Shown here piece after piece: positions 1-64,000 of a stretch of 64,000 nucleotides of DNA (within the stretch, counting starts at the first letter, position 1; each line of letters starts with the position of its first letter). The stretch comes from Bradyrhizobiaceae bacterium (lineage in GTDB: Bacteria; Pseudomonadota; Alphaproteobacteria; Rhizobiales; Xanthobacteraceae). A model generated the notes under the pieces. That model saw nothing but the letters and a program-made list of their open reading frames with translations, was not told where the DNA came from and made no database searches. Location: positions 376,574-440,573 of the forward strand of contig CP078014.1 in NCBI GenBank assembly GCA_020544565.1, given 5' to 3'. Made by a program: the position numbers and the translations under genes.

Positions 1-72
1 CTGCAGGCGTCCTACCAGACGACGTCGTCGCTCTATCAGCTCAGCCTGGTGAAATATATGCCGGTGGGCTGA
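1..72 (+). CDS. flgL: C-terminal end of flagellar hook-associated/flagellin-family protein (FlgL-like), partial
   Basis: Frame 1 reads LQASYQTTSSLYQLSLVKYMPVG*, typical of alphaproteobacterial FlgL C-termini; adjacent to flagellin locus. Confidence 0.6.
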   Translation: MQASYQTTSSLYQLSLVKYMPVG

Positions 73-107
73 GCAGCCTCAAAATTGGGAATTTTCCGGT
101 GCGCGCT

Positions 108-193
108 CGTCATGGCCGGGCTTGTCCCGGCCATCCACGCCTGAATGAGTTGATGCCCAAAACGCGGATGCCCGGGACAAGCCCGGGCATGAC
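108..193. repeat. CGTC-tagged palindromic REP-like dimer
   Basis: cgtcatggccgggcttgtcccggccatccacg...cgcggatgcccgggacaagcccgggcatgac; two inverted hairpin units between convergent genes; related copies at 36324, 40013, 43130. Confidence 0.85.
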
Positions 194-241
194 AGAAAGT
201 GCGCGTCTGATCAGGCTTTGCGGCTCAGGCTGTGCGGCGTG

Positions 242-667
242 TCAGGCGGCGGTGGAGAGGCCGGGCGCGGCGGCCGCGGCGCGGGCGCTGTCGAGAAGCT
301 GCTTCTCGTAGGCGATCAGCTTCTTCGATTCCTTCAGCGCCTTGTAATAGTCGCCGCCGAGGATGTGGTTGTTGATCTCCGCCACCATCGGCGCGGCGCT
401 CGGCATCACCAGCAGCAGGTCGCGCATCAGGTCGAAATAGATCGCGTGCTGGTCCTGCGGGTGGTCGGAAATGTACATCAGCTGCACCGCCAGATAGATC
501 AGCTTCGAGGGGGTGTCGGCGGTGGCCGGCGTCAGGATGTCCTTCTCGCGCAGCACCGGCAGCCGGTCGCCCTCGATCAGGAATTTGGCGCGCTGGTCGG
601 TGTTGGTGATGACGCAGGAGCCGACGATGATTTTCTCGTGCGGCTTGAGTTCGACCTTCAGGGCCAT
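242..667 (-). CDS. flbT: Flagellar biosynthesis regulator FlbT (copy 1)
   Basis: MALKVELKPHEKIIVGSCVITN...REKDILTP...KLIYLAVQLMY; start placed at ATG 667 rather than the ORF-track 793. Confidence 0.9.
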   Translation of the reverse strand: MALKVELKPHEKIIVGSCVITNTDQRAKFLIEGDRLPVLREKDILTPATADTPSKLIYLAVQLMYISDHPQDQHAIYFDLMRDLLLVMPSAAPMVAEINNHILGGDYYKALKESKKLIAYEKQLLDSARAAAAAPGLSTAA

Positions 668-735
668 CGGATCATCTCCACTGCGCGCCGGGTGCGGGTT
701 CGTTGCCGGTCTCGTGTGATCCTTTCCCATGATGG

Positions 736-751
736 TTAACGACGGCTTAAC
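736..751. promoter_or_regulatory. CtrA binding site between divergent flbT1 and flagellin 1
   Basis: TTAA-CGACGGC-TTAAC matches the TTAA-N7-TTAA(C) consensus exactly. Confidence 0.8.
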
Positions 752-972
752 GCGACGGTCGCCGTGCGCGTCGATCGCCCGGGAATATCGCAATTATTTC
801 AAGCGTGTCGGTCTTTTTCGCGGCCGGACGCGGGCGCTGGTTCGGGATACTTTCCCGGTTCCAGTTCACATCTTTTTAGCGGGTTGAGTTCCAAGGTGAC
901 CGCGTTCGCTGATCGAAAGTCAGCGTCACGCTTGTACACGTTGCGTCAGTAACACCAGAAAGGTTGCGTACA

Positions 973-2217
973 ATGTCTGATATCGTTCTCTCTTCCTCGG
1001 TTCGCCAGAACCTGCTCTCGCTCCAGTCCACCGCCGACCTGCTCTCCACCACCCAGACCCGCCTTGCCACCGGCAAGAAGGTCAACTCGGCGCTCGACAA
1101 CCCGACCAACTTCTTCACCGCCGCCGGCCTCGACTCCCGCGCCAGCGACATCAACAATCTGCTCGATGGTATCGGCAACGGCGTGCAGGTGCTGCAGGCC
1201 GCCAACACCGGCATCACCTCGCTGCAGAAGCTGGTCGACAGCGCCAAGTCGATCGCCAACCAGGCGCTGCAGACCACCGCGGGATACAGCAGCAAGGCCA
1301 ACGTGACGTTCTCCGGCGCTGGCGCCGGCACGGGCACCGCGACGGCGGACGACCTCACCGCAGGTGGCGGCGCCACCGGCAGCAAGCTCGACGGCGCTGC
1401 GTTCACCTTCAGCATGGCCGGCAAGGCCGCTGTCACCATCACCATCGGCGACGGCACCGCCGGCACGTCGAAGTCGCTGGCCGACGTCAACAAGGCGCTG
1501 TCCGATGGCGGCATCTCGCTGACGGCCGCGCTGGATTCCGCCGGCGGCCTGACCTTCACCTCGACCAACGACTCCGCCAGCCAGACCATCACCACGGCGA
1601 CCACGGCGACCGCGAGCTTCAGCACTGCGAACACGGTGGAAATCGCCGTGGCGGCTGCTGACGCGACCACGGTCGGCGTCAATGCTGCGGTGGCGGACGT
1701 CAACTCGCAGAACACCCGCGCCAACCTGATCTCCCAGTACAATCAGATCATCGATCAGATCAAGACGACGGCACAGGACTCCTCGTTCAACGGCACCAAC
1801 CTGCTGAACGGCGACCAGCTCAAGCTGGTGTTCAACGAAACCGGCAAGTCCACGCTGAACATCACCGGCGTGACCTTTGATCCGGCCGGCCTCGGCCTTG
1901 CCACGCTGGCCAGCGGCACGGACTTCGTCGACAACGCCTCCACCAACAAGGTGCTGACGTCGCTGAACAACGCCTCGAGCACGCTGCGTTCGCAGGCTTC
2001 GGCCTTCGGTTCGAACCTGTCGATGGTGCAGATCCGTCAGGACTTCAACAAGAGCCTGATCAACGTGCTGCAGACCGGCTCGTCGAACCTGACGCTGGCC
2101 GACACCAACGAGGAAGCGGCCAACAGCCAGGCGCTGTCGACCCGCCAGTCGATCGCGGTCTCGGCGCTGGCGCTCGCCAACCAGTCGCAGCAGAGCGTTC
2201 TTCAGCTCCTGCGCTGA
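973..2217 (+). CDS. fliC: Flagellin 1
   Basis: MSDIVLSSSVRQNLLSLQ...RLATGKKVNSALDNP N-terminus; ADTNEEAANSQALSTRQ...QQSVLQLLR C-terminus; Ala/Gly/Thr-rich centre. Confidence 0.95.
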   Translation: MSDIVLSSSVRQNLLSLQSTADLLSTTQTRLATGKKVNSALDNPTNFFTAAGLDSRASDINNLLDGIGNGVQVLQAANTGITSLQKLVDSAKSIANQALQTTAGYSSKANVTFSGAGAGTGTATADDLTAGGGATGSKLDGAAFTFSMAGKAAVTITIGDGTAGTSKSLADVNKALSDGGISLTAALDSAGGLTFTSTNDSASQTITTATTATASFSTANTVEIAVAAADATTVGVNAAVADVNSQNTRANLISQYNQIIDQIKTTAQDSSFNGTNLLNGDQLKLVFNETGKSTLNITGVTFDPAGLGLATLASGTDFVDNASTNKVLTSLNNASSTLRSQASAFGSNLSMVQIRQDFNKSLINVLQTGSSNLTLADTNEEAANSQALSTRQSIAVSALALANQSQQSVLQLLR

Positions 2218-2242
2218 TCCGGCAGCCACTCCATCTCGAAGG

Positions 2243-2275
2243 AAACGGCGGGGGCAACCCCGCCGTTTTCGTTTT
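2243..2275 (+). terminator. Intrinsic terminator after flagellin 1
   Basis: aaacggcgggg-GCAA-ccccgccgttt followed by T-rich tail. Confidence 0.85.
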
Positions 2276-2329
2276 GGGGCCGCCTTCCGGTGCGGAGAGC
2301 GCGTCTTAACGCTTTATTCATCACATTAT

Positions 2330-2355
2330 TTAAACGGGCTTTAACCATAATTTAA
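2330..2355. promoter_or_regulatory. Tandem overlapping CtrA boxes upstream of flagellin 2
   Basis: TTAA-acgggct-TTAA-ccataat-TTAA: three half-sites each spaced by 7 bp. Confidence 0.8.
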
Positions 2356-2445
2356 ACGGTGCCTGCTAAAAATCGATGACAAGACGGCCGCCCTGAAAGT
2401 CGCGCGCCGTGTCGTCGTCGGCTCTTGTTGCAGGAAGGTACCCCT

Positions 2446-3999
2446 ATGTCCGATATCGTTCTCACGGCGTCAGTTCGCCAGAACCTGCTGTCGTTGCAAT
2501 CGACGGCCGACCTGCTGGCGACCACCCAGAACCGCCTCGCCACCGGCAAGAAGGTCAACTCGGCGCTCGACAACCCGACCAACTTCTTCACCGCCGCCGG
2601 CCTCGACTCCCGCGCCAGCGACATCAACAATCTGCTCGATGGTATCGGCAACGGCGTGCAGGTGCTGCAGGCCGCCAACACCGGCATCACCTCGCTGCAG
2701 AAGCTGATCGACAGCGCCAAGTCGATCGCCAACCAGGCGCTGCAGTCGCAGGTCGGCTACACCAAGTCGTCGCTGACCACCGGGCCCAATGCCGGCGCCA
2801 ACGGCGCCAACCTGCTCGGAAGCTCCACGCCGGCGACGGCGGCCGCGCCCGTCACCGGCTCCGGCTTCTCCGCCGTCGACCTCAGTTCGGGGACCGTGTC
2901 GTTCAACCTCAACGTCGATGGCACGAGCCAGGCGATCTCGCTCGATGCGGCTGCGGTCACCAGCTACAACACCGCACACGGCACCACGCTGAACGCCGCG
3001 TCGCTCTCGGCGCAGGACATGGCCGATCTGATCAACGACCAGTTCGGCTCCGCGGCTGTGACCGTGAGCGGCGGTCAGCTCCGCGTCGCCTCGGCCACCA
3101 CCGGCGCAACCTCGCAGGTCACCATCTCCGGCTACAGCAGCACCGCGGCCGCCGGCGCCACCGGCCTCGCCAATGCCAGCACCACCGGCACGGCCGCGAG
3201 CGGCGGTCTTGCGGGCCAGACCCTGACCATCGCCTCGACCACCGGCGGCCCCGCCACCAGCATCACCTTCGGCACCGGCACCGGCGAGGTCTCGACCATC
3301 AACCAGCTCAATGCCGCGCTGCTGGCGAACAACCTGCAGGCCAGCATCGGCTCGACCGGCGCGATCACCATCACCACCGCGAACGACGCGGCGTCCTCTA
3401 CCATCGGCGCGCTGGGTGGCACCGCCACCGATCCGGGCGGGCTGTTCGCCGGGCTGTCCGGCTCGACGCCCGTTGCCGATCCAAACTCGCAGGCGACGCG
3501 CGCGAGCCTGGTGTCGCAGTACAATAACATCATCAACCAGATCAAGACGACGTCGCAGGACGCCTCCTACAACGGCGTCAACCTGCTCAACGGCGACCAG
3601 CTCAAGCTGATCTTCAACGAGACCGGCACGTCGACGCTGAACATCACCGGCATCAATCTCGATCCGGCCGGACTCGGCCTCGGGGCGCTGAACGCCGGCA
3701 CCGATTTCATCGACAACGTCTCGACCAACAAGGTGCTGGACTCGCTGAACTATGCGAGCTCCTTCCTGCGCTCGCAGGCGTCCACGCTCGGCTCCAATCT
3801 GTCGATCGTGCAGATCCGCCAGGACTTCTCCAAGAACCTGATCAACGTGCTGCAGACCGGATCGACCAACCTGACCATCGCCGACACCAACGAGGAAGCG
3901 GCCAACAGCCAGGCGCTGTCGACCCGCCAGTCGATCGCGGTCTCGGCGCTGGCGCTGGCCAACCAGTCGCAGCAGAGCGTGCTCAAGCTGCTCCAGTAA
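2446..3999 (+). CDS. fliC: Flagellin 2 (longer variable region)
   Basis: Same conserved termini as flagellin 1; start set at ATG 2446 after ggaagg RBS. Confidence 0.95.
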   Translation: MSDIVLTASVRQNLLSLQSTADLLATTQNRLATGKKVNSALDNPTNFFTAAGLDSRASDINNLLDGIGNGVQVLQAANTGITSLQKLIDSAKSIANQALQSQVGYTKSSLTTGPNAGANGANLLGSSTPATAAAPVTGSGFSAVDLSSGTVSFNLNVDGTSQAISLDAAAVTSYNTAHGTTLNAASLSAQDMADLINDQFGSAAVTVSGGQLRVASATTGATSQVTISGYSSTAAAGATGLANASTTGTAASGGLAGQTLTIASTTGGPATSITFGTGTGEVSTINQLNAALLANNLQASIGSTGAITITTANDAASSTIGALGGTATDPGGLFAGLSGSTPVADPNSQATRASLVSQYNNIINQIKTTSQDASYNGVNLLNGDQLKLIFNETGTSTLNITGINLDPAGLGLGALNAGTDFIDNVSTNKVLDSLNYASSFLRSQASTLGSNLSIVQIRQDFSKNLINVLQTGSTNLTIADTNEEAANSQALSTRQSIAVSALALANQSQQSVLKLLQ

Positions 4000-4021
4000 A
4001 AGGCGCGGGTATCCACGTCAC

Positions 4022-4051
4022 GCGGCGAGGCTGGTCCTCGCCGCTTTTTTA
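4022..4051 (+). terminator. Intrinsic terminator after flagellin 2
   Basis: gcggcgagg-ctggt-cctcgccgc-tttttt. Confidence 0.85.
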
Positions 4052-4147
4052 TGTGGCGAATTGCGGCTGGTTTTTAATGCGGAGTTGAGCGGGCGGGCGC
4101 TAGACTGTCGTCGCAACCGGTGTCGCAGGCAAAAAGGGAGATCGAAC

Positions 4148-4528
4148 GTGCCCCTGAGAGTCGAACTGAAGCCGTTCGAGCGCATCGTGATCGGCCAGAG
4201 CGTGATCACCAATTCCGACACGCGGGCGGCGTTTCTGATCGACGGCGAGACCCCGATCCTGCGCGAGAAGGACATTCTGACGGCGGAGACGGCGAACACG
4301 CCGGTGAAGCGGCTCTATTTCTGCGTGCAGCAGATGTATCTGGAAAACGACATCCCGAAATATCAGGATCTCTACATGGATTTCGTGCGGGACCTGCTCG
4401 GCGCGGTGCCGAGTTTTCGCGAGTCCATCGAAACCGCAAGTAATCATATTTTAAGCGGTTTTCTTTACAAAGCTCTAAGAGAAATCCGGACACTGATCAA
4501 ACGCGAAGACGAACTCCTGTCGAGGTAA
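4148..4528 (+). CDS. flbT: Flagellar biosynthesis regulator FlbT (copy 2)
   Basis: GTG start after gggag; MPLRVELKPFERIVIG...REKDILTAETANTPVKRLYF. Confidence 0.9.
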   Translation: MPLRVELKPFERIVIGQSVITNSDTRAAFLIDGETPILREKDILTAETANTPVKRLYFCVQQMYLENDIPKYQDLYMDFVRDLLGAVPSFRESIETASNHILSGFLYKALREIRTLIKREDELLSR

Positions 4529-4531
4529 TGC

Positions 4532-4897
4532 ATGTCTTACGGCGCCCAGGCCTACGCACGAACCGCTCAAACCACGGCCTCGCCGCGGGAGATCGAAGCA
4601 CAGGCGCTGCTGAAGGCCGCCAACAAGCTTCAGCATGTGATGGCGAACTGGGATCATCCGGACACGGATTTCGCCGCGGCGTTGCTGTTCAATCGCAAGC
4701 TGTGGGCCATCCTGCTCAGCGCGGTGACCAGCGACGACAGCCAGCAGACCATCGAGGTGCGCCAGAACATCGCCAATATCGGCACCTTCGTGCTGACGCA
4801 GACCGCCGAGCTGCAGCTTCACCCGCAGCGCGACAAGCTCAAGCCGCTGATCGACATCAACTGCAATCTAGCGGCGGGGCTGTCCGGGCGCGCCTGA
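4532..4897 (+). CDS. flaF: Flagellar biosynthesis regulator FlaF
   Basis: AYARTAQTTASPREIEAQALLKAA...ALLFNRKLW...NIANIG...LIDINCNLAAGL. Confidence 0.92.
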   Translation: MSYGAQAYARTAQTTASPREIEAQALLKAANKLQHVMANWDHPDTDFAAALLFNRKLWAILLSAVTSDDSQQTIEVRQNIANIGTFVLTQTAELQLHPQRDKLKPLIDINCNLAAGLSGRA

Positions 4898-4929
4898 CGC
4901 GACCGCGACAGGCGGCAGGGAGAGCGACC

Positions 4930-5295
4930 ATGGCCGATCTTCTCAGCACCATTTCGTCGAACTACGTCGCCATGGGCTCGTTGTACACCACCTCGAAGGG
5001 ACCCTACGTTCCCGTCGATGCGGCGAGCTATGAGGGGACGTGGAGCGGCAAATACGCCAACAACGACAAGTTCACGATCCAGGTGTCGAACGTCTCCGGA
5101 TTCCGCGCCAAGGTGCGCTACCAGAGCGGCTCGACCGTGAAGTATCAGGACGTCCTCATCAGGGACAATTCCTTCAGGATCGGTGATTCCAAGTTCATGC
5201 TGACCAACACCGGCAAGGCGCAGATCAAGACGGTGATGACCAACGCCGCGACCGGCGCGCAGACGCTGGAAACCGCCTACGCCACCCAGAGCTGA
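4930..5295 (+). CDS. Hypothetical beta-rich protein (121 aa) downstream of flaF
   Basis: ATG after agggagag; normal codon usage; MADLLSTISSNY...YEGTWSGKY... Confidence 0.7.
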   Translation: MADLLSTISSNYVAMGSLYTTSKGPYVPVDAASYEGTWSGKYANNDKFTIQVSNVSGFRAKVRYQSGSTVKYQDVLIRDNSFRIGDSKFMLTNTGKAQIKTVMTNAATGAQTLETAYATQS

Positions 5296-5322
5296 CACCG
5301 CGCGTTCGTGCCGGCCTCGCCG

Positions 5323-5685
5323 CTATGCCGTGATATCGGTGTCGTGTCGGGCCTCGTCCCGCCGCGCCATGTCCTGCGCCCGCAGATAGGCGAGGGAGCG
5401 CAGCCGCGCGTCGTCCGGATACTGCCGCACCACGTAGCCGGTGCGGGCGTCCACCACCTTGTAGACGATCGCGGCGGCGTCGCGGTCGATCGCCATCTGG
5501 CGGGACAGGCGGGAGTCGTCCGCGAGTGGATCGTTGCGCGCCGGCCGCGCCGGTTCCGCCGCGATGACGGCCTTGGCGGGCGGCAGGTGTGTCGACACCG
5601 CCTGCCGCGTCGCGCCCGATGCGGGCTCGACGGCCGGGGCCGCAACCGGCGCGCCCGCCGGCCTGATGCTGAAATCCGCGCTCAT
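5323..5685 (-). CDS. FlaG-like flagellar protein
   Basis: C-terminal IDRDAAAIVYKVVDARTGYVVRQYPDD resembles the FlaG motif (V.D..TGEVIRQIP). Confidence 0.6.
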   Translation of the reverse strand: MSADFSIRPAGAPVAAPAVEPASGATRQAVSTHLPPAKAVIAAEPARPARNDPLADDSRLSRQMAIDRDAAAIVYKVVDARTGYVVRQYPDDARLRSLAYLRAQDMARRDEARHDTDITA

Positions 5686-5802
5686 GACGACGCCTCGCCA
5701 TTCTTTGGGTCGAACCCGACCCTCCAGCGGCGATCATGAGCGGTATCGTCTGAATGCCCCGCTTACGCGGGGATGTGCATTTGAATCAAAGACAAGACGT
5801 CG

Positions 5803-6294
5803 TCACAGCGAGCGGCTGACGGACAGCGGCGTGGCGTGGCGCGCCGTCGGCGCGGCGCGCTGCCCGGCCGCGGTGTAGCCGTTGGGCAGGGAGCGGCGCT
5901 GCATCTCGCGGTTGACGCCGCGCACGATGCCTTCCGAGACGGCGTGCGCGGTGGCGAGCACGGTGAGGTTGACCTGCAGCATGGCGCGGAAGGTCTCGTG
6001 ATGGCGATGCAGCGCGCTCAACAGGTCGGGCGTCGTCTGCGCGAGGTAGTCGCGGCTGCTGGTCAGCCGCGCGATGGCCTGGGTGTATTGCCGCGAGGCT
6101 TCGCTCTTTTCCGGCTCCAGCGCCATTGCCTCGCGAACGTTGCCCGCGCGCACCAGTTCGGTCTCGCGCTCGACGATGCCGAGCAGGGCGTTCATCAGCG
6201 TCAGCAGTCCTTCCGCGAGCCGCCGCGCATCGGGCACGGTGGAAACCTGTCCCGGCTGCGCCGTCGGCGCGGGGCGTTGCTGCTGCATCGTCAT
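5803..6294 (-). CDS. FlgN-like flagellar export chaperone
   Basis: Helical protein (LLGIVERETELVR...LQVNLTVLATA...Y) in the flgI-flgJ operon, start overlaps flgJ stop. Confidence 0.6.
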   Translation of the reverse strand: MTMQQQRPAPTAQPGQVSTVPDARRLAEGLLTLMNALLGIVERETELVRAGNVREAMALEPEKSEASRQYTQAIARLTSSRDYLAQTTPDLLSALHRHHETFRAMLQVNLTVLATAHAVSEGIVRGVNREMQRRSLPNGYTAAGQRAAPTARHATPLSVSRSL

Positions 6295-6647
6295 GGGGTG
6301 TCTCCCGAACCGGTCGGGCCGGTGCGATTGGCCTGCTGGAGAATGAGGGTGCGGAACACGTCGTGGGAAATGCCGACGCCGCCCGCCTTGGCGAAGGACC
6401 GCGAATATTCGTCGACCATCATCGAACGCCACACGCCGGTGCCGGGGGTGTTGCCGAACGGGCCGTCGCCCTTGATGCCGCTGGTCATCTGCGAGAACAT
6501 CGTGTTGAGGAACACGGCCTCGAAGTCCTCGGCCTGGGCGCGGGCCTTGGCCTGGGCCTCCGGCGCGACTTTCGTCAGCGCCTGCTGTAGCGTCAGGTCC
6601 GGGCGTCCGCCGGTGAAGGTGAGGGACGGCGTGGCGGCGGCCATCAC
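6291..6647 (-). CDS. flgJ: Single-domain rod-binding FlgJ (no muramidase domain)
   Basis: AEDFEAVFLNTMF...WRSMMVDEYSRSFAKAGGVGIS. Confidence 0.85.
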   Translation of the reverse strand: MMAAATPSLTFTGGRPDLTLQQALTKVAPEAQAKARAQAEDFEAVFLNTMFSQMTSGIKGDGPFGNTPGTGVWRSMMVDEYSRSFAKAGGVGISHDVFRTLILQQANRTGPTGSGDTP

Positions 6648-7765
6648 ATCACCTCGATGTCGGCCTGGATCGCGCCGGCGGCCTTGATCGCCTGCAGGAT
6701 GCCGATCAGGTCGCGCGGGCCGATGCCGAGGCCGTTGAGGCCGTCCACCAGTTGCTGCAGCGACACCCCGGCCTTGACCAGCGCGAGCTTGCGGCCGTCT
6801 TCCTGCACGCCGACCTTGGTGTTCGGCGTCACCACGGTGCGGCCGCGCCCGAACGGCTGCGGCTGGCTGACCTGCGGGCTTTCGGAGATCGACACGGTGA
6901 GGTTGCCCTGCGCCACCGCCACGGTGGCGACGCGCACGTCGCGCCCCATCACGATGATGCCGGAGCGCTCGTCGATGATGATCTTGGCGCTGAGATCCGG
7001 CTCGACCTGCAACTGCTCGATCTCGGTGAGCAGGGCGACGGCGTTGCCCTTGAACTCCGCCGGGATGCTGAGCTGCACCGTGGAGGGATCGATCGGCTCG
7101 GCGGTCTTGGCGCCGAGGAAGTCGTTGACCGCGGCGGCGATGCGCTTGGCGGTGGTGAAGTCGCTGTTGCGCAAAGCGAGGCGCACATTGGGCATGCGGT
7201 TCAGCGCGAATTCGATCTCGCGCTCGATGATCGCCCCGTTGGCGATGCGGCCGACGGTGGGCACGCCGCGGGTGACGCTGGCGCCGGCGCCCTCGGCGGA
7301 AAAGCCGCCGATGGCGAGCGAGCCCTGGGCCACGGCGTAGACGTTGCCGTCGGCGCCAAGCAGGGGGGTGACCAGCAGGGTGCCGCCCTGCAGGCTCTTG
7401 GAATCGCCCAGCGCCGAGACGGTGACATCCATCCGCGTGCCCTGGGTGCCGAAGGCGGGCAGGTTGCCGGTGACCATCACCGCGGCGACGTTGCCGGTGC
7501 GGATGGTGGAGCCGCGGATATTGACGCCCATGCGTTCCAACATCGCCTGCAGCGACTGCTTGGTGAAGGGGATGTTGTTGAGGGTGTCGCCGGTGCCGTT
7601 GAGGCCGACCACCAGGCCGTAGCCGATCAACTGGTTCTGGCGCACGCCCTCGATGTTCGCGAGATCCTTGATCCGCGAGGTGGCGTGGGCCGGTCCGCCC
7701 GGCGCGGCGATGGCGGCGGCGAGCATGGCGATGGCCATGCAGGCGGCCCGAGACATCCGAAACAT
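6644..7765 (-). CDS. flgI: Flagellar P-ring protein
   Basis: SRIKDLANIEGVRQNQLIGYGLVVGLNGTGD...QAIKAAGAIQADIEVM; signal peptide. Confidence 0.97.
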   Translation of the reverse strand: MFRMSRAACMAIAMLAAAIAAPGGPAHATSRIKDLANIEGVRQNQLIGYGLVVGLNGTGDTLNNIPFTKQSLQAMLERMGVNIRGSTIRTGNVAAVMVTGNLPAFGTQGTRMDVTVSALGDSKSLQGGTLLVTPLLGADGNVYAVAQGSLAIGGFSAEGAGASVTRGVPTVGRIANGAIIEREIEFALNRMPNVRLALRNSDFTTAKRIAAAVNDFLGAKTAEPIDPSTVQLSIPAEFKGNAVALLTEIEQLQVEPDLSAKIIIDERSGIIVMGRDVRVATVAVAQGNLTVSISESPQVSQPQPFGRGRTVVTPNTKVGVQEDGRKLALVKAGVSLQQLVDGLNGLGIGPRDLIGILQAIKAAGAIQADIEVM

Positions 7766-7836
7766 CCTCTGCTCCCCGCTGAGGTCTTTAAGCGGCCATT
7801 CCCGTACTCCCCACGGGATTGGTCCGCCGTTAACCA

Positions 7837-7852
7837 TGCCAGCGGCGTGCCA
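7837..7852 (-). promoter_or_regulatory. sigma54 (-24/-12) promoter of the flgI operon
   Basis: Minus strand TGGCACGCCGCTGGCA, GG and GC correctly spaced. Confidence 0.7.
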
Positions 7853-7945
7853 ATCCCGTTAATTTCCTAAGGTATTGGATTTGTTGGATTATTTTCGAGC
7901 TCCCGAGTGGTCGCCGTCGCGTCCGGAGCGCCGGATTTGCCGCAT

Positions 7946-7962
7946 CCGGCAGAAATTGCCGG
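7946..7962. promoter_or_regulatory. ftr-like (FlbD enhancer) palindrome
   Basis: CCGGCAGAAATTGCCGG about 100 bp upstream of the flgI sigma54 promoter; similar to 13907, 22695, 22852. Confidence 0.65.
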
Positions 7963-7966
7963 GTCG

Positions 7967-7985
7967 TTTACCGACCGTTAACCAT
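7967..7985 (+). promoter_or_regulatory. Near-consensus CtrA site upstream of fliX
   Basis: TTTA-ccgaccg-TTAACCAT. Confidence 0.6.
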
Positions 7986-8068
7986 AACCGGCCACTTTGG
8001 CGCAGCAGCGTCACCGGCGGGCGAGGACGGAATCCGGCGACGCCACCGCCGTCCCGCGAGACATCCCC

Positions 8069-8476
8069 ATGCGAATCTACGGACCCAACGGCACCAGCCT
8101 GGCATCTCCCGCCGCCACCGCGCGGCGGTCGGGATCGACCGGCTTCACCCTGGGCGACATTTCCACGCCGGTGGAGACCCGCGCCGCCGCCGCGCCGCGG
8201 GCGGCGGGCGGAATCGACGCCCTGCTGGCGATGCAGGGCATCGAGGATGCCACGGAGCGGCGCCGGCGCTCGGTGGCGCGGGGGCGCACCGCCCTCGACG
8301 TGCTCGACGACCTCAAGATCGGCCTGCTGGCGGGCTCGCTCGATGCGGCCACCGTCGGACGCCTGCGCACGGCGGCGGCCGACCTCAAGACCACCTCCGG
8401 CGACCCCGGGCTGGACCGGGTGCTGTCCGAGATCGAGCTGCGGGTCGAGGTCGAACTGGCCAAAGCGGGACGCTAA
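8069..8476 (+). CDS. fliX: Flagellar assembly regulator FliX
   Basis: MRIYGPNG...IDALLAMQGIED...RGRTALDVLDDLKIGLLAG...RVEVELAK; divergent from flgI. Confidence 0.9.
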   Translation: MRIYGPNGTSLASPAATARRSGSTGFTLGDISTPVETRAAAAPRAAGGIDALLAMQGIEDATERRRRSVARGRTALDVLDDLKIGLLAGSLDAATVGRLRTAAADLKTTSGDPGLDRVLSEIELRVEVELAKAGR

Positions 8477-8693
8477 GACGGGACGTTACGGCGGGTCTTC
8501 AAGGCCGGATGACAGGGCCGGGCCGGCGTCCGGGTTCCGTCAAAGATTTCGGGTTCCACCAAAGGTATTGTGGTCAGCCGTTGTCTGGCCTCTTCCCGAT
8601 ATTGTTTGTCATAGGCCATCGCTATATAAGCTGCGGCGCTGGCGGGCCTTTCCGCCCCCTTACGTCTGCATGACCGTATTTGGAAGGCCGCAC

Positions 8694-9104
8694 TTGGAAA
8701 AGCTCAAGAACTACAGGCCCTCGGACAAAGAGCCTTTCATGAACGAGCGTCAGCGGGATTATTTCCGCCGCAAGCTGCTCGACTGGAAGGACGAAATCCT
8801 GCGGGAATCGAAAACCACGCTGCAGCAGCTTCAGGAGGAGAACGTCAATCTTCCTGACCTTGCCGATCGCGCCTCGTCGGAGACCGACCGCGCCATCGAA
8901 CTGCGCGCGCGCGACCGTCAGCGCAAGCTGATCTCCAAGATCGACGCCGCCCTGCAGCGGATCGAGGACAACACCTACGGCTATTGCGAGGAGACCGGCG
9001 AGCCGATCTCGCTGAAGCGGCTGGAGGCCCGTCCCATCGCGACGCTGTCGGTGGAGGCGCAGGAGCGCCACGAGAAGCGCGAGAAGGTCTACCGCGACGA
9101 ATAG
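8694..9104 (+). CDS. dksA: RNA polymerase-binding protein DksA (alphaproteobacterial, only one Zn-finger Cys retained)
   Basis: TTG start; FMNERQRDYFRRKL...DLADRAS...YGYCEETGEPISLKRLEARPIATLS. Confidence 0.93.
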   Translation: MEKLKNYRPSDKEPFMNERQRDYFRRKLLDWKDEILRESKTTLQQLQEENVNLPDLADRASSETDRAIELRARDRQRKLISKIDAALQRIEDNTYGYCEETGEPISLKRLEARPIATLSVEAQERHEKREKVYRDE

Positions 9105-9170
9105 CGGGGCTGCCATAGTCCCGGCGTGAATATCTGCTGAAGCTGGACCTCCTCCAGCTTCAGGACCTGC

Positions 9171-10040
9171 ATGATCCTCAATCGACGCACTTTGCTCGCC
9201 GCCGTGCCTGCGGTGGTGCCGGCTCTGGCCGCCTGGCCGGTCGTGGCTGACGATGTGCCGTCCTTCCTCACGGACTACGAACGCGCGAGCGGCGGGAAGA
9301 TCGGCGTCTATGCCGCAAACGCGCAATCCGGCGCGACGTTGGCGTGGCGCGCCAACGAGCGCTTCGTCATGTGCAGCACGTTCAAGGCCTCGGTTGCGGC
9401 CTGCGTGCTGGCGCGCGTGGATCGCGGCGAGGATCGTCTCGATCAGACCATCTTCTATGGTCCCAAGGACATTCAGGACTATGCGCCGGTCGCCAAAGAG
9501 CATCTCGCCCGCGGCGCGCTGTCGATCGCGGAGCTGTGCCAGGGCGCGGTCGAACTCAGCGACAACACCTGCGCCAACCTGCTGCTCGCGCGCGTCGGCG
9601 GCCCGACGCGCCTGACCGCATTCTGGCGCTCGCTCGGCGACACCACGTCCCGCCTCGATCACTACGAGCCCGAGCTCAACCGTTCGCCGCCGGGCGATCC
9701 GCACGACACCACGACGCCGGCTGCGATGGCGGGCAGCCTCAAGCGTCTCGTGCTGGGTGATGCGCTGTCGCCTGCGTCGCGCGATCGTCTGACCGGCTGG
9801 CTGGTGAACTGCAAGACCGGAGACAAGCGCCTGCGCGGCGGCCTGCCGAAGGACTGGCGCATCGGCGACAAGACCGGCAACAACGGCAAGGATGCTGTCG
9901 GCGATATCGCCGTGGCGTGGCCGAAGCCCGATGCGCCCATCGTCATCGCCGTCTACACCCAGGGCGGCAAGCCGAATCCTGCGCAGCACGAGCGGGTGTT
10001 TGCGGCGGTCGGGCGGCTGGTCGCCGAGCGGCTCGGCTAG
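9171..10040 (+). CDS. bla: Class A serine beta-lactamase, probable Tat substrate
   Basis: S70xxK (CSTFK), SDN, E166 (HYEPELN), KTG motifs; N-terminal NRRTLL. Confidence 0.93.
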   Translation: MILNRRTLLAAVPAVVPALAAWPVVADDVPSFLTDYERASGGKIGVYAANAQSGATLAWRANERFVMCSTFKASVAACVLARVDRGEDRLDQTIFYGPKDIQDYAPVAKEHLARGALSIAELCQGAVELSDNTCANLLLARVGGPTRLTAFWRSLGDTTSRLDHYEPELNRSPPGDPHDTTTPAAMAGSLKRLVLGDALSPASRDRLTGWLVNCKTGDKRLRGGLPKDWRIGDKTGNNGKDAVGDIAVAWPKPDAPIVIAVYTQGGKPNPAQHERVFAAVGRLVAERLG

Positions 10041-10143
10041 AGCATTTTCGAGCGAAGTGGAAACCGGTTCGCGTGAAGAAAATGCGACTAAACAAAAACT
10101 TAGAGCCCCCGCTTTGATTCCATCAAAGCGGGAAAGGCTCTAG
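10037..10143 (+). repeat. RIME/Bru-RS-like miniature inverted-repeat element
   Basis: Ends CTAGAGC...GCTCTAG; internal gagcgaagtggaaaccggttcgcgtgaagaaaatgcg; second degenerate copy at 49096-49200. Confidence 0.8.
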
Positions 10144-10349
10144 TTTTTCACGCGCGCCTGTTTCCCAACGATCACGGCCCGCGTCAGGGGAGCTGGCGCG
10201 GGCCGTGTCTTGGAACATCCGGTTGCGCCTAGGTTCGCCGCCGGACGTGGGAGCTGGGGAGACAGCCCGGGAGAGGGACGGGGGAGAGCCGTCCCGGGGA
10301 GCCGCCGCGACCCTGAAGGCGGCGGCGGGGAGGGGAGAGTTCGTGACCC

Positions 10350-11099
10350 TTAGAAGGGCAGCAGCACGTCCATCACCTGCTGGCCGTAGCGGGCCTGCTG
10401 CACGTCGGTGATCTGGCCGCGACCGCCATAGGCGATGCGGGCCTGCGCGATCTTGCTGGAGTCGATGGTGTTGTCGCTCTGGATGTCCTCCGGCCGCACG
10501 ATGCCCGCCACGATCAGTTCGCGGATCTCGAAATTGACGCGGACCTCCTGCTTGCCCTCGACCACGAGATTGCCGTTCGGCAGCAACTGGGTGACCACGG
10601 CGGCGACGTTGGTCTGCAACGCTTCCTGGCGGTTGACCGATCCCTTGCCGTCGGTTGAGGCGGTGGAGTCGGTGTTGAGCATGTTGCCGGCGGCGTTGGT
10701 GAGCGGCGTCTTCTTCAGGCCGAAGAAGTTGTAGATGTTGGAGTCCTCGCTGCCGGCGCGGCTGCGCTGGGTCTCGTTGGCGATATTGGCCTTGTCGGTG
10801 ATGTTGACCGTGACGGTGAGGATGTCGCCGATCTGGTGGGCGCGCTGGTCCTTGAAGAAGGCGCGCGAGCCGTTCCGCCACAGCGAGTTCGGATTGAACG
10901 AGGCCGGCTGCGGCGCGGGCATCGGCATCGACACCGGCTTGTAGCCGGCCTGCGTGGTCGGATTGTCGATCGCCGACAGCCTCGGCTGTTCGCCGATGTT
11001 GGCGAGGCGGTCGAGGGACGAACATCCGCTGGCGAGGCAGCCGAGCGCCAGCAGGCCCGAGACGATGACGGCGCGGCGGAGAATGGGGGACTTCGACAT
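10350..11099 (-). CDS. flgH: Flagellar L-ring lipoprotein
   Basis: Lipobox LASGC; FFKDQRAHQIGDILTV; IAQARIAYGGRG. Confidence 0.96.
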   Translation of the reverse strand: MSKSPILRRAVIVSGLLALGCLASGCSSLDRLANIGEQPRLSAIDNPTTQAGYKPVSMPMPAPQPASFNPNSLWRNGSRAFFKDQRAHQIGDILTVTVNITDKANIANETQRSRAGSEDSNIYNFFGLKKTPLTNAAGNMLNTDSTASTDGKGSVNRQEALQTNVAAVVTQLLPNGNLVVEGKQEVRVNFEIRELIVAGIVRPEDIQSDNTIDSSKIAQARIAYGGRGQITDVQQARYGQQVMDVLLPF

Positions 11100-11103
11100 G
11101 ACG

Positions 11104-12117
11104 TTACTCGGCTTTGCTGGAGTCGGTGGCGGCGAGCGCCGCGGTGTTGATGGTTGCGGATGAGGTGGCGACGATGATCGCGACCTGGCCGGGGCCGGTG
11201 ACGGTGCCCTGCACGACGCGCTTCGACTGGGTGTTCATGACATTGACGGTGTCGCCGAGGGTGCCGCTGTCCATGGCCTTGCCGCGTCCGGTGAGATGCA
11301 CGCCCGGTGCGTCGTAGATCAGGGTGATGTTCTGGTCGCGCGTCACCAGATCGGGCTTGCCGAGATCGACCATCTTGATCACCTGCCCGGCGCGCATCTG
11401 CCTGCGCATCTGCAGGCCTACCGCACGCTCGCGCAGCGCGGCGTCGGAACCCGCTTCGGTCTTGGGCCGCCGCTCGATGGCGATGTCGGATGCTTTAAGA
11501 ATGTCGTTGCGCTCGACGCTGCGGGTCAGCACCGCGGCTTCCACCGTTTCCACCGCCGTGCCGGTGAAGCGCAGCCGGGTCGGGCTGTAGGTGTCGTCGT
11601 TCTGGATGTCGAAGGTGATGTCGAAGCGGCCGCTGCGCGGATCGAAGCGGATCGCCGAGGCGCTCAGCTCGCCGGAATTGGCGGTGTCGAGATTGAGGTC
11701 GCGCAGTTCGCGGTCGAAGGTGACGGCGAGATTGGCGGCGTCGCCGAGGCCGTTGCGGCGCTCCAGCACCCGGGTGATCTGGCGTTCGATGTCCTTGGCC
11801 AGCAGCGTACGCGCGGCCCGCGTCACCGCCACTTCGCGCAGGTCGCGCGCGTTGACGCCGATCACCTGATGTGCGCGCAGCGTCGCGAGCACCTGCGCCA
11901 CCGGCACCGCGCCGGTGGTGCCGAGGTCCGGCGCGCGGAAGATCGCGATCTGCGCCGCTGCGCCGGCATTCTCGACCACGTCGCCGATGCGGACGATGTC
12001 GCTGGTGACGGTGACGCTGGCGCGCAGCACCGGGCCAGCGGCATCCTGCTGCGACTGCGCGCAGGCGAGGCCGGCGGTCGCGGCGAGGAGGGCGGAGGCG
12101 ATGAGAAGCGAACGCAT
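11104..12117 (-). CDS. flgA: Flagellar P-ring formation chaperone
   Basis: Signal peptide, SAF domain, GKAMDSGTLGDTVNVMN; between flgG and flgH; start 12117 spaced correctly from GGGAGA. Confidence 0.92.
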   Translation of the reverse strand: MRSLLIASALLAATAGLACAQSQQDAAGPVLRASVTVTSDIVRIGDVVENAGAAAQIAIFRAPDLGTTGAVPVAQVLATLRAHQVIGVNARDLREVAVTRAARTLLAKDIERQITRVLERRNGLGDAANLAVTFDRELRDLNLDTANSGELSASAIRFDPRSGRFDITFDIQNDDTYSPTRLRFTGTAVETVEAAVLTRSVERNDILKASDIAIERRPKTEAGSDAALRERAVGLQMRRQMRAGQVIKMVDLGKPDLVTRDQNITLIYDAPGVHLTGRGKAMDSGTLGDTVNVMNTQSKRVVQGTVTGPGQVAIIVATSSATINTAALAATDSSKAE

Positions 12118-12129
12118 GGTCATTCTCCC

Positions 12130-12918
12130 TCAGCGGAACATGCCGGTGGTCGCCTGCATCATCTGGTCGGCGGCGCTGATCACCTTGGCGTTCATCTCGT
12201 AGGCGCGCTGGGCGGCGATCAGGTCGGAGATTTCCGACACCACTTCGACATTGGCCTGTTCGAGATTGCGCTGCTGGATGTCGCCGAAGCCGTCGGCATT
12301 GGCGATGCCGTCCTGCGGCGGGCCGGAGGCCGGCGTATCGGTGAACAGGTTGTCGCCGATCGACTGCAGGCCCGACTTGTTGATGAAGCGGGTCAGACTG
12401 ATCTGGCCGATCACGCTCGGGGTGGTCGATCCCGGCAGCATCACCGAGACCTGGCCCTGCTGGTTGATGGTGATCTGCGATGCGTTCTGCGGCACGGTGA
12501 TGGTGGGCTGCACCAGATTGCCCTGCGCGGTGACGATGCGGCCGGTGCCGTCGGTGGTGAACGAGCCGTCGCGGGTGTAGGTGAAGGTGCCGTCGGTCAT
12601 CTGGATCTTGAAGTAGCCCTCGCCGCGGATGGCGAGGTCGAAGTCGCCGCCCGTCGGGTTGAGGGTGCCCTGAGTCATCAGGCGCGGGGTGCCGACGGTC
12701 TTGACGCCGCCGCCGATATCGATGCCGACCGGCAGGATGGTGCCCTGATCGGACGCCTGCGCGCCGACGCGCTTGACGTGCTCGTAGATGAGATCCTGAA
12801 ACTGCGCCTGCTGCTTCTTGTAGCCGGTGGTGCGCATGTTCGCGATGTTGTTGGAAATGACCTGGACGTTGAGTTCCTGGGCCGCCATTCCGGTCGCTGC
12901 GGTGTAAAGGGCGCGCAT
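12130..12918 (-). CDS. flgG: Flagellar basal-body distal rod protein
   Basis: MRALYTAATGMAAQ...SNNIAN...FQDL; LEQANVEVVSEISDLIAAQRAYEMNAK. Confidence 0.97.
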   Translation of the reverse strand: MRALYTAATGMAAQELNVQVISNNIANMRTTGYKKQQAQFQDLIYEHVKRVGAQASDQGTILPVGIDIGGGVKTVGTPRLMTQGTLNPTGGDFDLAIRGEGYFKIQMTDGTFTYTRDGSFTTDGTGRIVTAQGNLVQPTITVPQNASQITINQQGQVSVMLPGSTTPSVIGQISLTRFINKSGLQSIGDNLFTDTPASGPPQDGIANADGFGDIQQRNLEQANVEVVSEISDLIAAQRAYEMNAKVISAADQMMQATTGMFR

Positions 12919-12930
12919 GGTCTTGTGTCC

Positions 12931-13698
12931 TTAAGCCTGGGGATCGGCGAGCGTCTGGATCGCGCTCTTGCGCAGGTCGCTCTGCTGCTGCATTAGCGAC
13001 GCCACCGACTGATAGGTGCGCATCACGTCCATCAGCCGGCTCATCTCGGTCACCGCGCTGACGTTGGATTTTTCGACGAAGCCCTGGTTGACGCGCGAGG
13101 TGGTGTCGGGCTGGGCCGCGGTACCGGCCGGCGCGGCGTAGAGATTGGCGCCGTCCTTGCGCAGCGCCTGCGGGTTGTCGAACTTCACCAGCTTGATGCG
13201 GCCGCGAATGGAGTCGAACTGGGTCACGTTGCCCTCGCGCACCGTGATCAGGCCCTCGCTGGAGATCGCGATGTCGTGGTCGGTCGACTGGAACACGATC
13301 GGGCCGTTGGCGCCGAGCACGATGTTGCCGCCGGTGGTGACGAGCTGGCCCTTGGAATTGATCTGGAATGCGCCGTCGCGGGTGTAACGCTCGCCGGCCG
13401 CGGTCTGCACCGCGATGAACCCCTTGCCGTCGATGGCGACGTCGAGCGGGTTGCCGGTCTTCTCGTTCGGGCCTTGGGTGAAGTCGTGATAGGCGGTGCG
13501 GTCCTGCACGAAGGAGACGCGGCGGTCGCTGGCGGCGAAATTGTCCTCGTGTGCGCCGGTGTTGAGGAATTCCTCGAACAGCGACTGGTTGGCCTTGAAG
13601 CCGTTGGTGTTGACGTTGGCGACGTTGTTGGCGATGACGTCGATCTGCCGCTCAAGCGACATCTGTCGCGACAGCGCGACGAGAAGCGTATTCTCCAT
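12931..13698 (-). CDS. flgF: Flagellar basal-body rod protein
   Basis: IANNVANVNTNGFK; TGNPLDVAIDGKGF; YTRDGAF; QGFVEKSNV. Confidence 0.95.
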   Translation of the reverse strand: MENTLLVALSRQMSLERQIDVIANNVANVNTNGFKANQSLFEEFLNTGAHEDNFAASDRRVSFVQDRTAYHDFTQGPNEKTGNPLDVAIDGKGFIAVQTAAGERYTRDGAFQINSKGQLVTTGGNIVLGANGPIVFQSTDHDIAISSEGLITVREGNVTQFDSIRGRIKLVKFDNPQALRKDGANLYAAPAGTAAQPDTTSRVNQGFVEKSNVSAVTEMSRLMDVMRTYQSVASLMQQQSDLRKSAIQTLADPQA

Positions 13699-13804
13699 CG
13701 GTCATTCTCCCCTTGAAGTCCCCGCAGCCTGCCTCTCCCAAAGCCGGTCGCGGAGCGAGCGAACCGGTGAGGCTCTCCCAAGCCGCGGTCCGCACCCCCT
13801 TCAA

Positions 13805-13820
13805 TGCGAAGGCCGTGCCA
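13805..13820 (-). promoter_or_regulatory. sigma54 promoter of flgFGAH
   Basis: Minus strand TGGCACGGCCTTCGCA. Confidence 0.72.
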
Positions 13821-13906
13821 ACTCAGAAATTGATGTATTTTCAGTCGTTTAGGATTTTCGCGGGCGCGCCGGAGGGCGGCAATAACCTCTTATTGACCAT
13901 ATTGCC

Positions 13907-13956
13907 CCGGCAAAATTTTCCCACCCGCGAAGCAAAAGAAAGGTTCCGTTAACCAT
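13907..13956. promoter_or_regulatory. ftr-like site and CtrA half-site between flgF and fliL
   Basis: CCGGCAAAATTTTCCC at 13907 and TTAACCAT at 13949. Confidence 0.55.
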
Positions 13957-14069
13957 TCGCTCACTACGGTCGGAACCAGAGGCGCCTGGGGCGCCGACGG
14001 CCTTCGTTCCGCGTATGTCAAAGCCAGTTCGGCAGCATCAGGCCCATCCGACAGACAGTGGCAGGGGCC

Positions 14070-14561
14070 ATGGCAGACGACGATCAGGGCGAACAGGGCG
14101 CGGCGGCAGCGGCTCCCAAGAGCAAGCGCAAGCTCGTCATCATCGGCGCTGCCGCGGTCGTGCTGCTGGCGGCGGCCGGGGGCGGCTGGTTCTTCTTCCT
14201 GTCCAAGAGCCATAACGGCGACAAGCACGCCGCGGCCGCACCGCCGCCGAAGCCGCCGGTGTTCGTCGACGTGCCCGAGGTGCTGGTCAATCTCGCCAAC
14301 GCGCCGGGCGAGCGCATTCAGTACCTCAAGGTCAAGGTTGTGCTCGAAGTGAAGGATCAGCCCCAGGTGGCGCAGATCCAGCCCAGCATGCCGCGCGTCA
14401 CCGATATGTTCCAGACCTACATGCGGGAGCTGCGCCCCTCCGATCTCAACGGCTCGGTCGGCCTGTTCCGCCTCAAGGAGGAACTGACGCGCCGCGTCAA
14501 CGCCGCCATCTCGCCCGGCGAGATCAACGCCGTGCTGTTCAAGGAAATCGTCATTCAGTGA
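14070..14561 (+). CDS. fliL: Flagellar basal body-associated protein FliL
   Basis: Single TM followed by FVDVPEVLVNL...YLK...RLKEELTRRVN...VLFKEIVIQ. Confidence 0.93.
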   Translation: MADDDQGEQGAAAAAPKSKRKLVIIGAAAVVLLAAAGGGWFFFLSKSHNGDKHAAAAPPPKPPVFVDVPEVLVNLANAPGERIQYLKVKVVLEVKDQPQVAQIQPSMPRVTDMFQTYMRELRPSDLNGSVGLFRLKEELTRRVNAAISPGEINAVLFKEIVIQ

Positions 14562-14578
14562 CGGACGGAAACTGACGC

Positions 14579-15784
14579 ATGACCGCGGGCGATATCGACG
14601 TCGATCAGGATGCGCTGGCCGCCCAGTGGGAAGGCGCGCTCGATTCCGAGGATCCGGCCGCAGCCGCCGCCGAGGCGGAGGCCAACGTCCTTTCCGAAAA
14701 CATGGCGGAGCAGTGGGCCGCCATGGTCGACGACGGCAGCCGCAAGCTCGAAGCCGGCAAGGGCGGCGGCGAGCGCGTGCTGTCGCAGGAAGAGATTGAC
14801 AACCTGCTCGGCTTCAGCGACGGCGAAGTCAATCTCGACGACAATTCCGGCATCCGCGCCATCATCGATTCCGCGATGGTGTCCTATGAGCGTCTGCCGA
14901 TGCTCGAGATCGTGTTCGACCGCCTGGTGCGGCTGATGACCACGAGCCTGCGCAATTTCACCTCCGACAACGTCGAGGTCTCGCTCGACCGCATCACCTC
15001 GGTGCGCTTCGGCGACTACCTGAACTCGATCCCGCTGCCCTGTGTGCTGTCGGTGTTCAAGGCGGAGGAGTGGGAGAATTTCGGCCTGTTCACCGTCGAT
15101 TCCAGTCTGATCTATTCGATCATCGACGTGCTGCTCGGCGGCCGTCGCGGTCAGGCCGCGATCCGCGTCGAGGGCCGGCCCTACACCACCATCGAAACCA
15201 ACCTGGTGAAGCGGCTGGTGGAGGTGGTGCTGGCCGACGCCGAGCAGGCGTTCCGCCCGCTGTCGCCGGTGACCTTCACCATCGACCGGCTGGAGACCAA
15301 TCCGCGCTTCGCCGCCATCAGCCGTCCGGCCAACGCCGCGATCCTAGTGCGGCTGCGCATCGACATGGAAGACCGCGGCGGCAACGTCGAACTGCTGCTG
15401 CCTTATGCGACCATCGAGCCGATCCGCAACGTGCTGTTGCAGATGTTCATGGGCGAGAAGTTCGGCCGCGACCCGATCTGGGAAAGCCACCTCGCCACCG
15501 AGATCGCCAAGGCGGAAATCGCAGTCGATGCCGTGCTCTACGAGGCCGACATCCCGCTCAAGCAACTGATGATGCTCAAGGTCGGCGATACGCTGCCGCT
15601 CAACGTGCGGCCCGACGCGCTGGTGTCGGTGCGCTGCGGCGACGTCACCCTGAGCGAAGGGCGGATGGGCCGGGTCGGCGACCGCGTCGCCATCCGCGTC
15701 ACCAAGCCGCTGCGCAAGCCGCACACATCCTACGCCATGTTCGAGAAGGCCGACGAACAGACCAAACTCATGGAGGCACAATGA
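14579..15784 (+). CDS. fliM: Flagellar motor switch protein FliM
   Basis: LSQEEIDNLL; YERLPMLEIVFDRLVR; C-terminal SpoA domain. Confidence 0.96.
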   Translation: MTAGDIDVDQDALAAQWEGALDSEDPAAAAAEAEANVLSENMAEQWAAMVDDGSRKLEAGKGGGERVLSQEEIDNLLGFSDGEVNLDDNSGIRAIIDSAMVSYERLPMLEIVFDRLVRLMTTSLRNFTSDNVEVSLDRITSVRFGDYLNSIPLPCVLSVFKAEEWENFGLFTVDSSLIYSIIDVLLGGRRGQAAIRVEGRPYTTIETNLVKRLVEVVLADAEQAFRPLSPVTFTIDRLETNPRFAAISRPANAAILVRLRIDMEDRGGNVELLLPYATIEPIRNVLLQMFMGEKFGRDPIWESHLATEIAKAEIAVDAVLYEADIPLKQLMMLKVGDTLPLNVRPDALVSVRCGDVTLSEGRMGRVGDRVAIRVTKPLRKPHTSYAMFEKADEQTKLMEAQ

Positions 15785-16269
15785 GCCACGCATTTGGACT
15801 TGCGATCGAGAGTCTGGTTGCTGTTCTGCTGCTGGTGACGATCGGGTATTGCACGCTGCTGAACCGCCGCCTCAAGCGGCTCAGGGCCGACGAGCACTCG
15901 ATGCGCGCCATGATCGGCGAACTGATCACCGCCACCGAGATCGCCGAGCGCGCCATCGGCAGCCTCAAGCTCACGGTGCGCGAGTGCGACGAGAACCTCG
16001 GCGCCCAGCTTCAGTCCGGCGCGGCGCTGTCGGCGAAACTGTCGAAGCAGGTCGCAAGCGGCGAGGGGGTGCTCGATCGCCTGACCCAGATCGCGCTGGC
16101 GGCGCGGCCGTCCCGCGCCGAGATCGCGGTCGCGGAGGAGGCCATGGTTGACGAGATCGACGTGCCGGAAGCGGTGGCCCCGCGGGCGCGCTCGGCCAAC
16201 GCGAAGGCGCTGCTCGCCGCCGCGCAGGCATTCTCCGAACGGCAGCGGATGAGCGGTCTCGCCGCATGA
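15781..16269 (+). CDS. Bitopic coiled-coil membrane protein (DUF6468/PflI-like)
   Basis: N-terminal TM (LVAVLLLVTIGYC) then LNRRLKRLRAD coiled coil; ATGA-coupled to fliM. Confidence 0.65.
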   Translation: MSHAFGLAIESLVAVLLLVTIGYCTLLNRRLKRLRADEHSMRAMIGELITATEIAERAIGSLKLTVRECDENLGAQLQSGAALSAKLSKQVASGEGVLDRLTQIALAARPSRAEIAVAEEAMVDEIDVPEAVAPRARSANAKALLAAAQAFSERQRMSGLAA

Positions 16270-17042
16270 AGACCCTGCTCCGCGAAATCCGGATCATCCC
16301 GATGCTGTTGATCGCGATCGTCTGTCTGGTCGTGCTCAAGGTGTCGGGGCTTGTGCTGGAGGGCGGATACATCCTCAACCGCGATACGCCGCCCGCGCCG
16401 AAATCGTGGGCGCAGGAGAACCTTGGCTATCCGGCGCCGGGCCGGGCGCTGGAGCCGGCCGAAGTCACCGGCTCGGTGTCGGCGAAGAAGGAAGAAGAGA
16501 AGAAACCGCTGGTGGAAGCGCCGGAGTCGCGGCCCGCCGTCGGCGAAACGGTCTATCCCGACCCCACGCGACCGGTCTCGGCGTCCGAACGCGCGCTGCT
16601 CGAACGCCTGCAGGCGCGACGGCAGGAGATCGAGGCCCGCGCCCGCGAGATCGATATCCGCGAGAACCTGATGAAGGCCGCCGAGAAGCGGATCGAAACC
16701 CGCATCGAGGAATTGAAGGCGACCGAAGCCCGCATCTCCGTCGCCAGCCACCAGAAGGACGAGGCCGAGGCGGCCCGCTTCAAGGGGCTGGTGACGACCT
16801 ATGAGGCGATGAAGCCGAAGGACGCCGCCAAGGTGTTCGACCGGCTGGAATTGCCGGTGCTGTTCGAGATCGCTTCGCAGATCGCGCCGCGCAAGATGTC
16901 CGACATCATGGGGCAGATGACGCCGGAAGCGGCCGAGCGCCTCACTGTCGAGATGGCGCGCCGCGCCAGTGGCGACAAGTCGGCGGCGGCCGGCGACCTG
17001 CCGAAGATCGAGGGCCGTCCGTCGCCGCAGGCGCGGCCGTGA
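16266..17042 (+). CDS. MotE/FlbB-like flagellar protein (MgtE-N-like C-terminus)
   Basis: TM, coiled coil, YEAMKPKDAAKVFDRL...IMGQMTPEAAERLT. Confidence 0.75.
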   Translation: MKTLLREIRIIPMLLIAIVCLVVLKVSGLVLEGGYILNRDTPPAPKSWAQENLGYPAPGRALEPAEVTGSVSAKKEEEKKPLVEAPESRPAVGETVYPDPTRPVSASERALLERLQARRQEIEARAREIDIRENLMKAAEKRIETRIEELKATEARISVASHQKDEAEAARFKGLVTTYEAMKPKDAAKVFDRLELPVLFEIASQIAPRKMSDIMGQMTPEAAERLTVEMARRASGDKSAAAGDLPKIEGRPSPQARP

Positions 17043-17051
17043 GGATCGTGT

Positions 17052-17066
17052 TTAACAAGGGGTTAA
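17052..17066. promoter_or_regulatory. CtrA binding site upstream of the large TPR gene
   Basis: TTAA-caagggg-TTAA. Confidence 0.75.
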
Positions 17067-17172
17067 TCGGGGGCTTCTAGAGTCGCGCCGTGCCCGGTGA
17101 CAATCCGAAACCGAGTGAAGTGCCGCTGGCGCGTTGGCACAGAGAAGAGCTGGCAAGAGAGAAGAACTGGGA

Positions 17173-20100
17173 ATGTCCCGTACGGCCGCCCGTACCGACA
17201 AGGCTGCCCGAAAGCGCGGGGCGCGCGTCCTGCGCGCCGCGGGCGCGATGCGGCGTGCGCTGCGCGCGGTCATTGTCGCCGCCGGCGTCGCGGCCGCTCT
17301 CGCGGTCCCCATGCCGGCCCAGGCGCAGGCGGTGCGCGGCGAGGCGCGGTTGTCGGCGCAGCCCGGCTATGCCCGGCTGGTTCTCAGGTTTCAGGACGAC
17401 GTCGCCCCCGATATCGATGTCGCGGGCGCCATCCTGGTGATCCGTTTCAAGCGGCCGGTGACGTTACCCGTGGATGAGCTGAGCGATGCGGTGCCCGATT
17501 ATATCGGCTCCGTGCGCCGCGATCCGGACGGCATGGCGCTGCGCATGGCGCTGATGCAGAAGGTCCGCGTCAACACCATGATCGCGGGCGAGCGCGTCTT
17601 CATCGATCTGTTACCCGAGACATGGAGCGGCCAGCCGCCATCGCTGCCGGCGGAAGTGGTGAAGGAACTGTCCGAGCGGGCGCTCGCGGCGGAGCGCGCG
17701 CTGCGCCAACAGAAGCAGGCGGAAGAAGCAAGCAAGCGGCCGCCGGTGCGGGTGCGCGCCTCGGTGCAGCCGACCTTCGTGCGCTTCGTGTTCGATCTGC
17801 CGCCCGGCGTCAGCGTGTCGTCGTCGCTGAGTGAGGACCGCTTCGTCCTGTCGTTCGCCGCGCCGCTGACATTCGATCTCGCCGACGTCAAGATCGCCAT
17901 GCCGGCCAATGTCCGCTCGGTCGATCAGAAGATCGAGGGCGACACCGCGCGGGTGGCTATCGGCCTCGCCGGCGAGGCGGATGTGCGCGCCTTCCGCGAG
18001 GACAAGACCTACGTGGTCGATATCGGCTTCGAGCAGGCGCAGAAGCCGCAGGCCGCTCTCACTGCGCCGTCGCCGCAGCCGGCGGCGGCGGAGAAAGACA
18101 AGGCCGCGCCGCGCGAGGCCGCCGCCGCGATCGTGCCGCCGATCGCGGAGCAGATCGCGCGCGAGGCGGCCAAAGCGCCCGAGGTGAAGGCCGCGCCCGA
18201 AACGACGAAGGCCGCGGCTATCGAGCCGTTCAAGCCCGCAGCCGACGCGCCGAAGGCGGAGGCGGCTTCCCCTGTCGCCGCCAAGACGGCCGATGCGTCG
18301 CCGCCGCCCGCGCCGGTCGCAGCCCCGTCATCGCCGGCGGCGGCGAGCGCGCCTGCGCCGCTGGTGCCGGAACTGAAGCGCAGTAGCGACGATGTGCGCC
18401 TGACCTTTGCATTCGAAGGCCCGACCCCGGCGGCGGCGTTTCGCCGCTCGGATTCGATCTGGCTGGTGTTCGATACCAATCGCGCCATCGATGCTGCCGC
18501 CATCCGCCGCGACGGCTCCTTCATCGTCGCCGATGCGACCGCGTTCGATCTGCCCCACGGCCGCGCGCTGCGGATCCGGTTGAACCGGCCGCAACTCGCG
18601 GCGCTTGCCGGCAACGCCACCGCCTGGACCCTGATCCTCGCCGACAAGGGGCCGGCGCCGCCGCAGCCGCTCACGGCCGTGCGCAACATGGCGGAGCCCG
18701 GCCGTGGCAGCGTCAGCATTGCGCTCGCCGCCCCCGGGCGGCTGCATCGCATCAGCGATCCGGATGCCGGCGACGCCCTGCTGGTGATGACGGCAGGCGC
18801 GCCCGCGCGCGGCTTCATGCGGCGTCAGGACTTCGTCGAGTTCGCGCTGCTGGAATCGATCCACGGCGTGGTCATCCAGCAGGCCGCCGACGATCTCACC
18901 TCCACCGTCCTGTCGGATTCGCTGACCCTGAGCCGCCCCGGCGGGCTGACGCTGTCCTCGGCGATCGCCACGCCGGAGCGCGCGGCGGCCACGACGCGCC
19001 CGGTGTTCGACATCGCCGCATGGCGCGATCTGCAGACCGGCGACTTCATGGCGACCCGCAACCGCCTGATGACTGCCGCGGCGCAGGCCAAGGGCCCGGC
19101 GCGGGTGACGGCGCATACGGACATGGCGCGGTTCTATCTGGCGCACGGGTTCTACCCGGAAGCCAAGGGTATTCTCGATCTGCTGCTGTCCGAGATGACC
19201 GCGGGCGAGGAGGACGCGGCGGCGCTGACGCTCCATGCCGTGGCCAGCGCGCTCGCCGGCCGTCCGGACATCGCGCTGGCGGATCTGGCCAACCCCGCCG
19301 TCGCCGCCAATGTCGATTCCCAGTTGTGGAAGGCGATGGCCTATGCGCGGCAGGAAAAATGGGTCGAGGCGCGCGAGAAGTTCAAGAACGCCGAGCTGGT
19401 CGTCACCGGCCTGCCGCTCGATCTGCAGCGGCCGATCCTCGCGGCCGCCTTCCGCGCCGCGCTCGAGGTGAAGGACTATCCGGGCGCGACCGCGCGCGAC
19501 AACGATCTCGCGGTGATCGGCCTTGCGCCCGAACAGGCCGGGCCCATTGCGCTGCTGCGCGGGCGGCTCGCCGAGGTGCTCGGGCGCGAGCAGGACGCGC
19601 TGGGCGAATTCGAGGCCGCGGCGGCGTCGCCGGATCGCCCCGCCGCGGTCGAGGCCGAGCTTCGCGCCATCGCGCTGCGCCAGCACCGCGGCGAGATCTC
19701 CGACGACGACGCGCTGCGCCAGTTGGAGACGCTGGCGGTGATGTGGCGCGGCGACGCCCTTGAGGTGCGCACCCTCGACCTGCTGATGGCGCTGTATGTC
19801 GCCAGGGGACGCTATGCCGAGGCGCTCGCCGCCGAGCGCACGGCGACGCGGATGCTGCCGAATTCCCCGTCGGCGCGCAGGATGCAGACGGAGGCGGCGG
19901 CCCTGTTCGCGCAACTCTATAACGGCGACAAGGCCGACGAACTGCCGCCGGTGGAGGCGCTGGCGATGTTCTACGAATATCGCGATCTGACCCCGATCGG
20001 GCGGCGCGGCGACGAGATGATCCGGCGGCTGGCCGACCGGCTGGTGGCCATCGACCTGCTCGATCAGGCCAGCGAGCTGTTGCAGTACCAGGTCGATCAC

Positions 20101-20787
20101 CGCCTCGAAGGCGCGGCGCGGGCCCAGGTCGCCTCGCGCCTCGCCATGGTCTATCTGATGAACCGCAAGCCCGACCGCGCCATCACCGCGTTGCGCTCGA
20201 CCCGCATCGGCGATCTCGCCGGCGAGCTGCGTCAGCAGCGGCTGCTGCTGGAGGCGCGGGCGCAGAGCGATATCGGCCGCCACGACCTCGCCCTCGACAT
20301 CATTTCCAACATCGCCGGGCGCGAAGCCATCCGCCTGCGCTCGGACATCCACTGGGCGGCGCGGCACTGGCGCGAATCGGCCGAGCAGATCGAACTGCTC
20401 TATGGCGAGCGCTGGCGCGAGTTTCGCCCGCTCACCGATGCCGAGAAGGGCGACATCATCCGCGCTGCCATCGGTTACGCGCTGGCGGAGGACGCCATCG
20501 GGCTCGCGCGTTTCCGCGAGAAGTACAGCGCGAAGATGGACGGTGGCGACCGCACCGCGTTCGATCTTGCCAGCAAGCCGGCGTCGGCGAACAGCGCCGA
20601 TTTCGCGCGTATCGCCAGGATGGCGGCGGGCATCGATACGCTGGACGGCTTCCTGCGCGACATGAAGGCGCGCTACCCGGACGCCATCGCCCGCACCAAG
20701 CTGCCGCCGGACATCAAGGCCGATCCCGCGCCGACCGGATCGCTGCCCGAGATCAAGGGGCTGCGGCCGGTCCGCACCGCGCGCTGA
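17173..20787 (+). CDS. Large exported tetratricopeptide-repeat protein of the flagellar cluster
   Basis: About 1200 aa; signal/TM near N-terminus, beta-rich repeats, Pro/Ala linker, helical-repeat C-terminal half; exact start uncertain. Confidence 0.75.
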   Translation: MSRTAARTDKAARKRGARVLRAAGAMRRALRAVIVAAGVAAALAVPMPAQAQAVRGEARLSAQPGYARLVLRFQDDVAPDIDVAGAILVIRFKRPVTLPVDELSDAVPDYIGSVRRDPDGMALRMALMQKVRVNTMIAGERVFIDLLPETWSGQPPSLPAEVVKELSERALAAERALRQQKQAEEASKRPPVRVRASVQPTFVRFVFDLPPGVSVSSSLSEDRFVLSFAAPLTFDLADVKIAMPANVRSVDQKIEGDTARVAIGLAGEADVRAFREDKTYVVDIGFEQAQKPQAALTAPSPQPAAAEKDKAAPREAAAAIVPPIAEQIAREAAKAPEVKAAPETTKAAAIEPFKPAADAPKAEAASPVAAKTADASPPPAPVAAPSSPAAASAPAPLVPELKRSSDDVRLTFAFEGPTPAAAFRRSDSIWLVFDTNRAIDAAAIRRDGSFIVADATAFDLPHGRALRIRLNRPQLAALAGNATAWTLILADKGPAPPQPLTAVRNMAEPGRGSVSIALAAPGRLHRISDPDAGDALLVMTAGAPARGFMRRQDFVEFALLESIHGVVIQQAADDLTSTVLSDSLTLSRPGGLTLSSAIATPERAAATTRPVFDIAAWRDLQTGDFMATRNRLMTAAAQAKGPARVTAHTDMARFYLAHGFYPEAKGILDLLLSEMTAGEEDAAALTLHAVASALAGRPDIALADLANPAVAANVDSQLWKAMAYARQEKWVEAREKFKNAELVVTGLPLDLQRPILAAAFRAALEVKDYPGATARDNDLAVIGLAPEQAGPIALLRGRLAEVLGREQDALGEFEAAAASPDRPAAVEAELRAIALRQHRGEISDDDALRQLETLAVMWRGDALEVRTLDLLMALYVARGRYAEALAAERTATRMLPNSPSARRMQTEAAALFAQLYNGDKADELPPVEALAMFYEYRDLTPIGRRGDEMIRRLADRLVAIDLLDQASELLQYQVDHRLEGAARAQVASRLAMVYLMNRKPDRAITALRSTRIGDLAGELRQQRLLLEARAQSDIGRHDLALDIISNIAGREAIRLRSDIHWAARHWRESAEQIELLYGERWREFRPLTDAEKGDIIRAAIGYALAEDAIGLARFREKYSAKMDGGDRTAFDLASKPASANSADFARIARMAAGIDTLDGFLRDMKARYPDAIARTKLPPDIKADPAPTGSLPEIKGLRPVRTAR

Positions 20788-20788
20788 A

Positions 20789-21547
20789 TTACCCGCCGTA
20801 GCTCTGCACCAGGCTGCCGGCCACCAGCGACCAGCCGTCCACCAGCACGAAGAAGATCAGCTTGAACGGCAGCGACACCACCACCGGCGGCAGCATCATC
20901 ATGCCCATGGACATCAGCACCGACGCCACCACGAGGTCGATGATCAGGAACGGCAGGAACAGCAGGAAGCCGATCTCGAATGCGCGCCTCAGTTCGGAGA
21001 TCATGAAGGCAGGCACCAGGATGCGCAGCGACATCGCCTCCGGCGAGGCGGGAGGCGGCTCCCCCGACAGGTCCATGAACAGCTTGAGATCCTTTTCGCG
21101 CACGTTCTTCTGCATGAAGGCGCGCAGCGGCACCACGCCGCGCTCCAGCGCCTGCTCGACGGTGATCTGGTTGGCGACCAGCGGCCTGACGCCGTCGTCA
21201 TAGGCTTTCTGCAGCACCGGCCCCATCACGAATCCGGTCAGGAACAGCGCCAGCGCGATGATGACCGAATTCGGTGGCGCGGTCGCGGTGCCGAGCGCGG
21301 TGCGCAGCAGCGACAGCACTACCACGATGCGCGTGAACGACGTCATCATGATCAGCACCGACGGCGCCACCGACAGCACCGTCAGCAGCGCGATCAGCTG
21401 GATCGCGCGCTCGGTAACGCCGCCGTTGCCGGAGCCGCCGAGATTGATGCTGATATCCTGCGCGGCCGCCGGGTCGATCAGGACACCGGCGGTGGCGACA
21501 AGGCTGAGAAGGAATAAAACTCTACGCGGCGATCTGGCTGCGCTCAC
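20789..21547 (-). CDS. fliP: Flagellar export protein FliP
   Basis: MMTSFTRIVVVLSLLRTALG; AFEIGFLLFLPFLIIDLVVASVLMSMGMMMLPP; KLIFFVLVDGW. Confidence 0.97.
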   Translation of the reverse strand: MSAARSPRRVLFLLSLVATAGVLIDPAAAQDISINLGGSGNGGVTERAIQLIALLTVLSVAPSVLIMMTSFTRIVVVLSLLRTALGTATAPPNSVIIALALFLTGFVMGPVLQKAYDDGVRPLVANQITVEQALERGVVPLRAFMQKNVREKDLKLFMDLSGEPPPASPEAMSLRILVPAFMISELRRAFEIGFLLFLPFLIIDLVVASVLMSMGMMMLPPVVVSLPFKLIFFVLVDGWSLVAGSLVQSYGG

Positions 21548-22578
21548 GCTGGCGGCTTCGGACGGCCGAGCAGGCTCGCCATCTCGTCTTCCAGGCTCTC
21601 GAACGCGGTGGCATCCGATGGCGGCGGCGGCGGCGGAGCCATGCGCGGCGCAGGCTCGGCGCGGCGTGGCGCGGGGGGCGCGCCATGGGCCGGATCGACT
21701 GCGGGGGCGGACGGCCGCGGCTCTGGCGGCGGGCTGCGCAGGTCGGTGCCGGGATGGCGCAGGGCCTGCTCCAGCCGCTTGGCCATGTCAGCGAGATTCT
21801 GATCCGCCGACGACAGCGGTGCGTCGGCGGCCCGCGCCGGGGCGGGTGCCGGTGCCGGGCGGGGCGGCAATGGCGGCAAAGGCTGCGCCTTGGGGGCGAG
21901 ATCGCTCGGGCGCGGGATGCGCGGCTCGTTGCGCTCGCTGCGCGGCAGGACGCGGGCCGGGGCTTCCGGACGGAGCGGCGGCTCCGGGCGAAGCGGAGGT
22001 TCGGCGCGCAACGGCGGCTCGGGCCGCAGCATCGGCTCCGGCGCGAAGTTGGCCATCGGGTCCGCGGCGTGTCGGTCCGTGCCGTGACGGTCCGCTACAT
22101 GGCGGTCCGCCAGCGGCGGCGCGGCGCGGCGGGGCTCGTCCGGGAACGGGGCGCGGACCGGGCGCGGCGGCAGCTCCGGCATCGGCGGCTCGCGGTGGTC
22201 GAGCGGCTCGGCGGCCAGTTCGGTCTCCGGCCACACGTCCGGCGACAGCCGCGCCGGGGTCGGCAGTTCGGTACCGACCGGGCTGCGCTGCGGCGCCTGA
22301 TCGCGCTGGGACTGGCTGCGGACGATATTGGGCTCGACCACGACGTCGGTCGGCCCGCCGATCATCAGCAGGTGTTCGACATTGTCGCGCCGGACCAGCA
22401 CCAGCTTGCGGCGGCCATCCACCGCGGCGGCGTCGATGACGGCGAGGCGCGGCATCCGGCCCCGGCTGGAGTTGGAGCCGATGCCGCCGCTGCCGAAGCG
22501 GCGGACCAGCCAGGCCGCGGCTCCGATCAGCACGAGCACGATGATGAAGGCGATGATAATCCAGAGCGTTTGCGGCAT
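21544..22578 (-). CDS. fliO: Flagellar biosynthesis protein FliO with long Pro-rich tail
   Basis: TM then RLAVIDAAAVDGRRKLVLVRRDNVEHLLMIGG; upstream of and overlapping fliP. Confidence 0.88.
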   Translation of the reverse strand: MPQTLWIIIAFIIVLVLIGAAAWLVRRFGSGGIGSNSSRGRMPRLAVIDAAAVDGRRKLVLVRRDNVEHLLMIGGPTDVVVEPNIVRSQSQRDQAPQRSPVGTELPTPARLSPDVWPETELAAEPLDHREPPMPELPPRPVRAPFPDEPRRAAPPLADRHVADRHGTDRHAADPMANFAPEPMLRPEPPLRAEPPLRPEPPLRPEAPARVLPRSERNEPRIPRPSDLAPKAQPLPPLPPRPAPAPAPARAADAPLSSADQNLADMAKRLEQALRHPGTDLRSPPPEPRPSAPAVDPAHGAPPAPRRAEPAPRMAPPPPPPSDATAFESLEDEMASLLGRPKPPA

Positions 22579-22694
22579 GTGGTGTCCCCGTCAAACAACG
22601 CTTTCTTCTATGCCAGATTCGTCGGCCACGGAGCCGCGAAACCAGGCAGCCCGGGGACAAAACCCGTGTGAAGCGCGCTATTCGTTAAATCGTG

Positions 22695-22865
22695 CCGGCA
22701 ACAACTGCCGCCCGGCGCATCCAGTATCCCATGAATCGCCCCGGCCCAAAACCATATCTTGCGCCAGAACTTCAATGACTTGCCCGGTTATGGGGGAATT
22801 CGTGGCGAAAATGGGCCATTGCCGCTTTTAACCGCTTGTTAACCATACACGCGGCAAATTCTGCC
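22695..22865. promoter_or_regulatory. fliO/flgB divergent control region: two ftr-like palindromes and a perfect CtrA box
   Basis: CCGGCAACAACTGCCG (22695), TTAA-ccgcttg-TTAAC (22828-22843), CGGCAAATTCTGCC (22852). Confidence 0.7.
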
Positions 22866-22907
22866 TAGCTCGCGGCGTTACGCCCCGGGCCTGAGCGGAG
22901 CGATCCG

Positions 22908-23318
22908 ATGCCGATCACCGACCTGCCGATGCTGTCAGCGCTGCGCACCCGGATGCAATGGCATCAGGAGCGCCAGCGCGTGCTGGCCGAAAACGTCTCC
23001 CATTCGGATACGCCGAACTACAAGCCGCGCGACCTGGTCGAGCCGAAATTCGACGCCGCCGGCCGCGGCCCGGTGGCGGGCGCGATGCCGTCGCTGGCCA
23101 TGGCGCGCACCAGCGCCGGGCACATCCAGGCGACTGGCGTCAGCGAAAGCTTCGGCACCGGCCATGGCGGCGGCTACGAGACCCGACCGACGGGCAACGC
23201 CGTCAGCCTCGAAGACGAAATGACGAAGGTCGCGGCCAACCAGACCGACTATGCCGCGGTGACCGCGCTCTACACCCGCAGCCTCGGGCTGCTGAAGACC
23301 GCCATCGGCAAGCGCTGA
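22908..23318 (+). CDS. flgB: Flagellar rod protein FlgB
   Basis: RQRVLAENVSHSDTPNYKPRDL; GNAVSLEDEM. Confidence 0.95.
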   Translation: MPITDLPMLSALRTRMQWHQERQRVLAENVSHSDTPNYKPRDLVEPKFDAAGRGPVAGAMPSLAMARTSAGHIQATGVSESFGTGHGGGYETRPTGNAVSLEDEMTKVAANQTDYAAVTALYTRSLGLLKTAIGKR

Positions 23319-23349
23319 CGCATGATTTCCTGATGAGGGGACAACGAGC

Positions 23350-23772
23350 ATGAGCGACGGCAGCGACTTTCTCCGATCGATGGGCATCGCCACCTCCGGC
23401 CTGCGGGCGCAGGCGGGGCGCATGCGGGTGATCGCGGAAAACATCGCCAACGCGGATTCGACGGCGAAGACCGCGGGCGGCGATCCCTATCGGCGCAAGG
23501 TGCCGACCTTTTCCTCCGAACTCGACCGCAGCCTCGAGGCGCGGGTGGTGACGCTCGGCAAGATCAAGCCGGATACGTCCGACTTCCGCGTCAAGCACGA
23601 GCCCGGCAACCCGGCGGCGGACGCCAACGGCAACGTCAAATATCCCAACGTGAATTCGCTCGTCGAGATGACCGACATGCGCGAGGCGCAGCGGTCCTAC
23701 GAGGCCAATCTCAACATCATCTCCGCCACGCGCCGGATGCTCCAGCGCACCCTCGACATTCTCAAGGCATAA
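23350..23772 (+). CDS. flgC: Flagellar rod protein FlgC
   Basis: RMRVIAENIANADST; YRRK; YPNVNSLVEMTDMREAQRSYEANL. Confidence 0.96.
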   Translation: MSDGSDFLRSMGIATSGLRAQAGRMRVIAENIANADSTAKTAGGDPYRRKVPTFSSELDRSLEARVVTLGKIKPDTSDFRVKHEPGNPAADANGNVKYPNVNSLVEMTDMREAQRSYEANLNIISATRRMLQRTLDILKA

Positions 23773-23785
23773 AGGAATCCGAGCC

Positions 23786-24097
23786 ATGGCTTCGCCGACC
23801 GTCGCCGCCAATGCCTATGCCAGCCTTGCCAAGATCATGGATGCGAGCGGGGGCCTCGGACGCCCCGGCGAGAGCAACGGGCCGTCGTTCGGCGCGGTGC
23901 TGAAGGATGTGGTCAACGGCGTGCTCGACGCCGGCAAGAAATCGGACGCGCAGACCGTCGCCATGGCGCAGGGCAAGGCCAACGTCATGGACGTGGTTAC
24001 GGCGGTGGCCGAGACCGATGTCGCCGTCTCGACGCTGGTGTCGGTGCGCGACCGCGTCATCCAGTCCTACGAAGACATCATGAAGATGCCGATCTGA
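23786..24097 (+). CDS. fliE: Hook-basal body protein FliE
   Basis: GKANVMDVVTAVAE...VRDRVIQSYEDIMKMPI. Confidence 0.95.
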   Translation: MASPTVAANAYASLAKIMDASGGLGRPGESNGPSFGAVLKDVVNGVLDAGKKSDAQTVAMAQGKANVMDVVTAVAETDVAVSTLVSVRDRVIQSYEDIMKMPI

Positions 24098-24137
24098 GGC
24101 GCTCGCTTCCAACAAGGCCCGCAGGGCAGGAGATACC

Positions 24138-24401
24138 ATGACAGGCGCTGAAGTTCTCGACGTGTCGCGCGATGCGATCTGGACCATCGTCAAGGTGTCC
24201 GCGCCGCTGCTGGTGGTCGGCCTCGTGGTCGGCGTCACGATCTCGCTGATCCAGGCGCTGACCCAGATTCAGGAGCAGACGCTGGTGTTCGTGCCGAAGA
24301 TTCTCGCGATCTTCATCACGCTGGTGCTGGCGTTGCCCTACATGGCTGATGCTCTCAACAGCCAGATGCTGCGGATATCGTCGCGAATCATCGGCGGGTA
24401 G
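24138..24401 (+). CDS. fliQ: Flagellar export protein FliQ
   Basis: ISLIQALTQIQEQTLVFVPKI. Confidence 0.96.
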   Translation: MTGAEVLDVSRDAIWTIVKVSAPLLVVGLVVGVTISLIQALTQIQEQTLVFVPKILAIFITLVLALPYMADALNSQMLRISSRIIGG

Positions 24402-24442
24402 CGCATGATCGGGAGCCTCACGACCGTGGCCCGGACCGTTTC

Positions 24443-25213
24443 ATGCGCATCGACATCTCGCTTCTTCCGGCGCTCGCCGCGGCTTTCATGCTGGTGTTCG
24501 CCCGCGTCGGCGCCATGGTGATGCTGCTGCCGGGCTTCGGCGAGGTCAATATTCCGGTGCGGGCCCGGCTCGGCATCGCGCTGGCGCTGACGCTCATTCT
24601 TCTGCCGCTGCACCGCGCCGCCTTTCATGTCGATATGGGATCGGTGGCGCCGATGGCGGTGCTGCTGGTGCAGGAGATCGTGATCGGCGTGGTGCTGGGA
24701 GCGACCGCGCGCGTCACCCTGTCGGCGCTGGCGGTGGCGGGATCGGTGATCGCCCAGCAACTGGGGCTCGGCTTCGTCACCACGGTCGATCCGACCCAGG
24801 GCCAGCAGGGCGCGCTGATCGGCAATTTCCTCACCGTTCTGGCGCTGACGCTGCTGTTCGCCACCGACATGCACCATCTGGTCATCGCCGCGCTGAGCGA
24901 GAGCTACCGCATCTTCGCGCCCGGCGAACTGATGTCGAGCGCCGATGTCGCTTCGCTCGCCACCCGCGCCTTCGCCACCGCCTTCAAGATCGGCATCCAG
25001 CTCGCCGCGCCGTTCATCGTGTTCGGCCTCGTGTTCAACCTCGGCCTCGGCGTGCTGGCGCGGCTGATGCCGCAGATGCAGGTCTATTTCGTCGGTGTGC
25101 CGCTGTCGATTCTGGGCGGCCTGCTGATTCTGGCGGCGGTGCTCGCCACCATGATGGGGACGTTCCTCGATTACTTCGCCAGCATTCTCCACGAACTCGT
25201 GCCGCGGAGCTGA
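24443..25213 (+). CDS. fliR: Flagellar export protein FliR
   Basis: FARVGAMVMLLPGFG; AGSVIAQQLGLGF; RLMPQMQVYF. Confidence 0.95.
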   Translation: MRIDISLLPALAAAFMLVFARVGAMVMLLPGFGEVNIPVRARLGIALALTLILLPLHRAAFHVDMGSVAPMAVLLVQEIVIGVVLGATARVTLSALAVAGSVIAQQLGLGFVTTVDPTQGQQGALIGNFLTVLALTLLFATDMHHLVIAALSESYRIFAPGELMSSADVASLATRAFATAFKIGIQLAAPFIVFGLVFNLGLGVLARLMPQMQVYFVGVPLSILGGLLILAAVLATMMGTFLDYFASILHELVPRS

Positions 25214-25222
25214 GCAGGGGCC

Positions 25223-26296
25223 ATGGCCGACGAGGACAAGGACTCCAAAACACAGGACCCGACGCAAAAACGTCTCGACGAGGCGCTGGAGCGGGGCGAT
25301 GTCGTCAAGAGCCAGGAGGTCAACACCTGGTTCGTGATCGCCGGCTCCACCTTGCTGCTGTCGTCGTTCTCGGGGTCGATCTCGGCGGGCATCCAGGCTC
25401 CGATGCGCAACCTGTTGATGAACGCCCACCAGATCCGCGTCGACGGGCCGGGGGTGCTGGCGCTGATCGGCAGCCTCGAGGGCATCCTGATCGGCGTTCT
25501 CGGCGTTCCGCTGCTGCTGCTGATGATCGCGGGCGTCGGCAGCAACCTGATCCAGCACCGGCTGGTGTGGTCGGCGCAGCCGCTCGTGCCCAAGTTCAGC
25601 AAGATTTCGCCGATGGCGGGCGCGAAGCGGCTGTTCGGCAAGCAGGCGTGGGCCAATTTTCTCAAGGGGCTGTTCAAGATCATCGCGCTCGGCAGCGTGA
25701 TGAGCATGGTGCTGTGGCCGGAGCGCCACCGCCTCGACGCGCTGGTGCGGTTCGATCCGGTGTCGTTGCTCGGGGTCACCAAGGCCATCTCGGTGCAGTT
25801 GATGGGCACCGTGGTGGCGATGCTGGCGCTGGTAGCGGCGCTCGACTACCTGTTCCAGTACCGGCAGTGGTTCGAGCGGCAGAAGATGTCGCTGGAGGAG
25901 ATCAAGGAGGAATACAAGCAGTCCGAGGGTGATCCCCACATTAAGGGCCGCATCCGGCAGTTGCGTCATGCCCGCATGAAGAAGCGGATGATGGCGGCGG
26001 TGCCGACCGCCTCGGTCGTCATCACCAACCCGACCCACTACGCGGTGGCGCTCAAATACGAGCGCGGCATGCCGGCGCCGCTCTGCGTCGCCAAGGGCGT
26101 CGATCTGATGGCCCTGAAGATCAGGGAGGTCGCCGCAGCCAACGACGTGCCGGTGGTCGAGAACGTGCCTCTGGCGCGCGCGCTGCACGCCAGTGTCGAG
26201 ATCGACGACGAGATTCCGGTCGAGCACTATCACGCGGTCGCCGAGGTCATCGGTTATGTCATGAAGCTGCGGAGCGGGGTGCGGGGCCTTGGCTGA
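25223..26296 (+). CDS. flhB: Flagellar export protein FlhB
   Basis: KTQDPTQKRL; SEGDPHIKGRIR; NPTH autocleavage motif. Confidence 0.97.
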   Translation: MADEDKDSKTQDPTQKRLDEALERGDVVKSQEVNTWFVIAGSTLLLSSFSGSISAGIQAPMRNLLMNAHQIRVDGPGVLALIGSLEGILIGVLGVPLLLLMIAGVGSNLIQHRLVWSAQPLVPKFSKISPMAGAKRLFGKQAWANFLKGLFKIIALGSVMSMVLWPERHRLDALVRFDPVSLLGVTKAISVQLMGTVVAMLALVAALDYLFQYRQWFERQKMSLEEIKEEYKQSEGDPHIKGRIRQLRHARMKKRMMAAVPTASVVITNPTHYAVALKYERGMPAPLCVAKGVDLMALKIREVAAANDVPVVENVPLARALHASVEIDDEIPVEHYHAVAEVIGYVMKLRSGVRGLG

Positions 26297-26472
26297 CCGT
26301 TCCGCCACCGACCCGCGCCGGGCAAGGTCTGGCGTGCGCTGTGAACCGGTCGTAATGTGCCTTGCGTCATGAGGACCGATTCAGGCACTGAGGACGCGGC
26401 GGCGTGGAGTTCCGCGACTTCATGCCGCGACACCGGCTTCCGCCCCTGCGGGCCACGCGCTGACGGACTGTC

Positions 26473-29049
26473 ATGACCTCCGATACCGGCAACGATCTGC
26501 GTCCTTCCCCCAACGCCGCCGCGGAACCGGCGGCGCGGCGCGGCGGCAGCATCGTGCTGGTGCTGCTGGTGGCGGCGACGATCGTCGCCGCGGCGGTGGC
26601 GTTCATGACCCTCGGCCGCAGCCAGGCCCAGCCCTATATCCTGGCGCTGCTGGCGCTGCTGGCGATGGTCGGCATGTTCACGCTGTTCGCGTTCGCCGCC
26701 GGGATCGTGCGGTTCGCCGACCGCCATGCCGAAGACCCGATCATCCGCCCGATCTCGGACCACGCCTTCGACGGGCTCGCGGTGACCGATCCGCGCGGCT
26801 ATGTGGTCTATGCCAACACCGCCTATCTGGCGCTGACCGGCGCGTCCGGCCCGGGCGACGTGCGGCCGGTGGAGCGGGTGTTCATCGGCAATCCGGACGT
26901 CTCGGAAGCGGTGTTCCGCCTGCTCAAGGCGGCGCGCGAGGGCAAGCGTCTGCAGGAGGAGGTGCGTGTCGCCGGCCCCGACAGCGCCCACGGGCGCTGG
27001 CTGCGGCTGCGGGTGCGTCCGCTCAGCGCCGAAAAGCGCCACGCGAAATATGCGGTGTGGTCGGTGGCCGACATCACCCGCGACCGCGAGCGGCAGGAGG
27101 ACGTGTTCCAGGAACTCCAGCACGCCATCGAGTATCTCGATCACGCGCCGTGCGGCTTCTTCTCGGTCAACGCCGCCGGCGAACTGGTCTATGTCAACGC
27201 GACGCTGGCCAACTGGCTGGACTACGATCTCGCCGAGATCGGCTCCGGCGGCCTGAAGGTCGCCGACATCATGTCGGGCGACGGCGCGGCGCTGTTGACC
27301 TCCATCGTGCCGGAGCCGGGCGAGGTCAAGACCGAGGTGTTCGACCTCGACCTGCGCATGCGCAACGGCAAGACCATGCCGGCGCGGCTCTATCACAAGC
27401 TCGCTTTCGGCGCGGACGGCGCCGCCGGCGCCTCGCGCACCCTAGTCATCAACCGCGCCCGCGACGACCACGCCGATCCGCAGCGCGCGGCGGAAGTGCG
27501 CTTCATGCGCTTCTTCGACCACACCCCGATGGCCATCGCCACCGTGGACAAGGCCGGCAACATCGTGCGTGCCAACGCCCGCTTCGCCAAGCTGGCGCAG
27601 AGCCTGTCCGGCGCCGGCAGCGCCAGCAAGTCGATCTTCGCCGTGGTCAGCGAGCGCGAGCGCGGCGAACTCGTCGCCGCCATCGCCCAGGCGGCCGACG
27701 GGCAGGGCGACATTCCGCCGGTCGAGGCCAAGCTCGACAGCGCCAGGGAGCGCTGGGGCCAGTTTTTCGTCACGGCCGTCGAACAGGATACGCGCGACGC
27801 CGAGGCGGCCATCGTCTACGTGCTCGACATCACCGAGAAGCGCACGCTGGAGAACAGCTTCGCCCAGTCGCAGAAGATGCAGGCTGTAGGCCAGCTCGCC
27901 GGCGGCATCGCCCACGATTTCAACAACGTGCTGTCGGCCATCATGATGGCCAACGATTTCCTGCTGAACGCCCACAAGCCGACCGACCCGTCGTTCCAGG
28001 ACATCATGCAGATCAAGCAGAACGCCACCCGCGCGGCGACGCTGGTGCGGCAGTTGCTGGCGTTCTCCCGCCGCCAGACGCTGCGGCCGCAGGTGCTGGA
28101 CCTGCGCGATGCGCTGTCCGATCTCACCATGCTGCTGAAGCGGCTGTCGGGCGAGAAGGTGAAGCTCGATTTCGTCCACGGCCGCGATCTGTGGCCGGTC
28201 AAGGTGGATGTGTCCCAGTTCGAGCAGGTGATCGTCAATCTCGCGGTCAACGCCCGCGACGCCATGCCGGACGGCGGCAAACTGACCATCCGCACCCTCA
28301 ACATGCCGGCGAAGGACGCCGAGCGCTTCGACTACAAGGGCCTGCCCGTGGCTGACTACGTCGCGGTCGAGGTCACCGATACCGGCACCGGCATTCCGCC
28401 GGAGATCGTCGACAAGATCTTCGAGCCGTTCTTTTCCACCAAGGAAGTCGGCAAGGGCACCGGCCTCGGCCTGTCCACGGTCTACGGCATCGTCAAGCAG
28501 ACCGGCGGCTTCGTCTATGTCGATTCGGCGGCGGGGCGCGGCACCACGTTCCGGATTTTCCTGCCGCGCCACATCCCCGAGATCGAGGCCGTGCCGGAGT
28601 CCGCGCCCGAAGCCCCGGCCGTGGCGGCCCCCGGCGCCGAGCCCGCGCTGAAGCCGCGCGCCACCGACCTCACCGGGCAGGGCACCATCCTGCTGGTGGA
28701 GGACGAGGACGGGCTGCGCTCGCTCAACGCGCGCGGCCTGCGTTCGCGCGGCTATACCGTGATCGAGGCCGAGAACGGCCAGGACGCGCTGGAGGCGATG
28801 GAGCGCGAGCAGGGCGCGGTCGATCTCGTGGTGTCCGACGTGGTGATGCCGGAAATGGACGGCCCCACCATGCTGATCGAGATGCGCAAGCGCAATCCGG
28901 AGATCCGCATCATCTTCGTGTCGGGCTATGCCGAGGACGCTTTCGAGAAAAGCCTGCCGGAAGGCCAGCAGTTCAATTTCCTCGCCAAGCCGTTCACGCT
29001 GAGCCAGCTTGTGGCGGCGGTGAAGGAAACCATGACGGTTTCGTCATAA
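26473..29049 (+). CDS. cckA: Cell-cycle hybrid histidine kinase CckA
   Basis: 2 TM, PAS domains, H-box [10 protein letters not shown]-box [21 protein letters not shown]-terminal receiver (DVVMPEMDG); conserved position after flhB. Confidence 0.9.
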
Positions 29050-29219
29050 TTCTCCTCGCCCGGTTCCCGCCGCCTCGTGCGTCCGCCGCGTGACCCGCGA
29101 CGCAGAGACGCAGCGCCTGCGACTTCTGTGCGCTTTTCTTTTTACCCGCCGTGCCCATGTATGGACCTGTCCCGAAAACGGGATCAATGCCCCCCCCCGA
29201 GGGCCGAGAGGGAACACAG

Positions 29220-30191
29220 ATGAAGTCTTCGCAGCGCTTGCGCTCAGTCATCAAGACGCTGGCCGTGGTCATGGCGCTGGCCATGCCGCTGGCGCTTGCC
29301 GTGTCGTCGTCGGTCGATGCGCGCCCCGGAGGCGGCGGCGGTTTCGGCTCGCGCGGCTCGCGGACGTTTACGGCGCCGCCGACCACCCGCACCGCGCCGA
29401 ACACGGCGCAGCCGATGCAGCGGTCCATCACCCAGCCCGGCGTCAACGCCCCGGCCTCGGCCGCCGCCAAGGGCGGCATGTTCAGCCGGCCCGGCCTGCT
29501 CGGCGGTCTGGCCGCCGGCTTCCTCGGTGCCGGCCTGTTCGGCCTGCTGTTCGGCGGCGGCCTGTTCGGCGGTCTCGGCGGGCTGTCGTCGATTATCGGC
29601 CTCGTGCTGCAGATCGGCCTGATCTATCTGGTAGCGCGCCTCGCCATGTCGTGGTGGCAGCGCCGCAACGCGCCCGCGTTCGCCAGCGCCGCGCCCGCGC
29701 CGGGTGCGACTCCGCAGCAGCCGCAGCAGCAGGGCCCGCTCGCCCATGCGCGCAGCGGTTTCGGCTTCAACTCCGGCTCCGGCAGCGCGCCGCTCGAGAT
29801 CAAGCCCGACGATTACGACGCCTTCGAGCGGATGCTCGGCGAGGTGCAGACGGCCTGGTCGAACGAGGACATCGCCAAGCTGCACACGCTGGCGACGCCG
29901 GAAATGGTGTCGTATTTCACCCAGGACCTCGACGCCAACAAGGCGCGCGGCGTGATCAACAAGGTGACCGACGTCAAGCTGCTGCAGGGCGATCTCGCCG
30001 AAGCCTGGCGCGAAGGCACCACCGACTACGCCACGGTGGCGCTGCGCTATGCGCTGGTGGACAAGACCGTCGAGCGCGACAGCGGCAAGATCGTCGAGGG
30101 CAGCGACGCACCCACCGAAGTCACCGACGTGTGGACCTTCGTGCGCCGGCCCGGCAGCGGCTGGGAACTGTCGGCGATCCAGGTGACCTGA
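29220..30191 (+). CDS. Tim44-like domain protein
   Basis: Signal-like N-terminus, GGGGGFGSRGSRT, Gly-rich TM, C-terminal Tim44 fold (DVKLLQGDLAEAW...VWTFVR). Confidence 0.85.
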   Translation: MKSSQRLRSVIKTLAVVMALAMPLALAVSSSVDARPGGGGGFGSRGSRTFTAPPTTRTAPNTAQPMQRSITQPGVNAPASAAAKGGMFSRPGLLGGLAAGFLGAGLFGLLFGGGLFGGLGGLSSIIGLVLQIGLIYLVARLAMSWWQRRNAPAFASAAPAPGATPQQPQQQGPLAHARSGFGFNSGSGSAPLEIKPDDYDAFERMLGEVQTAWSNEDIAKLHTLATPEMVSYFTQDLDANKARGVINKVTDVKLLQGDLAEAWREGTTDYATVALRYALVDKTVERDSGKIVEGSDAPTEVTDVWTFVRRPGSGWELSAIQVT

Positions 30192-30232
30192 CCGCTCACC
30201 TGACCGCGTTCGCACCGGTCGCAAAACAAACG

Positions 30233-30262
30233 AAGGCGTCGCGCCAGCGCGACGCCTTTTTT
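30233..30262 (+). terminator. Intrinsic terminator
   Basis: aaggcgtcgcg-ccag-cgcgacgcctt-tttt. Confidence 0.8.
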
Positions 30263-30319
30263 ATGAGCCGTTCAGGCCCGGCACCTGTTTGTTTCGCGTG
30301 AGGCGTGACGCTTGAACTT

Positions 30320-31897
30320 TCACGGGACGTGAAAGACCTCGAGTTGCGGCAAGCCGATCGGCCTCACTCCTATGTCCTTGGCCAGCAGGCCGAAGGCTTC
30401 GGTTTCAATCAAATCCTTGTAGGGCACTTCCGGAAAGCGGAGGCCCGCGCGATGCAGGCTTGCGTCGACGAGAAGCGTCGTTCCTCCTACGGCATCGAGC
30501 TCGACGCGGTCGGTGTGGCGAAGCTGATCCAGATGAAATCGCCCGCGCGCCCTGGCGGGAGGTTGAAACAGGCCGTCTTTGACGTGCTTGTAGTAAAAAT
30601 CCGGTTCGTACTCCCAGCTCGTGACAAATGTATTGAGGTCAAAGCTGGGACCACCGGAAAATTTCACGCAATTGGGCGTAACGATCCGACCGCCCGACTG
30701 CCTGAGCTCCTGAAAGAGATCCGGCGGAAACTTCCACATATCGACGTCGATCCACAACGCCCAATCGTCGGCGTCATCCAGGCCGTGATCAATCAGATGG
30801 TTTCGCACAATGGCAATGCCGGCCCGGCGCGCTCTCTGCAGTTCCTTGCTCCAGCGTCGATCCCGACTCACCCGCGTGCCGACATCTTTCTTCAGGACGA
30901 CGACCTCCCGGTAGTGTTCACGAAGGTCTTCCGCTCGCTTGTTGAGCAAGTCCCAGGTTCCGTCGGTGCTGTCGCCTTCGCAGAAAGCGATCTTTGTCTT
31001 CGACTTGTCCAGGTCGGTTTTTGCAATGGCATCGATGAAACCGTCGATGTCTCCGATGGCGTCGCGTACCGGAACGAGCACGGCGACCCGGTCTCCGGCG
31101 GGTGGGGGCCGGTCGATGACGCTGGCGTCAAATTGTTTCAAGGCCTTTTCCAGACTGAGGGTTCTGCCCGCATGCCAACGATGAATCGCCCGCCGGACAT
31201 TCGTCTTGACGCTGCGGTGAAACGACTTCATCGGCTGATGGGGTGTCCACCACGAGCATTGCCAGTCATGGCGGGTCAGGGGTTCGGGTGTCTCCGATCC
31301 ATAGGCCGGGTATTGGCGATGCTGGGAATCCGTGGGCGTGAAAAGCTGGCAATTGTGAAGCGCGATCGAGGCCTTGTCCTCGAAGCCCAGATAGAGCCCG
31401 GTCAAAAAGCATGGTCCCGTTTGGTCCAGTACGTCCTCTCCATACCTGCCGAGCGGCAGCCGTTCCAGCAGGCGGGTCCAGAGCGGATGACCGGCCGGGC
31501 CAGCCATCACCCCGTTGAAGATGACGAAAGGATGGGATCGGTAGGGAGCATGCATTGGCCAATGCGATGGCGGCTCGTGGCATAGAACGGCGCGCGTTTC
31601 GTTCGCGATCGGATCGAGCGGCGCGAGACACTCCACGTCGATATCCGCATAGAAACCACCGAATTTGTGCAGCAGCATGTAGCGTGCGGCGTCTGCGCGG
31701 GAGACGGCATTGCCATAGGAGCAATAGAGATCGAAAAGATGCGGGTAATGCTCGCTGACAAATGTCAGCAGCATCCGGTCGGTCCAGAGAATTCTCTCCC
31801 ATGACGGGTTATGACGCTGCCAACTGTCTGCAAAGGCGGCGACCCTGGGAGGGAGCAGCTCGCTTTTCCAGGTCTGGTGAATGAGGCGAGGGATCAT
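30320..31897 (-). CDS. Two-domain glycosyltransferase: GT32 (Sur1/Och1-like, DXD) fused to GT62 (Anp1/Mnn9/Van1-like)
   Basis: N-half IPRLIHQTWK...RADAARY.LL...GGFYADID; C-half RNHLI...WALWIDVD...VTPNC...FDLN...LDAVGGTTLLVDASLHRAG...LIETEAFG. Confidence 0.8.
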   Translation of the reverse strand: MIPRLIHQTWKSELLPPRVAAFADSWQRHNPSWERILWTDRMLLTFVSEHYPHLFDLYCSYGNAVSRADAARYMLLHKFGGFYADIDVECLAPLDPIANETRAVLCHEPPSHWPMHAPYRSHPFVIFNGVMAGPAGHPLWTRLLERLPLGRYGEDVLDQTGPCFLTGLYLGFEDKASIALHNCQLFTPTDSQHRQYPAYGSETPEPLTRHDWQCSWWTPHQPMKSFHRSVKTNVRRAIHRWHAGRTLSLEKALKQFDASVIDRPPPAGDRVAVLVPVRDAIGDIDGFIDAIAKTDLDKSKTKIAFCEGDSTDGTWDLLNKRAEDLREHYREVVVLKKDVGTRVSRDRRWSKELQRARRAGIAIVRNHLIDHGLDDADDWALWIDVDMWKFPPDLFQELRQSGGRIVTPNCVKFSGGPSFDLNTFVTSWEYEPDFYYKHVKDGLFQPPARARGRFHLDQLRHTDRVELDAVGGTTLLVDASLHRAGLRFPEVPYKDLIETEAFGLLAKDIGVRPIGLPQLEVFHVP

Positions 31898-31920
31898 GTG
31901 GCGGAAATTCGGATAGGCTT

Positions 31921-33099
31921 TCAGAAGACGTGGCGGTGGGACAAGGCCTGGCGCACGGCGTTATCGATGACCGCGGGCCCGAAGCGGCGATGGACGGCCT
32001 CAAAAGCCCTGCGGCGTTGCATGTCATATCTTTCCGGATCGGATGACAAGGCGCATATATCGCGGGCGATCTCCCCGTCGGTATCGGCGATGAGGATTTC
32101 TTCCCCATTGGCGAAGTTATGGCCTTCGGCAGCTACCGTTGTCGCTATCACCGGCAGTCCGAATGTCATGGCTTCGAGAATTTTTATCCGCGTTCCGCCA
32201 CCGCTTGAGAGCGGAACCACGCTGAGATTTGCTTGGGCGTAGAGAGGAGCGATGTCGTCCGGATTGGCGATCAGCTCGACGTCACATTCGCGCGCCAATT
32301 GGCTGATGGGCGCATCGGGAAGCCGGCCGGCAACGGTCAGTCTGGCATCCGGAAACTGCATTTTCACACGCGGCAATATTTCTCGCGCGAGACGCCGGAC
32401 GGCCTCCTTGTTCGGCGAGTAGCCGAGATGTCCAACAAACAGGATTCTCGGCGGCCCGATCGGTCCTCGCGAAATCAGCGCCGGTTCAACGCAACAATCC
32501 GGGCGTGGGAGACCGTTGGGAACGATGTACGTGGGCGTCTGCGCATCGACCAGATTGCGGACACGCTCATGGTCGTCGGAGGAGCACACCCAGATCTGGT
32601 CCACCATCCTTGCGGCTTTTCGCTCGCGGCGGCGCAGACGCCAAGTGTTCGACAGGAAGATGTGCCGGAACGAAGGGCCTGAGGCGATGTCTTTAACCAG
32701 GTCGGACTCGACGTTGTGCATGTCGAGGATGAGCGTTCTGGCCGATGATCGCAAATGCTTCATGAGGGGGAAGAGCGAAATGCCCTCGACGACGACAATA
32801 TCCGGCTGTTGTCGCTCAACGAGAAGCTTCAACTTGATGAGAGCCGATTTCGGAATGCGAACGTCGATGGGCGTGGTGCGCCGTGCGATCGCCGGGGTTC
32901 TTGCTTCCCCGTTCTCGGTCAGCGCGACCAGTTCAACATTCGGGTGGCCGGCCATTGCTGCCCCTAAATGCAGCGGACGCAAGGATGCCGCCGTGACCCG
33001 GCCGAGCTTCGAGAGTGCGAGCACGTTCTGCCAGTTACGAAGGTCCGCCCCGGCAATCGGCGGCGCGGCGGGATCCACGGAAATTGCGAGGATTTTCAT
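31921..33099 (-). CDS. Glycosyltransferase family 4 (GT-B)
   Basis: ILFVGHLGYSPNKEA; VPLSSGGGTRIKILEAMTFGLPVIAT (EX7E-type region). Confidence 0.85.
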   Translation of the reverse strand: MKILAISVDPAAPPIAGADLRNWQNVLALSKLGRVTAASLRPLHLGAAMAGHPNVELVALTENGEARTPAIARRTTPIDVRIPKSALIKLKLLVERQQPDIVVVEGISLFPLMKHLRSSARTLILDMHNVESDLVKDIASGPSFRHIFLSNTWRLRRRERKAARMVDQIWVCSSDDHERVRNLVDAQTPTYIVPNGLPRPDCCVEPALISRGPIGPPRILFVGHLGYSPNKEAVRRLAREILPRVKMQFPDARLTVAGRLPDAPISQLARECDVELIANPDDIAPLYAQANLSVVPLSSGGGTRIKILEAMTFGLPVIATTVAAEGHNFANGEEILIADTDGEIARDICALSSDPERYDMQRRRAFEAVHRRFGPAVIDNAVRQALSHRHVF

Positions 33100-33405
33100 G
33101 GGCCTATGGCCTATGGCCTTTTAAAGATAAGATCAAAAAATTGAGTGGCGCTCCAATACAGGAAAAGCTTCCTTTCCTGGAAGAGTATTTCGCCGGCACG
33201 GTCTGGAATGGCCCTAATGATCCGGGCCCGGGCTCCCAGCCTCCCAGCCTCTGCCCCGGCGTGCGGCGGGAGCGGGCGGCGAAGGTGGAGTTCGAGCCTC
33301 GCGGGCGTGTGCGGACAAGGGTTCCGAATCACCCCGGTTGCCGCAATGATGGCGCATTCGCCCTGTCTGGTCGTTCAATACCGGAACCGCGAAGGAGGAG
33401 GACCG

Positions 33406-33753
33406 ATGCGCATCGTCGCCCCCGCCATTTATGCTGCTCTGCTGGGCGGCGCGATCTATATCGCTATCGCGCAGAACCCGCTGCCGAACGCCATCGCGTC
33501 GGTGCAGCCCGAGGGCGCGCGGGTCGCTGCTCCGGCGACGGCGCACGGAAAGACCTCCGTGCCGGCAAAGGTCGGCAAGCGCGAGAACTGCCGCCAGTCG
33601 GTCGGCGCGAAACATCTCGGCAAGCATCAGGCGCGCGACCAGATGCAGCTCTGCGTGGCGCAGGCGCGCGTCGATTGCCTCAAGCAGGCTATCGACCAGA
33701 AGCTGCGCGGCGCGGCCCGGCGCGTCTATGTCAAAAGCTGCGTCGCGGCGTAG
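33406..33753 (+). CDS. Small exported Cys-paired protein, PsiF-like
   Basis: GGAGGAGG RBS; N-terminal hydrophobic segment; CLKQAIDQKLRGAARRVYVKSC resembles the PsiF repeat. Confidence 0.6.
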   Translation: MRIVAPAIYAALLGGAIYIAIAQNPLPNAIASVQPEGARVAAPATAHGKTSVPAKVGKRENCRQSVGAKHLGKHQARDQMQLCVAQARVDCLKQAIDQKLRGAARRVYVKSCVAA

Positions 33754-33821
33754 CGCCGTGCATCATGAAAGCCGCGATGCTGGCTATGGTCGCGCGTGTC
33801 CGCGTCGGACCGGAGCCTCGC

Positions 33822-34298
33822 TCACACGCCCTTTTCGCGGGAGATCGTGATCCGCACGCCGGTCTTGGCCACGGTGCAGTGGATGTCGAGGCGGCGGTAG
33901 CGTGAATCGATATTGTAGCCGCGGATGATGTTGGTGCGGCCGACGCAGCGTTGCGCGCCTTTTAGCGTGTCGGCTTTCGGGATGGTGAAGACGATCGCCG
34001 CGGCGGTGGCGAGAAAGTCGTAGAACTCCGGCGCGGGCTTCTTCTTGTCGGTGGCGGCGAACACCTCGTTGGTGCGGTTGCGGCTCTGGCAGCCGAGCGA
34101 CGCCTGGGTCACCGCCGGGTGTTCGAGATAGATCACGCCGGCGACGGTCTTGCCGACTTTCAGGCCGGAAATCTGCTGGGCCAGATCCCTCGCCATGTCG
34201 TCGCAGCGGTCGGCGCGGGCCGTCGCCGACCCCAGCGTGAGCAGGGCCAGCGCGAGCGCCATGGCCGGAAATGCGGAAAGTGCGATGCGTTCGATCAT
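33822..34298 (-). CDS. Exported hypothetical protein with 4 Cys
   Basis: Sec signal ending ARA-D; good codon usage. Confidence 0.7.
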   Translation of the reverse strand: MIERIALSAFPAMALALALLTLGSATARADRCDDMARDLAQQISGLKVGKTVAGVIYLEHPAVTQASLGCQSRNRTNEVFAATDKKKPAPEFYDFLATAAAIVFTIPKADTLKGAQRCVGRTNIIRGYNIDSRYRRLDIHCTVAKTGVRITISREKGV

Positions 34299-34536
34299 GG
34301 CGTTCCTTTACGCCATTCAAGCGCGCGAGGCTCGTTTGTGCAAGGTCGGGGCGTGTCAGGGGTGAAGGCGGATTTTTCTTCCGGCCGTCCCCGCACAGTT
34401 GGGGACGAGATCGGGGACGACGCGCCCGTTCGTCCCTCCTGGCCGGCAGCCGACACAGCGGCGCAACCGCGCGATGCACGTCCGGCGCGGGCTGTACTGT
34501 ACGACCTCCGGCCATCTTCCCTTTGCCGGAAAAGCG

Positions 34537-34553
34537 ATTAGAACGGTTCGAAT
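34537..34553. promoter_or_regulatory. Iron control element (Irr box) upstream of fumarase
   Basis: ATTAGAACGGTTCGAAT vs consensus TTTRGAAYNRTTCYAAA; downstream gene is an Fe-S enzyme. Confidence 0.6.
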
Positions 34554-34620
34554 CTGAGATCGGGCAGGCGCGGTTATTGAATTTCCTGCGCTTTTTGCCT
34601 TCCAACCCGTGAGTCCGTCC

Positions 34621-36273
34621 ATGAACGCTCCGACCGCCATTCCCTCCGCCAAGCCCGTTCCGCCCTACAGGCACACCCCGCTGTTTCCGCTCGGCGCGGA
34701 CAGGACGCCGTATCGCAAGATTTCAAGCGACGGCGTGCGGGTCGAGACGGTGCTCGGCAAGGAGATGCTGGTGGTGTCGCGCGAGGCGTTGCGGGCGCTG
34801 TCGGAAGCCGCGTTCGGCGACATCAACCACTATCTGCGCCCGGGGCATCTGGCGCAGTTGCGCAAGATCCTCGACGATCCGGAAGCCAGCGACAACGACA
34901 AGTTCGTGGCGCTCGACGCGCTGAAGAACGCCAACATCGCCGCCGGCGGCGTACTGCCGATGTGCCAGGACACCGGCACCGCGATCATCATGGGCAAGAA
35001 GGGCTGCAACGTCATCACCGACGGCGAGGACGAGGCCGCGCTGTCGGAAGGCGCGCGCGACGCCTATCTGCGCCGCAACCTGCGCTATTCACAGGTCGCG
35101 CCGTTGTCGATGTTCGAAGAGAAGAACACCGCCAACAACATGCCGGCGCAGTGCGAGATCTACGCGGAGGGCGACGACGCCTACAAGTTCATGTTCATGG
35201 CCAAGGGCGGCGGCTCGGCCAACAAGAGCTTCCTGTTTCAGGGCACGCCGTCGCTGCTGACCAAGGACCGCCTGCATGCCTTCATCAAGGAGAAGGTGCT
35301 GACCCTCGGCACCGCCGCGTGTCCGCCCTATCACCTCGCCATCGTCATCGGCGGCACCTCGGCCGAGCTGTGCATGAAGACGGTGAAGCTCGCCTCCGCC
35401 CGCTATCTCGACGAACTGCCGACCCACGGCTCGGACGCGGGCAACGCTTTCCGCGATCTCGAGATGGAGCAGGACATCCTGAAGATGACGCAGTCGCTCG
35501 GCGTGGGCGCGCAGTTCGGCGGCAAGTATTTCTGCCACGACGTGCGGGTGATCCGCCTGCCGCGCCACGGCGCGTCGCTGCCGATCGGGCTCGGCGTGTC
35601 GTGCTCGGCCGACCGTCAGGTGCTCGGCAAGATCACCAAGGACGGCGTCTATCTGGAGGAGCTGGAGCACAACCCGGCGAAGTACCTGCCGGAAGTGGAA
35701 GCCGCGCTCGGCGGCGAGGTGGTGGAGATCGACCTCAACCGGCCGATGAAGGACATCCTCGCCGCGCTGACGAAATATCCGACCAAGACGCGGCTGTCGC
35801 TGACCGGCACCATGATCGTGGCGCGCGACGCCGCCCACGCCAAGCTGCGCGAGCGGCTCGAGAAGGGCGAGCCGCTGCCGGACTACTTCAAGAACCATCC
35901 GGTCTATTACGCCGGCCCGGCCAAGACGCCTGAGGGCTACGCCTCCGGCGCGTTCGGTCCGACCACGGCGGGGCGCATGGATTCGTTCGTCGACCAGTTC
36001 CAGGCGGCGGGCGGTTCGATGGTGATGGTGGCCAAGGGCAACCGCTCGGCGGCGGTGCGCGATGCCTGCAAAAAGTATGGCGGGTTCTATCTCGGCTCGA
36101 TCGGCGGATCGGCGGCGAACCTTGCCGAGCACTGCATCCGCAAGGTCGAGGTGCTGGAATATCCCGAACTCGGTATGGAGGCGATCTGGCGCATCGAGGT
36201 CGAGAACTTCCCCGCCTTCATCATCATGGACGACAAGGGCAACGACTTCTTCAAGGAGTTGAATCTGGGGTGA
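34621..36273 (+). CDS. fumA: Class I (Fe-S) fumarate hydratase
   Basis: PMCQDTG; AKGGGSANK; ACPPYH; GGKYFCHD; YYAGPAKTP; GPTTAGRMD. Confidence 0.95.
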
Positions 36274-36323
36274 GAGCGCACGCGTCGCCCAAGCTTGGGC
36301 GATGGCGATTCAAACTACTCCAT

Positions 36324-36453
36324 CGTCATGGCCGGGCCATAGCCCGTCGAAGACGGGCGTAAACGCCCTCATGGCCCGTCGAAGACGGGCGTAAACGCCC
36401 TTATGGCCCGTCGAAGAACGGCGTCGCTTTCGCTCGCCTATGACCCGGCCATC
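36324..36453. repeat. REP-like hairpin whose loop carries tandem 32-bp palindromic modules
   Basis: cgtcatggccggg-[gcccgtcgaagacgggcgtaaacgccctYatg x2 at 36342 and 36374, variant at 36406]-cccggccatc. Confidence 0.8.
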
Positions 36454-36461
36454 AATTCTTT

Positions 36462-36537
36462 CGTCATTGCGAGCGAAGCGAAGCAATCCAGTTTTTGTAA
36501 AATGGATTGCTTCGTTGCTTTGCTCCTCGCAATGACG
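36462..36537. repeat. Second CGTC-tagged palindromic repeat family
   Basis: cgtcattgcgagcgaagcgaagcaatcca...tggattgcttcg...ctcgcaatgacg. Confidence 0.8.
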
Positions 36538-36647
36538 ATGTGAATGATCGGGCCTCCGCCACGCCGAAGGGACTTCGGACGCGCAGGACAAGCCCGGTGA
36601 TGACGTCCGCGTAGGCTGCGCGTTCAGCGCTTAAATGCGCCGCGGGC

Positions 36648-36944
36648 TTACGCCCGCGATCCCTTGAACGGGAACGAGCCCATCGGGCCGATGCTGACGT
36701 CGCCGGCGATGGAATCGCCATCGACCTTGCCGGTGAAGGCCAGCGTCAGCGGCATCGGATTGGTGATCGAGGCTTTCCACGACAGGTCGTTGCCGTTCAC
36801 CGTGCCATCGACGATGTCGGCTTCGTCGCCGTCGGCCGCCTGCTTACCGGTCAGCGTCGTGCCGTCGGCCTTCAGGCTCAGGGTGGCGTCGCGGTCGCCA
36901 AGCGGCGTGCTCAGGGTGATCTTCCAGTTTCCATCGACGGCCAA
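36648..36944 (-). CDS. Small beta-barrel-like hypothetical protein
   Basis: TTG start after AGGAGGA; VDGNWKITLSTPLG...; alternating beta pattern. Confidence 0.75.
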   Translation of the reverse strand: MAVDGNWKITLSTPLGDRDATLSLKADGTTLTGKQAADGDEADIVDGTVNGNDLSWKASITNPMPLTLAFTGKVDGDSIAGDVSIGPMGSFPFKGSRA

Positions 36945-37055
36945 GGGGTCCTCCTGTGTGAATGTCCGCGGGATCGGGACAGGCTCGCGCCGATATAGCG
37001 CATTTTCCCGCGGCAGCGGTGAACTTTCCGGTGCTGCGAACGCCTCGCGCTTATG

Positions 37056-37622
37056 TCAGGCCGATGACGGCGTGGCCGCCGCCGCGCGCAGCTTGCGGGT
37101 GATGACGACGCGGAACACGACATACTGGATGGCGAAAGCCAGCACCTTGGCGCCCACGGCGATCACCGAGACGTAGATCGCCCACAGCCGGATGTCGCCG
37201 GTCAGGGCCACGGCGATGGTGCCGAGGCCGAGGGCGAACATCAGCGCCGCCCACGCATAGCCCGCAAGGATGGCGAGGCGGGGAATGAGGTCGCGCACCT
37301 TGGGCGGCGAGTAGCGCAGCATCCAGCCGCGCTTGAGCATGATGGCGCCGATGGCGAAATGGGCGATGCTGGGTTTGATCAGGACGAAGCGGGGATCGTT
37401 GGTCAATAGCGTGGCGCCGCCGAGCACGATCACCAGCGCGAGGCTCGCCATCGTCATGGTTTCGAGGGCCTGCCGCCGGATCAGCGCAACGGTGAACTGG
37501 CCAATGCCGCCGGCGATGGCAACGCCGGTAGCGATCAGGATGTTGCCGCTCGCGGCATAGACCGCGAGGAAGATGATGGTTGAAAAGAAATCGACGAAGA
37601 GCTGACGGAAGACGGCGGCCAT
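37056..37622 (-). CDS. yciB: Inner membrane protein, YciB/IspZ (septation protein A) family
   Basis: DFFSTIIFLAVY...ASLALVIVLGGATLLTNDPRFVLIKPSIAH. Confidence 0.8.
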   Translation of the reverse strand: MAAVFRQLFVDFFSTIIFLAVYAASGNILIATGVAIAGGIGQFTVALIRRQALETMTMASLALVIVLGGATLLTNDPRFVLIKPSIAHFAIGAIMLKRGWMLRYSPPKVRDLIPRLAILAGYAWAALMFALGLGTIAVALTGDIRLWAIYVSVIAVGAKVLAFAIQYVVFRVVITRKLRAAAATPSSA

Positions 37623-37671
37623 TCTGGACTCTCCCATGGCGGGCGGGGCCGGCGCAAGCCGCCCGGCGCAC

Positions 37672-38028
37672 TCAGGAGGCGTGTGCGGCCCGCGTGCCGG
37701 CCTCGCGGCGGAGCAGCGGGTGCGGGCGGCAGAAGCAATCGGACGAACTCTTGCCGGCGTGGACCGGCGGCGGTGCGACGGCGAAGGCGTCGTCGCCGGC
37801 GAGGGTGAGACCGGCGAGCGCGAGAACCACCGCGAGGCTCGCCCACACCAGCACGCCCGCCGGACGCCCCGAACTGCGGGTCAGCACCATCTGTGCGATG
37901 CTTGCGGTCACCGCGACGGCGGCTGCGGCCAGGACGTCGCCGAGGGTGACGAAGGCCGCGAAGAAAACGGCGGTGGAGAGAAACCCGGTCAAAGTCTTTT
38001 GCAGGGTGCGGGTCAGTACGCGGGCCAT
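37672..38028 (-). CDS. Short membrane protein resembling the N-terminal half of YciB
   Basis: GFLSTAVFFAAF..LGDVLAAAAVAV..SIAQ...WASLAVVLALAGLTL aligns by eye with the neighbouring YciB N-terminus. Confidence 0.6.
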   Translation of the reverse strand: MARVLTRTLQKTLTGFLSTAVFFAAFVTLGDVLAAAAVAVTASIAQMVLTRSSGRPAGVLVWASLAVVLALAGLTLAGDDAFAVAPPPVHAGKSSSDCFCRPHPLLRREAGTRAAHAS

Positions 38029-38169
38029 GGCTGGCTTTCTGTCGTGGCGTCGGTGTCAGGTCGTGGTGGCCGCGAGGCTGATCGTCACCGTGCTCAACAT
38101 CATCAGCGTGGCGAAGGTGGCGAACGGGGCGAGGATCAGGAACAGGGCCATCGAAGTGTTCCGACGAAT

Positions 38170-38243
38170 ATCTTGACGATGTAAAGATGCCTTTATCCGC
38201 GCGGATACGGCGTCGTCAAGCAAAATCTTGACAGTGTCAACAT
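38170..38243. promoter_or_regulatory. Two palindromic operators for the divergent TetR
   Basis: ATCTTGACGATGTAAAGAT (38170-38188) and ATCTTGACAGTGTCAACAT (38225-38243). Confidence 0.7.
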
Positions 38244-38262
38244 GCATGCCTAGTCTGCGCTG

Positions 38263-39051
38263 ATGGGCGCAGGGAACAGGATCGGGCCGAAGGCTGTGGG
38301 TTCCGCCTCCGGACGGAAGGCGGCGAGCGGCGGCGTCGGGTCGGGAAAGCCTCACCGCTCAACTGCTTCCGCGGCGGACAGGATCGCCGCGGCCGGCAAC
38401 AAGGGCTCGAAGCACAGGACGTCCGCGAACAAGGCGTTGGCGAAATCCGGACGCGGGCAGCCCTATCATCACGGCGATTTGCACGGCGCGCTGCTGCAGG
38501 CGGCCAGGCGCGTCGCCGACCGCGACGGGCTGAACGGCCTGACGCTGCGTGCCGTGGCGCGGGAGGCCGGCGTCTCCCATGCCGCGCCTGCGCATCATTT
38601 TGGCGATATCACCGGGCTGCTCAGCGAACTGGCGGCGATGGGGTTCGAGGCGTTCTCGGCGCAGATGGGCGCCAATACCTGCGAGGCCGGACGGCCCGGG
38701 GAGGCGGCGCAGCAGAAAGCGAGCGCCTATGTGGCTTTCGCCCGCGACAATCCCTGTCTGTTCCAGTTGATGTTCCGCGCCGAGCGGCTCGACCACACCC
38801 GACCGGCGTTGCAGGCGGCGTCGCAGAAGGCGTTCGCCAAGCTCGCCCTGATCGTCGGCGAGCGCCGCGGCGAGGCGATCGATCTCGACCATCTGACGCT
38901 GGCGCAGGCGGCCGGCATCGCGCGGCTGTGGTCGCTGGTGCACGGCTTCGCCATGCTGCGTCTCGATGGCCGTCTCCAGCATGTGCTCGATGCCGCGCCG
39001 CCCGGCACCACCGAGGAGATGCTGCTGGCGGCGATGATGCGGCCCGACTGA
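38263..39051 (+). CDS. TetR/AcrR family regulator (WHG-type C-terminus)
   Basis: YHHGDLHGALL...LTLRAVAREAGVSHAAPAHHF; WSLVHGFA; basic low-complexity N-terminus, start uncertain. Confidence 0.88.
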   Translation: MGAGNRIGPKAVGSASGRKAASGGVGSGKPHRSTASAADRIAAAGNKGSKHRTSANKALAKSGRGQPYHHGDLHGALLQAARRVADRDGLNGLTLRAVAREAGVSHAAPAHHFGDITGLLSELAAMGFEAFSAQMGANTCEAGRPGEAAQQKASAYVAFARDNPCLFQLMFRAERLDHTRPALQAASQKAFAKLALIVGERRGEAIDLDHLTLAQAAGIARLWSLVHGFAMLRLDGRLQHVLDAAPPGTTEEMLLAAMMRPD

Positions 39052-39200
39052 TCTGCGCGCCTGCGTCCTCCCGGTTCCCGCCGCCGGAGGTGTGGATCGT
39101 TGGCACGCGGGGCGGGAAAGCCATGTTGCCGCGTGCGGAATCGCATTACAAACTGGAGTGTGACGCCTTGTGTTTGTCCCGTTCAGTCCGTCAGTGAGCC

Positions 39201-39938
39201 ATGCCCGACATTTCCCCGAACAAGCCCTATCGCATCGGCCGGTCGAAGACCGGGCTCGGTCTCTTCGCCACCCGCAAGATCAAGAAGGGCAGCAAGATCA
39301 TCCGCTATTTCGGGCCGATGCTCGACTCGCGCAACAAGAAGCACCAGGACATCGACAACAAGTATCTGTTCGAGATCAACAACCGCTGGACCATCGATGG
39401 TTCGGTGCGCAAGAACATCGCCCGCTACATCAACCATGCCTGCCGCCCCAACGCGGAGTCCGACGTCAATACGCGCAAGCGCAAGGTGGTGATCCGCGCC
39501 GTCAAGACCATCCATCCGGGCGAGGAGATCAACTACGATTACGGCACCGACTACTTCAAGATCTTCCTCAAGCCGATCGGCTGCAAGTGCGACCACTGCG
39601 AGAAGAAGCGCGCCAAGAAAGAGGCTGACAAGCGCGCGGAAGCCCGCGCCGAGAAGCTGCGGCTGAAGCGCAAGGCCGAGAAGAAGGCGGCGAAGGACGC
39701 CGCCAAGCCGGCCAAGAGCAAGGCCGTCAAGACCAAGGCCGTCAAATCCAAGGCCCTCAAGACCAAAGCGGTGAAGACGAAGGCTGCGACAGCGAAGTCG
39801 GCGTCGAAGCTCGCGCGCGGCAAGGCCGGCCCTCATGCCCGGGGCACCGGCCAGCCGACCCGTACCAAGGCGTCGCGCACGAAACCGCTGGCAGGCGGCG
39901 CGGCCGCGCCGAGCCGCAAGCGCGCTTCCGCGATCTGA
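39201..39938 (+). CDS. SET-domain protein-lysine methyltransferase with post-SET Cys cluster and Lys/Ala-rich tail
   Basis: GLGLFA, ARYINHACRPN, GEEINYDY, CKCDHC; tail KAVKTKAVKSKALKTKAVKTKA. Confidence 0.9.
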   Translation: MPDISPNKPYRIGRSKTGLGLFATRKIKKGSKIIRYFGPMLDSRNKKHQDIDNKYLFEINNRWTIDGSVRKNIARYINHACRPNAESDVNTRKRKVVIRAVKTIHPGEEINYDYGTDYFKIFLKPIGCKCDHCEKKRAKKEADKRAEARAEKLRLKRKAEKKAAKDAAKPAKSKAVKTKAVKSKALKTKAVKTKAATAKSASKLARGKAGPHARGTGQPTRTKASRTKPLAGGAAAPSRKRASAI

Positions 39939-40012
39939 CCGTCGACATCGAGCCTGCATCGTCTCGCATGCGGGCGCGTCAGAGCAGGTTTCATTTGGAC
40001 GGAATTGCTCTT

Positions 40013-40133
40013 CGTCATGCCCGGCTTTATGCCGGGCATCCACGTCTCGGGAATTTCAGCAAGTGAAGACGTGGATGGCCGGGACAAAAGGGCGTACACG
40101 CCCGTCTTCGACGGGCTATGGCCCGGCCATGAT
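40013..40133. repeat. REP-like dimer with one inverted 32-bp module in the second hairpin loop
   Basis: cgtcatgcccggc...gccgggcatccacgtc...gacgtggatggccgggac[aaaagggcgtacacgcccgtcttcgacgggctatg]gcccggccatga. Confidence 0.8.
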
Positions 40134-40235
40134 GTATCGGTCTGTTTCCATCAAAACATGATCGCTCCAGGTGGCGGGCTTGCGTCACCGCCGGTTCGGC
40201 TTATCTTCCGGGCCTCGTCAGGCAAGGAGCGTCCC

Positions 40236-40895
40236 ATGACCGCCGTGAAGCCGCTGCAGATCGATATCGTCTCCGACGTGGTGTGTCCGTGGTGCTATAT
40301 CGGCAAGCGCCGCATCGAGAATGCGCTGGCGCTGGTGCCGGACGTTCCGGTCGAGGTCAACTGGCGGCCGTTCTTTCTCAATCCGTGGGTGCCGCGCGAG
40401 GGCATCTCGCGTGACGATTATCTGACCACGAAGTTCGGCTCGCCTGCGGCCTACGCCAACATCGCGGCGCGGGTGGTGGCGGCGGCGGCCGAGGACGGTC
40501 TCGAATATCATCCCGATCGCGTCAAACGTCAGCCCAACACCATCGATTGCCACCGCCTGATCCACTGGGCCGCGGCGCAGGGCAAGGCGGCGGCGATGAA
40601 GCAGCGGCTGATGGAGCTTTATTTCCGCGACGGCGGCGACCTCACCGACGCCGAGGTGCTGGTGCGCGCGGCGTCGGATGTCGGGCTCGATGCCGACAGC
40701 GTCCGCAAGCGCCTTGCAAGCGATGAGGACGTGGCGCTGGTGTCGGCGCAGGCGCAGGAGGCGTCCGACAAGGGCATCTCCGGGGTGCCGACTTACGTGT
40801 TCGCGCAGAAATACGCCGTCTCCGGCGCTCAGCCGCCGGAGCAACTGGCCCGCGCCATCCGTCAGGTCGCCGCCGAGATCAATCAGGCGGCCTGA
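40236..40895 (+). CDS. DsbA-family oxidoreductase (FrnE-like)
   Basis: DIVSDVVCPWCYIGKRR; ISGVPTYVF; VSGAQPPE. Confidence 0.9.
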   Translation: MTAVKPLQIDIVSDVVCPWCYIGKRRIENALALVPDVPVEVNWRPFFLNPWVPREGISRDDYLTTKFGSPAAYANIAARVVAAAAEDGLEYHPDRVKRQPNTIDCHRLIHWAAAQGKAAAMKQRLMELYFRDGGDLTDAEVLVRAASDVGLDADSVRKRLASDEDVALVSAQAQEASDKGISGVPTYVFAQKYAVSGAQPPEQLARAIRQVAAEINQAA

Positions 40896-40897
40896 GT

Positions 40898-42154
40898 TTA
40901 CGCCGTCGCCGCGGCGGCCGTAGGCATGGGCAGTTTCGCCGGCAGGCAGGCGACCGCGACGAAGATCAGCGATGCGGCGCCGGCCATCAGCCAGAACAGC
41001 GTGTCGAAGCCGTAATTGCCATAGACGAACGAGATCAGCGGCAGCGCCAGCGCCAGCACGGTGAAACTCACCACATAGCGGACGCCGTAGATGCGGGCGC
41101 GGGCCTCGCCGCTCGCCATCTTGCCGATCATGAAATCGTTGATCGGGATCTGTCCGAACGCGCCGAGCATGAAGCCGAGGGCGGCGGCCAGCGCCCAGCC
41201 GTCGCGCAGGCCCGGCATCGCCGAGAAGAACACGATCTGCATCGCGGCAGCGATCATGAACACGATGCGCGGACCAAACCGGTCGAGCAGGTGGCCCACC
41301 GCAAGTTGCGCCAGCGAGGCGACCGCGAACACGATGAAGGTGAACGCGCCGACCATGGTGGCAACGTCGCCGCCGGCGGGAAGGCCGAGCGCCGCGAGCC
41401 ATCGCGCCATTTCGCCGGCGATGCCCTGCAGGCGCTCGTCGAAGATCTTCGGCAGCGCAAAGGTGGTGGACTGAAACACCAGGCTCGACACCGCCGCAGT
41501 GACGAACACGATCACCGAGATGCGCAGCAGCAGCGCCCTGACGTCGGGGCTGTAGGCGGGTCCGGCGGCGGCCGGCGCGGCCATCCTGCGATGCGCGGCC
41601 ACGACCTCGTTCCATTGATGGAGGGTGTAGAGCACGCCGACGAGGATGGAGATCACGCCCGGCACGATGAAGGCCATCCGCCAGCCGCCATGGTCGATGA
41701 AATAGCCGGTGATGAGGGCGGCGCTGGCGACGCCGAGATTGCCCCACACGCCGTTCACCGCGAGGCGCATGCCGGTATTCTTCCATTTCTGCGTGACGAT
41801 GGCGAGGCCGACCGGATGATAGATCGCGGCGAACACCCCAACCACGAACAGCCCGATGCCGATCTGCAGCGGCGTCTGGGCGAAGGCGGTGGCGATCGAC
41901 GCGATGCCGATGCCGACGAAGAACACCGCAATCATGCCCTCGCGGCTCCATTTGTCGGCGAGCCAGCCCGCCGGCCACGAGAACAGGGCGAAGGCGAAGA
42001 AGCCCGGCGCGGCATATGTCAGCAACTGGCTGTAGCTCAGCCCCCATTCGCGTGACAGCGCCAGCGCCGCCACGGTGGCGAAGATCAGCGTGAACAGGTG
42101 GTCGAGATAGTGGCCGATGTTCAGGAACAGGAAATCGATGCGGTCGCGCGTCAT
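40898..42154 (-). CDS. MFS transporter
   Basis: About 12 hydrophobic segments; GWLADKWSR motif-A-like; AAIYHPVG. Confidence 0.88.
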   Translation of the reverse strand: MTRDRIDFLFLNIGHYLDHLFTLIFATVAALALSREWGLSYSQLLTYAAPGFFAFALFSWPAGWLADKWSREGMIAVFFVGIGIASIATAFAQTPLQIGIGLFVVGVFAAIYHPVGLAIVTQKWKNTGMRLAVNGVWGNLGVASAALITGYFIDHGGWRMAFIVPGVISILVGVLYTLHQWNEVVAAHRRMAAPAAAGPAYSPDVRALLLRISVIVFVTAAVSSLVFQSTTFALPKIFDERLQGIAGEMARWLAALGLPAGGDVATMVGAFTFIVFAVASLAQLAVGHLLDRFGPRIVFMIAAAMQIVFFSAMPGLRDGWALAAALGFMLGAFGQIPINDFMIGKMASGEARARIYGVRYVVSFTVLALALPLISFVYGNYGFDTLFWLMAGAASLIFVAVACLPAKLPMPTAAAATA

Positions 42155-42323
42155 GGCAGCCTCAAGAAGGAGTCTTGCCTGAAAAGTACCTTGGCGAAAT
42201 GGCGCTGTCATGCCACAAATCATCGAGAATCTGCCACAAGCCGCGCCGCGTGCGGGCGTCCGCTGTTCCATCCGACCACAGAGCCCGTCGCCGCAGCGCC
42301 TTGTCCGACGGGCGAGTCCTCCG

Positions 42324-43109
42324 ATGACGAAATCTCCGCGCCACCTCCGCAGCACCGACGCCAACGACTACCAGCTCGTGCCGCGCCCACTGGGGGCGAT
42401 GTCGAAAAGCTTCCCGGACGGGTGGGAGATCGCGCCGCATCACCACGCCCGCGACCAGTTCGTCTATGCGGTGACCGGCGTGATGCGCTTGCGCACGCGG
42501 GACGAGGCGTGGATTGTGCCGCCGGACCGCGCGGTGTATCTGCCCGCGCGCACCGATCATTCGATCAGCATGCGCGGCCGGGTGGAGATGCGCACGCTCT
42601 ACATCTCGCGCGCGGCGCATGATGCTTTGCCGGAGGCGCCGACGGTGCTCGAAGTCTCGCCGCTGTTGCGCGAGCTGGTGCTGGCGCTGATCGAGGAGCC
42701 GGTCGATTATGACGAGCAGGGGCGCGCGGGCGCAGTGGCGTTTCTGATCCTGACCGAGATCGCCCGGGCGCGGCGGCTGTCGCTGATGATCCCGATGCCG
42801 CGCGATCCGCGGTTGCTGCGGGTCTGCAACGCGTTATTGGCCGACCCGGCGAGCCGCGTCACCCTCGACGGCTGGAGCGAGCAGGCGGGCGCGTCCGCGC
42901 GCACGCTGGCGCGATTGTTCGAGGCCGAACTGGGAATGAGCTTCGCGGCATGGCGGCAGCGGGTGCGGTTTCACAACGCGCTGGAGGCCATCGTCGGCGG
43001 CGCGCCGATCGCGCGGGTGGCGGAGCGCAACGGCTATCGCAGTTCGAGCGCGTTCTCCGCCGCCTTCCGCAAGGCGATGGGGCAGGCGCCCAGCGCGCTG
43101 CGGGCGTGA
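42324..43109 (+). CDS. AraC family regulator with cupin sensor domain
   Basis: PHHHARDQFVYA; ASARTLARLF...WRQRVR; GYRSSSAFSAAFRK; divergent from MFS gene; start uncertain. Confidence 0.9.
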   Translation: MTKSPRHLRSTDANDYQLVPRPLGAMSKSFPDGWEIAPHHHARDQFVYAVTGVMRLRTRDEAWIVPPDRAVYLPARTDHSISMRGRVEMRTLYISRAAHDALPEAPTVLEVSPLLRELVLALIEEPVDYDEQGRAGAVAFLILTEIARARRLSLMIPMPRDPRLLRVCNALLADPASRVTLDGWSEQAGASARTLARLFEAELGMSFAAWRQRVRFHNALEAIVGGAPIARVAERNGYRSSSAFSAAFRKAMGQAPSALRA

Positions 43110-43129
43110 GTTGAGATGGAGGTTATCTT

Positions 43130-43238
43130 CGTCATGCCCGGCTCTATGCCGGGCATCCACGTCTTGAGAGCTTCAGCGAGTGAAGACGTGGATGGCCGGG
43201 ACACAAAGTCTTCGGCGGGCTGCGGCCCGGCCATGACG
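43130..43238. repeat. REP-like dimer with degenerate loop module
   Basis: cgtcatgcccggctctatgccgggcatccacgtc...gacgtggatggccgggac[acaaagtcttcggcgggctgc]ggcccggccatgacg. Confidence 0.8.
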
Positions 43239-43307
43239 CATCAGACTGTTTCCGTTAAAACTTGTGACGCTCCAGGTTTATGGATTGAGAACGCCGGACC
43301 TGAACCC

Positions 43308-44252
43308 TCACGCCTTCTTCAGATAGTAGTTCGCGTTTTTGCCAAGCGCGATGCGGCGGATGATCCGGCGCATGGCCGGCGATCCGCGCAGCGGCTCGAC
43401 CATGGCGGCGGCGCTGCGATAGACGGCGAGCTTCGTGCCGTCGAACGTGGGGTGTTTGCCCGGAGCCGCCTGCGGCAGGCCGAGGCCGCGCAGCATCGCG
43501 TTGACGCGGTGCAGGTCGTTCAGGCGGCTGACCTCCTTGGTCTTCCAGGTGATCGCCAGCGAGATGGAGTAGGAACTCGCCGTCTTCACCCAGTGCGGCC
43601 ACTGGTAGGGCACGTAGCAGCCGTCGCCGCCGTTGAGATGGAATTCCGTGCCGCGCGCCTTGAAGCCGTCATGATAGGGCACGTTGCGGTGCTTGACCGT
43701 GGAATGCTCGACCTGCGCGTTGTCGGCGATGGTCCCGTCGCGGTTGTCGTAGATCGCGAAGATCTTCTCGCCGTGAATCTGGACGAAGAAATTGTCTTCG
43801 GCATCCATGTGGAACGGCGTCGTCGAATGCGGCGACGACACGAACAGGAAGCCCTCGATGCGGGAGAATCCGGCATCTTCCACGCTGGCAAAGCCGCGCG
43901 CGCGGGCGACCGATGTCAGCGCGTCGCGCAGCAGCGCGCCATAGGCGGGCGATGTTTCCACCCGCTTGAGCACCATCCAGGCGCCGGCGCTTTCGATGCG
44001 CTTGACGATCTCGACGGGATCGAGATCGACGCTTTTCACCTTGTCCGGATCCTGGCTGACCGCGGCGTCGCCCGAATTGTATTCGATCTGGTCGCGCGGC
44101 AGTTCGGCGGCAAGCTGGGCGATGCGCGGCAGCGTCAACAGCGGATGCCCCGACAGCCGGTGGCGGATAGCGAAGGGCCTGAGCGGAAAATCGCGCGTCA
44201 GCGCCTCGTTGTCGGCGGTGATCGTCGGCGAGATTGTGGCAGCGGCGTTCAT
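43308..44252 (-). CDS. JmjC/cupin-like Fe(II)/2-oxoglutarate dioxygenase
   Basis: TTPFHMDAEDNFFVQIHGEK...YVPYQWPHWV gives an HxD...H triad; ATGA-coupled to upstream GNAT. Confidence 0.75.
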   Translation of the reverse strand: MNAAATISPTITADNEALTRDFPLRPFAIRHRLSGHPLLTLPRIAQLAAELPRDQIEYNSGDAAVSQDPDKVKSVDLDPVEIVKRIESAGAWMVLKRVETSPAYGALLRDALTSVARARGFASVEDAGFSRIEGFLFVSSPHSTTPFHMDAEDNFFVQIHGEKIFAIYDNRDGTIADNAQVEHSTVKHRNVPYHDGFKARGTEFHLNGGDGCYVPYQWPHWVKTASSYSISLAITWKTKEVSRLNDLHRVNAMLRGLGLPQAAPGKHPTFDGTKLAVYRSAAAMVEPLRGSPAMRRIIRRIALGKNANYYLKKA

Positions 44253-45442
44253 GAACGGCCCTTCCGGATTTTGCGGATGAACTTGAGAAGATGGCGCGCC
44301 GGTGCGCGGATCTGCCAGCGCAACGCCAGCGCATGGCGGATCACCGGCACCATCGGATCGCGGAGCTTGAGCGGGATCAGCACGTCGCCGATAGCGAGGC
44401 GGTCGCGCCAGATCGGATCGATCATCGGGTGACCCGGAGCGGCAGTGGAATCCACGGTGGCGATGTCCGGATCGGCGCACAGATGGCGCGTCAGCTCCAG
44501 CGTAAGCTGGACGCCGGGGGAATACCGGGCGAAGCGCTCGTCGACGCCGAGCTTGAAATAGAACGCGCGATCGAGATGGCGCAGCACGAGGGCCGAGGCG
44601 ACCGGCGTCGCGCCGGCATGGAGGGTGACGATCTCGCATTGGCCTTGCGCGGCCAGATCGCGCGCCGCGCGGCGGGCGAACGCCGCGTCGCCATCGCTGC
44701 GCGCCAGCGCGGTGCCGCGGCGGCCCTTCCAGCCGCTGGTCTCGAGAGCGAGAAACGTCTCGACCGCGCGTTCGGTCTCGTCCGGCGCGCTGGCAACGGT
44801 GAAGACGACGTCGCCGTGCTCGGCGAGGCGGTTGCGCTGGCGACGCAACTCCTTCAGCTTCTTGCCGCCAAGGGCCTCGCGCAGCAGCACGTCGGCGTCG
44901 CGGGTGGCATCAAGCATGGCGCGGACGTGGCGCCGCAGAACATGGGGCTTCAGCCCGTCTCGGGACAGGGCGGCAGTGAAGGCCGCCATGGCCGCGCCGT
45001 CGAGCGACATGTCGCGCAGGATCAGGGCATGGGCGCCGGCCACGCGCGCCTGGCGCATCAGTTGCGCGGCCGCGGTTTCGGCCCTGTCGCGGGCAAGCAG
45101 CGGCGTGCCGAGGGTGCCATAGGGGTCGGCGCTGACCAGCGCCGGCAACGGCAGACCATAGGCGCGCCGCGCCGTGATCACCGGCAGAAGCCCGATCAGC
45201 CGCGCTCCGTCGCCCGGCGGTGTGGTGGCGGCGAGGGCGCGCGCACCGGTGCGGCCGCTGGCGCAGGCGTTCACGGCCAGCTCCCAGTCCGGCAGAAAAT
45301 AACCATTGGGTTCGGCGGCATGGCCGGCGAGGTCGCGCCAGCGCTCCGGCGCGAGAGTCTCGAGCGGCGCGAGCGCGACGTTCACGCTGGGCGCAGGCGC
45401 CACCTGTCCGCCGCGCCGCCATGTATAAGCCGCATCCGCCAT
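44249..45442 (-). CDS. GNAT-family acyltransferase (CelD/BcsL-like, tandem GNAT)
   Basis: KKLKELRRQRNRLAE; FLALETSGWKG; FYFKLGVDERFARYSPG. Confidence 0.8.
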   Translation of the reverse strand: MADAAYTWRRGGQVAPAPSVNVALAPLETLAPERWRDLAGHAAEPNGYFLPDWELAVNACASGRTGARALAATTPPGDGARLIGLLPVITARRAYGLPLPALVSADPYGTLGTPLLARDRAETAAAQLMRQARVAGAHALILRDMSLDGAAMAAFTAALSRDGLKPHVLRRHVRAMLDATRDADVLLREALGGKKLKELRRQRNRLAEHGDVVFTVASAPDETERAVETFLALETSGWKGRRGTALARSDGDAAFARRAARDLAAQGQCEIVTLHAGATPVASALVLRHLDRAFYFKLGVDERFARYSPGVQLTLELTRHLCADPDIATVDSTAAPGHPMIDPIWRDRLAIGDVLIPLKLRDPMVPVIRHALALRWQIRAPARHLLKFIRKIRKGRS

Positions 45443-45739
45443 CTCGCCCCCGTCCATTCCAACTTCTTCACATGCCGTCCGGGCGTGGAGAAACGATGCC
45501 CGCGCCGCGCCGTTTCCGGCCCCGTTCAGGAACGCTACCCGCCAAACTTCAAGATCGGATTGGGGATGAAAGCTAAATGCCGGATTTTGCTTTTATCTCT
45601 TGTTATCCATGAGCCGTCCGTCGCAGCTTTCCGCCTGCCCCGGAGCCCGCGCGGGCTTAAGGAACTTTAAGTATTTGCACCTACCATTGGTTGGCAGGAA
45701 TACCGTTCGCACGCGGAGTGTGCGCATCATCGGGTCGCC

Positions 45740-46066
45740 ATGAGCAAGGAACTTCGCAAAAATCCGCGCATCGAATTCGATCGCGGCATCGAGGTGCAGA
45801 TCATGGGCATCGACGGCACATGGCGCCGTCAGTGCCGGATGATGGACGTGTCCGAGAACGGCGCGCTTCTGACCATCACGGGGTCGTTCGCCGGTCTCGA
45901 TCTCAAGGAGTTCTTTCTGCTGTTGTCTTCGACAGGCCTCGCCTATCGCAAATGCAAGCTGGTGCGCGTGAACGGCGACCAGGTGGGCGTGAGCTTTCTT
46001 AAGCCTGAGGTCAAGCGCAAGTCGGCTGCGACGCCGGCGCGGCGCGCCACGGCGATGAACGCCTGA
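45740..46066 (+). CDS. Stand-alone PilZ domain protein
   Basis: RKNPR (RxxxR) and DVSENG (DxSxxG). Confidence 0.88.
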   Translation: MSKELRKNPRIEFDRGIEVQIMGIDGTWRRQCRMMDVSENGALLTITGSFAGLDLKEFFLLLSSTGLAYRKCKLVRVNGDQVGVSFLKPEVKRKSAATPARRATAMNA

Positions 46067-46110
46067 CGACACCGCGCGGGCGACGTTCCGTTTCTGTATC
46101 GGAGTCCGCC

Positions 46111-46359
46111 ATGCATCACCCCCGTCGCTTTACCCGCATCCGCCCCACCGGGCGCCTGTCGCGGACCGGCGCCATCGTCCTAGACGCGAAGTCTCCGGTG
46201 ATCGATTGCGGCGTCGTGGATTATTCGGCGGGCGGCGCCTGCCTTGAGATCATCCCGCCGCGAAGCCTGCCGCAACGCTTCGATCTGCTCTATGCCGGCA
46301 CCCGGAAGAAATGCCGCATGGTGTGGGCGAACGGCACCCGCGTGGGCGTTTCGTTTTAG
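46111..46359 (+). CDS. Stand-alone PilZ domain protein
   Basis: RRFTR and DYSAGGA; C-terminal RVGVSF. Confidence 0.8.
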   Translation: MHHPRRFTRIRPTGRLSRTGAIVLDAKSPVIDCGVVDYSAGGACLEIIPPRSLPQRFDLLYAGTRKKCRMVWANGTRVGVSF

Positions 46360-46588
46360 CGTCGGCGTTGCCGCGCCAATGACGCAATCCGGCCGCACCC
46401 TGCGGGCCGTTCGCAGGGGAACTGGCGACCTGCGCCGTGCCGGGCTCGATGCCGACGTCTTGGCGCCGACGTCTTGGCCGCCGTCTGGTGGTGGGGTAGG
46501 GTGCCGCGGTCCCGGCGGTACGGCCGGTGTGGTGATGCGCGTCTTTGATGATTGTCCACAAAGACAGGGGATATCCGGGAGAGCAGGA

Positions 46589-46867
46589 ATGCGCGTGGTG
46601 CGGGTTGCGATGCTGATTGCGGTGATGACAGGTCCTCTGGCTGCGCCGGCATTCGCGCAGTTTACGCCGGGCTTCAAACTCGGTGAGGAGAAGTACCGCT
46701 CGGAGGAGGAGATCGCGCGCGCGAAGGAGAACGAGGACGCCGCCAAGGCCGCGCGCGCCAAAATTCCCGACGCCAAGCAAAACGCGGACCCGTGGGCCAC
46801 GGTACGCCCCGAAACGTCGGCCAAGCCCAAGGGCAAGAGCACCGCGAAATCGACGGCGGTGAAGTAG
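46589..46867 (+). CDS. Small exported hypothetical protein
   Basis: Signal peptide ending AFA-Q; ADPWATVR motif. Confidence 0.65.
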   Translation: MRVVRVAMLIAVMTGPLAAPAFAQFTPGFKLGEEKYRSEEEIARAKENEDAAKAARAKIPDAKQNADPWATVRPETSAKPKGKSTAKSTAVK

Positions 46868-46976
46868 GACCGCTGTCCGGCCGCGGCGTGTCGCCGCGAA
46901 GGGCGATAGGTAGGAGTTAACCGTTATGCCATGATTGGATTGCGCCCAGGCCCGCGGCCGGGGCAATCTTGGGCAT

Positions 46977-47052
46977 GACCCGGTGGCGGAATGGCTACGC
47001 AGGGGCGCCGCAAACGCTTCATATCCTGGTTCAAGTCCAGGCTGGGTCTCCA
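46977..47052 (+). tRNA. tRNA-Cys(GCA), atypical structure
   Basis: Acceptor GACCCGG/CTGGGTC, U73, encoded CCA, D-arm GCG/CGC with GG, T-arm CCTGG-TTCAAGT-CCAGG, anticodon GCA at 47010-47012. Confidence 0.85.
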
Positions 47053-47154
47053 AAATTCCGGGTCACGCATCCGATCCCCGACCGAACGGCGTCGCGGATG
47101 CGACAGGCCGAATTCCGCGCCGGAGGTGCAAATCCTCCCACGTTCTTCCCCATC

Positions 47155-47186
47155 AGCCGCCGGTTCGCTCGGACCGGCGGCTTTTT
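47155..47186. terminator. Terminator between tRNA and convergent permease
   Basis: agccgccggt-tcgctcgg-accggcggct-tttt. Confidence 0.75.
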
Positions 47187-47213
47187 GATGGGCGGGCCCA
47201 ACCGGCGCCGGGG

Positions 47214-49025
47214 TCAGAAGCGCCAGTAAAGCGGCACGATGAAAATGGTGACCAGGAGCCACCACACGGACAGCAGGAATCCGAATTTGGTGTAGTCGGA
47301 GAATTTGTACCCGCCGGGCCCCATCACCATCAGGTTCACCGGCGTGGCCACCGGCGTCAGCAGTGCGCCGTGAGAGCCGATGGCGACGCCGATGATGAAG
47401 GGCAACGGTGAGACGCCGATCTCCTGCGCGGTGGCGATCGCGATCGGGAAAAACAGGATCGCGGTCGCGGTATTGCTGATGACCGAGGTGACGGCGAGGG
47501 CGGCGAGGAACAGCCCGCCCAGCAGCGCCCGCGGACCGGCGTCGCCGAGAACGCCGATCAGCGTATCGGCGATCAGCCGTGCCGCTCCGGTCTCGGTCAT
47601 GGCCGCTCCGAGCGGGATCATGCCGCCGACCAGAAAGCACGTGTTCCAGTCGATGCCCTTGTAGGCTTGCGGAACGGTGAGGACGCCGAGCAGCACCATC
47701 AGTCCGGCGCAGACCAGCGCGGCAACGGCGCCGGGCACCCAGCCGGTCGCCAGCAGGACCACGAGCAAAGCGAGGATGGCCAGCGCTTCCTTGGCGCCGA
47801 GCCCGAGCGGCACCGCCTGCCGGCGAACCACATCGGGGGAATCGACCACCAGCACCTGCGGGTCGGCGAGATGCTTGTCGAGCGCCCCCCACGTCCCCTG
47901 CAGCAGCAGATGATCGCCGACGGCGAGCTTGTGCGGACCTTCGCCGACATCTTCGCCGCCGCGCTGCACCGCCAGCACCACGATGTCGCCGTCACGGGCG
48001 GCCATTCCCGCAAACGCCGTCTGGCCGATCAGTTTCGAGCGCGGTGGAATCACGACTTCCGCGAGGCCCGAATTGCGGTTGAACAGCGTATCCGCCAGAC
48101 CGCCTTTTTCCTCCTCGGCGCGGAACGCCAGATGCTTGTCGGTGGCGAGGCGCGCCGCCGCGTGGGCGTCGCCGCGGATCAGCAGTGCGTCGCCCTCGGC
48201 GAGGGTGCCGCGCGACAGCGGCTTGCCGCCGTCGCCGTCCGCAATCGCCACCAGCGAGAGGCCATCATAGCCCTTGAGGTCGATCGCCTCGCGCGCCGCC
48301 CCCACATAGGACGACGACGACCGCACCCGCAGCCGATGCAATCCGTCCTCGATCTTGTATTGCTCGACCAGCGTCTGGGCATGGGCGCTGAAATCGGGCG
48401 GCAGGGTATCGCCATTGCGGTGCGGCAGCAGGAAGCGATAGGTCAGCAGGATCAGCACCATGGTGCCGATCAGCATCGGCACGCCGGCGACCGCGAATTC
48501 GAAGAATCCGATCGGCCCGAACCCGGCATCCTCGGAGGCGTGGGAGGCGAGCACGTTCAGCGGCGCGCCGATCAGGGTCAGCATGACGCCGCCGTGGGTG
48601 GCGAAGCACATCGGCAGCAGCAGTTGCGACGTCGGGATGTTGAGGCGGACCGCCAGCACCACGCAGAGCGGCAAGAGCGCGGCGACGGTGGCGTTGACGC
48701 TGATGGTGGCGCAGAACAATGCCGCGAGCAGCATGATCAGGATCATCAGGCGGTTGCGGCTTTCGCCGGCATGCTTGATGACGATCTGTCCGGCCCATGT
48801 GGTGATGCCGGACGCTTCGAGGCCCGCTGCGATCACGAACAGGGAGGCGATCAGGACGACGGTGAGGTCGCCGAAGCCGCCGAGCGCCCGACTGGCCGGG
48901 AGGAGGCCGGTGAAATACAGCGCCAGCGATACGCCGATGGCGACGGCGACGGCCGGGATACGCCCCCAGATGAAAAGTCCGAGCGCGACGATAATCATAA
49001 CAAAAGTAATGGTGGCCCCGCTCAC
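47214..49025 (-). CDS. SLC13/CitMHS-type permease with TrkA-C (RCK_C) domains
   Basis: GGVMLTLIGAPLN; ISNTATAILF; TPVATPVNLMVMGPGGYKFSDY; two soluble RCK_C-like inserts. Confidence 0.85.
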   Translation of the reverse strand: MSGATITFVMIIVALGLFIWGRIPAVAVAIGVSLALYFTGLLPASRALGGFGDLTVVLIASLFVIAAGLEASGITTWAGQIVIKHAGESRNRLMILIMLLAALFCATISVNATVAALLPLCVVLAVRLNIPTSQLLLPMCFATHGGVMLTLIGAPLNVLASHASEDAGFGPIGFFEFAVAGVPMLIGTMVLILLTYRFLLPHRNGDTLPPDFSAHAQTLVEQYKIEDGLHRLRVRSSSSYVGAAREAIDLKGYDGLSLVAIADGDGGKPLSRGTLAEGDALLIRGDAHAAARLATDKHLAFRAEEEKGGLADTLFNRNSGLAEVVIPPRSKLIGQTAFAGMAARDGDIVVLAVQRGGEDVGEGPHKLAVGDHLLLQGTWGALDKHLADPQVLVVDSPDVVRRQAVPLGLGAKEALAILALLVVLLATGWVPGAVAALVCAGLMVLLGVLTVPQAYKGIDWNTCFLVGGMIPLGAAMTETGAARLIADTLIGVLGDAGPRALLGGLFLAALAVTSVISNTATAILFFPIAIATAQEIGVSPLPFIIGVAIGSHGALLTPVATPVNLMVMGPGGYKFSDYTKFGFLLSVWWLLVTIFIVPLYWRF

Positions 49026-49095
49026 TGCTTCCTCCTGTTTGCCCCGGCTGTGAGTTCGGCGTGTGAATGATCACCCGCCGCAAGAGCCGCTGATC

Positions 49096-49200
49096 CGGAG
49101 CCTTGTGCCCGTGATGGAATCAGAGGCGGGGCTTCCTGTTTTATTTTATTGCTTTTCCTTCAAGCGAAGCGGAATCCGCTTCGCTTGAAGACGCTTTGAA
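49096..49200 (-). repeat. Degenerate copy of the 10037-10143 RIME/Bru-RS-like element
   Basis: Reverse complement aaagcgtcttcaagcgaagcggattccgcttcgcttgaaggaaaagc...gattccatca...aaggctcc aligns with the first copy. Confidence 0.7.
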
Positions 49201-49215
49201 CAATCATTGCCCACG

Positions 49216-50445
49216 TCACTCGGGATCGACGGACGTCGCGCGGTAACCCTGGGCGACAATCGCCTTGAGCAGCGCCTCGGTCTGCTTCGGGCCCGGCGTT
49301 TCCACCAGCAGCTCCAGCTCGGTTTCCCGGTAGGCCGCCGAGTTGAACGCGCGCCCGTGATGGACATCGAGAATATGCGCCGATTCGGCGGCGGCGAGAG
49401 CGGCAATCTTGGTGAGGCTGTCCGGCCGGTCGGGGACGATGACGTGCAGCTTGGCGAGCCGGCCGTCGCGCGCCATCCCGCGGGCAAGGATGTTCTTGAG
49501 GAAGGTGGTGTCGATGTTGCCGCCGGTGAGAATGACGCAGACGGACTTCCCCGCGATCCCGGAAATCTTGCCGTTGAGCAGCGCCGCGACGCCGGCGGCG
49601 CCGGAGCCCTCGGTCACCGTCTTCTCCGATTCCAGCAGCACCAGCACGGCCTGGGCGATCTCGTCCTCGGTGACGGTGACGATCTCGTCGACATACTTGG
49701 CGACGATCGGGAAGGTATATTCGCCGGGGCGGCCGACGGCGATGCCGTCAGCGATCGTCGAGCCCGACACCGAGGTGATCTTTCCGGCGTCAACGCTCGC
49801 CTTCATGCTGGCGATGTTCTCGGCCTGCACGCCGACGATGCGCAGGCTCGGATTCACCTCCTTGAGGGCGACGGCCATGCCGGCGGCGAGGCCGCCGCCG
49901 CCGATCGGCACCACGAACACTTCGAGATACGGATTGTATTCCATCAGTTCGAGGCCGATGGTCCCCTGGCCGGCGATCACCCGCGGATCGTCGAACGCAT
50001 GGATGAAGGTGTAACCCTTCTCCTTCTGCAATTCGGTCGCCCGCCCGAAGGCATCGTCATAGCCGTTGCCGTGCAGGACGATGTCGGCGCCGTATTGCCG
50101 GGTTCCGCGCAGCTTGGCGATCGGCGCCGTCTCCGGCATCACGATGGTGGCGTGGACGTTGTTGCACTGGGCGGCGTAGGCCAGTCCCTGGGCGTGGTTG
50201 CCGGCGGAGGCGGCGATCACTCCGGCCTTCTTGTGGGCGTCGTCGAGGCTGAGGACGGCGTTCATCGCGCCGCGATCCTTGTAGGCGCCGGTACGCTGCA
50301 GGTTCTCCATCTTCAGAAACAGCTTGCAGCCGAGCTGGCTGCTCAGCCGGGGCGATTCCGTGCACGGCGACAGGTTGACGAATTCCCGGATCCGGGTCCG
50401 GGCCTCCTTGACGTCATTCAGGGTCACAGAAATGGGCGCGGACAT
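49216..50445 (-). CDS. ilvA: Threonine ammonia-lyase (medium form, C-terminal ACT domain; TdcB/IlvA family)
   Basis: KMENLQRTGAYKDRGA (PLP Lys), ASAGNHAQG, PIGGGGL, TGGNID; VPDRPDSL ACT domain. Confidence 0.92.
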   Translation of the reverse strand: MSAPISVTLNDVKEARTRIREFVNLSPCTESPRLSSQLGCKLFLKMENLQRTGAYKDRGAMNAVLSLDDAHKKAGVIAASAGNHAQGLAYAAQCNNVHATIVMPETAPIAKLRGTRQYGADIVLHGNGYDDAFGRATELQKEKGYTFIHAFDDPRVIAGQGTIGLELMEYNPYLEVFVVPIGGGGLAAGMAVALKEVNPSLRIVGVQAENIASMKASVDAGKITSVSGSTIADGIAVGRPGEYTFPIVAKYVDEIVTVTEDEIAQAVLVLLESEKTVTEGSGAAGVAALLNGKISGIAGKSVCVILTGGNIDTTFLKNILARGMARDGRLAKLHVIVPDRPDSLTKIAALAAAESAHILDVHHGRAFNSAAYRETELELLVETPGPKQTEALLKAIVAQGYRATSVDPE

Positions 50446-50511
50446 CGGCGGTTCTCCTCAAATCACATCAATCACATCGGTTCATGAATTCGGCGGTGCG
50501 GCGCGGAGCCC

Positions 50512-50889
50512 TTATCCCACCGCGGCAATGCATTCGATCTCGACCATCACATCGAGGGGCAGGCGGGCGACCTGGACCGTGGAGCGCGCCGGCGTGTGCT
50601 CGCCGAAGGCGCGCTGGTAGACGGCGTTCATCTTGGCAAATTCCTCGAGATTGCTCATGAACACGGTGGTCTTCATGACCTTCGACAGGTCGCTGCCTGC
50701 CTTGCGCAGCACCGCCGCCATACTGGTCAGCACCCGCTCGGTCTGCGCTTCAATTCCGCCGGACACCACCTGCATGCTGGCGGGATCCAGCGGGATCTGG
50801 CCCGAGCAGAAAACCATGCCGTTGTGAACGATCGCCTGACAGTAGGGGCCGATCGCCTTCGGTGCCTCATCGGTTGCAATTTTCTGCAT
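50512..50889 (-). CDS. ridA: RidA/TdcF family enamine-imine deaminase
   Basis: APKAIGPYCQA; SGQIPLDP; PARSTVQVARLP; VEIECIA. Confidence 0.93.
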   Translation of the reverse strand: MQKIATDEAPKAIGPYCQAIVHNGMVFCSGQIPLDPASMQVVSGGIEAQTERVLTSMAAVLRKAGSDLSKVMKTTVFMSNLEEFAKMNAVYQRAFGEHTPARSTVQVARLPLDVMVEIECIAAVG

Positions 50890-50942
50890 TTCTCTTCCCA
50901 GCCTCTTCTTTTGCCCGACAGCCTATCGACGGGCGTTGCATG

Positions 50943-51800
50943 TCAAAATACCGACAGACCGCGATTGCGGAATTGTTCGCGGACGCGCTCGGTCAGCTCG
51001 TTGGACGGCGGCTCGGCATGCTCCAGCGGATAGGGGATGCCGAGTTCGTGGTATTTCGCGAGTCCCATCTGGTGAAAACGCAGGATCTCCACCCGTTGCA
51101 GCGAGCGGATGCCCGTGCAGATATCGGCGACCTGCTCGACATTGTCGTAGGCGTCGGTCAGGCCCGGGACCAGCACGAAGCGCACCCAGATCGGCCGGTT
51201 AAGATCGGACAGCCGGCGCGCGTAGTCCAGCGTCGGCTGCAGCGGATGACCGGTGACGAGCCGATAGGTGTCCTCGTTGCCGGATTTGATGTCGAGCAAC
51301 TGCAGATCGATGTCGTTGAGTTGGGCATCGCTCAGCCGGTGGCCGAGCCTGCCCGAGGTGTCGAGGCAGGTGTGCAGCCCCAAGGCCTTGCAGCGGTTGA
51401 AAATCTTCGTCGCGAAGTCGCGCTGGACGACGGGCTCGCCGCCGGAAATGGTGACGCCGCCCTTGGAGATTTTGAGAACCTCGGTGTATTTACCGATCTT
51501 CTTCATCATCTCGCTGAGCTTGTAGGGCGTGCCGTTGTCTTTGTGCCACGTATCGGGGTTGTGGCAATACTGGCAGCGCAGCGGGCATCCGGTGAGGAAG
51601 ACGACAAGGCGGATGCCGGGGCCGTCGACCGTGCTTCCCACCTCGATGGAATGCACGTAGCCGACGGGATCGTCCTCGCTTTTATCGGTATCCGCATCGG
51701 TCGGATAGACGTCGTAATACGACTTCGCCGCCTTGGTCTCGGCCGCGCCGAGTTCGGAGACATGCAGTTCGTAACGGCTACTGACGATGGGATCGTGCAC
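50943..51800 (-). CDS. pflA: Pyruvate formate-lyase activating enzyme (radical SAM)
   Basis: GSTVDGPGIR; CPLRCQYCHNPDTW; GGVTISGGEP; roughly 45-aa N-terminal extension. Confidence 0.95.
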   Translation of the reverse strand: MHDPIVSSRYELHVSELGAAETKAAKSYYDVYPTDADTDKSEDDPVGYVHSIEVGSTVDGPGIRLVVFLTGCPLRCQYCHNPDTWHKDNGTPYKLSEMMKKIGKYTEVLKISKGGVTISGGEPVVQRDFATKIFNRCKALGLHTCLDTSGRLGHRLSDAQLNDIDLQLLDIKSGNEDTYRLVTGHPLQPTLDYARRLSDLNRPIWVRFVLVPGLTDAYDNVEQVADICTGIRSLQRVEILRFHQMGLAKYHELGIPYPLEHAEPPSNELTERVREQFRNRGLSVF

Positions 51801-51807
51801 GCGTCAC

Positions 51808-54066
51808 CTATCTTGAACCATGGAAGGTGCGGCTGAGAATATCGATCTGCTGCTCCCGCGTCAGCTTGACGAAGTTCACCGCATAGCCGGACACGCGCAC
51901 CGTGAGCTGCGGATAGTCGTCGGGGTTTTCCATGGCGTCGCGCAGCGTGTCGCGATTGAGCACGTTCAAGTTGGCGTGGAAGCCGGTGGAGGCGAAATAG
52001 GCGTCGAGCCCGTTCACCGCGCGCTCGATGCTTTCCTGCGGCGTGCCGAGCGCGGTCGGCAGCACGGAGATCGTGAGCGAGATGCCGTCCTCGGCATCGT
52101 CATAGGGCAATTTGGCGACCGACAGCATCGCGGCCATCCAGCCGTGGGTGTCGGCGCCATTGGACGGGTTGGCGCCGGGCGCGAACGGGACCCCGGAGCG
52201 GCGGCCGTCCGGTGAATTGCCGGTCTGCTTGCCGTAGACCACGTTCGAGGTGATGGTCAGAACCGACTGCGTGTGCACCGCGTCGCGATAGCTCGGATAG
52301 TGGCGGATCTTGCTCATCATCATCGAGGTGAGCATCTTGGCGATGTCGTCGGCGCGGTCGTCGTTGTTGCCGTATTTCGGGAAGTCGCCCTCGATGTCGT
52401 AATCGACGATCAGGCCGCGATCGTCGCGGATGCATTTCACCTTGGCGTATTTGATGGCCGAGAGGCTGTCGGCGACATGCGACAGGCCGGCGATGCCGCA
52501 GGCCAGCGTCCGCAGGATGTCGCGGTCGTGCAGCGCCATCTCCACGGCCTCGTAGCAGTATTTGTCGTGCATGTAGTGGATGATGTTGAGCGCGTTGACG
52601 TAGACCTTCGCCAGCCACTCCATCATGGTGTCGAAGCGCTCGAACACCTCGTCGTAGGTCAGCACGTCGCCTTCGATCGGGCGCAGCATGGGGCCGACCT
52701 GCTCGCCGGTCAATTCGTCGCGGCCGCCATTGATCGCTTAGAGCAGGGTCTTGAGCAGATTGACGCGCGCGCCGAAGAACTGCATCTGCTTGCCGACGGC
52801 CATTCCGGAGACGCAGCAGGCGATGGCGGCGTCGTCGCCGTATTTCGGGCGCAGCAGGTCGTCGGAAATGTACTGGATGGAGCTCGTGTCGTTGGAGACC
52901 CGCGCGGCGAACTGCTTGAAGCCCTCCGGCAGGCGCGGCGACCACCCCACGGTCAGGTTCGGCTCCGGGGCCGGGCCGAGCGTGTAGAGCGTGTTGAGAA
53001 TCCGGAAGCTCGTCTTGGTGACCAGCGTGCGTCCGTCGTCGCCCATGCCGGCGAGATATTCAGTCACCCAGGTGGGATCGCCCGAGAACAGCTCGTTATA
53101 GGCGGGAGAGCGCAGGAAGCGCACGATGCGGAATTTGATGACGAGATCGTCGATCAGCTCCTGGGCCTGCGACTCGGTGATCTTGCCCTCGCGCAGGTCG
53201 CGATCGAGATAGACATCGAGGAAGGTCGAGATCCGGCCGATCGACATCGCCGCGCCGTTCTGCTCCTTGATCGCCGCGAGATAGGCGAAATAGGTCCATT
53301 GCACGGCCTCGCGTCCGGTCGCGGCGGGCCCCGAGATGTCGTAGCCGTAGAGCTTCGCCATCTCCTTCATCTGTCCGAGCGACCTGAGCTGCTCGGACAA
53401 TTCCTCGCGCAGCCGGATGACCTCCTCGGTGGAGTGGCGCTCGTCGAGTTCGGCGTATTCGCGCTTCTTCTCCGCGATCAGGAAGTCCACGCCGTAGAGC
53501 GCCGGGCGGCGATAGTCGCCGATGATGCGGCCGCGGCCGTAAGCGCCCGGCAGGCCGGTGACAATGCCGGTGCTGCGGCACTTGCGGATTTCCGGCGTGT
53601 AGGCGTCGAAAACGCCGTCATTGTGGGTCTTGCAGTATTGCGTGAACACCTTGCTGATGGCGGGATCGGGCTCGAAGCCATAGGCTTTCAGGCTCGACTC
53701 GACGACCTTCCAGCCGCCCTTGGGCATGATGGCGCGCTTGAGCGGCGCATCGGTCTGCAGGCCGACGATCAGTTCGAGGTCCTTGTCGATATATCCGGGC
53801 CCGTGCGCGAGGATACAGGATGGCTCCTGCGACACGTCGAGCACGCCTTTCTCGCGCTCCTTGATGAGCAGCGGGAGCAGCTTGTCCCAGATCTTGCGGG
53901 TGCGCGGCGTGGCCTCGGCGGCGAACGAGGCGTCACCTTCATAAGGCGTGTAGTTGCGCTGGATGAAATCGCGCAGGTTGATCCGCGATTGCCACGGTCC
54001 GGCTTTGAAACCTCGCCAGGCGTTCTCGCGCTGGGCGGCGGAAGCGGTGTCAGTTTGAGCGTCCAA
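51808..54066 (-). pseudogene. pflB: Formate C-acetyltransferase (PflB/TdcE family) interrupted by one in-frame TAA at 52738-52740
   Basis: N-part has [23 protein letters not shown] and IACCVS; C-part has [11 protein letters not shown]; frame continuous across [13 protein letters not shown] where homologues have Tyr; start probably TTG 54066 after GGAGG (ATG 54081 alternative). Confidence 0.85.
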
Positions 54067-54351
54067 GGGAGCCTCCGTCATTCAAGCAAGCATTCAACAA
54101 GGCAAGCATTCGGTAAAGCAAGCAGTCAACAGAGCGAGCGCTTGCCGTCATTGTGCCGCGTGCCCGATCGCGTGGCACCCAATCTCGTCGTGTCGGGTCT
54201 CGTCGCGTCCGGTCTCGTCCGGTCTCGTCGTATGTACAGGAAAGCCGACTTTGCAGGGGCTGGCAATGATCCGCCATTCGAATGTGCACGATCGGGAGCC
54301 TGTCGCATACGATCATGCTGAACATACTTGCTCGAACAGGTCTCCGTCACC

Positions 54352-54365
54352 CTGACCTACATCAA
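54352..54365. promoter_or_regulatory. Candidate FNR/FixK box in the pfl / ATPase divergent region
   Basis: CTGAC-CTAC-ATCAA vs TTGAT-N4-ATCAA. Confidence 0.45.
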
Positions 54366-54763
54366 ATGACGCGCCCGCGAACATCAGGAGAGGCTCGCGA
54401 GGGTCGATGATTGTTTTATTTCGTTCAGATAGCAGAGTGACTGTTTGCTGTCAGGACATGCCGCGGCGCACGCGTGAAATTTAATGTTGGCGGCGCACTG
54501 CAGAAATGGCCCACGTTCGCCAGGCGCCCGCGGCGGACATACGAGGAATGGCCCGCAGTTTGGGGCGATTGCAACGATATATCCGGACACCACTGCGACG
54601 ATCGATCCTCCGCCCCGATCGGAAGATGGTCGCCTTCTGGATATTTTCCAGATTGTAAAACCCCTTGTCCGATGCATGATGCTGTCGTCCGAATGACGCT
54701 GCCTCCCGGCGTCCTTTTTCATCGTATATTTTTCCGGCACCCCCGAGAGCGGATAGTGAACCG

Positions 54764-57510
<2,747 letters not shown>

Positions 57511-57514
<4 letters not shown>

Positions 57515-57645
57515 CCGTCTCGCTGGTGTGGGGGTTCGCAGGTTCGCTAAGGAGCGCGCTGCAAAATGAGGCGAACTTCGGATTCAGGACACGAGGACAA
57601 CACATCCATATTGCGCCGACGCCGGAGCAGAGGGCACGACAATGA
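57511..57645 (+). CDS. 44-codon ORF coupled by ATGA overlaps to both neighbours
   Basis: ATG 57511 overlaps ATPase TGA; its TGA 57643-57645 overlaps the acyltransferase ATG; GGAGG upstream. Confidence 0.35.
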
Positions 57646-58583
57646 CGACGAAAACGTCCGACAATTATCGGAAACTGATCGATGCGGTGAAGGCGTTCCC
57701 GCCGATGCCGACCGCGGTGGCGCATCCTTGTGATGTGTCGTCGCTGGAGGGCGCGGTCGATGCCGCGCAGATGGGCATCATCGCACCGATCCTGGTCGGC
57801 CCGCGTCGCAAGATCGAGCAGGCCGCCAAGACGGCGAAGCTCGATATCTCGCCTTACGAGATCGTCGATGCCGAGCACAGCCACGAGGCTGCGGAGAAGG
57901 CGGTTCTGCTGATCCGGCAAGGTCGCGCCGAAATGCTGATGAAGGGATCGCTCAGCACCGACGAACTGCTGGGGGCGGTCGTCAAGAAGGACACCGGGCT
58001 GCGGACGGCGCGGCGGCTGAGCCATTGCTTCGTCATGGACGTGCCGAACTATCCGCACGTCCTGATCATCACCGACGCGGCGATCAACATCTTCCCAACT
58101 CTCGAGGACAAGGTCGACATCGTCCAGAACGCCATCGACCTCGCTCACGCGCTCAAGATCGAAAATCCGCATGTGGCGATCCTGTCGGCGATGGAGAAGG
58201 TCAATCCGAAGCTCCAGTCTACGGTCGAGGCTGCTGCGCTGTGCAAGATGGCCGATCGCGGCCAGATCAAGGGCGGCCTGCTCGATGGGCCGTTGGCGCT
58301 CGACAACGCCATCAGCCCCGAGGCGGCGCGGATCAAGGGCATCACCGGACCGGTCGCGGGGCATGCGCATATCCTGGTGGTGCCGGATCTCGAAGCCGGC
58401 AACGTGCTGGCGAAAAGCCTCAGCTTCCTGATGGCCGCGGAATCGGCCGGCGTGGTGCTCGGCGCGCGCGTTCCCATCACCCTGACCAGCCGTGCCGATT
58501 CCGTGCACAGCCGGCTCGCCTCCGCCGCCGTGGCGGCGCTGATCGCGCATCGGCGGCGGGAAAAAGCGGCGACGGGAGCCTAG
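57642..58583 (+). CDS. pta: Phosphate acetyl/butyryl-transferase (short PTA/PTB form)
   Basis: MLMKGSL; TDAAINIFP; LLDGPLALDNAIS; ILVVPDLEAGN; PITLTSRAD. Confidence 0.9.
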   Translation: MTTKTSDNYRKLIDAVKAFPPMPTAVAHPCDVSSLEGAVDAAQMGIIAPILVGPRRKIEQAAKTAKLDISPYEIVDAEHSHEAAEKAVLLIRQGRAEMLMKGSLSTDELLGAVVKKDTGLRTARRLSHCFVMDVPNYPHVLIITDAAINIFPTLEDKVDIVQNAIDLAHALKIENPHVAILSAMEKVNPKLQSTVEAAALCKMADRGQIKGGLLDGPLALDNAISPEAARIKGITGPVAGHAHILVVPDLEAGNVLAKSLSFLMAAESAGVVLGARVPITLTSRADSVHSRLASAAVAALIAHRRREKAATGA

Positions 58584-58585
58584 GG

Positions 58586-59764
58586 ATGAGCGACGCCATT
58601 CTGGTGCTGAATGCGGGCTCGTCGAGCCTGAAATTCACCGACTTCGTCGTCGTCGACGGCAAGCTCGAGATCAAGGCCGCCGGCAAGCTGGAGGAGCTGT
58701 ATGGCCGGGCGCGCTTTCAGGCGCGAGATGCCACGGGCGCGGTTGTCGGAAAGCGGGAGTGGCCCGAGGACGCGCCGCCGCGCCATGACGGGGCGCTCGC
58801 GTTCCTGTTCGACTGGCTGCGCGACTATTCGGGCGATGCGGTCGTCGCCGTCGGGCATCGCGTGGTGCACGGCGGAGAGAGCTATTCGACGCCGGTGATC
58901 CTCGATCCGGCCGTGGTGAAGACGCTTCACGCCCTTGATACGCTGGCGCCGCTGCATCAGCCGCACAATCTGCTGCCGGTCGACATCATCGCCGAGCAAC
59001 GCAAGGGGCTGCTGCAGATCGCCTGCTTCGATACGGCCTTTCATCAGACCGCGCCCAAGGTCTCGCAGGCGTTCGCGCTGCCGCCGGCCATCACCGAGCG
59101 CGGCGTGCGGCGCTACGGGTTTCATGGCTTGTCCTATGAATACATCGCGTCCGTGCTGGGCGACTATGATGCGCGGGCCGCCGCGGGCCGGACGATCGTC
59201 CTGCATCTCGGCAACGGCGCCACCATGTGCGCCATGCTCGACAGCAAGAGCGTGGCGTCGACTGCGGGTTTCACGGCGCTCGACGGGCTGCCGATGGGCA
59301 CGCGCTCCGGAACGCTCGATCCGGGGGTCGTGCTCTATCTCGTGCAGGAACTGGGGATGACCGGCAAGGAGATCGAGACGCTCCTGTATAAGGAGTCTGG
59401 TCTTCTCGGCGTCTCCGGCGTGTCCAGCGACATGCGCGCGCTTCTTGAAAGCGACAGTCCGCGGGCGAAGTTCGCGGTCGAGCTTTTTGTCTACCGCATC
59501 GTTCGCGAGGTCGGGTCGCTGGCCGCGGCGCTGGGCGGTCTTGACGCCCTTGTGTTCACGGCGGGCATCGGTGAACACGCCGCCGCAATCCGGGCGGCCG
59601 TCGCGCCGCACCTCGCCTGGCTCGGGCTTGAGCTCGATCCGGCCGCGAACGACAGGAACGGTCCCCGCATCAGCCGTGCGGACAGCCGCGTGGCGGCGTG
59701 GGTCATTCCGACCAACGAAGAACTGATGATCGCGAAACACTGCCTGACGATGATGGGTCGATAG
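58586..59764 (+). CDS. ackA: Acetate/propionate kinase
   Basis: LNAGSSSLKF; GHRVVHGG; APLHQP; FDTAFH; RRYGFHGLSY; FTAGIGE; PTNEE. Confidence 0.95.
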   Translation: MSDAILVLNAGSSSLKFTDFVVVDGKLEIKAAGKLEELYGRARFQARDATGAVVGKREWPEDAPPRHDGALAFLFDWLRDYSGDAVVAVGHRVVHGGESYSTPVILDPAVVKTLHALDTLAPLHQPHNLLPVDIIAEQRKGLLQIACFDTAFHQTAPKVSQAFALPPAITERGVRRYGFHGLSYEYIASVLGDYDARAAAGRTIVLHLGNGATMCAMLDSKSVASTAGFTALDGLPMGTRSGTLDPGVVLYLVQELGMTGKEIETLLYKESGLLGVSGVSSDMRALLESDSPRAKFAVELFVYRIVREVGSLAAALGGLDALVFTAGIGEHAAAIRAAVAPHLAWLGLELDPAANDRNGPRISRADSRVAAWVIPTNEELMIAKHCLTMMGR

Positions 59765-59787
59765 TACCACCCTCGCGCGAGTGGTAC
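59764..59787. terminator. Hairpin between convergent ackA and nnrS
   Basis: gtaccac-cctcgcgcga-gtggtac. Confidence 0.45.
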
Positions 59788-59815
59788 GGCTCTGCCCAAC
59801 CTCAGGCGCGGCCGC

Positions 59816-61030
59816 TCAGCCGCAGTGATCGGTTTCCCGGAGCGGGTGCTTGAGCAGCGGCAGAAAGCCCGCAAGCCACAGCGCGAAGGCGGCCGACCAC
59901 AGCGCGGCGCTGACAGCGTAGTGCGATCCGAGGAGCATCGGGGCCACGCCCAATTCCGGCAAGACCCGCACCGCGCCGGCGGCGGTCATCAGAACAAGCG
60001 CGCCATGCGCCTGCCATGGCAAGTCCAGCGACCGGCCGGTGTGGCGCAATCCGGCGATGATGAACACGCTCAAAACGGCGAGGCCGAGGCTCGCGACCGA
60101 CAGGATGTGCAGGCCCGTGGTCGGGGAGAGCGGAGCACCGAGCCCGGCCAGCCCGATCACCGTGAAGCCCGCGCCGGCGAAGAGGTTGGCGCCGGCCAGA
60201 GCGAGGACATGGGCGCGAAACACCGCGACGCCGATGAACCATTCGGCCAGACGGTCGAAGAACGCGGCGGCGGCCGCCAGCGCCAGATAGGCGGGCACGG
60301 TCGAGCCGGGTGCCAGCAGGGCGACGATTGCATAGAGCGCGACCAGCCCGGCCGTGAGATTCTGTCGTCCCGGATGGGGGCGGTAGGGCGTGGTGTCGCC
60401 GCTCGGATCGAGCGCGAGGTTGATCACCGCGACGTTGATGCGGGCGATGGCGAGTGAGAAGAACACCAGAAAGATCATCAGCGAGGTCTGCAGCAGACGG
60501 CCGGCGAGGTCGGTGAGGCCGGTCAGCCATGCGACGCGAATGCCGAGCTCCATCAGCCAGAACAGCGCCACCCACACCGCAAACGAGCCATGCCGCGTGC
60601 TGCCGCGCTCGATCAGGGCCTTGAGCACATACCAGAACAGCACGCCGTAGAACGCGAGGTCGGTCGCCGCCGCAACGACGATGAGCGCGTCTATTCCGAG
60701 AAACCCGATGATGCGGCCGGGCAACCACAAGCCGAGAAGAAGCAGCAGCGCTCGTCCCTGACGCGGGCGCGTGTCGGTCCATTCGGGCACGGCCGAGGCC
60801 AGGAAGCCGGCCAGCGCCGCGCCATAGGTGCCGAAGATCATCTCGTGAGCGTGCCACTGGCTCACCGGCACATCGCGGGCAAACGGCAGCGAGAACGACA
60901 GCAGCGTGACCCAGACCAGCGGCAGCAGCACGGCGTGACACGCCGCCACCGGAAAGAACAGCCGCAGCGCCTCGACCAGCCAGGGGCTGACGGGAACGGA
61001 CGTTTCGGCAGGACGGCAGCTCTCGGTCAC
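59816..61030 (-). CDS. nnrS: NnrS family membrane protein
   Basis: EALRLFFP; WHAHEMIFG...GFLASAVPEWT; GLRHTGR; about 12 TM; GTG start overlaps ATPase-subunit stop. Confidence 0.85.
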   Translation of the reverse strand: MTESCRPAETSVPVSPWLVEALRLFFPVAACHAVLLPLVWVTLLSFSLPFARDVPVSQWHAHEMIFGTYGAALAGFLASAVPEWTDTRPRQGRALLLLLGLWLPGRIIGFLGIDALIVVAAATDLAFYGVLFWYVLKALIERGSTRHGSFAVWVALFWLMELGIRVAWLTGLTDLAGRLLQTSLMIFLVFFSLAIARINVAVINLALDPSGDTTPYRPHPGRQNLTAGLVALYAIVALLAPGSTVPAYLALAAAAAFFDRLAEWFIGVAVFRAHVLALAGANLFAGAGFTVIGLAGLGAPLSPTTGLHILSVASLGLAVLSVFIIAGLRHTGRSLDLPWQAHGALVLMTAAGAVRVLPELGVAPMLLGSHYAVSAALWSAAFALWLAGFLPLLKHPLRETDHCG

Positions 61031-61770
61031 GGCGCACGCTCCCGTCTGCCATCGAACAATTCGCGGAATTTTTCCTCGCGCGACCAGCTTTCGACAAAGG
61101 CGAACACGTCGCGGTTGTCGCGCTCGCCCGGCTTGCCGTCGAGCAGCCGGTTCTCGATGACGCCGCCGGCGTCGCCGGAGAGAACGACGATGCGGTCGGC
61201 GATCCGCACTGCTTCCGACAGATCGTGGGTGACGAACAATGCGGAGAAGCGGTCGCGGGCGGCGGCCTCGATCACAAGATTCTGGAGCGAGCGCTTGAGG
61301 CCGACATCGACGGCGGTGAACGGCTCGTCGAAGAACACGACATCGGGCTCCACCGCGAGCGCGCGCGCCACCGCCGTCCGCTGGCGCATGCCGCCAGACA
61401 GTTCCGCGGGATATTTGTCGAGATCGCGGCCTTCCAGGCCGACCTCGCTGCCGCGCCGTTCCGCGATCTCCTCGCGCTGGCTGGCCTTCATGCCGGAGGC
61501 GCGCAGGCCATAGGCGATATTGTCGCGCGTCGTCATCCACGGCAGCAGCCGCGGCTCCTGAAAGACGACGGCGTGGCGCCGGTAGTTGCGACGCACCCGG
61601 CCTTGCAGCGGATCGATCAGGCCGGCGGCGATCTGCAGCACCGTGGTCTTGCCGCAGCCCGAGGGGCCGACCAGCGCGACAACCTCGCCGGCCTCGAGCG
61701 AGAGGTCGATCTTCTCGAACACGGGCCGTCCGAGAAACGCGTGGCCGATGCCTTCGAGGACAAGCTTCAT
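61027..61770 (-). CDS. ABC transporter ATP-binding protein (NitT/TauT type)
   Basis: GPSGCGKTT; VFQEPRLLPW; LSGGMRQR; DEPF; VTHD. Confidence 0.93.
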   Translation of the reverse strand: MKLVLEGIGHAFLGRPVFEKIDLSLEAGEVVALVGPSGCGKTTVLQIAAGLIDPLQGRVRRNYRRHAVVFQEPRLLPWMTTRDNIAYGLRASGMKASQREEIAERRGSEVGLEGRDLDKYPAELSGGMRQRTAVARALAVEPDVVFFDEPFTAVDVGLKRSLQNLVIEAAARDRFSALFVTHDLSEAVRIADRIVVLSGDAGGVIENRLLDGKPGERDNRDVFAFVESWSREEKFRELFDGRRERAP

Positions 61771-62579
61771 CGCTTGACCCCCCAGGGCAGGCCGGCCTCG
61801 CGCCAGCGTTCGAGCCGGTCGCGGATCGGATGCAGGATCCCGTATTCGGTGATCAGCGCGAAGGCGACGACGGCCACGATCAGGGCCATCACGCGCGGGA
61901 TGTCGAACAGCGTCCGCGCGGTCGCGAGTTCGCCGCCGATGCCGCCGGTGTTGGACAGAAGCTCGGCCATCACCGTCACTTTCCATGCCGTGCCCGCCGT
62001 CGTGGTCCAGGCCGGAAACAGATAGGAGATCAGGTGCGGCGCGGTCACCGTGCGAAACCGCAACCAGATGCCGGCGCCGAACGCGCGGGCCATGGTGTCG
62101 AGCCCGCGGTCGCGCGTGGCGACGCCTTCCAGTCCGCCGGCAAAGGAGATCGGCAGCGCCGCCACGATGACGGTCATGATCGCCGACCCGCCGGTCGATC
62201 CGAACCAGATCAGCGCCAGCACGATCCAAGCGATCGGCGGCACGCCGAGGATGACGGTGACGATCGGGCGCATCAGCCGCATGGCGGCGAACGAATAGCC
62301 GGCGATGGCGCCCGTGGTCGTGCCGATCCCCACGGCCAGAAGGAATCCGATCAGCGACCGCTCGGCGGTTTCCCACGCGGCCGTGGCGAAGGCCGGCTCC
62401 TGCGCGATGGCTATGAGCGCGCGCAGCGTTTCCAGCGGCGACGGCAGGATGAAGGAGCCATAGAATTCATGGCCGGCCTGCCACGCCGCCGCGAAGCAGA
62501 ACAGGCCGGCGGCACCGGCCCATGCCGACCACACATAGCGGCCGGCCCAGCCTGCGAAAGCGAGACTGCGGGTGAGCAT
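61767..62579 (-). CDS. ABC transporter permease (NitT/TauT type)
   Basis: ILPSP; LGVPPIAW; MARAFGA; WKVTVMAELL..TGGIG. Confidence 0.9.
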   Translation of the reverse strand: MLTRSLAFAGWAGRYVWSAWAGAAGLFCFAAAWQAGHEFYGSFILPSPLETLRALIAIAQEPAFATAAWETAERSLIGFLLAVGIGTTTGAIAGYSFAAMRLMRPIVTVILGVPPIAWIVLALIWFGSTGGSAIMTVIVAALPISFAGGLEGVATRDRGLDTMARAFGAGIWLRFRTVTAPHLISYLFPAWTTTAGTAWKVTVMAELLSNTGGIGGELATARTLFDIPRVMALIVAVVAFALITEYGILHPIRDRLERWREAGLPWGVKR

Positions 62580-62581
62580 CC

Positions 62582-63553
62582 TTACAACGCGTAAAAGGCG
62601 TCATCAGGCAGCTTGCCCCCGATGATGCGCGGATCGTCCTCGGCAAGCATGGAGAAGAAGCGCTCCAGATCCGGACGAATGGAGGACGCCGCCAGCGCGG
62701 CGAGATTGCTGTAGGGGATCGCCTCCGCCACCACCGGGCTCAGCAATCCCAATTCCGTCGCCGAGACGACAGAGGCGCGATAGGGGTGCTCCACGACGTA
62801 GTCCACGGCCGATTCCAACGCCTTCTGAAACGCCGCCAGTCCGGCGGGACCGAGCCTGTCGGCGAACGGCCGGGCAACGACAAGACCGGCCTGCGGGATG
62901 AAACCGCTGCCGCCGATAATTCTCGCCCATTCTTTCTGAAAATCAATGGCGCGCACAAGGCCGCTCATGCTCAATTTGCCGCGCAGGATCGCCGCCGTTG
63001 CGCCGGGCTCCGACAGCAGTGCGGCCTCGACGCGGCCGGCGAGCAGCATCTGCATCGCCTCGGGCGGCGTGCCGGAATATTCGAACCGGACGTCCTGACC
63101 GACCTTCATGCCGGCCTTGGCGACAAGACGGCGCATCAGCAGGTCGGGCATATCGTTGCGGAACGGCACCGCGATCGTCTTGCCGGCGAAATCCGTGATG
63201 CGGGTGTATTTGTCGCTGCCGACGATATAGAGCAGCCCGCGCGTCATGATGTTGAGGAGCTGGATGGCGAGGCCACGGTTGTAGAGGTTGGCTGCGACAT
63301 TGCTGGGCACGATCACGGCCTGCATCGCGCCCGAACTGAGTCCGGCGCGCATCTCGTCCGGAGTGCGCCACGACCTGAAGGCGGCCGCGGCATCGACCTC
63401 CTTGAGCGCGCCGTTGGCAATTGCCTGCGCCAGCACGATCGAGGGCGCCGCCGGTGGCCCCCACAGCGTCAGCGGCCCCGCCGCCGCCCGCGCCAGATGC
63501 GGCGCAGCGAGAGCGATCGGCAAGGCAGCAACAAAACTGCGGCGGTTCAGCAT
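62582..63553 (-). CDS. ABC substrate-binding protein (NMT1/SsuA-like), Tat signal
   Basis: MLNRRSF; WRTPDEMRA; GKTIAVPFRNDMPD; ALLSEP; AAGGAGG RBS. Confidence 0.85.
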   Translation of the reverse strand: MLNRRSFVAALPIALAAPHLARAAAGPLTLWGPPAAPSIVLAQAIANGALKEVDAAAAFRSWRTPDEMRAGLSSGAMQAVIVPSNVAANLYNRGLAIQLLNIMTRGLLYIVGSDKYTRITDFAGKTIAVPFRNDMPDLLMRRLVAKAGMKVGQDVRFEYSGTPPEAMQMLLAGRVEAALLSEPGATAAILRGKLSMSGLVRAIDFQKEWARIIGGSGFIPQAGLVVARPFADRLGPAGLAAFQKALESAVDYVVEHPYRASVVSATELGLLSPVVAEAIPYSNLAALAASSIRPDLERFFSMLAEDDPRIIGGKLPDDAFYAL

Positions 63554-63635
63554 GCGAACCTCCTTGTTATTGGGCCCGCGCCGTGTGGCGCACGCCGTTG
63601 GTCGTCCTCTTGGCGAGGCATCCTAGCATGTCCGC

Positions 63636-64000
63636 TCAGAACCGCGCTTTCACACCGCCGAAATAGCCGCGCCCGTCGCCGGGAAGGAAGGCGGCCTGGT
63701 CCGGTCGCGCCTGATCGACCACCAGTGTGGAGGCGGCATAGGTTTCGTTGAACAGGTTGGTGATCTCGCCGAAGACCGTGATGGTGTCCGTCACCCGGTA
63801 TTCGGTGCGCAGGTCGACCACCACATAGGGATCGGCATAAAGGGTATTTTTGTTGTCGACCGGGATCTTCTCCGGACTCCAGCGGACCGCGCCCTGGACT
63901 TTCCACTGATCGGTCGCCTGGTATTGAAGCATGGCGTTGAGGAGATGACGCGGCGCACCGGCAAGCCGGTTGTTGCCGTAGGTCGCATCCCCGTCGAAAC
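63636..64000 (-). CDS. TonB-dependent outer-membrane receptor, C-terminal part (partial)
   Basis: GNNRLAGAPRHLLN...NTLYADPYVVVDL...FGEITNLFNETY...PGDGRGYFGGVKARF, terminal Phe; frame open to window edge. Confidence 0.88.
   Translation of the reverse strand, partial: FDGDATYGNNRLAGAPRHLLNAMLQYQATDQWKVQGAVRWSPEKIPVDNKNTLYADPYVVVDLRTEYRVTDTITVFGEITNLFNETYAASTLVVDQARPDQAAFLPGDGRGYFGGVKARF

Follow-up and report, generated by a model that had tools for sequence, protein, structure and literature searches.

A bacterial GT32-GT62 glycosyltransferase fusion carried with a GT4 gene on an acquired cassette

Yeast mannosyltransferases and the bacterial fusion protein

The literature describes GT62 as a fungal family, found among eukaryotes in fungi only, and as an antifungal target. 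Its members Mnn9, Van1 and Anp1 of the yeast complexes M-Pol I and M-Pol II are type II membrane proteins of the Golgi lumen that hetero-oligomerise with a second GT62 protein. In yeast, the GT32 enzyme Och1 initiates and the GT62 enzymes of M-Pol I and M-Pol II extend (PMC3787745, PMC5225481), and M-Pol II (Mnn9, Anp1, Mnn10, Mnn11 and Hoc1) holds GT32 and GT62 proteins, Hoc1 together with Anp1, in one complex (PMC5225481). Our literature search found no paper describing any bacterial GT62 member or relative of the protein reported here. The E. coli O8 and O9a polymannose O-antigens (WbdA/B/C/D, Wzm/Wzt) are built by soluble, cytoplasmic multi-domain alpha-mannosyltransferases that use GDP-Man and a lipid-linked acceptor; these enzymes all belong to GT4, and their loci carry an ABC exporter, a terminator and manB/manC.

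We analysed a 64-kb stretch of DNA, hereafter the window. A first-pass annotation had placed an open reading frame at 30320-31897 and read it as a fusion of a Sur1/Och1-like GT32 domain with an Anp1/Mnn9/Van1-like GT62 domain. The frame is present at exactly those coordinates on the minus strand, and an HMM search (PF04488, PF03452) confirmed that the fusion call is correct. The gene and its domains are as follows:

30320-31897, minus strand: coding sequence of the GT32-GT62 fusion, ATG start, 525 aa, ~60 kDa, pI 6.6
31163-31897, minus strand: N-terminal GT32 (Och1/Hoc1/Sur1-type) GT-A domain, aa 1-245, by PF04488 and Och1 9n3s
31172-31222, minus strand: basic interdomain helix, aa 226-242 (FHRSVKTNVRRAIHRWH), from the AF2 model
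30323-31114, minus strand: C-terminal GT62 (Mnn9/Van1/Anp1-type) GT-A domain, aa 262-525, by PF03452 and Mnn9 3zf8

Full-length homologues are 521-528 aa long and use the same start, with M1, I2 and P3 conserved. All the motifs named at first pass were located, both in the N-terminal half (IHQTWK at 6-11, LWTD at 37-40, RADAARY at 67-73 and GGFYADIDVE at 80-89) and in the C-terminal half (RNHLI at 365-369, WALWIDVDMW at 379-388, PNC at 408-410, FDLN at 419-422, LDAVGG at 467-472 and LIETEAF at 496-502). The protein also lacks a signal or transmembrane segment, as had been claimed (the Kyte-Doolittle 19-residue mean peaks at 1.05), which supports a predicted location in the cytoplasm. Purifying selection acts on both halves (dN/dS ~0.11, measured with the Afipia homologue), and the DXD motif is conserved in both GT-A domains, suggesting that each is catalytically competent. 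NCBIfam held no informative model for the fusion.

With Mnn9, Van1 and Anp1 the fusion shares the Pfam family, the GT-A fold, the DXD motif and a C-terminal Mn2+ histidine. However, it has no anchor or stem and appears cytoplasmic, its GT62 domain is fused to GT32 instead of pairing with a second GT62, and a eukaryotic-type N-glycan is excluded as its acceptor. Likewise, it shares with Och1, Hoc1, Sur1 and Csh1 the PF04488 domain, a DXD with a hydrophobic middle residue and equivalents of T103, D139, D171 and R174, but it lacks the transmembrane anchor and N-glycosylation, and the sequence alignment covers about the first 100 residues. The association of GT32 with GT62 seen in M-Pol II is covalent here. 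The GT34 partners of that complex (Mnn10/11) are absent here; the bacterial partners are GT4 and often GT2.

Catalytic residues and donor sugar of the two halves

We then compared the residues of each half with those of the yeast enzymes. The sites concerned are:

31637-31645, minus strand: GT32 DXD, D85-I-D87, aligned with Och1 D187-M-D189
30740-30748, minus strand: GT62 DXD, D384-V-D386, aligned with Mnn9 D236-A-D238
30329-30331, minus strand: H523, predicted Mn2+ ligand of the GT62 domain, aligned with Mnn9 H389

In the N-terminal half, PF04488 matched aa 17-102 with 61.9 bits against a cutoff of 23 (E 1e-16). Och1 9n3s was the closest PDB sequence, matched by the family profile over aa 2-97 (E 1.7e-13), and the Foldseek matches to this half include Och1 9n3s (E 1.9e-9), YeGT 8ovt (E 1.7e-7) and SetA 8x4m (E 2e-7). 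Across 50 homologues neither D85 nor D87 varies, and the residue between them is I, L, M or V, hydrophobic as in retaining glycosyltransferases. The equivalents of Och1 T103, D139, D171 and R174 are T9, D40, D69 and R72, which together with the DXD are 96-100% conserved. In Och1, Q263 contacts mannose O2/O3 and H463 is the C-terminal histidine; the sequence and profile alignments of the fusion to 9n3s end near aa 100, and the invariant residues H137 and H210 are no more than candidate counterparts. The RAD..RY motif and the GT32-type DXD are not mannose-specific.

In the C-terminal half, PF03452 (Anp1) matched aa 268-491 with 114.6 bits against a cutoff of 28.8 (E 7e-33). Generic GT2 models fell below their cutoffs (PF00535 at 17.8 bits, PF13704 at 15.7 bits), so this half does not score as a generic GT2 domain devoid of GT62 affinity. 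Along the full length of the C-domain the family profile matched the structure of yeast Mnn9 (E 4.8e-30), and Foldseek of the AF2 model against the PDB ranked Mnn9 3zf8 first (E 5e-18, TM 0.70 normalised to Mnn9), with ~21% identity between the two in the structural alignment. The 3zf8 structure is that of the Mnn9 D236N mutant. Mutagenesis has shown Mnn9 R209, D236, D280 and H389 each to be essential, and H389 coordinates Mn2+ and is indispensable for activity (PMC3787745). Their equivalents in the fusion are R357, D384, D420 and H523; among 50 homologues D384, D420 and H523 are invariant, and R357 and D386 are each 98% conserved. The proposed mannose contacts E364 and T365 of Mnn9 correspond to E498 and T499, and where Mnn9 has the guanine cap Q124 the fusion has R278, which is invariant and, like R130 of the GDP-Man enzyme Kre2, has a long side chain. 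A Mnn9 hairpin with a proposed role as a "molecular ruler" is ~8 residues shorter in the fusion. With a Mnn9-like fold and conserved catalytic residues, the GT62 module is therefore probably a retaining, Mn2+-dependent, GDP-Man-using enzyme, and mannose transfer by this half may reasonably be inferred, because all the essential or proposed GDP-Man-contact residues of Mnn9 are conserved.

One or both GT-A domains might instead use a UDP-sugar (Glc, Gal or GlcNAc), giving a product that is not mannan-like. GT32, to which A4GALT also belongs, includes the UDP-GlcNAc-using, GlcNAc-transferring enzymes PaTox and YeGT, the YeGT structure being counted in that family (PMC12312940). In addition, the glycosyltransferase-domain structure of the Legionella effector SetA is among the fold matches, and the procollagen galactosyltransferase ColGalT1 weakly matches the C-domain profile (E 4e-5). 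However, each tested or proposed GDP-Man contact of Mnn9 is kept in the GT62 half, where Mnn9 is ahead of all other structures by many orders of magnitude, and Och1 is the closest PDB sequence to the GT32 half. We regard a UDP-sugar donor as fairly unlikely.

The GT4 partner, the insertion and the bacterial family

The fusion gene does not stand alone in the window, a point absent from the first-pass annotation: the unit is a pair formed by a GT4 gene and the GT32-GT62 gene. The features of this unit are as follows:

31921-33099, minus strand: partner GT4 (GT-B, retaining), 392 aa, by PF13692 and PF00534, 23 bp upstream of the fusion
33100-33301, minus strand: non-coding leader and presumed promoter region, inside the insertion, with an AT-rich stretch by the GT4 start
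30233-30258, no strand assigned: strong hairpin with an 11-bp stem, 8 G-C pairs and T/A runs on both sides, a terminator
30261-33301, no strand assigned: 3,041-bp insertion containing the two glycosyltransferase genes, the region upstream of them and nothing else, by blastn against a sister Afipia

The partner GT4 matched PF13692 with 79.7 bits, as well as PF00534; in NCBIfam it reached only 122 bits with TIGR03087, whose cutoff is 317. Its PDB sequence matches were to PimA only (E 1e-5), a GDP-Man-dependent PI alpha-mannosyltransferase. It is 46% identical, end to end, to the GT4 half of a Mesorhizobium GT2-GT4 protein. A full-length GT4 homologue adjoins the fusion in 71 of 80 species loci and lies upstream on the same strand in 66 of them. 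In some genomes (Prosthecomicrobium, the sister Afipia MAG) the fusion stands without GT4 amid housekeeping genes, indicating that GT4 is not obligatory and that something other than a classical surface polysaccharide may serve as acceptor. In the window the two genes are probably co-transcribed. A sigma-70 consensus scan of the leader detected no promoter, so the promoter there is presumed. The hairpin terminates the convergent Tim44-like gene and, in all likelihood, the cassette as well.

The insertion was delimited by blastn against the syntenic locus L092 of Afipia sp. MAG GCA_041905905.1. Positions 2-8009 of L092 correspond to 22220-30260 of the window (92%) and positions 8066-9053 to 33302-34345; the cassette is missing at this syntenic site. 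The left edge of the insertion abuts the hairpin. The GC content of the insertion is 0.596 against 0.664 in the flanks, and GC3 is 0.70 in the cassette genes against 0.87-0.92 in neighbouring genes. GC3-based gene calling omitted both cassette genes, in keeping with their deviant composition. No direct repeats, tRNA or integrase were found at the insertion edges. The sequence is present in DNA metagenome runs only, and the reads surveyed contained no deletion variants; related environmental populations stably retain the cassette. It is best read as an acquired accessory operon in an Afipia-like water or soil bacterium.

The fusion occurs in at least 407 protein clusters and at least 137 species, mainly Hyphomicrobiales. 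The bacterial GT62-like domain as a whole forms 893 clusters at 50% identity with many architectures, and GT62-like proteins are named in Streptomyces, Azospirillum and Proteobacteria. GT32 and GT62 lie on one polypeptide in 69 of the 148 closest GT62-domain representatives. Other chains carry further modules: GT32-GT2-GT62 in Streptomyces (822 aa), GT32-GT2-GT4-GT62 on Azospirillum plasmids (~1190 aa) and GT2-GT4-GT62, with GT-D-like modules also present in some relatives. The Streptomyces and Azospirillum proteins keep the same GT32 and GT62 modules in the same order and hold internally the module that is the separate GT4 of the window, whereas the fusion is a minimal form with no inserted module. 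These three chain types lend Rosetta-stone support to the GT4 partnership. The fusion thus represents no singular event; it is a widespread, previously unstudied bacterial family, and the GT32-GT62 pair travels among bacteria with GT4 as a small mobile cassette. In relatives, an extended operon is headed by a dedicated 215-aa protein of primase-polymerase fold (Prim-Pol-like); no relevant paper linking Prim-Pol proteins to glycosyltransferases was found.

Product, acceptor and alternative readings

We hold with moderate confidence that the cassette is an accessory operon in which three retaining glycosyltransferase modules add alpha-linked sugars to an acceptor made elsewhere. The fusion would be the distal gene of a two-gene operon, GT4 then GT32-GT62, gained as a 3-kb insertion. 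The three modules, with catalytic residues intact and no membrane anchor, would act in succession at the cytoplasmic face, drawing on nucleotide sugars, of which GDP-mannose would serve at least the Mn2+-dependent GT62 module. They would put a short run of alpha-linked sugars onto a glycan or lipid-linked acceptor that is made and exported by the products of genes elsewhere in the genome. The AF2 model of the fusion has a pLDDT of 93.6 and a pTM of 0.90, the latter indicating a fixed geometry between the two domains; the pLDDT minimum (68-78) falls immediately before the interdomain helix. This helix is poorly conserved (0.24-0.29), segment 220-262 contains nine K+R against three D+E, and the helix could conceivably be a membrane- or acceptor-contact element.

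The 64-kb window contains no exporter, priming phosphoglycosyltransferase, chain terminator or GDP-mannose synthesis gene, and none of these recurs among the 25 most frequent families of 24 diverse related neighbourhoods. The cassette resembles the O8/O9a systems in its soluble multi-domain enzyme, in the proposed use of GDP-Man and a lipid-linked acceptor, and in its GT4 partner, but differs in that exporter, terminator and manB/manC do not accompany it: Wzm/Wzt, a terminator and manB/manC are absent from the window and from those 25 families. Glycan-type genes do adjoin the module in several relatives, namely Wza, Wzy_C and acyltransferase-3 in Mesorhizobium, GT25 and a pyruvyl transferase on a Gemmobacter plasmid, GT2 and GT25 elsewhere, and an FkbM-type methyltransferase. 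In Bauldia a methyltransferase lies inside the operon. Other surroundings are of the housekeeping kind, with zapA/rpoH-like flanks at one relative and purine genes in another; the immediate setting here is formed by Tim44/fumarase genes.

Alternatively, as proposed at first pass, the fusion may be a self-contained alpha-mannan synthase in which GT32 primes and GT62 extends an alpha-1,6-mannan processively, or in which the two domains alternate linkages. The division of labour between Och1 and the M-Pol complexes and the pairing of Hoc1 with Anp1 provide a precedent, and the fixed interdomain geometry would suit such coupling. Proteins of the K4CP, LARGE1, CHSY3-CHPF and PmHAS type also carry two DXD-bearing GT-A domains per chain, and K4CP, LARGE1 and CHSY3 are all among the fold-search matches. 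However, these tandem-polymerase matches superpose poorly (rmsd >20 A), which indicates generic GT-A similarity, and K4CP, LARGE1 and CHSY3-CHPF differ from the fusion in CAZy families and donors. Mnn9 itself is a priming, non-processive enzyme on which Van1 depends as an allosteric partner (PMC3787745), and the shortened ruler hairpin of the fusion also speaks against processive extension. An ABC transporter, a terminator and a carrier-priming enzyme neither occur in the window nor recur near relatives, and the variable extra modules of relatives (GT2, GT4, GT-D-like) look more like the assembly of a defined heteroglycan than of a homopolymer. We consider a self-contained synthase distinctly unlikely.

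A broader form of this idea, to which we attach little weight, takes the bacterial GT32...GT62 proteins, with their GT4 and GT2 partners, as prokaryotic equivalents of the fungal mannan-polymerase machinery (Och1/Hoc1 and Mnn9/Van1/Anp1), which may even have evolved from them, the cassette being a minimal self-sufficient cytoplasmic alpha-mannan synthase. If this were true, the GT32-GT62 partnership of yeast M-Pol II would be an ancient bacterial rather than a fungal invention. In any case, soluble bacterial proteins bear an apparently fully equipped GT62 domain that is habitually joined to GT32, echoing the yeast Golgi partnership. The fusion should express easily, because it is soluble and needs no glycosylation, and may be a convenient system in which to study GT62 and GT32 catalysis and the coupling of priming to extension. 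It could also uncover an unknown bacterial alpha-glycan; if the product is an ordinary LPS or EPS side-branch, the fusion is merely one more accessory glycosyltransferase.

It is also improbable, in our judgement, that what the cassette produces is not a surface glycan but stays soluble in the cytoplasm, as a mannosyl or glucosyl glycoside, a compatible solute or an intracellular oligosaccharide would. Every module is soluble, a linked exporter was never seen in the 24 surveyed loci, and the insertion often sits amid housekeeping genes (zapA/rpoH-like, purine, Tim44/fumarase). Mannosylglycerate synthase, which acts on a small acid, is among the closest structural relatives of Mnn9 (PMC3787745), and the Bauldia methyltransferase would fit as well. 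In contrast, the genes beside the Mesorhizobium and Gemmobacter modules are typical of surface polysaccharide or LOS, and phosphatase or hydrolase partners, as in compatible-solute pathways, are missing.

The first-pass view of a cytoplasmic GT32-GT62 polypeptide with both catalytic machineries intact has stood; its proposals that the protein primes and extends a mannan, that flagellin is an acceptor and that the gene serves host or fungal mimicry found no support in the evidence. Glycosylation of flagellin or another protein might be suggested by the flagellar cluster lying 4-30 kb from the cassette, with two flagellin-family genes at 25% Ser+Thr, and by the protein-modifying toxins among bacterial GT32 members (PMC12312940). 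However, the flagellar, CckA and Tim44 synteny is shared by the sister genome, where the cassette is missing, and flagellar families do not recur (>=2 members) among the neighbours surveyed at the 24 related loci or in the five inspected contexts. The proximity arises because the cassette happened to insert there, and a protein acceptor is very improbable. That the gene was recently acquired horizontally from a fungus, or serves to imitate the mannan of fungi or a host, is more improbable still: the confinement of GT62 to fungi among eukaryotes and the foreign composition of the cassette might point that way, but the bacterial GT62-like family is large and deep (the 893 clusters) and only ~21% identical to Mnn9, none of the best 150 representatives is close to Mnn9 in a comparison with Mnn9 fragments, the nearest donors are other bacteria, and the carriers are free-living bacteria of water, soil and sludge.

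Two further readings were rejected. Against a phage origin, a screen of 50,697 phage records gave no full-length match. Against a defence-system role, PADLOC recognised neither the fusion and its GT4 nor the GT2-GT4 and Prim-Pol-like proteins. The one PADLOC match was to a TIR gene neighbouring the Mesorhizobium locus, which is unrelated.

Domains and active sites of the fusion

The first-pass annotation had described a bacterial fusion of fungal-type GT32 and GT62 glycosyltransferases. We found that its ORF is real, encoding 525 aa, and that every motif quoted for it is at the expected position. The relevant features are as follows:

30320-31897, minus strand: GT32-GT62 fusion gene
31921-33099, minus strand: GT4 gene, 23 bp upstream of the fusion (PF13692 at 79.7 bits)
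30233-30258: Tim44 terminator hairpin; the alignment with the sister Afipia MAG GCA_041905905.1 ends just beyond it

Pfam assigned the N-half to GT32 (PF04488, aa 17-102, 61.9 bits against a cutoff of 23) and the C-half to GT62 (PF03452, Anp1, aa 268-491, 114.6 bits against a curated cutoff of 28.8). The annotation had named a C-half scoring as generic GT2 as its own refutation test; generic GT2 models fell below their thresholds, so this test does not refute it. A single-sequence PDB search retrieved yeast Mnn9 (3zf8, E 1e-17) and yeast Och1 (9n3s, E 3.6e-5), and with a profile of 50 homologues Mnn9 matched across the entire C-domain (E 4.8e-30) and Och1 reached E 1.7e-13. The AlphaFold2 model built from the 50-homologue alignment (pLDDT 93.6, pTM 0.90) had Mnn9 as its best PDB match (TM 0.70 normalised to Mnn9), while its other half retrieved Och1, YeGT and SetA. 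No segment of the fusion is hydrophobic, the highest Kyte-Doolittle mean over 19 residues being 1.05. By all sequence and predicted-structure criteria that could be tested, the protein thus appears to belong to both GT62 and GT32; it departs only from the membrane anchor and hetero-oligomeric complexes of the fungal Golgi enzymes.

Since 3zf8 is the D236N mutant of Mnn9, the alignment 'WLNADII / WIDVDMW' equates Mnn9 D236-A-D238 with D384-V-D386 of the fusion. Mutation of R209, D236, D280 or H389 inactivates Mnn9 (PMC3787745), and the aligned residues of the fusion are R357, D384, D420 and H523. E498/T499 occupy the positions of the proposed mannose contacts E364/T365, and Q124, whose side chain buries the guanine, aligns with the invariant R278, which resembles R130 of Kre2, a GDP-Man enzyme. 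These counterparts were invariant or at least 98% conserved among 50 homologues, and the characteristic Mnn9 hairpin (I262-N283) is about 8 residues shorter in the fusion. On the GT32 side, Och1 residues T103, D139, D171, R174 and D187-M-D189 (PMC12312940) align with T9, D40, D69, R72 and D85-I-D87. The alignments to 9n3s end at about aa 100, and no position was mapped for Och1 Q263 and H463. The middle residue of the N-half DXD is hydrophobic in every homologue, as expected for retaining enzymes. The dN/dS against an 87%-identical Afipia homologue was 0.11 in each half, and both domains are therefore under purifying selection. Judged from these alignments, both active sites appear intact and maintained.

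Insertion of the cassette past a Tim44-like gene

The window's host is an Afipia-like member of Nitrobacteraceae. In the sister MAG the genes run in the same order (fliR, flhB, CckA-type kinase, Tim44-like, small gene, 158-aa gene, fumarase, IspA, TetR, SET), and the syntenic locus contains no glycosyltransferase. The DNA alignment runs at 92% up to 30260 and resumes at 33302, and the window carries 3,041 bp (GC 0.596) in place of 56 bp of sister sequence. The GT4-fusion pair is therefore an insertion in this genome. GC3 is 0.70 in both cassette genes, against 0.87-0.92 in their neighbours, and no repeats, tRNA or integrase were found at the edges. Flagellins had been suggested as acceptors; however, the sister keeps the fliR/flhB-CckA-Tim44 synteny without the cassette, and the nearby flagellar cluster is therefore only an accidental neighbour.

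Synteny is broken at the same point in two more Afipia relatives (L093, L094), with different cargo. The spot (30260/30261-33301/33302) holds the GT cassette in the window, cupin, GST and other genes in relatives, and nothing in the sister, so the intergenic site past the Tim44-like terminator is a variable hotspot in Afipia-like genomes. A fusion gene of the sister's own, 87% identical, is found on a different contig, next to a LigD-type ligase and lacking a GT4 partner. One freshwater metagenome contained an identical copy of the cassette and a sediment run a contiguous, near-identical one, with no deletion joints among the metagenome reads.

The 202-aa ORF at 33145-33753 (plus strand) reaches too far, into the inserted DNA. 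Within it, the conserved gene starts at ATG 33406, behind a GGAGGA ribosome-binding site; its 115-aa product, common to sister genomes, has one hydrophobic segment and no Pfam match.

Spread of the family and its GT4 partner

In the searched literature we found no study of a bacterial PF03452/GT62 member, and PF03452 has been treated as fungus-only among eukaryotes (PMC5225481). A word-indexed search with the fusion matched at least 407 clusters; the best 120 were all 508-591 aa, nearly all 521-528, with the same architecture. Named members among these 120 came from Mesorhizobium, Aminobacter, Bauldia, Prosthecomicrobium and Parvibaculum, annotated merely as 'glycosyltransferase'. The fusion is thus a member of a family rather than a one-off, sequenced before, generically annotated and uncharacterised. 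Scanning one genome per species, we found it in 137 species, the majority Hyphomicrobiales, with distant carriers (47-53% identity) in Desulfuromonas, Geobacteraceae, and Verrucomicrobia and Planctomycetota MAGs. This patchy distribution suggests horizontal transfer. A Gemmobacter aquarius plasmid carries the full fusion and Azospirillum megaplasmids carry extended forms; 50,697 phage records held no full-length match.

When the GT62 half was searched exhaustively on its own, it matched 893 clusters at 50% identity (145 at E<=1e-30), and the domain almost always sits at the C-terminus of proteins 250 to 1,837 aa long. Of the 148 closest representatives, 69 also carry a GT32-like domain on the N-terminal side of the same polypeptide, in direct succession, with an insert of about 300 aa, or in giants with two GT32 copies. 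Longer chains include GT32-GT2-GT62 (Streptomyces), GT32-GT2-GT4-GT62 (Azospirillum plasmid), GT32-GT2-TPR-GT-D-like-GT4-GT62 and GT2-GT4-GT62. Yeast M-Pol II brings GT32 Hoc1 and GT62 Anp1 together (PMC5225481), a partnership that the bacterial fusions parallel covalently.

A recent fungal origin runs counter to the comparative evidence: the top 150 GT62-domain representatives included no close relative of fungal Mnn9, with 30-46% identity to its fragment 1 and 45-58% to the C-terminal catalytic segment. A few GT62-like proteins from the search with the GT62 half (P0240, P0244, P0250; 384-467 aa) have an N-terminal membrane anchor, as in Golgi type II enzymes, yet their identity to Mnn9 fragment 1 is only about 30%. 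These may represent GT62 relatives from eukaryotes other than fungi, which would be relevant to where the family arose.

The only PDB sequence relative of the GT4 protein was PimA, a GDP-Man-dependent PI mannosyltransferase. A full-length GT4 homologue adjoins the fusion in 71 of 80 species loci (66 upstream on the same strand, 4 convergent, 1 divergent); four others had partial matches only and five had none. In about half of the loci the homologue forms the C-terminal half of a GT2-GT4 protein of about 700 aa, and the window's GT4 matches that half over its full length (46% identity, E 2e-99). This adjacency and the single-chain fusions are Rosetta-stone evidence that GT4, GT32, GT62 and often GT2 share one pathway. 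From gene order and sequence, the GT4-fusion pair appears to be a functional unit.

Wider neighbourhoods differ, some clearly polysaccharide-related and others purely housekeeping. Of the first kind are a Mesorhizobium locus with Wza, Wzy_C and acyltransferase-3, the Gemmobacter plasmid with GT25 and pyruvyl transferase, another relative with GT2, GT25 and radical SAM, and a further one with an FkbM-type methyltransferase within the operon. A Pfam survey of 128 neighbour proteins from 24 diverse loci revealed no recurring (at least two members) exporter, priming transferase, GDP-mannose or flagellar family, and flagellin glycosylation as the role of the pair likewise runs counter to the comparative evidence.

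A dedicated Prim-Pol-like protein of about 215 aa, absent from the window, heads the operon in 34 of the 80 loci, its gene directly preceding the GT2(-GT4) gene, often with a 4-nt overlap. Examples, among others, are:

L004:5195-5845: Prim-Pol-like gene
L013:3110-3793: Prim-Pol-like gene
L024:3169-3810: Prim-Pol-like gene
L078:9736-10446: Prim-Pol-like gene

Its fold is that of primase-polymerases (AEP; PF09250 at 38-59 bits; AF2 pLDDT 94; top fold match pRN1 ORF904, TM 0.65), and its D-F-D and G-x-H motifs are invariant. With 115 clusters the family is small, and it had no match in PADLOC, NCBIfam or the searched literature. It tracks GT2 most tightly, occurring with GT2 alone in Hoeflea (L091) and with GT2 and GT4 in L090. 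Several Mesorhizobium genomes have a Cap12/Pycsar-type TIR effector gene (PADLOC TIR, E 8e-31) directly upstream of the Prim-Pol-GT operon (L004:4164-5093; also L019, L054, L043, L046, L060), suggesting defence or variable islands as landing sites of the module.

Proposed function and other features of the window

The modules' partnership is conserved, the fusion is soluble and the pair was acquired by insertion. Sequence comparison points to three modules (GT4, GT32, GT62), each catalytically equipped and each from a retaining family. The cassette would be co-transcribed from the AT-rich leader at 33100-33301 and terminate at the shared hairpin. The GT62 module would use GDP-mannose and Mn2+, and the three modules would extend an acceptor from the host's own glycan pathways by a short chain of alpha-linked sugars at the membrane's inner face, where the basic interdomain helix (aa 226-242) could aid docking. 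As a whole, we hold this explanation with slightly better than even confidence. Its rivals are a processive mannan synthase, in keeping with the priming and extension first annotated, a soluble cytoplasmic product, and UDP-sugar donors, besides the flagellin glycosylation and recent fungal origin weighed above.

Several other features of the window were observed:

9171-10040, plus strand: class A beta-lactamase-family gene (PF13354, E 3e-42) between flagellar genes flgI and flgH
17134-20787, plus strand: 1,217-aa ORF within the flagellar cluster, where the window reaches its highest GC (0.70-0.72), with a good coding signature (GC3 0.88) and no Pfam match
39201-39938, plus strand: SET-domain protein of the lysine methyltransferase type (PF00856, E 6e-24), positionally conserved in the sister MAG
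50943-51800: pyruvate formate-lyase activating enzyme gene, apparently intact
51808-54081, minus strand: pyruvate formate-lyase gene

SET domains are probably uncommon in bacteria. The pyruvate formate-lyase gene is split into 447-aa and 301-aa ORFs by an in-frame TAA (52738-52740) in the conserved 'LL.AINGG' motif, either a nonsense pseudogene or a sequencing error. Some of the stretch 27500-36500 occurs mostly in human-derived sequencing runs, which would fit Afipia/Bradyrhizobium-like bacteria as common water or reagent contaminants.

Follow-up and report, generated by a model that had tools for sequence, protein, structure and literature searches.

A widely conserved operon ties one clade of NnrS proteins to a TonB-dependent ABC importer, which makes the role of NnrS accessible to concrete experiments. 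The operon lies at the end of a 64,000-nucleotide window (the whole stretch of DNA analysed) from a Bradyrhizobiaceae bacterium and extends into the adjoining sequence (L002). Five genes were confirmed, all on the minus strand and in the order TonB-dependent receptor, binding protein, permease, ATPase and nnrS. We suggest that they encode an envelope-spanning importer of a non-PQQ cargo, wired to nitric oxide (NO) and iron and equipped with a dedicated NnrS partner. We give this explanation as a whole slightly less than an even chance. The genes concerned are as follows.

58586-59764, plus strand: ackA, convergent with nnrS across a 51-nt spacer
59816-61030, minus strand: NnrS gene, GTG start, 404 aa, PF05940 at 241 bits (2.6e-71), last in the operon
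61027-61770, minus strand: ABC ATPase gene, 247 aa, ABC_tran at 101 bits, TauB/SsuB/NrtD-like
61767-62579, minus strand: ABC permease gene, 270 aa, BPD_transp_1 at 61 bits (Pfam), NitT/TauT-like
62582-63553, minus strand: periplasmic substrate-binding protein gene, 323 aa, twin-arginine signal, SsuA/NMT1/PqqT-like fold
63636-63998 (feature 63636..64000), minus strand: 3' end of the TonB-dependent receptor gene, last 121 codons inside the window
L002 4210-6558 (adjoining sequence past the window end), minus strand: full TonB-dependent receptor gene, 782 aa, first gene of the operon

Conservation of the five-gene unit

Of 54 genome loci fetched independently, about 45 show the same five-gene order. 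The arrangement is far beyond chance. Loci with this order include those from Afipia, Bradyrhizobium, Pseudorhodoplanes, Bosea, Chelatococcus, Enterovirga, Xanthobacter and Rhodovastum, as well as from one Burkholderiales MAG and one Lacipirellula MAG. The receptor was found in about 45 loci and is missing from four. In every informative locus, meaning those on contigs that reach far enough, nnrS directly follows the ATPase gene (50/50). Distant metagenome loci keep the series binding protein, permease, ATPase and NnrS at 32-37% identity for the binding protein and 20-23% for NnrS. The neighbourhood survey thus bears out the unit proposed from the sequence only, and the co-occurrence of nnrS with the transporter, the lack of which was to refute it, holds wherever contigs allow. 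Searches of the literature on NnrS (alone, or with TonB or Irr) and on PqqT/PqqU turned up no account of this operon.

The association might be fortuitous, with a promoter in common but not a function, as solitary NnrS genes occur in many genomes, including that of B. diazoefficiens, where the gene and nnrR are divergent (PMC6710368). Such a coincidence appears extremely improbable given that nnrS follows the ATPase gene, often with an overlap, throughout the informative and the distant metagenome loci. Canonical NnrS, where also present in the related loci, is a separate gene and only 27-30% identical to the operon NnrS.

Tight coupling of all five genes had been claimed, and this holds for four of them. 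The permease/ATPase and ATPase/nnrS junctions are 4-bp overlaps (ATGA and GTGA, respectively), and the binding protein and permease genes are 2 nt apart. The receptor gene is separated from the binding protein gene by 82 nt and is therefore not translationally coupled to it. The convergence on ackA was confirmed. The surroundings of the operon, however, are not conserved. Across the 54 related loci, ackA has a single match, a 33-residue fragment in the closest relative, and there is no match for pta, the P-type ATPase or the two upstream reading frames. A functional link between the operon and the pta-ackA and glycyl-radical genes beside it was rejected on these grounds, and the proposal of the sequence-only reading that the unit shields the adjacent radical-SAM/glycyl-radical enzymes is not supported.

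NnrS, the importer and its cargo

The last gene clearly belongs to the NnrS family, with its PF05940 score far above the gathering cut-off of 28. It is single-copy and encodes the sole NnrS of the genome. The AF2 model (pLDDT 89) has 12 helices (12-TM), with NorB, CcoN and ba3 subunit I as its top matches among PDB folds (TM 0.5-0.64); no solved sequence relative was found. H308 and H330 are invariant and H60 occurs in at least 90% of sequences. The operon NnrS scores lower in Pfam than the canonical copy in related loci (241 vs 360 bits). It is a divergent paralog whose modelled fold resembles heme-copper oxidase subunit I. This fold and the conserved His residues are the features observed that bear on a putative binding of heme b and copper. 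In Rhodobacter sphaeroides and Vibrio cholerae, NnrS is a heme/copper membrane protein of NO regulons (PMC1274295; PMC3345576), though papers still treat its function as unknown or call the protein hypothetical (PMC1274295, PMC9409073).

The ABC components show a NitT/TauT family resemblance only, judged by profile scores. The permease matches SaoP, SsuC and TauC best among NCBIfam models, all far under cut-off, and the ATPase matches taurine, SaoA and nitrate ATPases, again under cut-off (TauB 169 vs 357). The binding protein has weak NMT1_2, Phosphonate-bd and SsuA_fam matches, all under equivalog cut-offs (SsuA_fam 38 vs 163). Its relatives fill 434 representative clusters at E<=1e-30. For the binding protein, the ESM Atlas returned nothing but generic names. 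An N-terminal twin-arginine motif with both Arg invariant across the family agrees with the earlier assignment as a Tat-exported protein. An ordinary nitrate, nitrite or sulfonate importer that chances to carry nnrS would fit the top family-level matches to taurine, sulfonate and nitrate ABC components, and NitT/TauT also appears in the source names. We consider this quite unlikely, because every equivalog score is far under cut-off, small anions need no TonB-dependent receptor, and the binding protein resembles 3hn0 and PqqT more than it does SsuA or NrtA.

The receptor and the binding protein have PQQ binders as their nearest solved relatives (6v81 and 9c4o; 9b1u, 9b1v and 9ooz). The receptor, whose Plug and TonB_dep_Rec_b-barrel domains (PF07715, PF00593) match the N-terminal plug and 22-strand barrel expected of a TonB-dependent transporter, is closest to PqqU/YncD (6v81, 9c4o; E 1e-26), with FhuA only at 1e-6. 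Foldseek placed the AF2 model of the binding protein (pLDDT 93) next to 3hn0 (1e-19) and to PqqT with PQQ (9b1u/9b1v, 1e-16; TM ~0.7, 20% identity to PqqT), followed by SsuA, Thi5 and TauA. The operon might on this basis be read as a scavenger of PQQ or a close quinone cofactor, in which a PqqU-like receptor and a PqqT-like binding protein feed the ABC importer. The details make this very unlikely. The receptor reaches 111.8 bits against the PqqU equivalog NF041535, whose cut-off is 1200. Y99, R304 and R365 of PqqU are binding-site residues that matter for PQQ uptake (PMC12124388). In an alignment of the barrel residues made at low identity, all 15 operon receptors aligned replace E. coli PqqU Y99 by Pro and R304 by Thr/Ser and keep R365. 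Positions Q84, Q308 and N477 are Asp or Glu, and K274 is conservatively Arg. PqqT, which binds PQQ in the periplasm of Methylobacterium extorquens AM1, contacts it through K142/N143 and a stacking Tyr188 (PMC11331073); profile alignment to 9b1u puts Pro136, Asp137 and Ser181 in their place, and Ser181 adjoins the invariant Glu182. The 98%-complete, single-contig genome contains no match for PqqC or for the quinoprotein families PQQ_2 and GSDH, and PQQ has no evident tie to NO and iron regulation. PQQ import was accordingly rejected, given the replaced contact residues and the lack of matches to these PQQ genes.

The residues replacing the PQQ contacts are mostly acidic in the operon proteins. 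The cargo may perhaps be cationic or metal-bound, a suggestion that draws only on the lost PQQ contacts and the gained Asp/Glu. A free metal ion appears doubtful because the invariant His, Cys or Tyr residues that typify bare transition-metal sites are missing from the binding-protein family. The earlier proposal of a scarce ligand, either a metal complex or a cofactor, is still a fair description. PqqU and PqqT are the nearest solved proteins, but their ligand contacts are not kept.

Predicted promoter wiring to nitric oxide and iron

The region upstream of the receptor gene, beyond the window, carries candidate sites for both types of regulators. A divergent Crp/Fnr gene is also present beyond the window. 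The sites are the following.

L002 6600-6616: ICE (Irr box), upstream of the receptor, 1 mismatch
L002 6616-6638: NsrR-like box, upstream of the receptor, adjoining the ICE, predicted operator
L002 6623-6628: predicted -10 element, upstream of the receptor, covered by the NsrR-like box

The gene nnrS is under NO-responsive NsrR/NnrR in many proteobacteria (Rodionov 2005, PMC1274295). The NsrR-like palindrome has 33 matches upstream of the operons, whereas 861 kb of background contain 3. With a score of 17.4 the operon's own site exceeds the shuffled maximum (16.1), but it is weak (6 mismatches, genome rank 9), and orthologous sites in related loci are much nearer to consensus. With a matrix built from the sites upstream of related operons, the top two sites of the genome scan precede two NsrR/RirA-like Rrf2 genes. 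One of these faces a qNor-like COX1 gene and has a globin gene downstream, and the other is opposite a hemerythrin/RIC-like gene. The Rrf2 proteins reach equal scores as NsrR and as RirA, both under cut-off. A divergent Rrf2 gene lies directly upstream of the operon in 14 related loci. NnrR boxes were found at four Bradyrhizobium and two unclassified MAG loci, five of them perfect and one with one mismatch. These predicted NsrR-type or NnrR-type operators suggest that the operon belongs to a nitric-oxide stress regulon, in agreement with the NO link drawn at the outset.

Regarding iron, only two sites in 4.1 Mb match the ICE with at most one mismatch, namely that of the operon and one without mismatch, which precedes a VIT1/MbfA-like gene. 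The genome also encodes Irr above NCBIfam cut-offs, so that both parts of an Irr regulon, ICE and Irr gene, are found. Among related loci, the ICE occurs 15 times upstream and once elsewhere. A Fur-like box lies 5-25 bp ahead of the first gene in a distant group; consensus scans for Fur, FNR and NsrR were noisy in the AT-richer metagenome loci, and only this positionally repeated box was kept. The ICE lies just downstream of the predicted -10. Under the published rule on box position, this would point to repression by Irr when iron is low, opposite in sign to the Fur-box lineage. Given these opposite signs, the iron link may simply mirror what NnrS costs in heme.

Regulation by NO and iron would also suit the salvage of an organic cation or cofactor precursor (e.g., thiamine/HMP-like) whose synthesis depends on NO- and iron-sensitive Fe-S enzymes, with NnrS merely co-regulated. 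The binding protein shares its fold with ThiY, Thi5 and a thiamin-binding protein, and the pocket positions are acidic and aromatic. Yet Rfam detected no riboswitch or leader RNA upstream of the locus and three related loci, and such salvage leaves the translational coupling of NnrS across lineages with 20-23% NnrS identity unexplained. We regard it as unlikely.

Proposed role and known systems

Under the importer explanation that we favor, the TonB-dependent receptor, the Tat-exported binding protein and the NitT/TauT-type permease and ATPase would form one co-transcribed, envelope-spanning uptake module. A dedicated, divergent NnrS would be its last and translationally coupled gene. NO control would act through the NsrR-type operator over the predicted -10, and through NnrR/FNR-type boxes or the divergent Rrf2 regulator in some lineages. 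Iron status might be sensed via the Irr box in this genome and the Fur-like box in the distant lineage. The receptor and binding protein likely share lineages with the PQQ importers PqqU and PqqT, having lost PQQ contacts and gained acidic pocket residues. The cargo would be scarce and different from PQQ, with a cationic metal species or a metal chelate, tied to iron-centre repair under NO stress, as the most likely candidate. At the inner membrane, NnrS might partner the importer in a redox or protective capacity. A more specific version, which we hold to be possible but rather unlikely, is that in one subfamily NnrS is obligatorily paired with an ABC importer as its redox partner in the inner membrane. 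Its heme-copper-oxidase-like centre would then act on a metal-containing cargo during import or protect it from NO.

The gene nnrS sits in the NO regulons of many bacteria, including pathogens and denitrifiers. If NnrS were indeed a redox partner of the importer, this would provide the first concrete biochemical role for NnrS, and the pathway would be a new type of nutrient acquisition induced by NO stress. The lineages of PqqU and PqqT appear to include relatives with other cargo, which calls for caution in annotating PQQ importers by homology.

Among solved proteins of known systems, E. coli PqqU (YncD) is much nearer to the receptor than any other, and R365 is common to both. The operon receptor differs in that it comes with an ABC importer and NnrS, in a genome where PQQ enzymes were not detected. 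PqqT and the operon binding protein have the type II binding-protein fold in common, but K142, N143 and the stacking Tyr are replaced in the latter. TonB-ABC metal uptake systems controlled by Irr/ICE and Fur (Rodionov 2006, PMC1698941) likewise place a receptor and an ABC importer behind an iron-regulator box. The ABC part of the operon is of NitT/TauT type rather than FecCD type, a predicted NO operator and an NnrS gene are added, and the ICE position suggests repression instead of activation. The NnrS proteins of R. sphaeroides and V. cholerae share the Pfam NnrS domain, 12 TM helices and NO-responsive regulators, for which operators are predicted at the operon. The gene for the operon NnrS, in contrast, is not monocistronic and always closes an ABC importer operon.

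Structure, spread and neighbourhood of the operon

The operon at the 3' end of the window is conserved and is preceded by predicted operator sites of both NO type and iron type. Five genes were identified on the minus strand through six-frame ORF listing, translation and profile searches:

59816-61030, minus strand: NnrS, GTG start, 404 aa (PF05940, E 2.6e-71)
61027-61770, minus strand: ABC ATPase (ORF and profile searches)
61767-62579, minus strand: ABC permease (ORF and profile searches)
62582-63553, minus strand: binding protein, 323 aa, with an N-terminal twin-arginine signal motif
63636-63998, minus strand: TonB-dependent receptor, C-terminal 121 codons (ORF and profile searches)

The window maps to positions 376574-440573 of the single source contig (G000:C1), and most of the receptor and all of the promoter lie outside it. 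DNA past the window end (L002) completes a receptor of 782 aa with Plug and barrel domains, and a divergent Crp/Fnr-family gene is located 267 bp upstream of the receptor gene. The sequence-only reading had described a tightly coupled five-gene unit converging on ackA. The genes, their order and the coupling of the ABC genes to nnrS hold, with 4-bp overlaps at the permease/ATPase and ATPase/nnrS junctions, 2 nt between binding protein and permease, and 51 nt between the convergent ackA and nnrS stop codons. The receptor junction is looser than described, with a gap of 82 nt. The plus strand at 54764-59764 encodes, in sequence, a 916-aa P-type cation ATPase, a phosphate acetyl/butyryl-transferase (NF008852) and an acetate/propionate kinase, the kinase gene being convergent with nnrS.

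Binding-protein homologues are many and carry generic names only. An alignment of these homologues, scanned against one genome per species, yielded 54 loci, in which the five proteins were then located by tblastn. About 45 of the 54 keep receptor, binding protein, permease, ATPase and NnrS in this order on one strand. The genera include Afipia, Bradyrhizobium, Pseudorhodoplanes, Variibacter, Bosea, Chelatococcus, Pseudochelatococcus, Enterovirga, Xanthobacter and Rhodovastum, as well as one Burkholderiales MAG and one Lacipirellula MAG. Four loci (one Devosia, two Chelatococcus, one MAG) have no receptor and retain the remaining four genes. A rival reading takes the linkage of nnrS and transporter as fortuitous. 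In tblastn searches, the ATPase is followed by NnrS in each of the 50 loci with a long enough contig, and the co-occurrence expected from the sequence-only reading is thus borne out by the neighbourhood survey. That reading had also tied the operon to neighbouring glycyl-radical enzymes, a tie that does not survive the comparison. The only neighbour with any match in related loci is ackA, as one 33-residue fragment in the closest relative, and pta, the P-type ATPase and two upstream reading frames have no match in the 54 loci. The glycyl-radical neighbourhood is thus a local coincidence.

The binding-protein family comprises 434 representative clusters at E<=1e-30. In distant metagenome loci, the binding protein is 32-37% and NnrS 20-23% identical to the window's copies. 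Two distant lineages keep the order of outer-membrane barrel protein, binding protein, permease, ATPase and NnrS. In a third (L144:9288-14170, L106:9459-15177), variable genes of no assigned function are inserted after the binding protein, and a CadD-family (PF03596) transporter and a 100-aa ORF lie between ATPase and NnrS. The first gene of this lineage (639 aa) has no significant Pfam match and only a weak, sub-threshold one to DUF2490. Sampling of the organism's own family found the binding protein in 27 of 201 genomes and 17 of 62 genera, and in two of six genomes of its genus. The module is thus accessory, with a patchy distribution.

Predicted control by nitric oxide and iron

A 23-nt palindrome upstream of the receptor resembles the NsrR operator. 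Among related loci, it occurs 33 times upstream of operons vs three times in the background. A matrix built from these palindromes was scanned over the whole source genome, with a shuffled genome as control. The two top sites (G000:C1:1751041 and 2982273; L067 and L066) and their genes look like a compact NO-stress regulon. The best match (34.5 bits) is flanked by an Rrf2 regulator gene, which a globin gene follows, and by a divergent gene of the COX1 family resembling quinol NO reductase (qNor-like). The second (23.8 bits) separates another Rrf2 gene from a RIC/DnrN-like gene with a hemerythrin domain. At the operon itself the site reaches 17.4, compared with 16.1 for the best site in the shuffled genome. 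We take the qNor-like, globin and hemerythrin-type genes to be classical NsrR targets, and since the top sites adjoin them, an NsrR-like NO sensor very probably has the palindrome as its operator.

A single sigma-70-like promoter was matched between the divergent genes, and its -10 element falls inside the palindrome. This fits repression by NsrR, a regulator whose regulon has been described (PMC1274295). A divergent Rrf2 gene adjoins the operon in 14 loci, its product scoring equally as NsrR and as RirA, and a Crp/Fnr gene is nearby in 13. Four Bradyrhizobium and two unclassified MAG loci instead carry an NnrR box (consensus from PMC1274295) about 180-200 nt upstream, which is perfect in five of the six. 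A conserved stretch of ~30 nt followed by a strong GC-rich hairpin is found at L054:6440-6545 and in L004, L019, L028, L031, L032 and L050. In the NnrR-box loci L054, L032 and L050 it lies between box and receptor start. It has no Rfam match and could be a leader or attenuator element.

Abutting the palindrome, just downstream of the -10 element and 58 nt before the receptor start, is a site resembling the iron control element (ICE) bound by Irr, with one mismatch over the 14 specified bases of the quoted consensus (PMC1698941). The 4.1-Mb source genome (65% GC) holds only two sites within one mismatch of the consensus. The other is perfect and immediately precedes a gene for a VIT1-family (MbfA-like) iron exporter (G000:C1:535513; L057:3014-3030). 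Three of four two-mismatch sites adjoin a TonB receptor/PepSY_TM pair, an ETF-QO gene and a molybdopterin Fe-S oxidoreductase gene. The genome encodes Irr (score above NCBIfam cut-offs), and the related loci have 15 ICE-like sites shortly before the operon vs one in the other 861 kb. By the published position rule, the predicted ICE position suggests Irr repression in low iron, a sign opposite to that of a Fur-repressed operon. In one distant group of metagenome loci, a Fur-like box precedes the first gene by 5-25 nt.

NnrS and the candidate cargo

The operon's NnrS, single-copy in the source genome, is a divergent paralog (241 Pfam bits vs 360 for canonical NnrS in related loci). In Afipia/Bosea loci (L040:12801-17936, L022, L043), a canonical second nnrS, 27-30% identical to it at the protein level, lies downstream near the operon. 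Beside this gene are two U32-peptidase-family genes and an SCP2 gene, resembling UbiU/UbiV/UbiT of oxygen-independent ubiquinone synthesis. Together these genes and the operon look like an anaerobic/NO island. The NnrS model has 12 helices, and structurally it comes closest to NorB, CcoN and ba3 subunit I (TM 0.5-0.64, weak E-values). H308 and H330 are invariant and H60 nearly so. The model is thus similar in fold to subunit I of heme-copper oxidases and NO reductases, though far fewer of its histidines are conserved. This predicted likeness may be relevant to NnrS proteins generally, and fits the heme and copper that NnrS is reported to contain. NnrS reportedly protects iron-dependent metabolism from NO in V. 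cholerae, a role that fits the operon's predicted NsrR-regulon companions, namely an NO reductase-like gene, a globin and a hemerythrin-type repair protein.

Both the receptor and the binding protein come from PQQ-handling lineages, and their predicted pockets are altered. The receptor's closest solved relatives are PqqU/YncD (E 1e-26 vs 1e-6 for FhuA). The binding-protein model (pLDDT 93) ranks closest to 3hn0, an uncharacterised Parabacteroides protein, with PqqT bound to PQQ second, followed by SsuA, Thi5, TauA and ThiY. PQQ uptake was considered on this kinship and rejected. In the receptor alignment, Y99 and R304 of E. coli PqqU are replaced by Pro and Thr/Ser, whereas R365 is retained. 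K142, N143 and the stacking Tyr of PqqT correspond to Pro136, Asp137 and Ser181. The source genome (98% completeness) has no match to PqqC, PQQ_2 or GSDH. These lost contacts and absent matches make PQQ a very unlikely ligand.

Q84, Q308 and N477 of PqqU are Asp or Glu in every operon receptor aligned, and an invariant Glu182 adjoins Ser181 in the binding protein. Such acidic pocket residues may point to a cationic or metal-bearing ligand. A bare transition-metal ion is argued against by the binding protein, which has no invariant His, Cys or Tyr. Ordinary anion uptake and salvage of a vitamin or precursor are rival readings. We favour a module that would import a scarce non-PQQ cargo during NO stress, with the operon's NnrS clade working together with the importer. 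The main value of the operon is that NnrS function becomes testable. No description of the five-gene unit was found in the literature searched.
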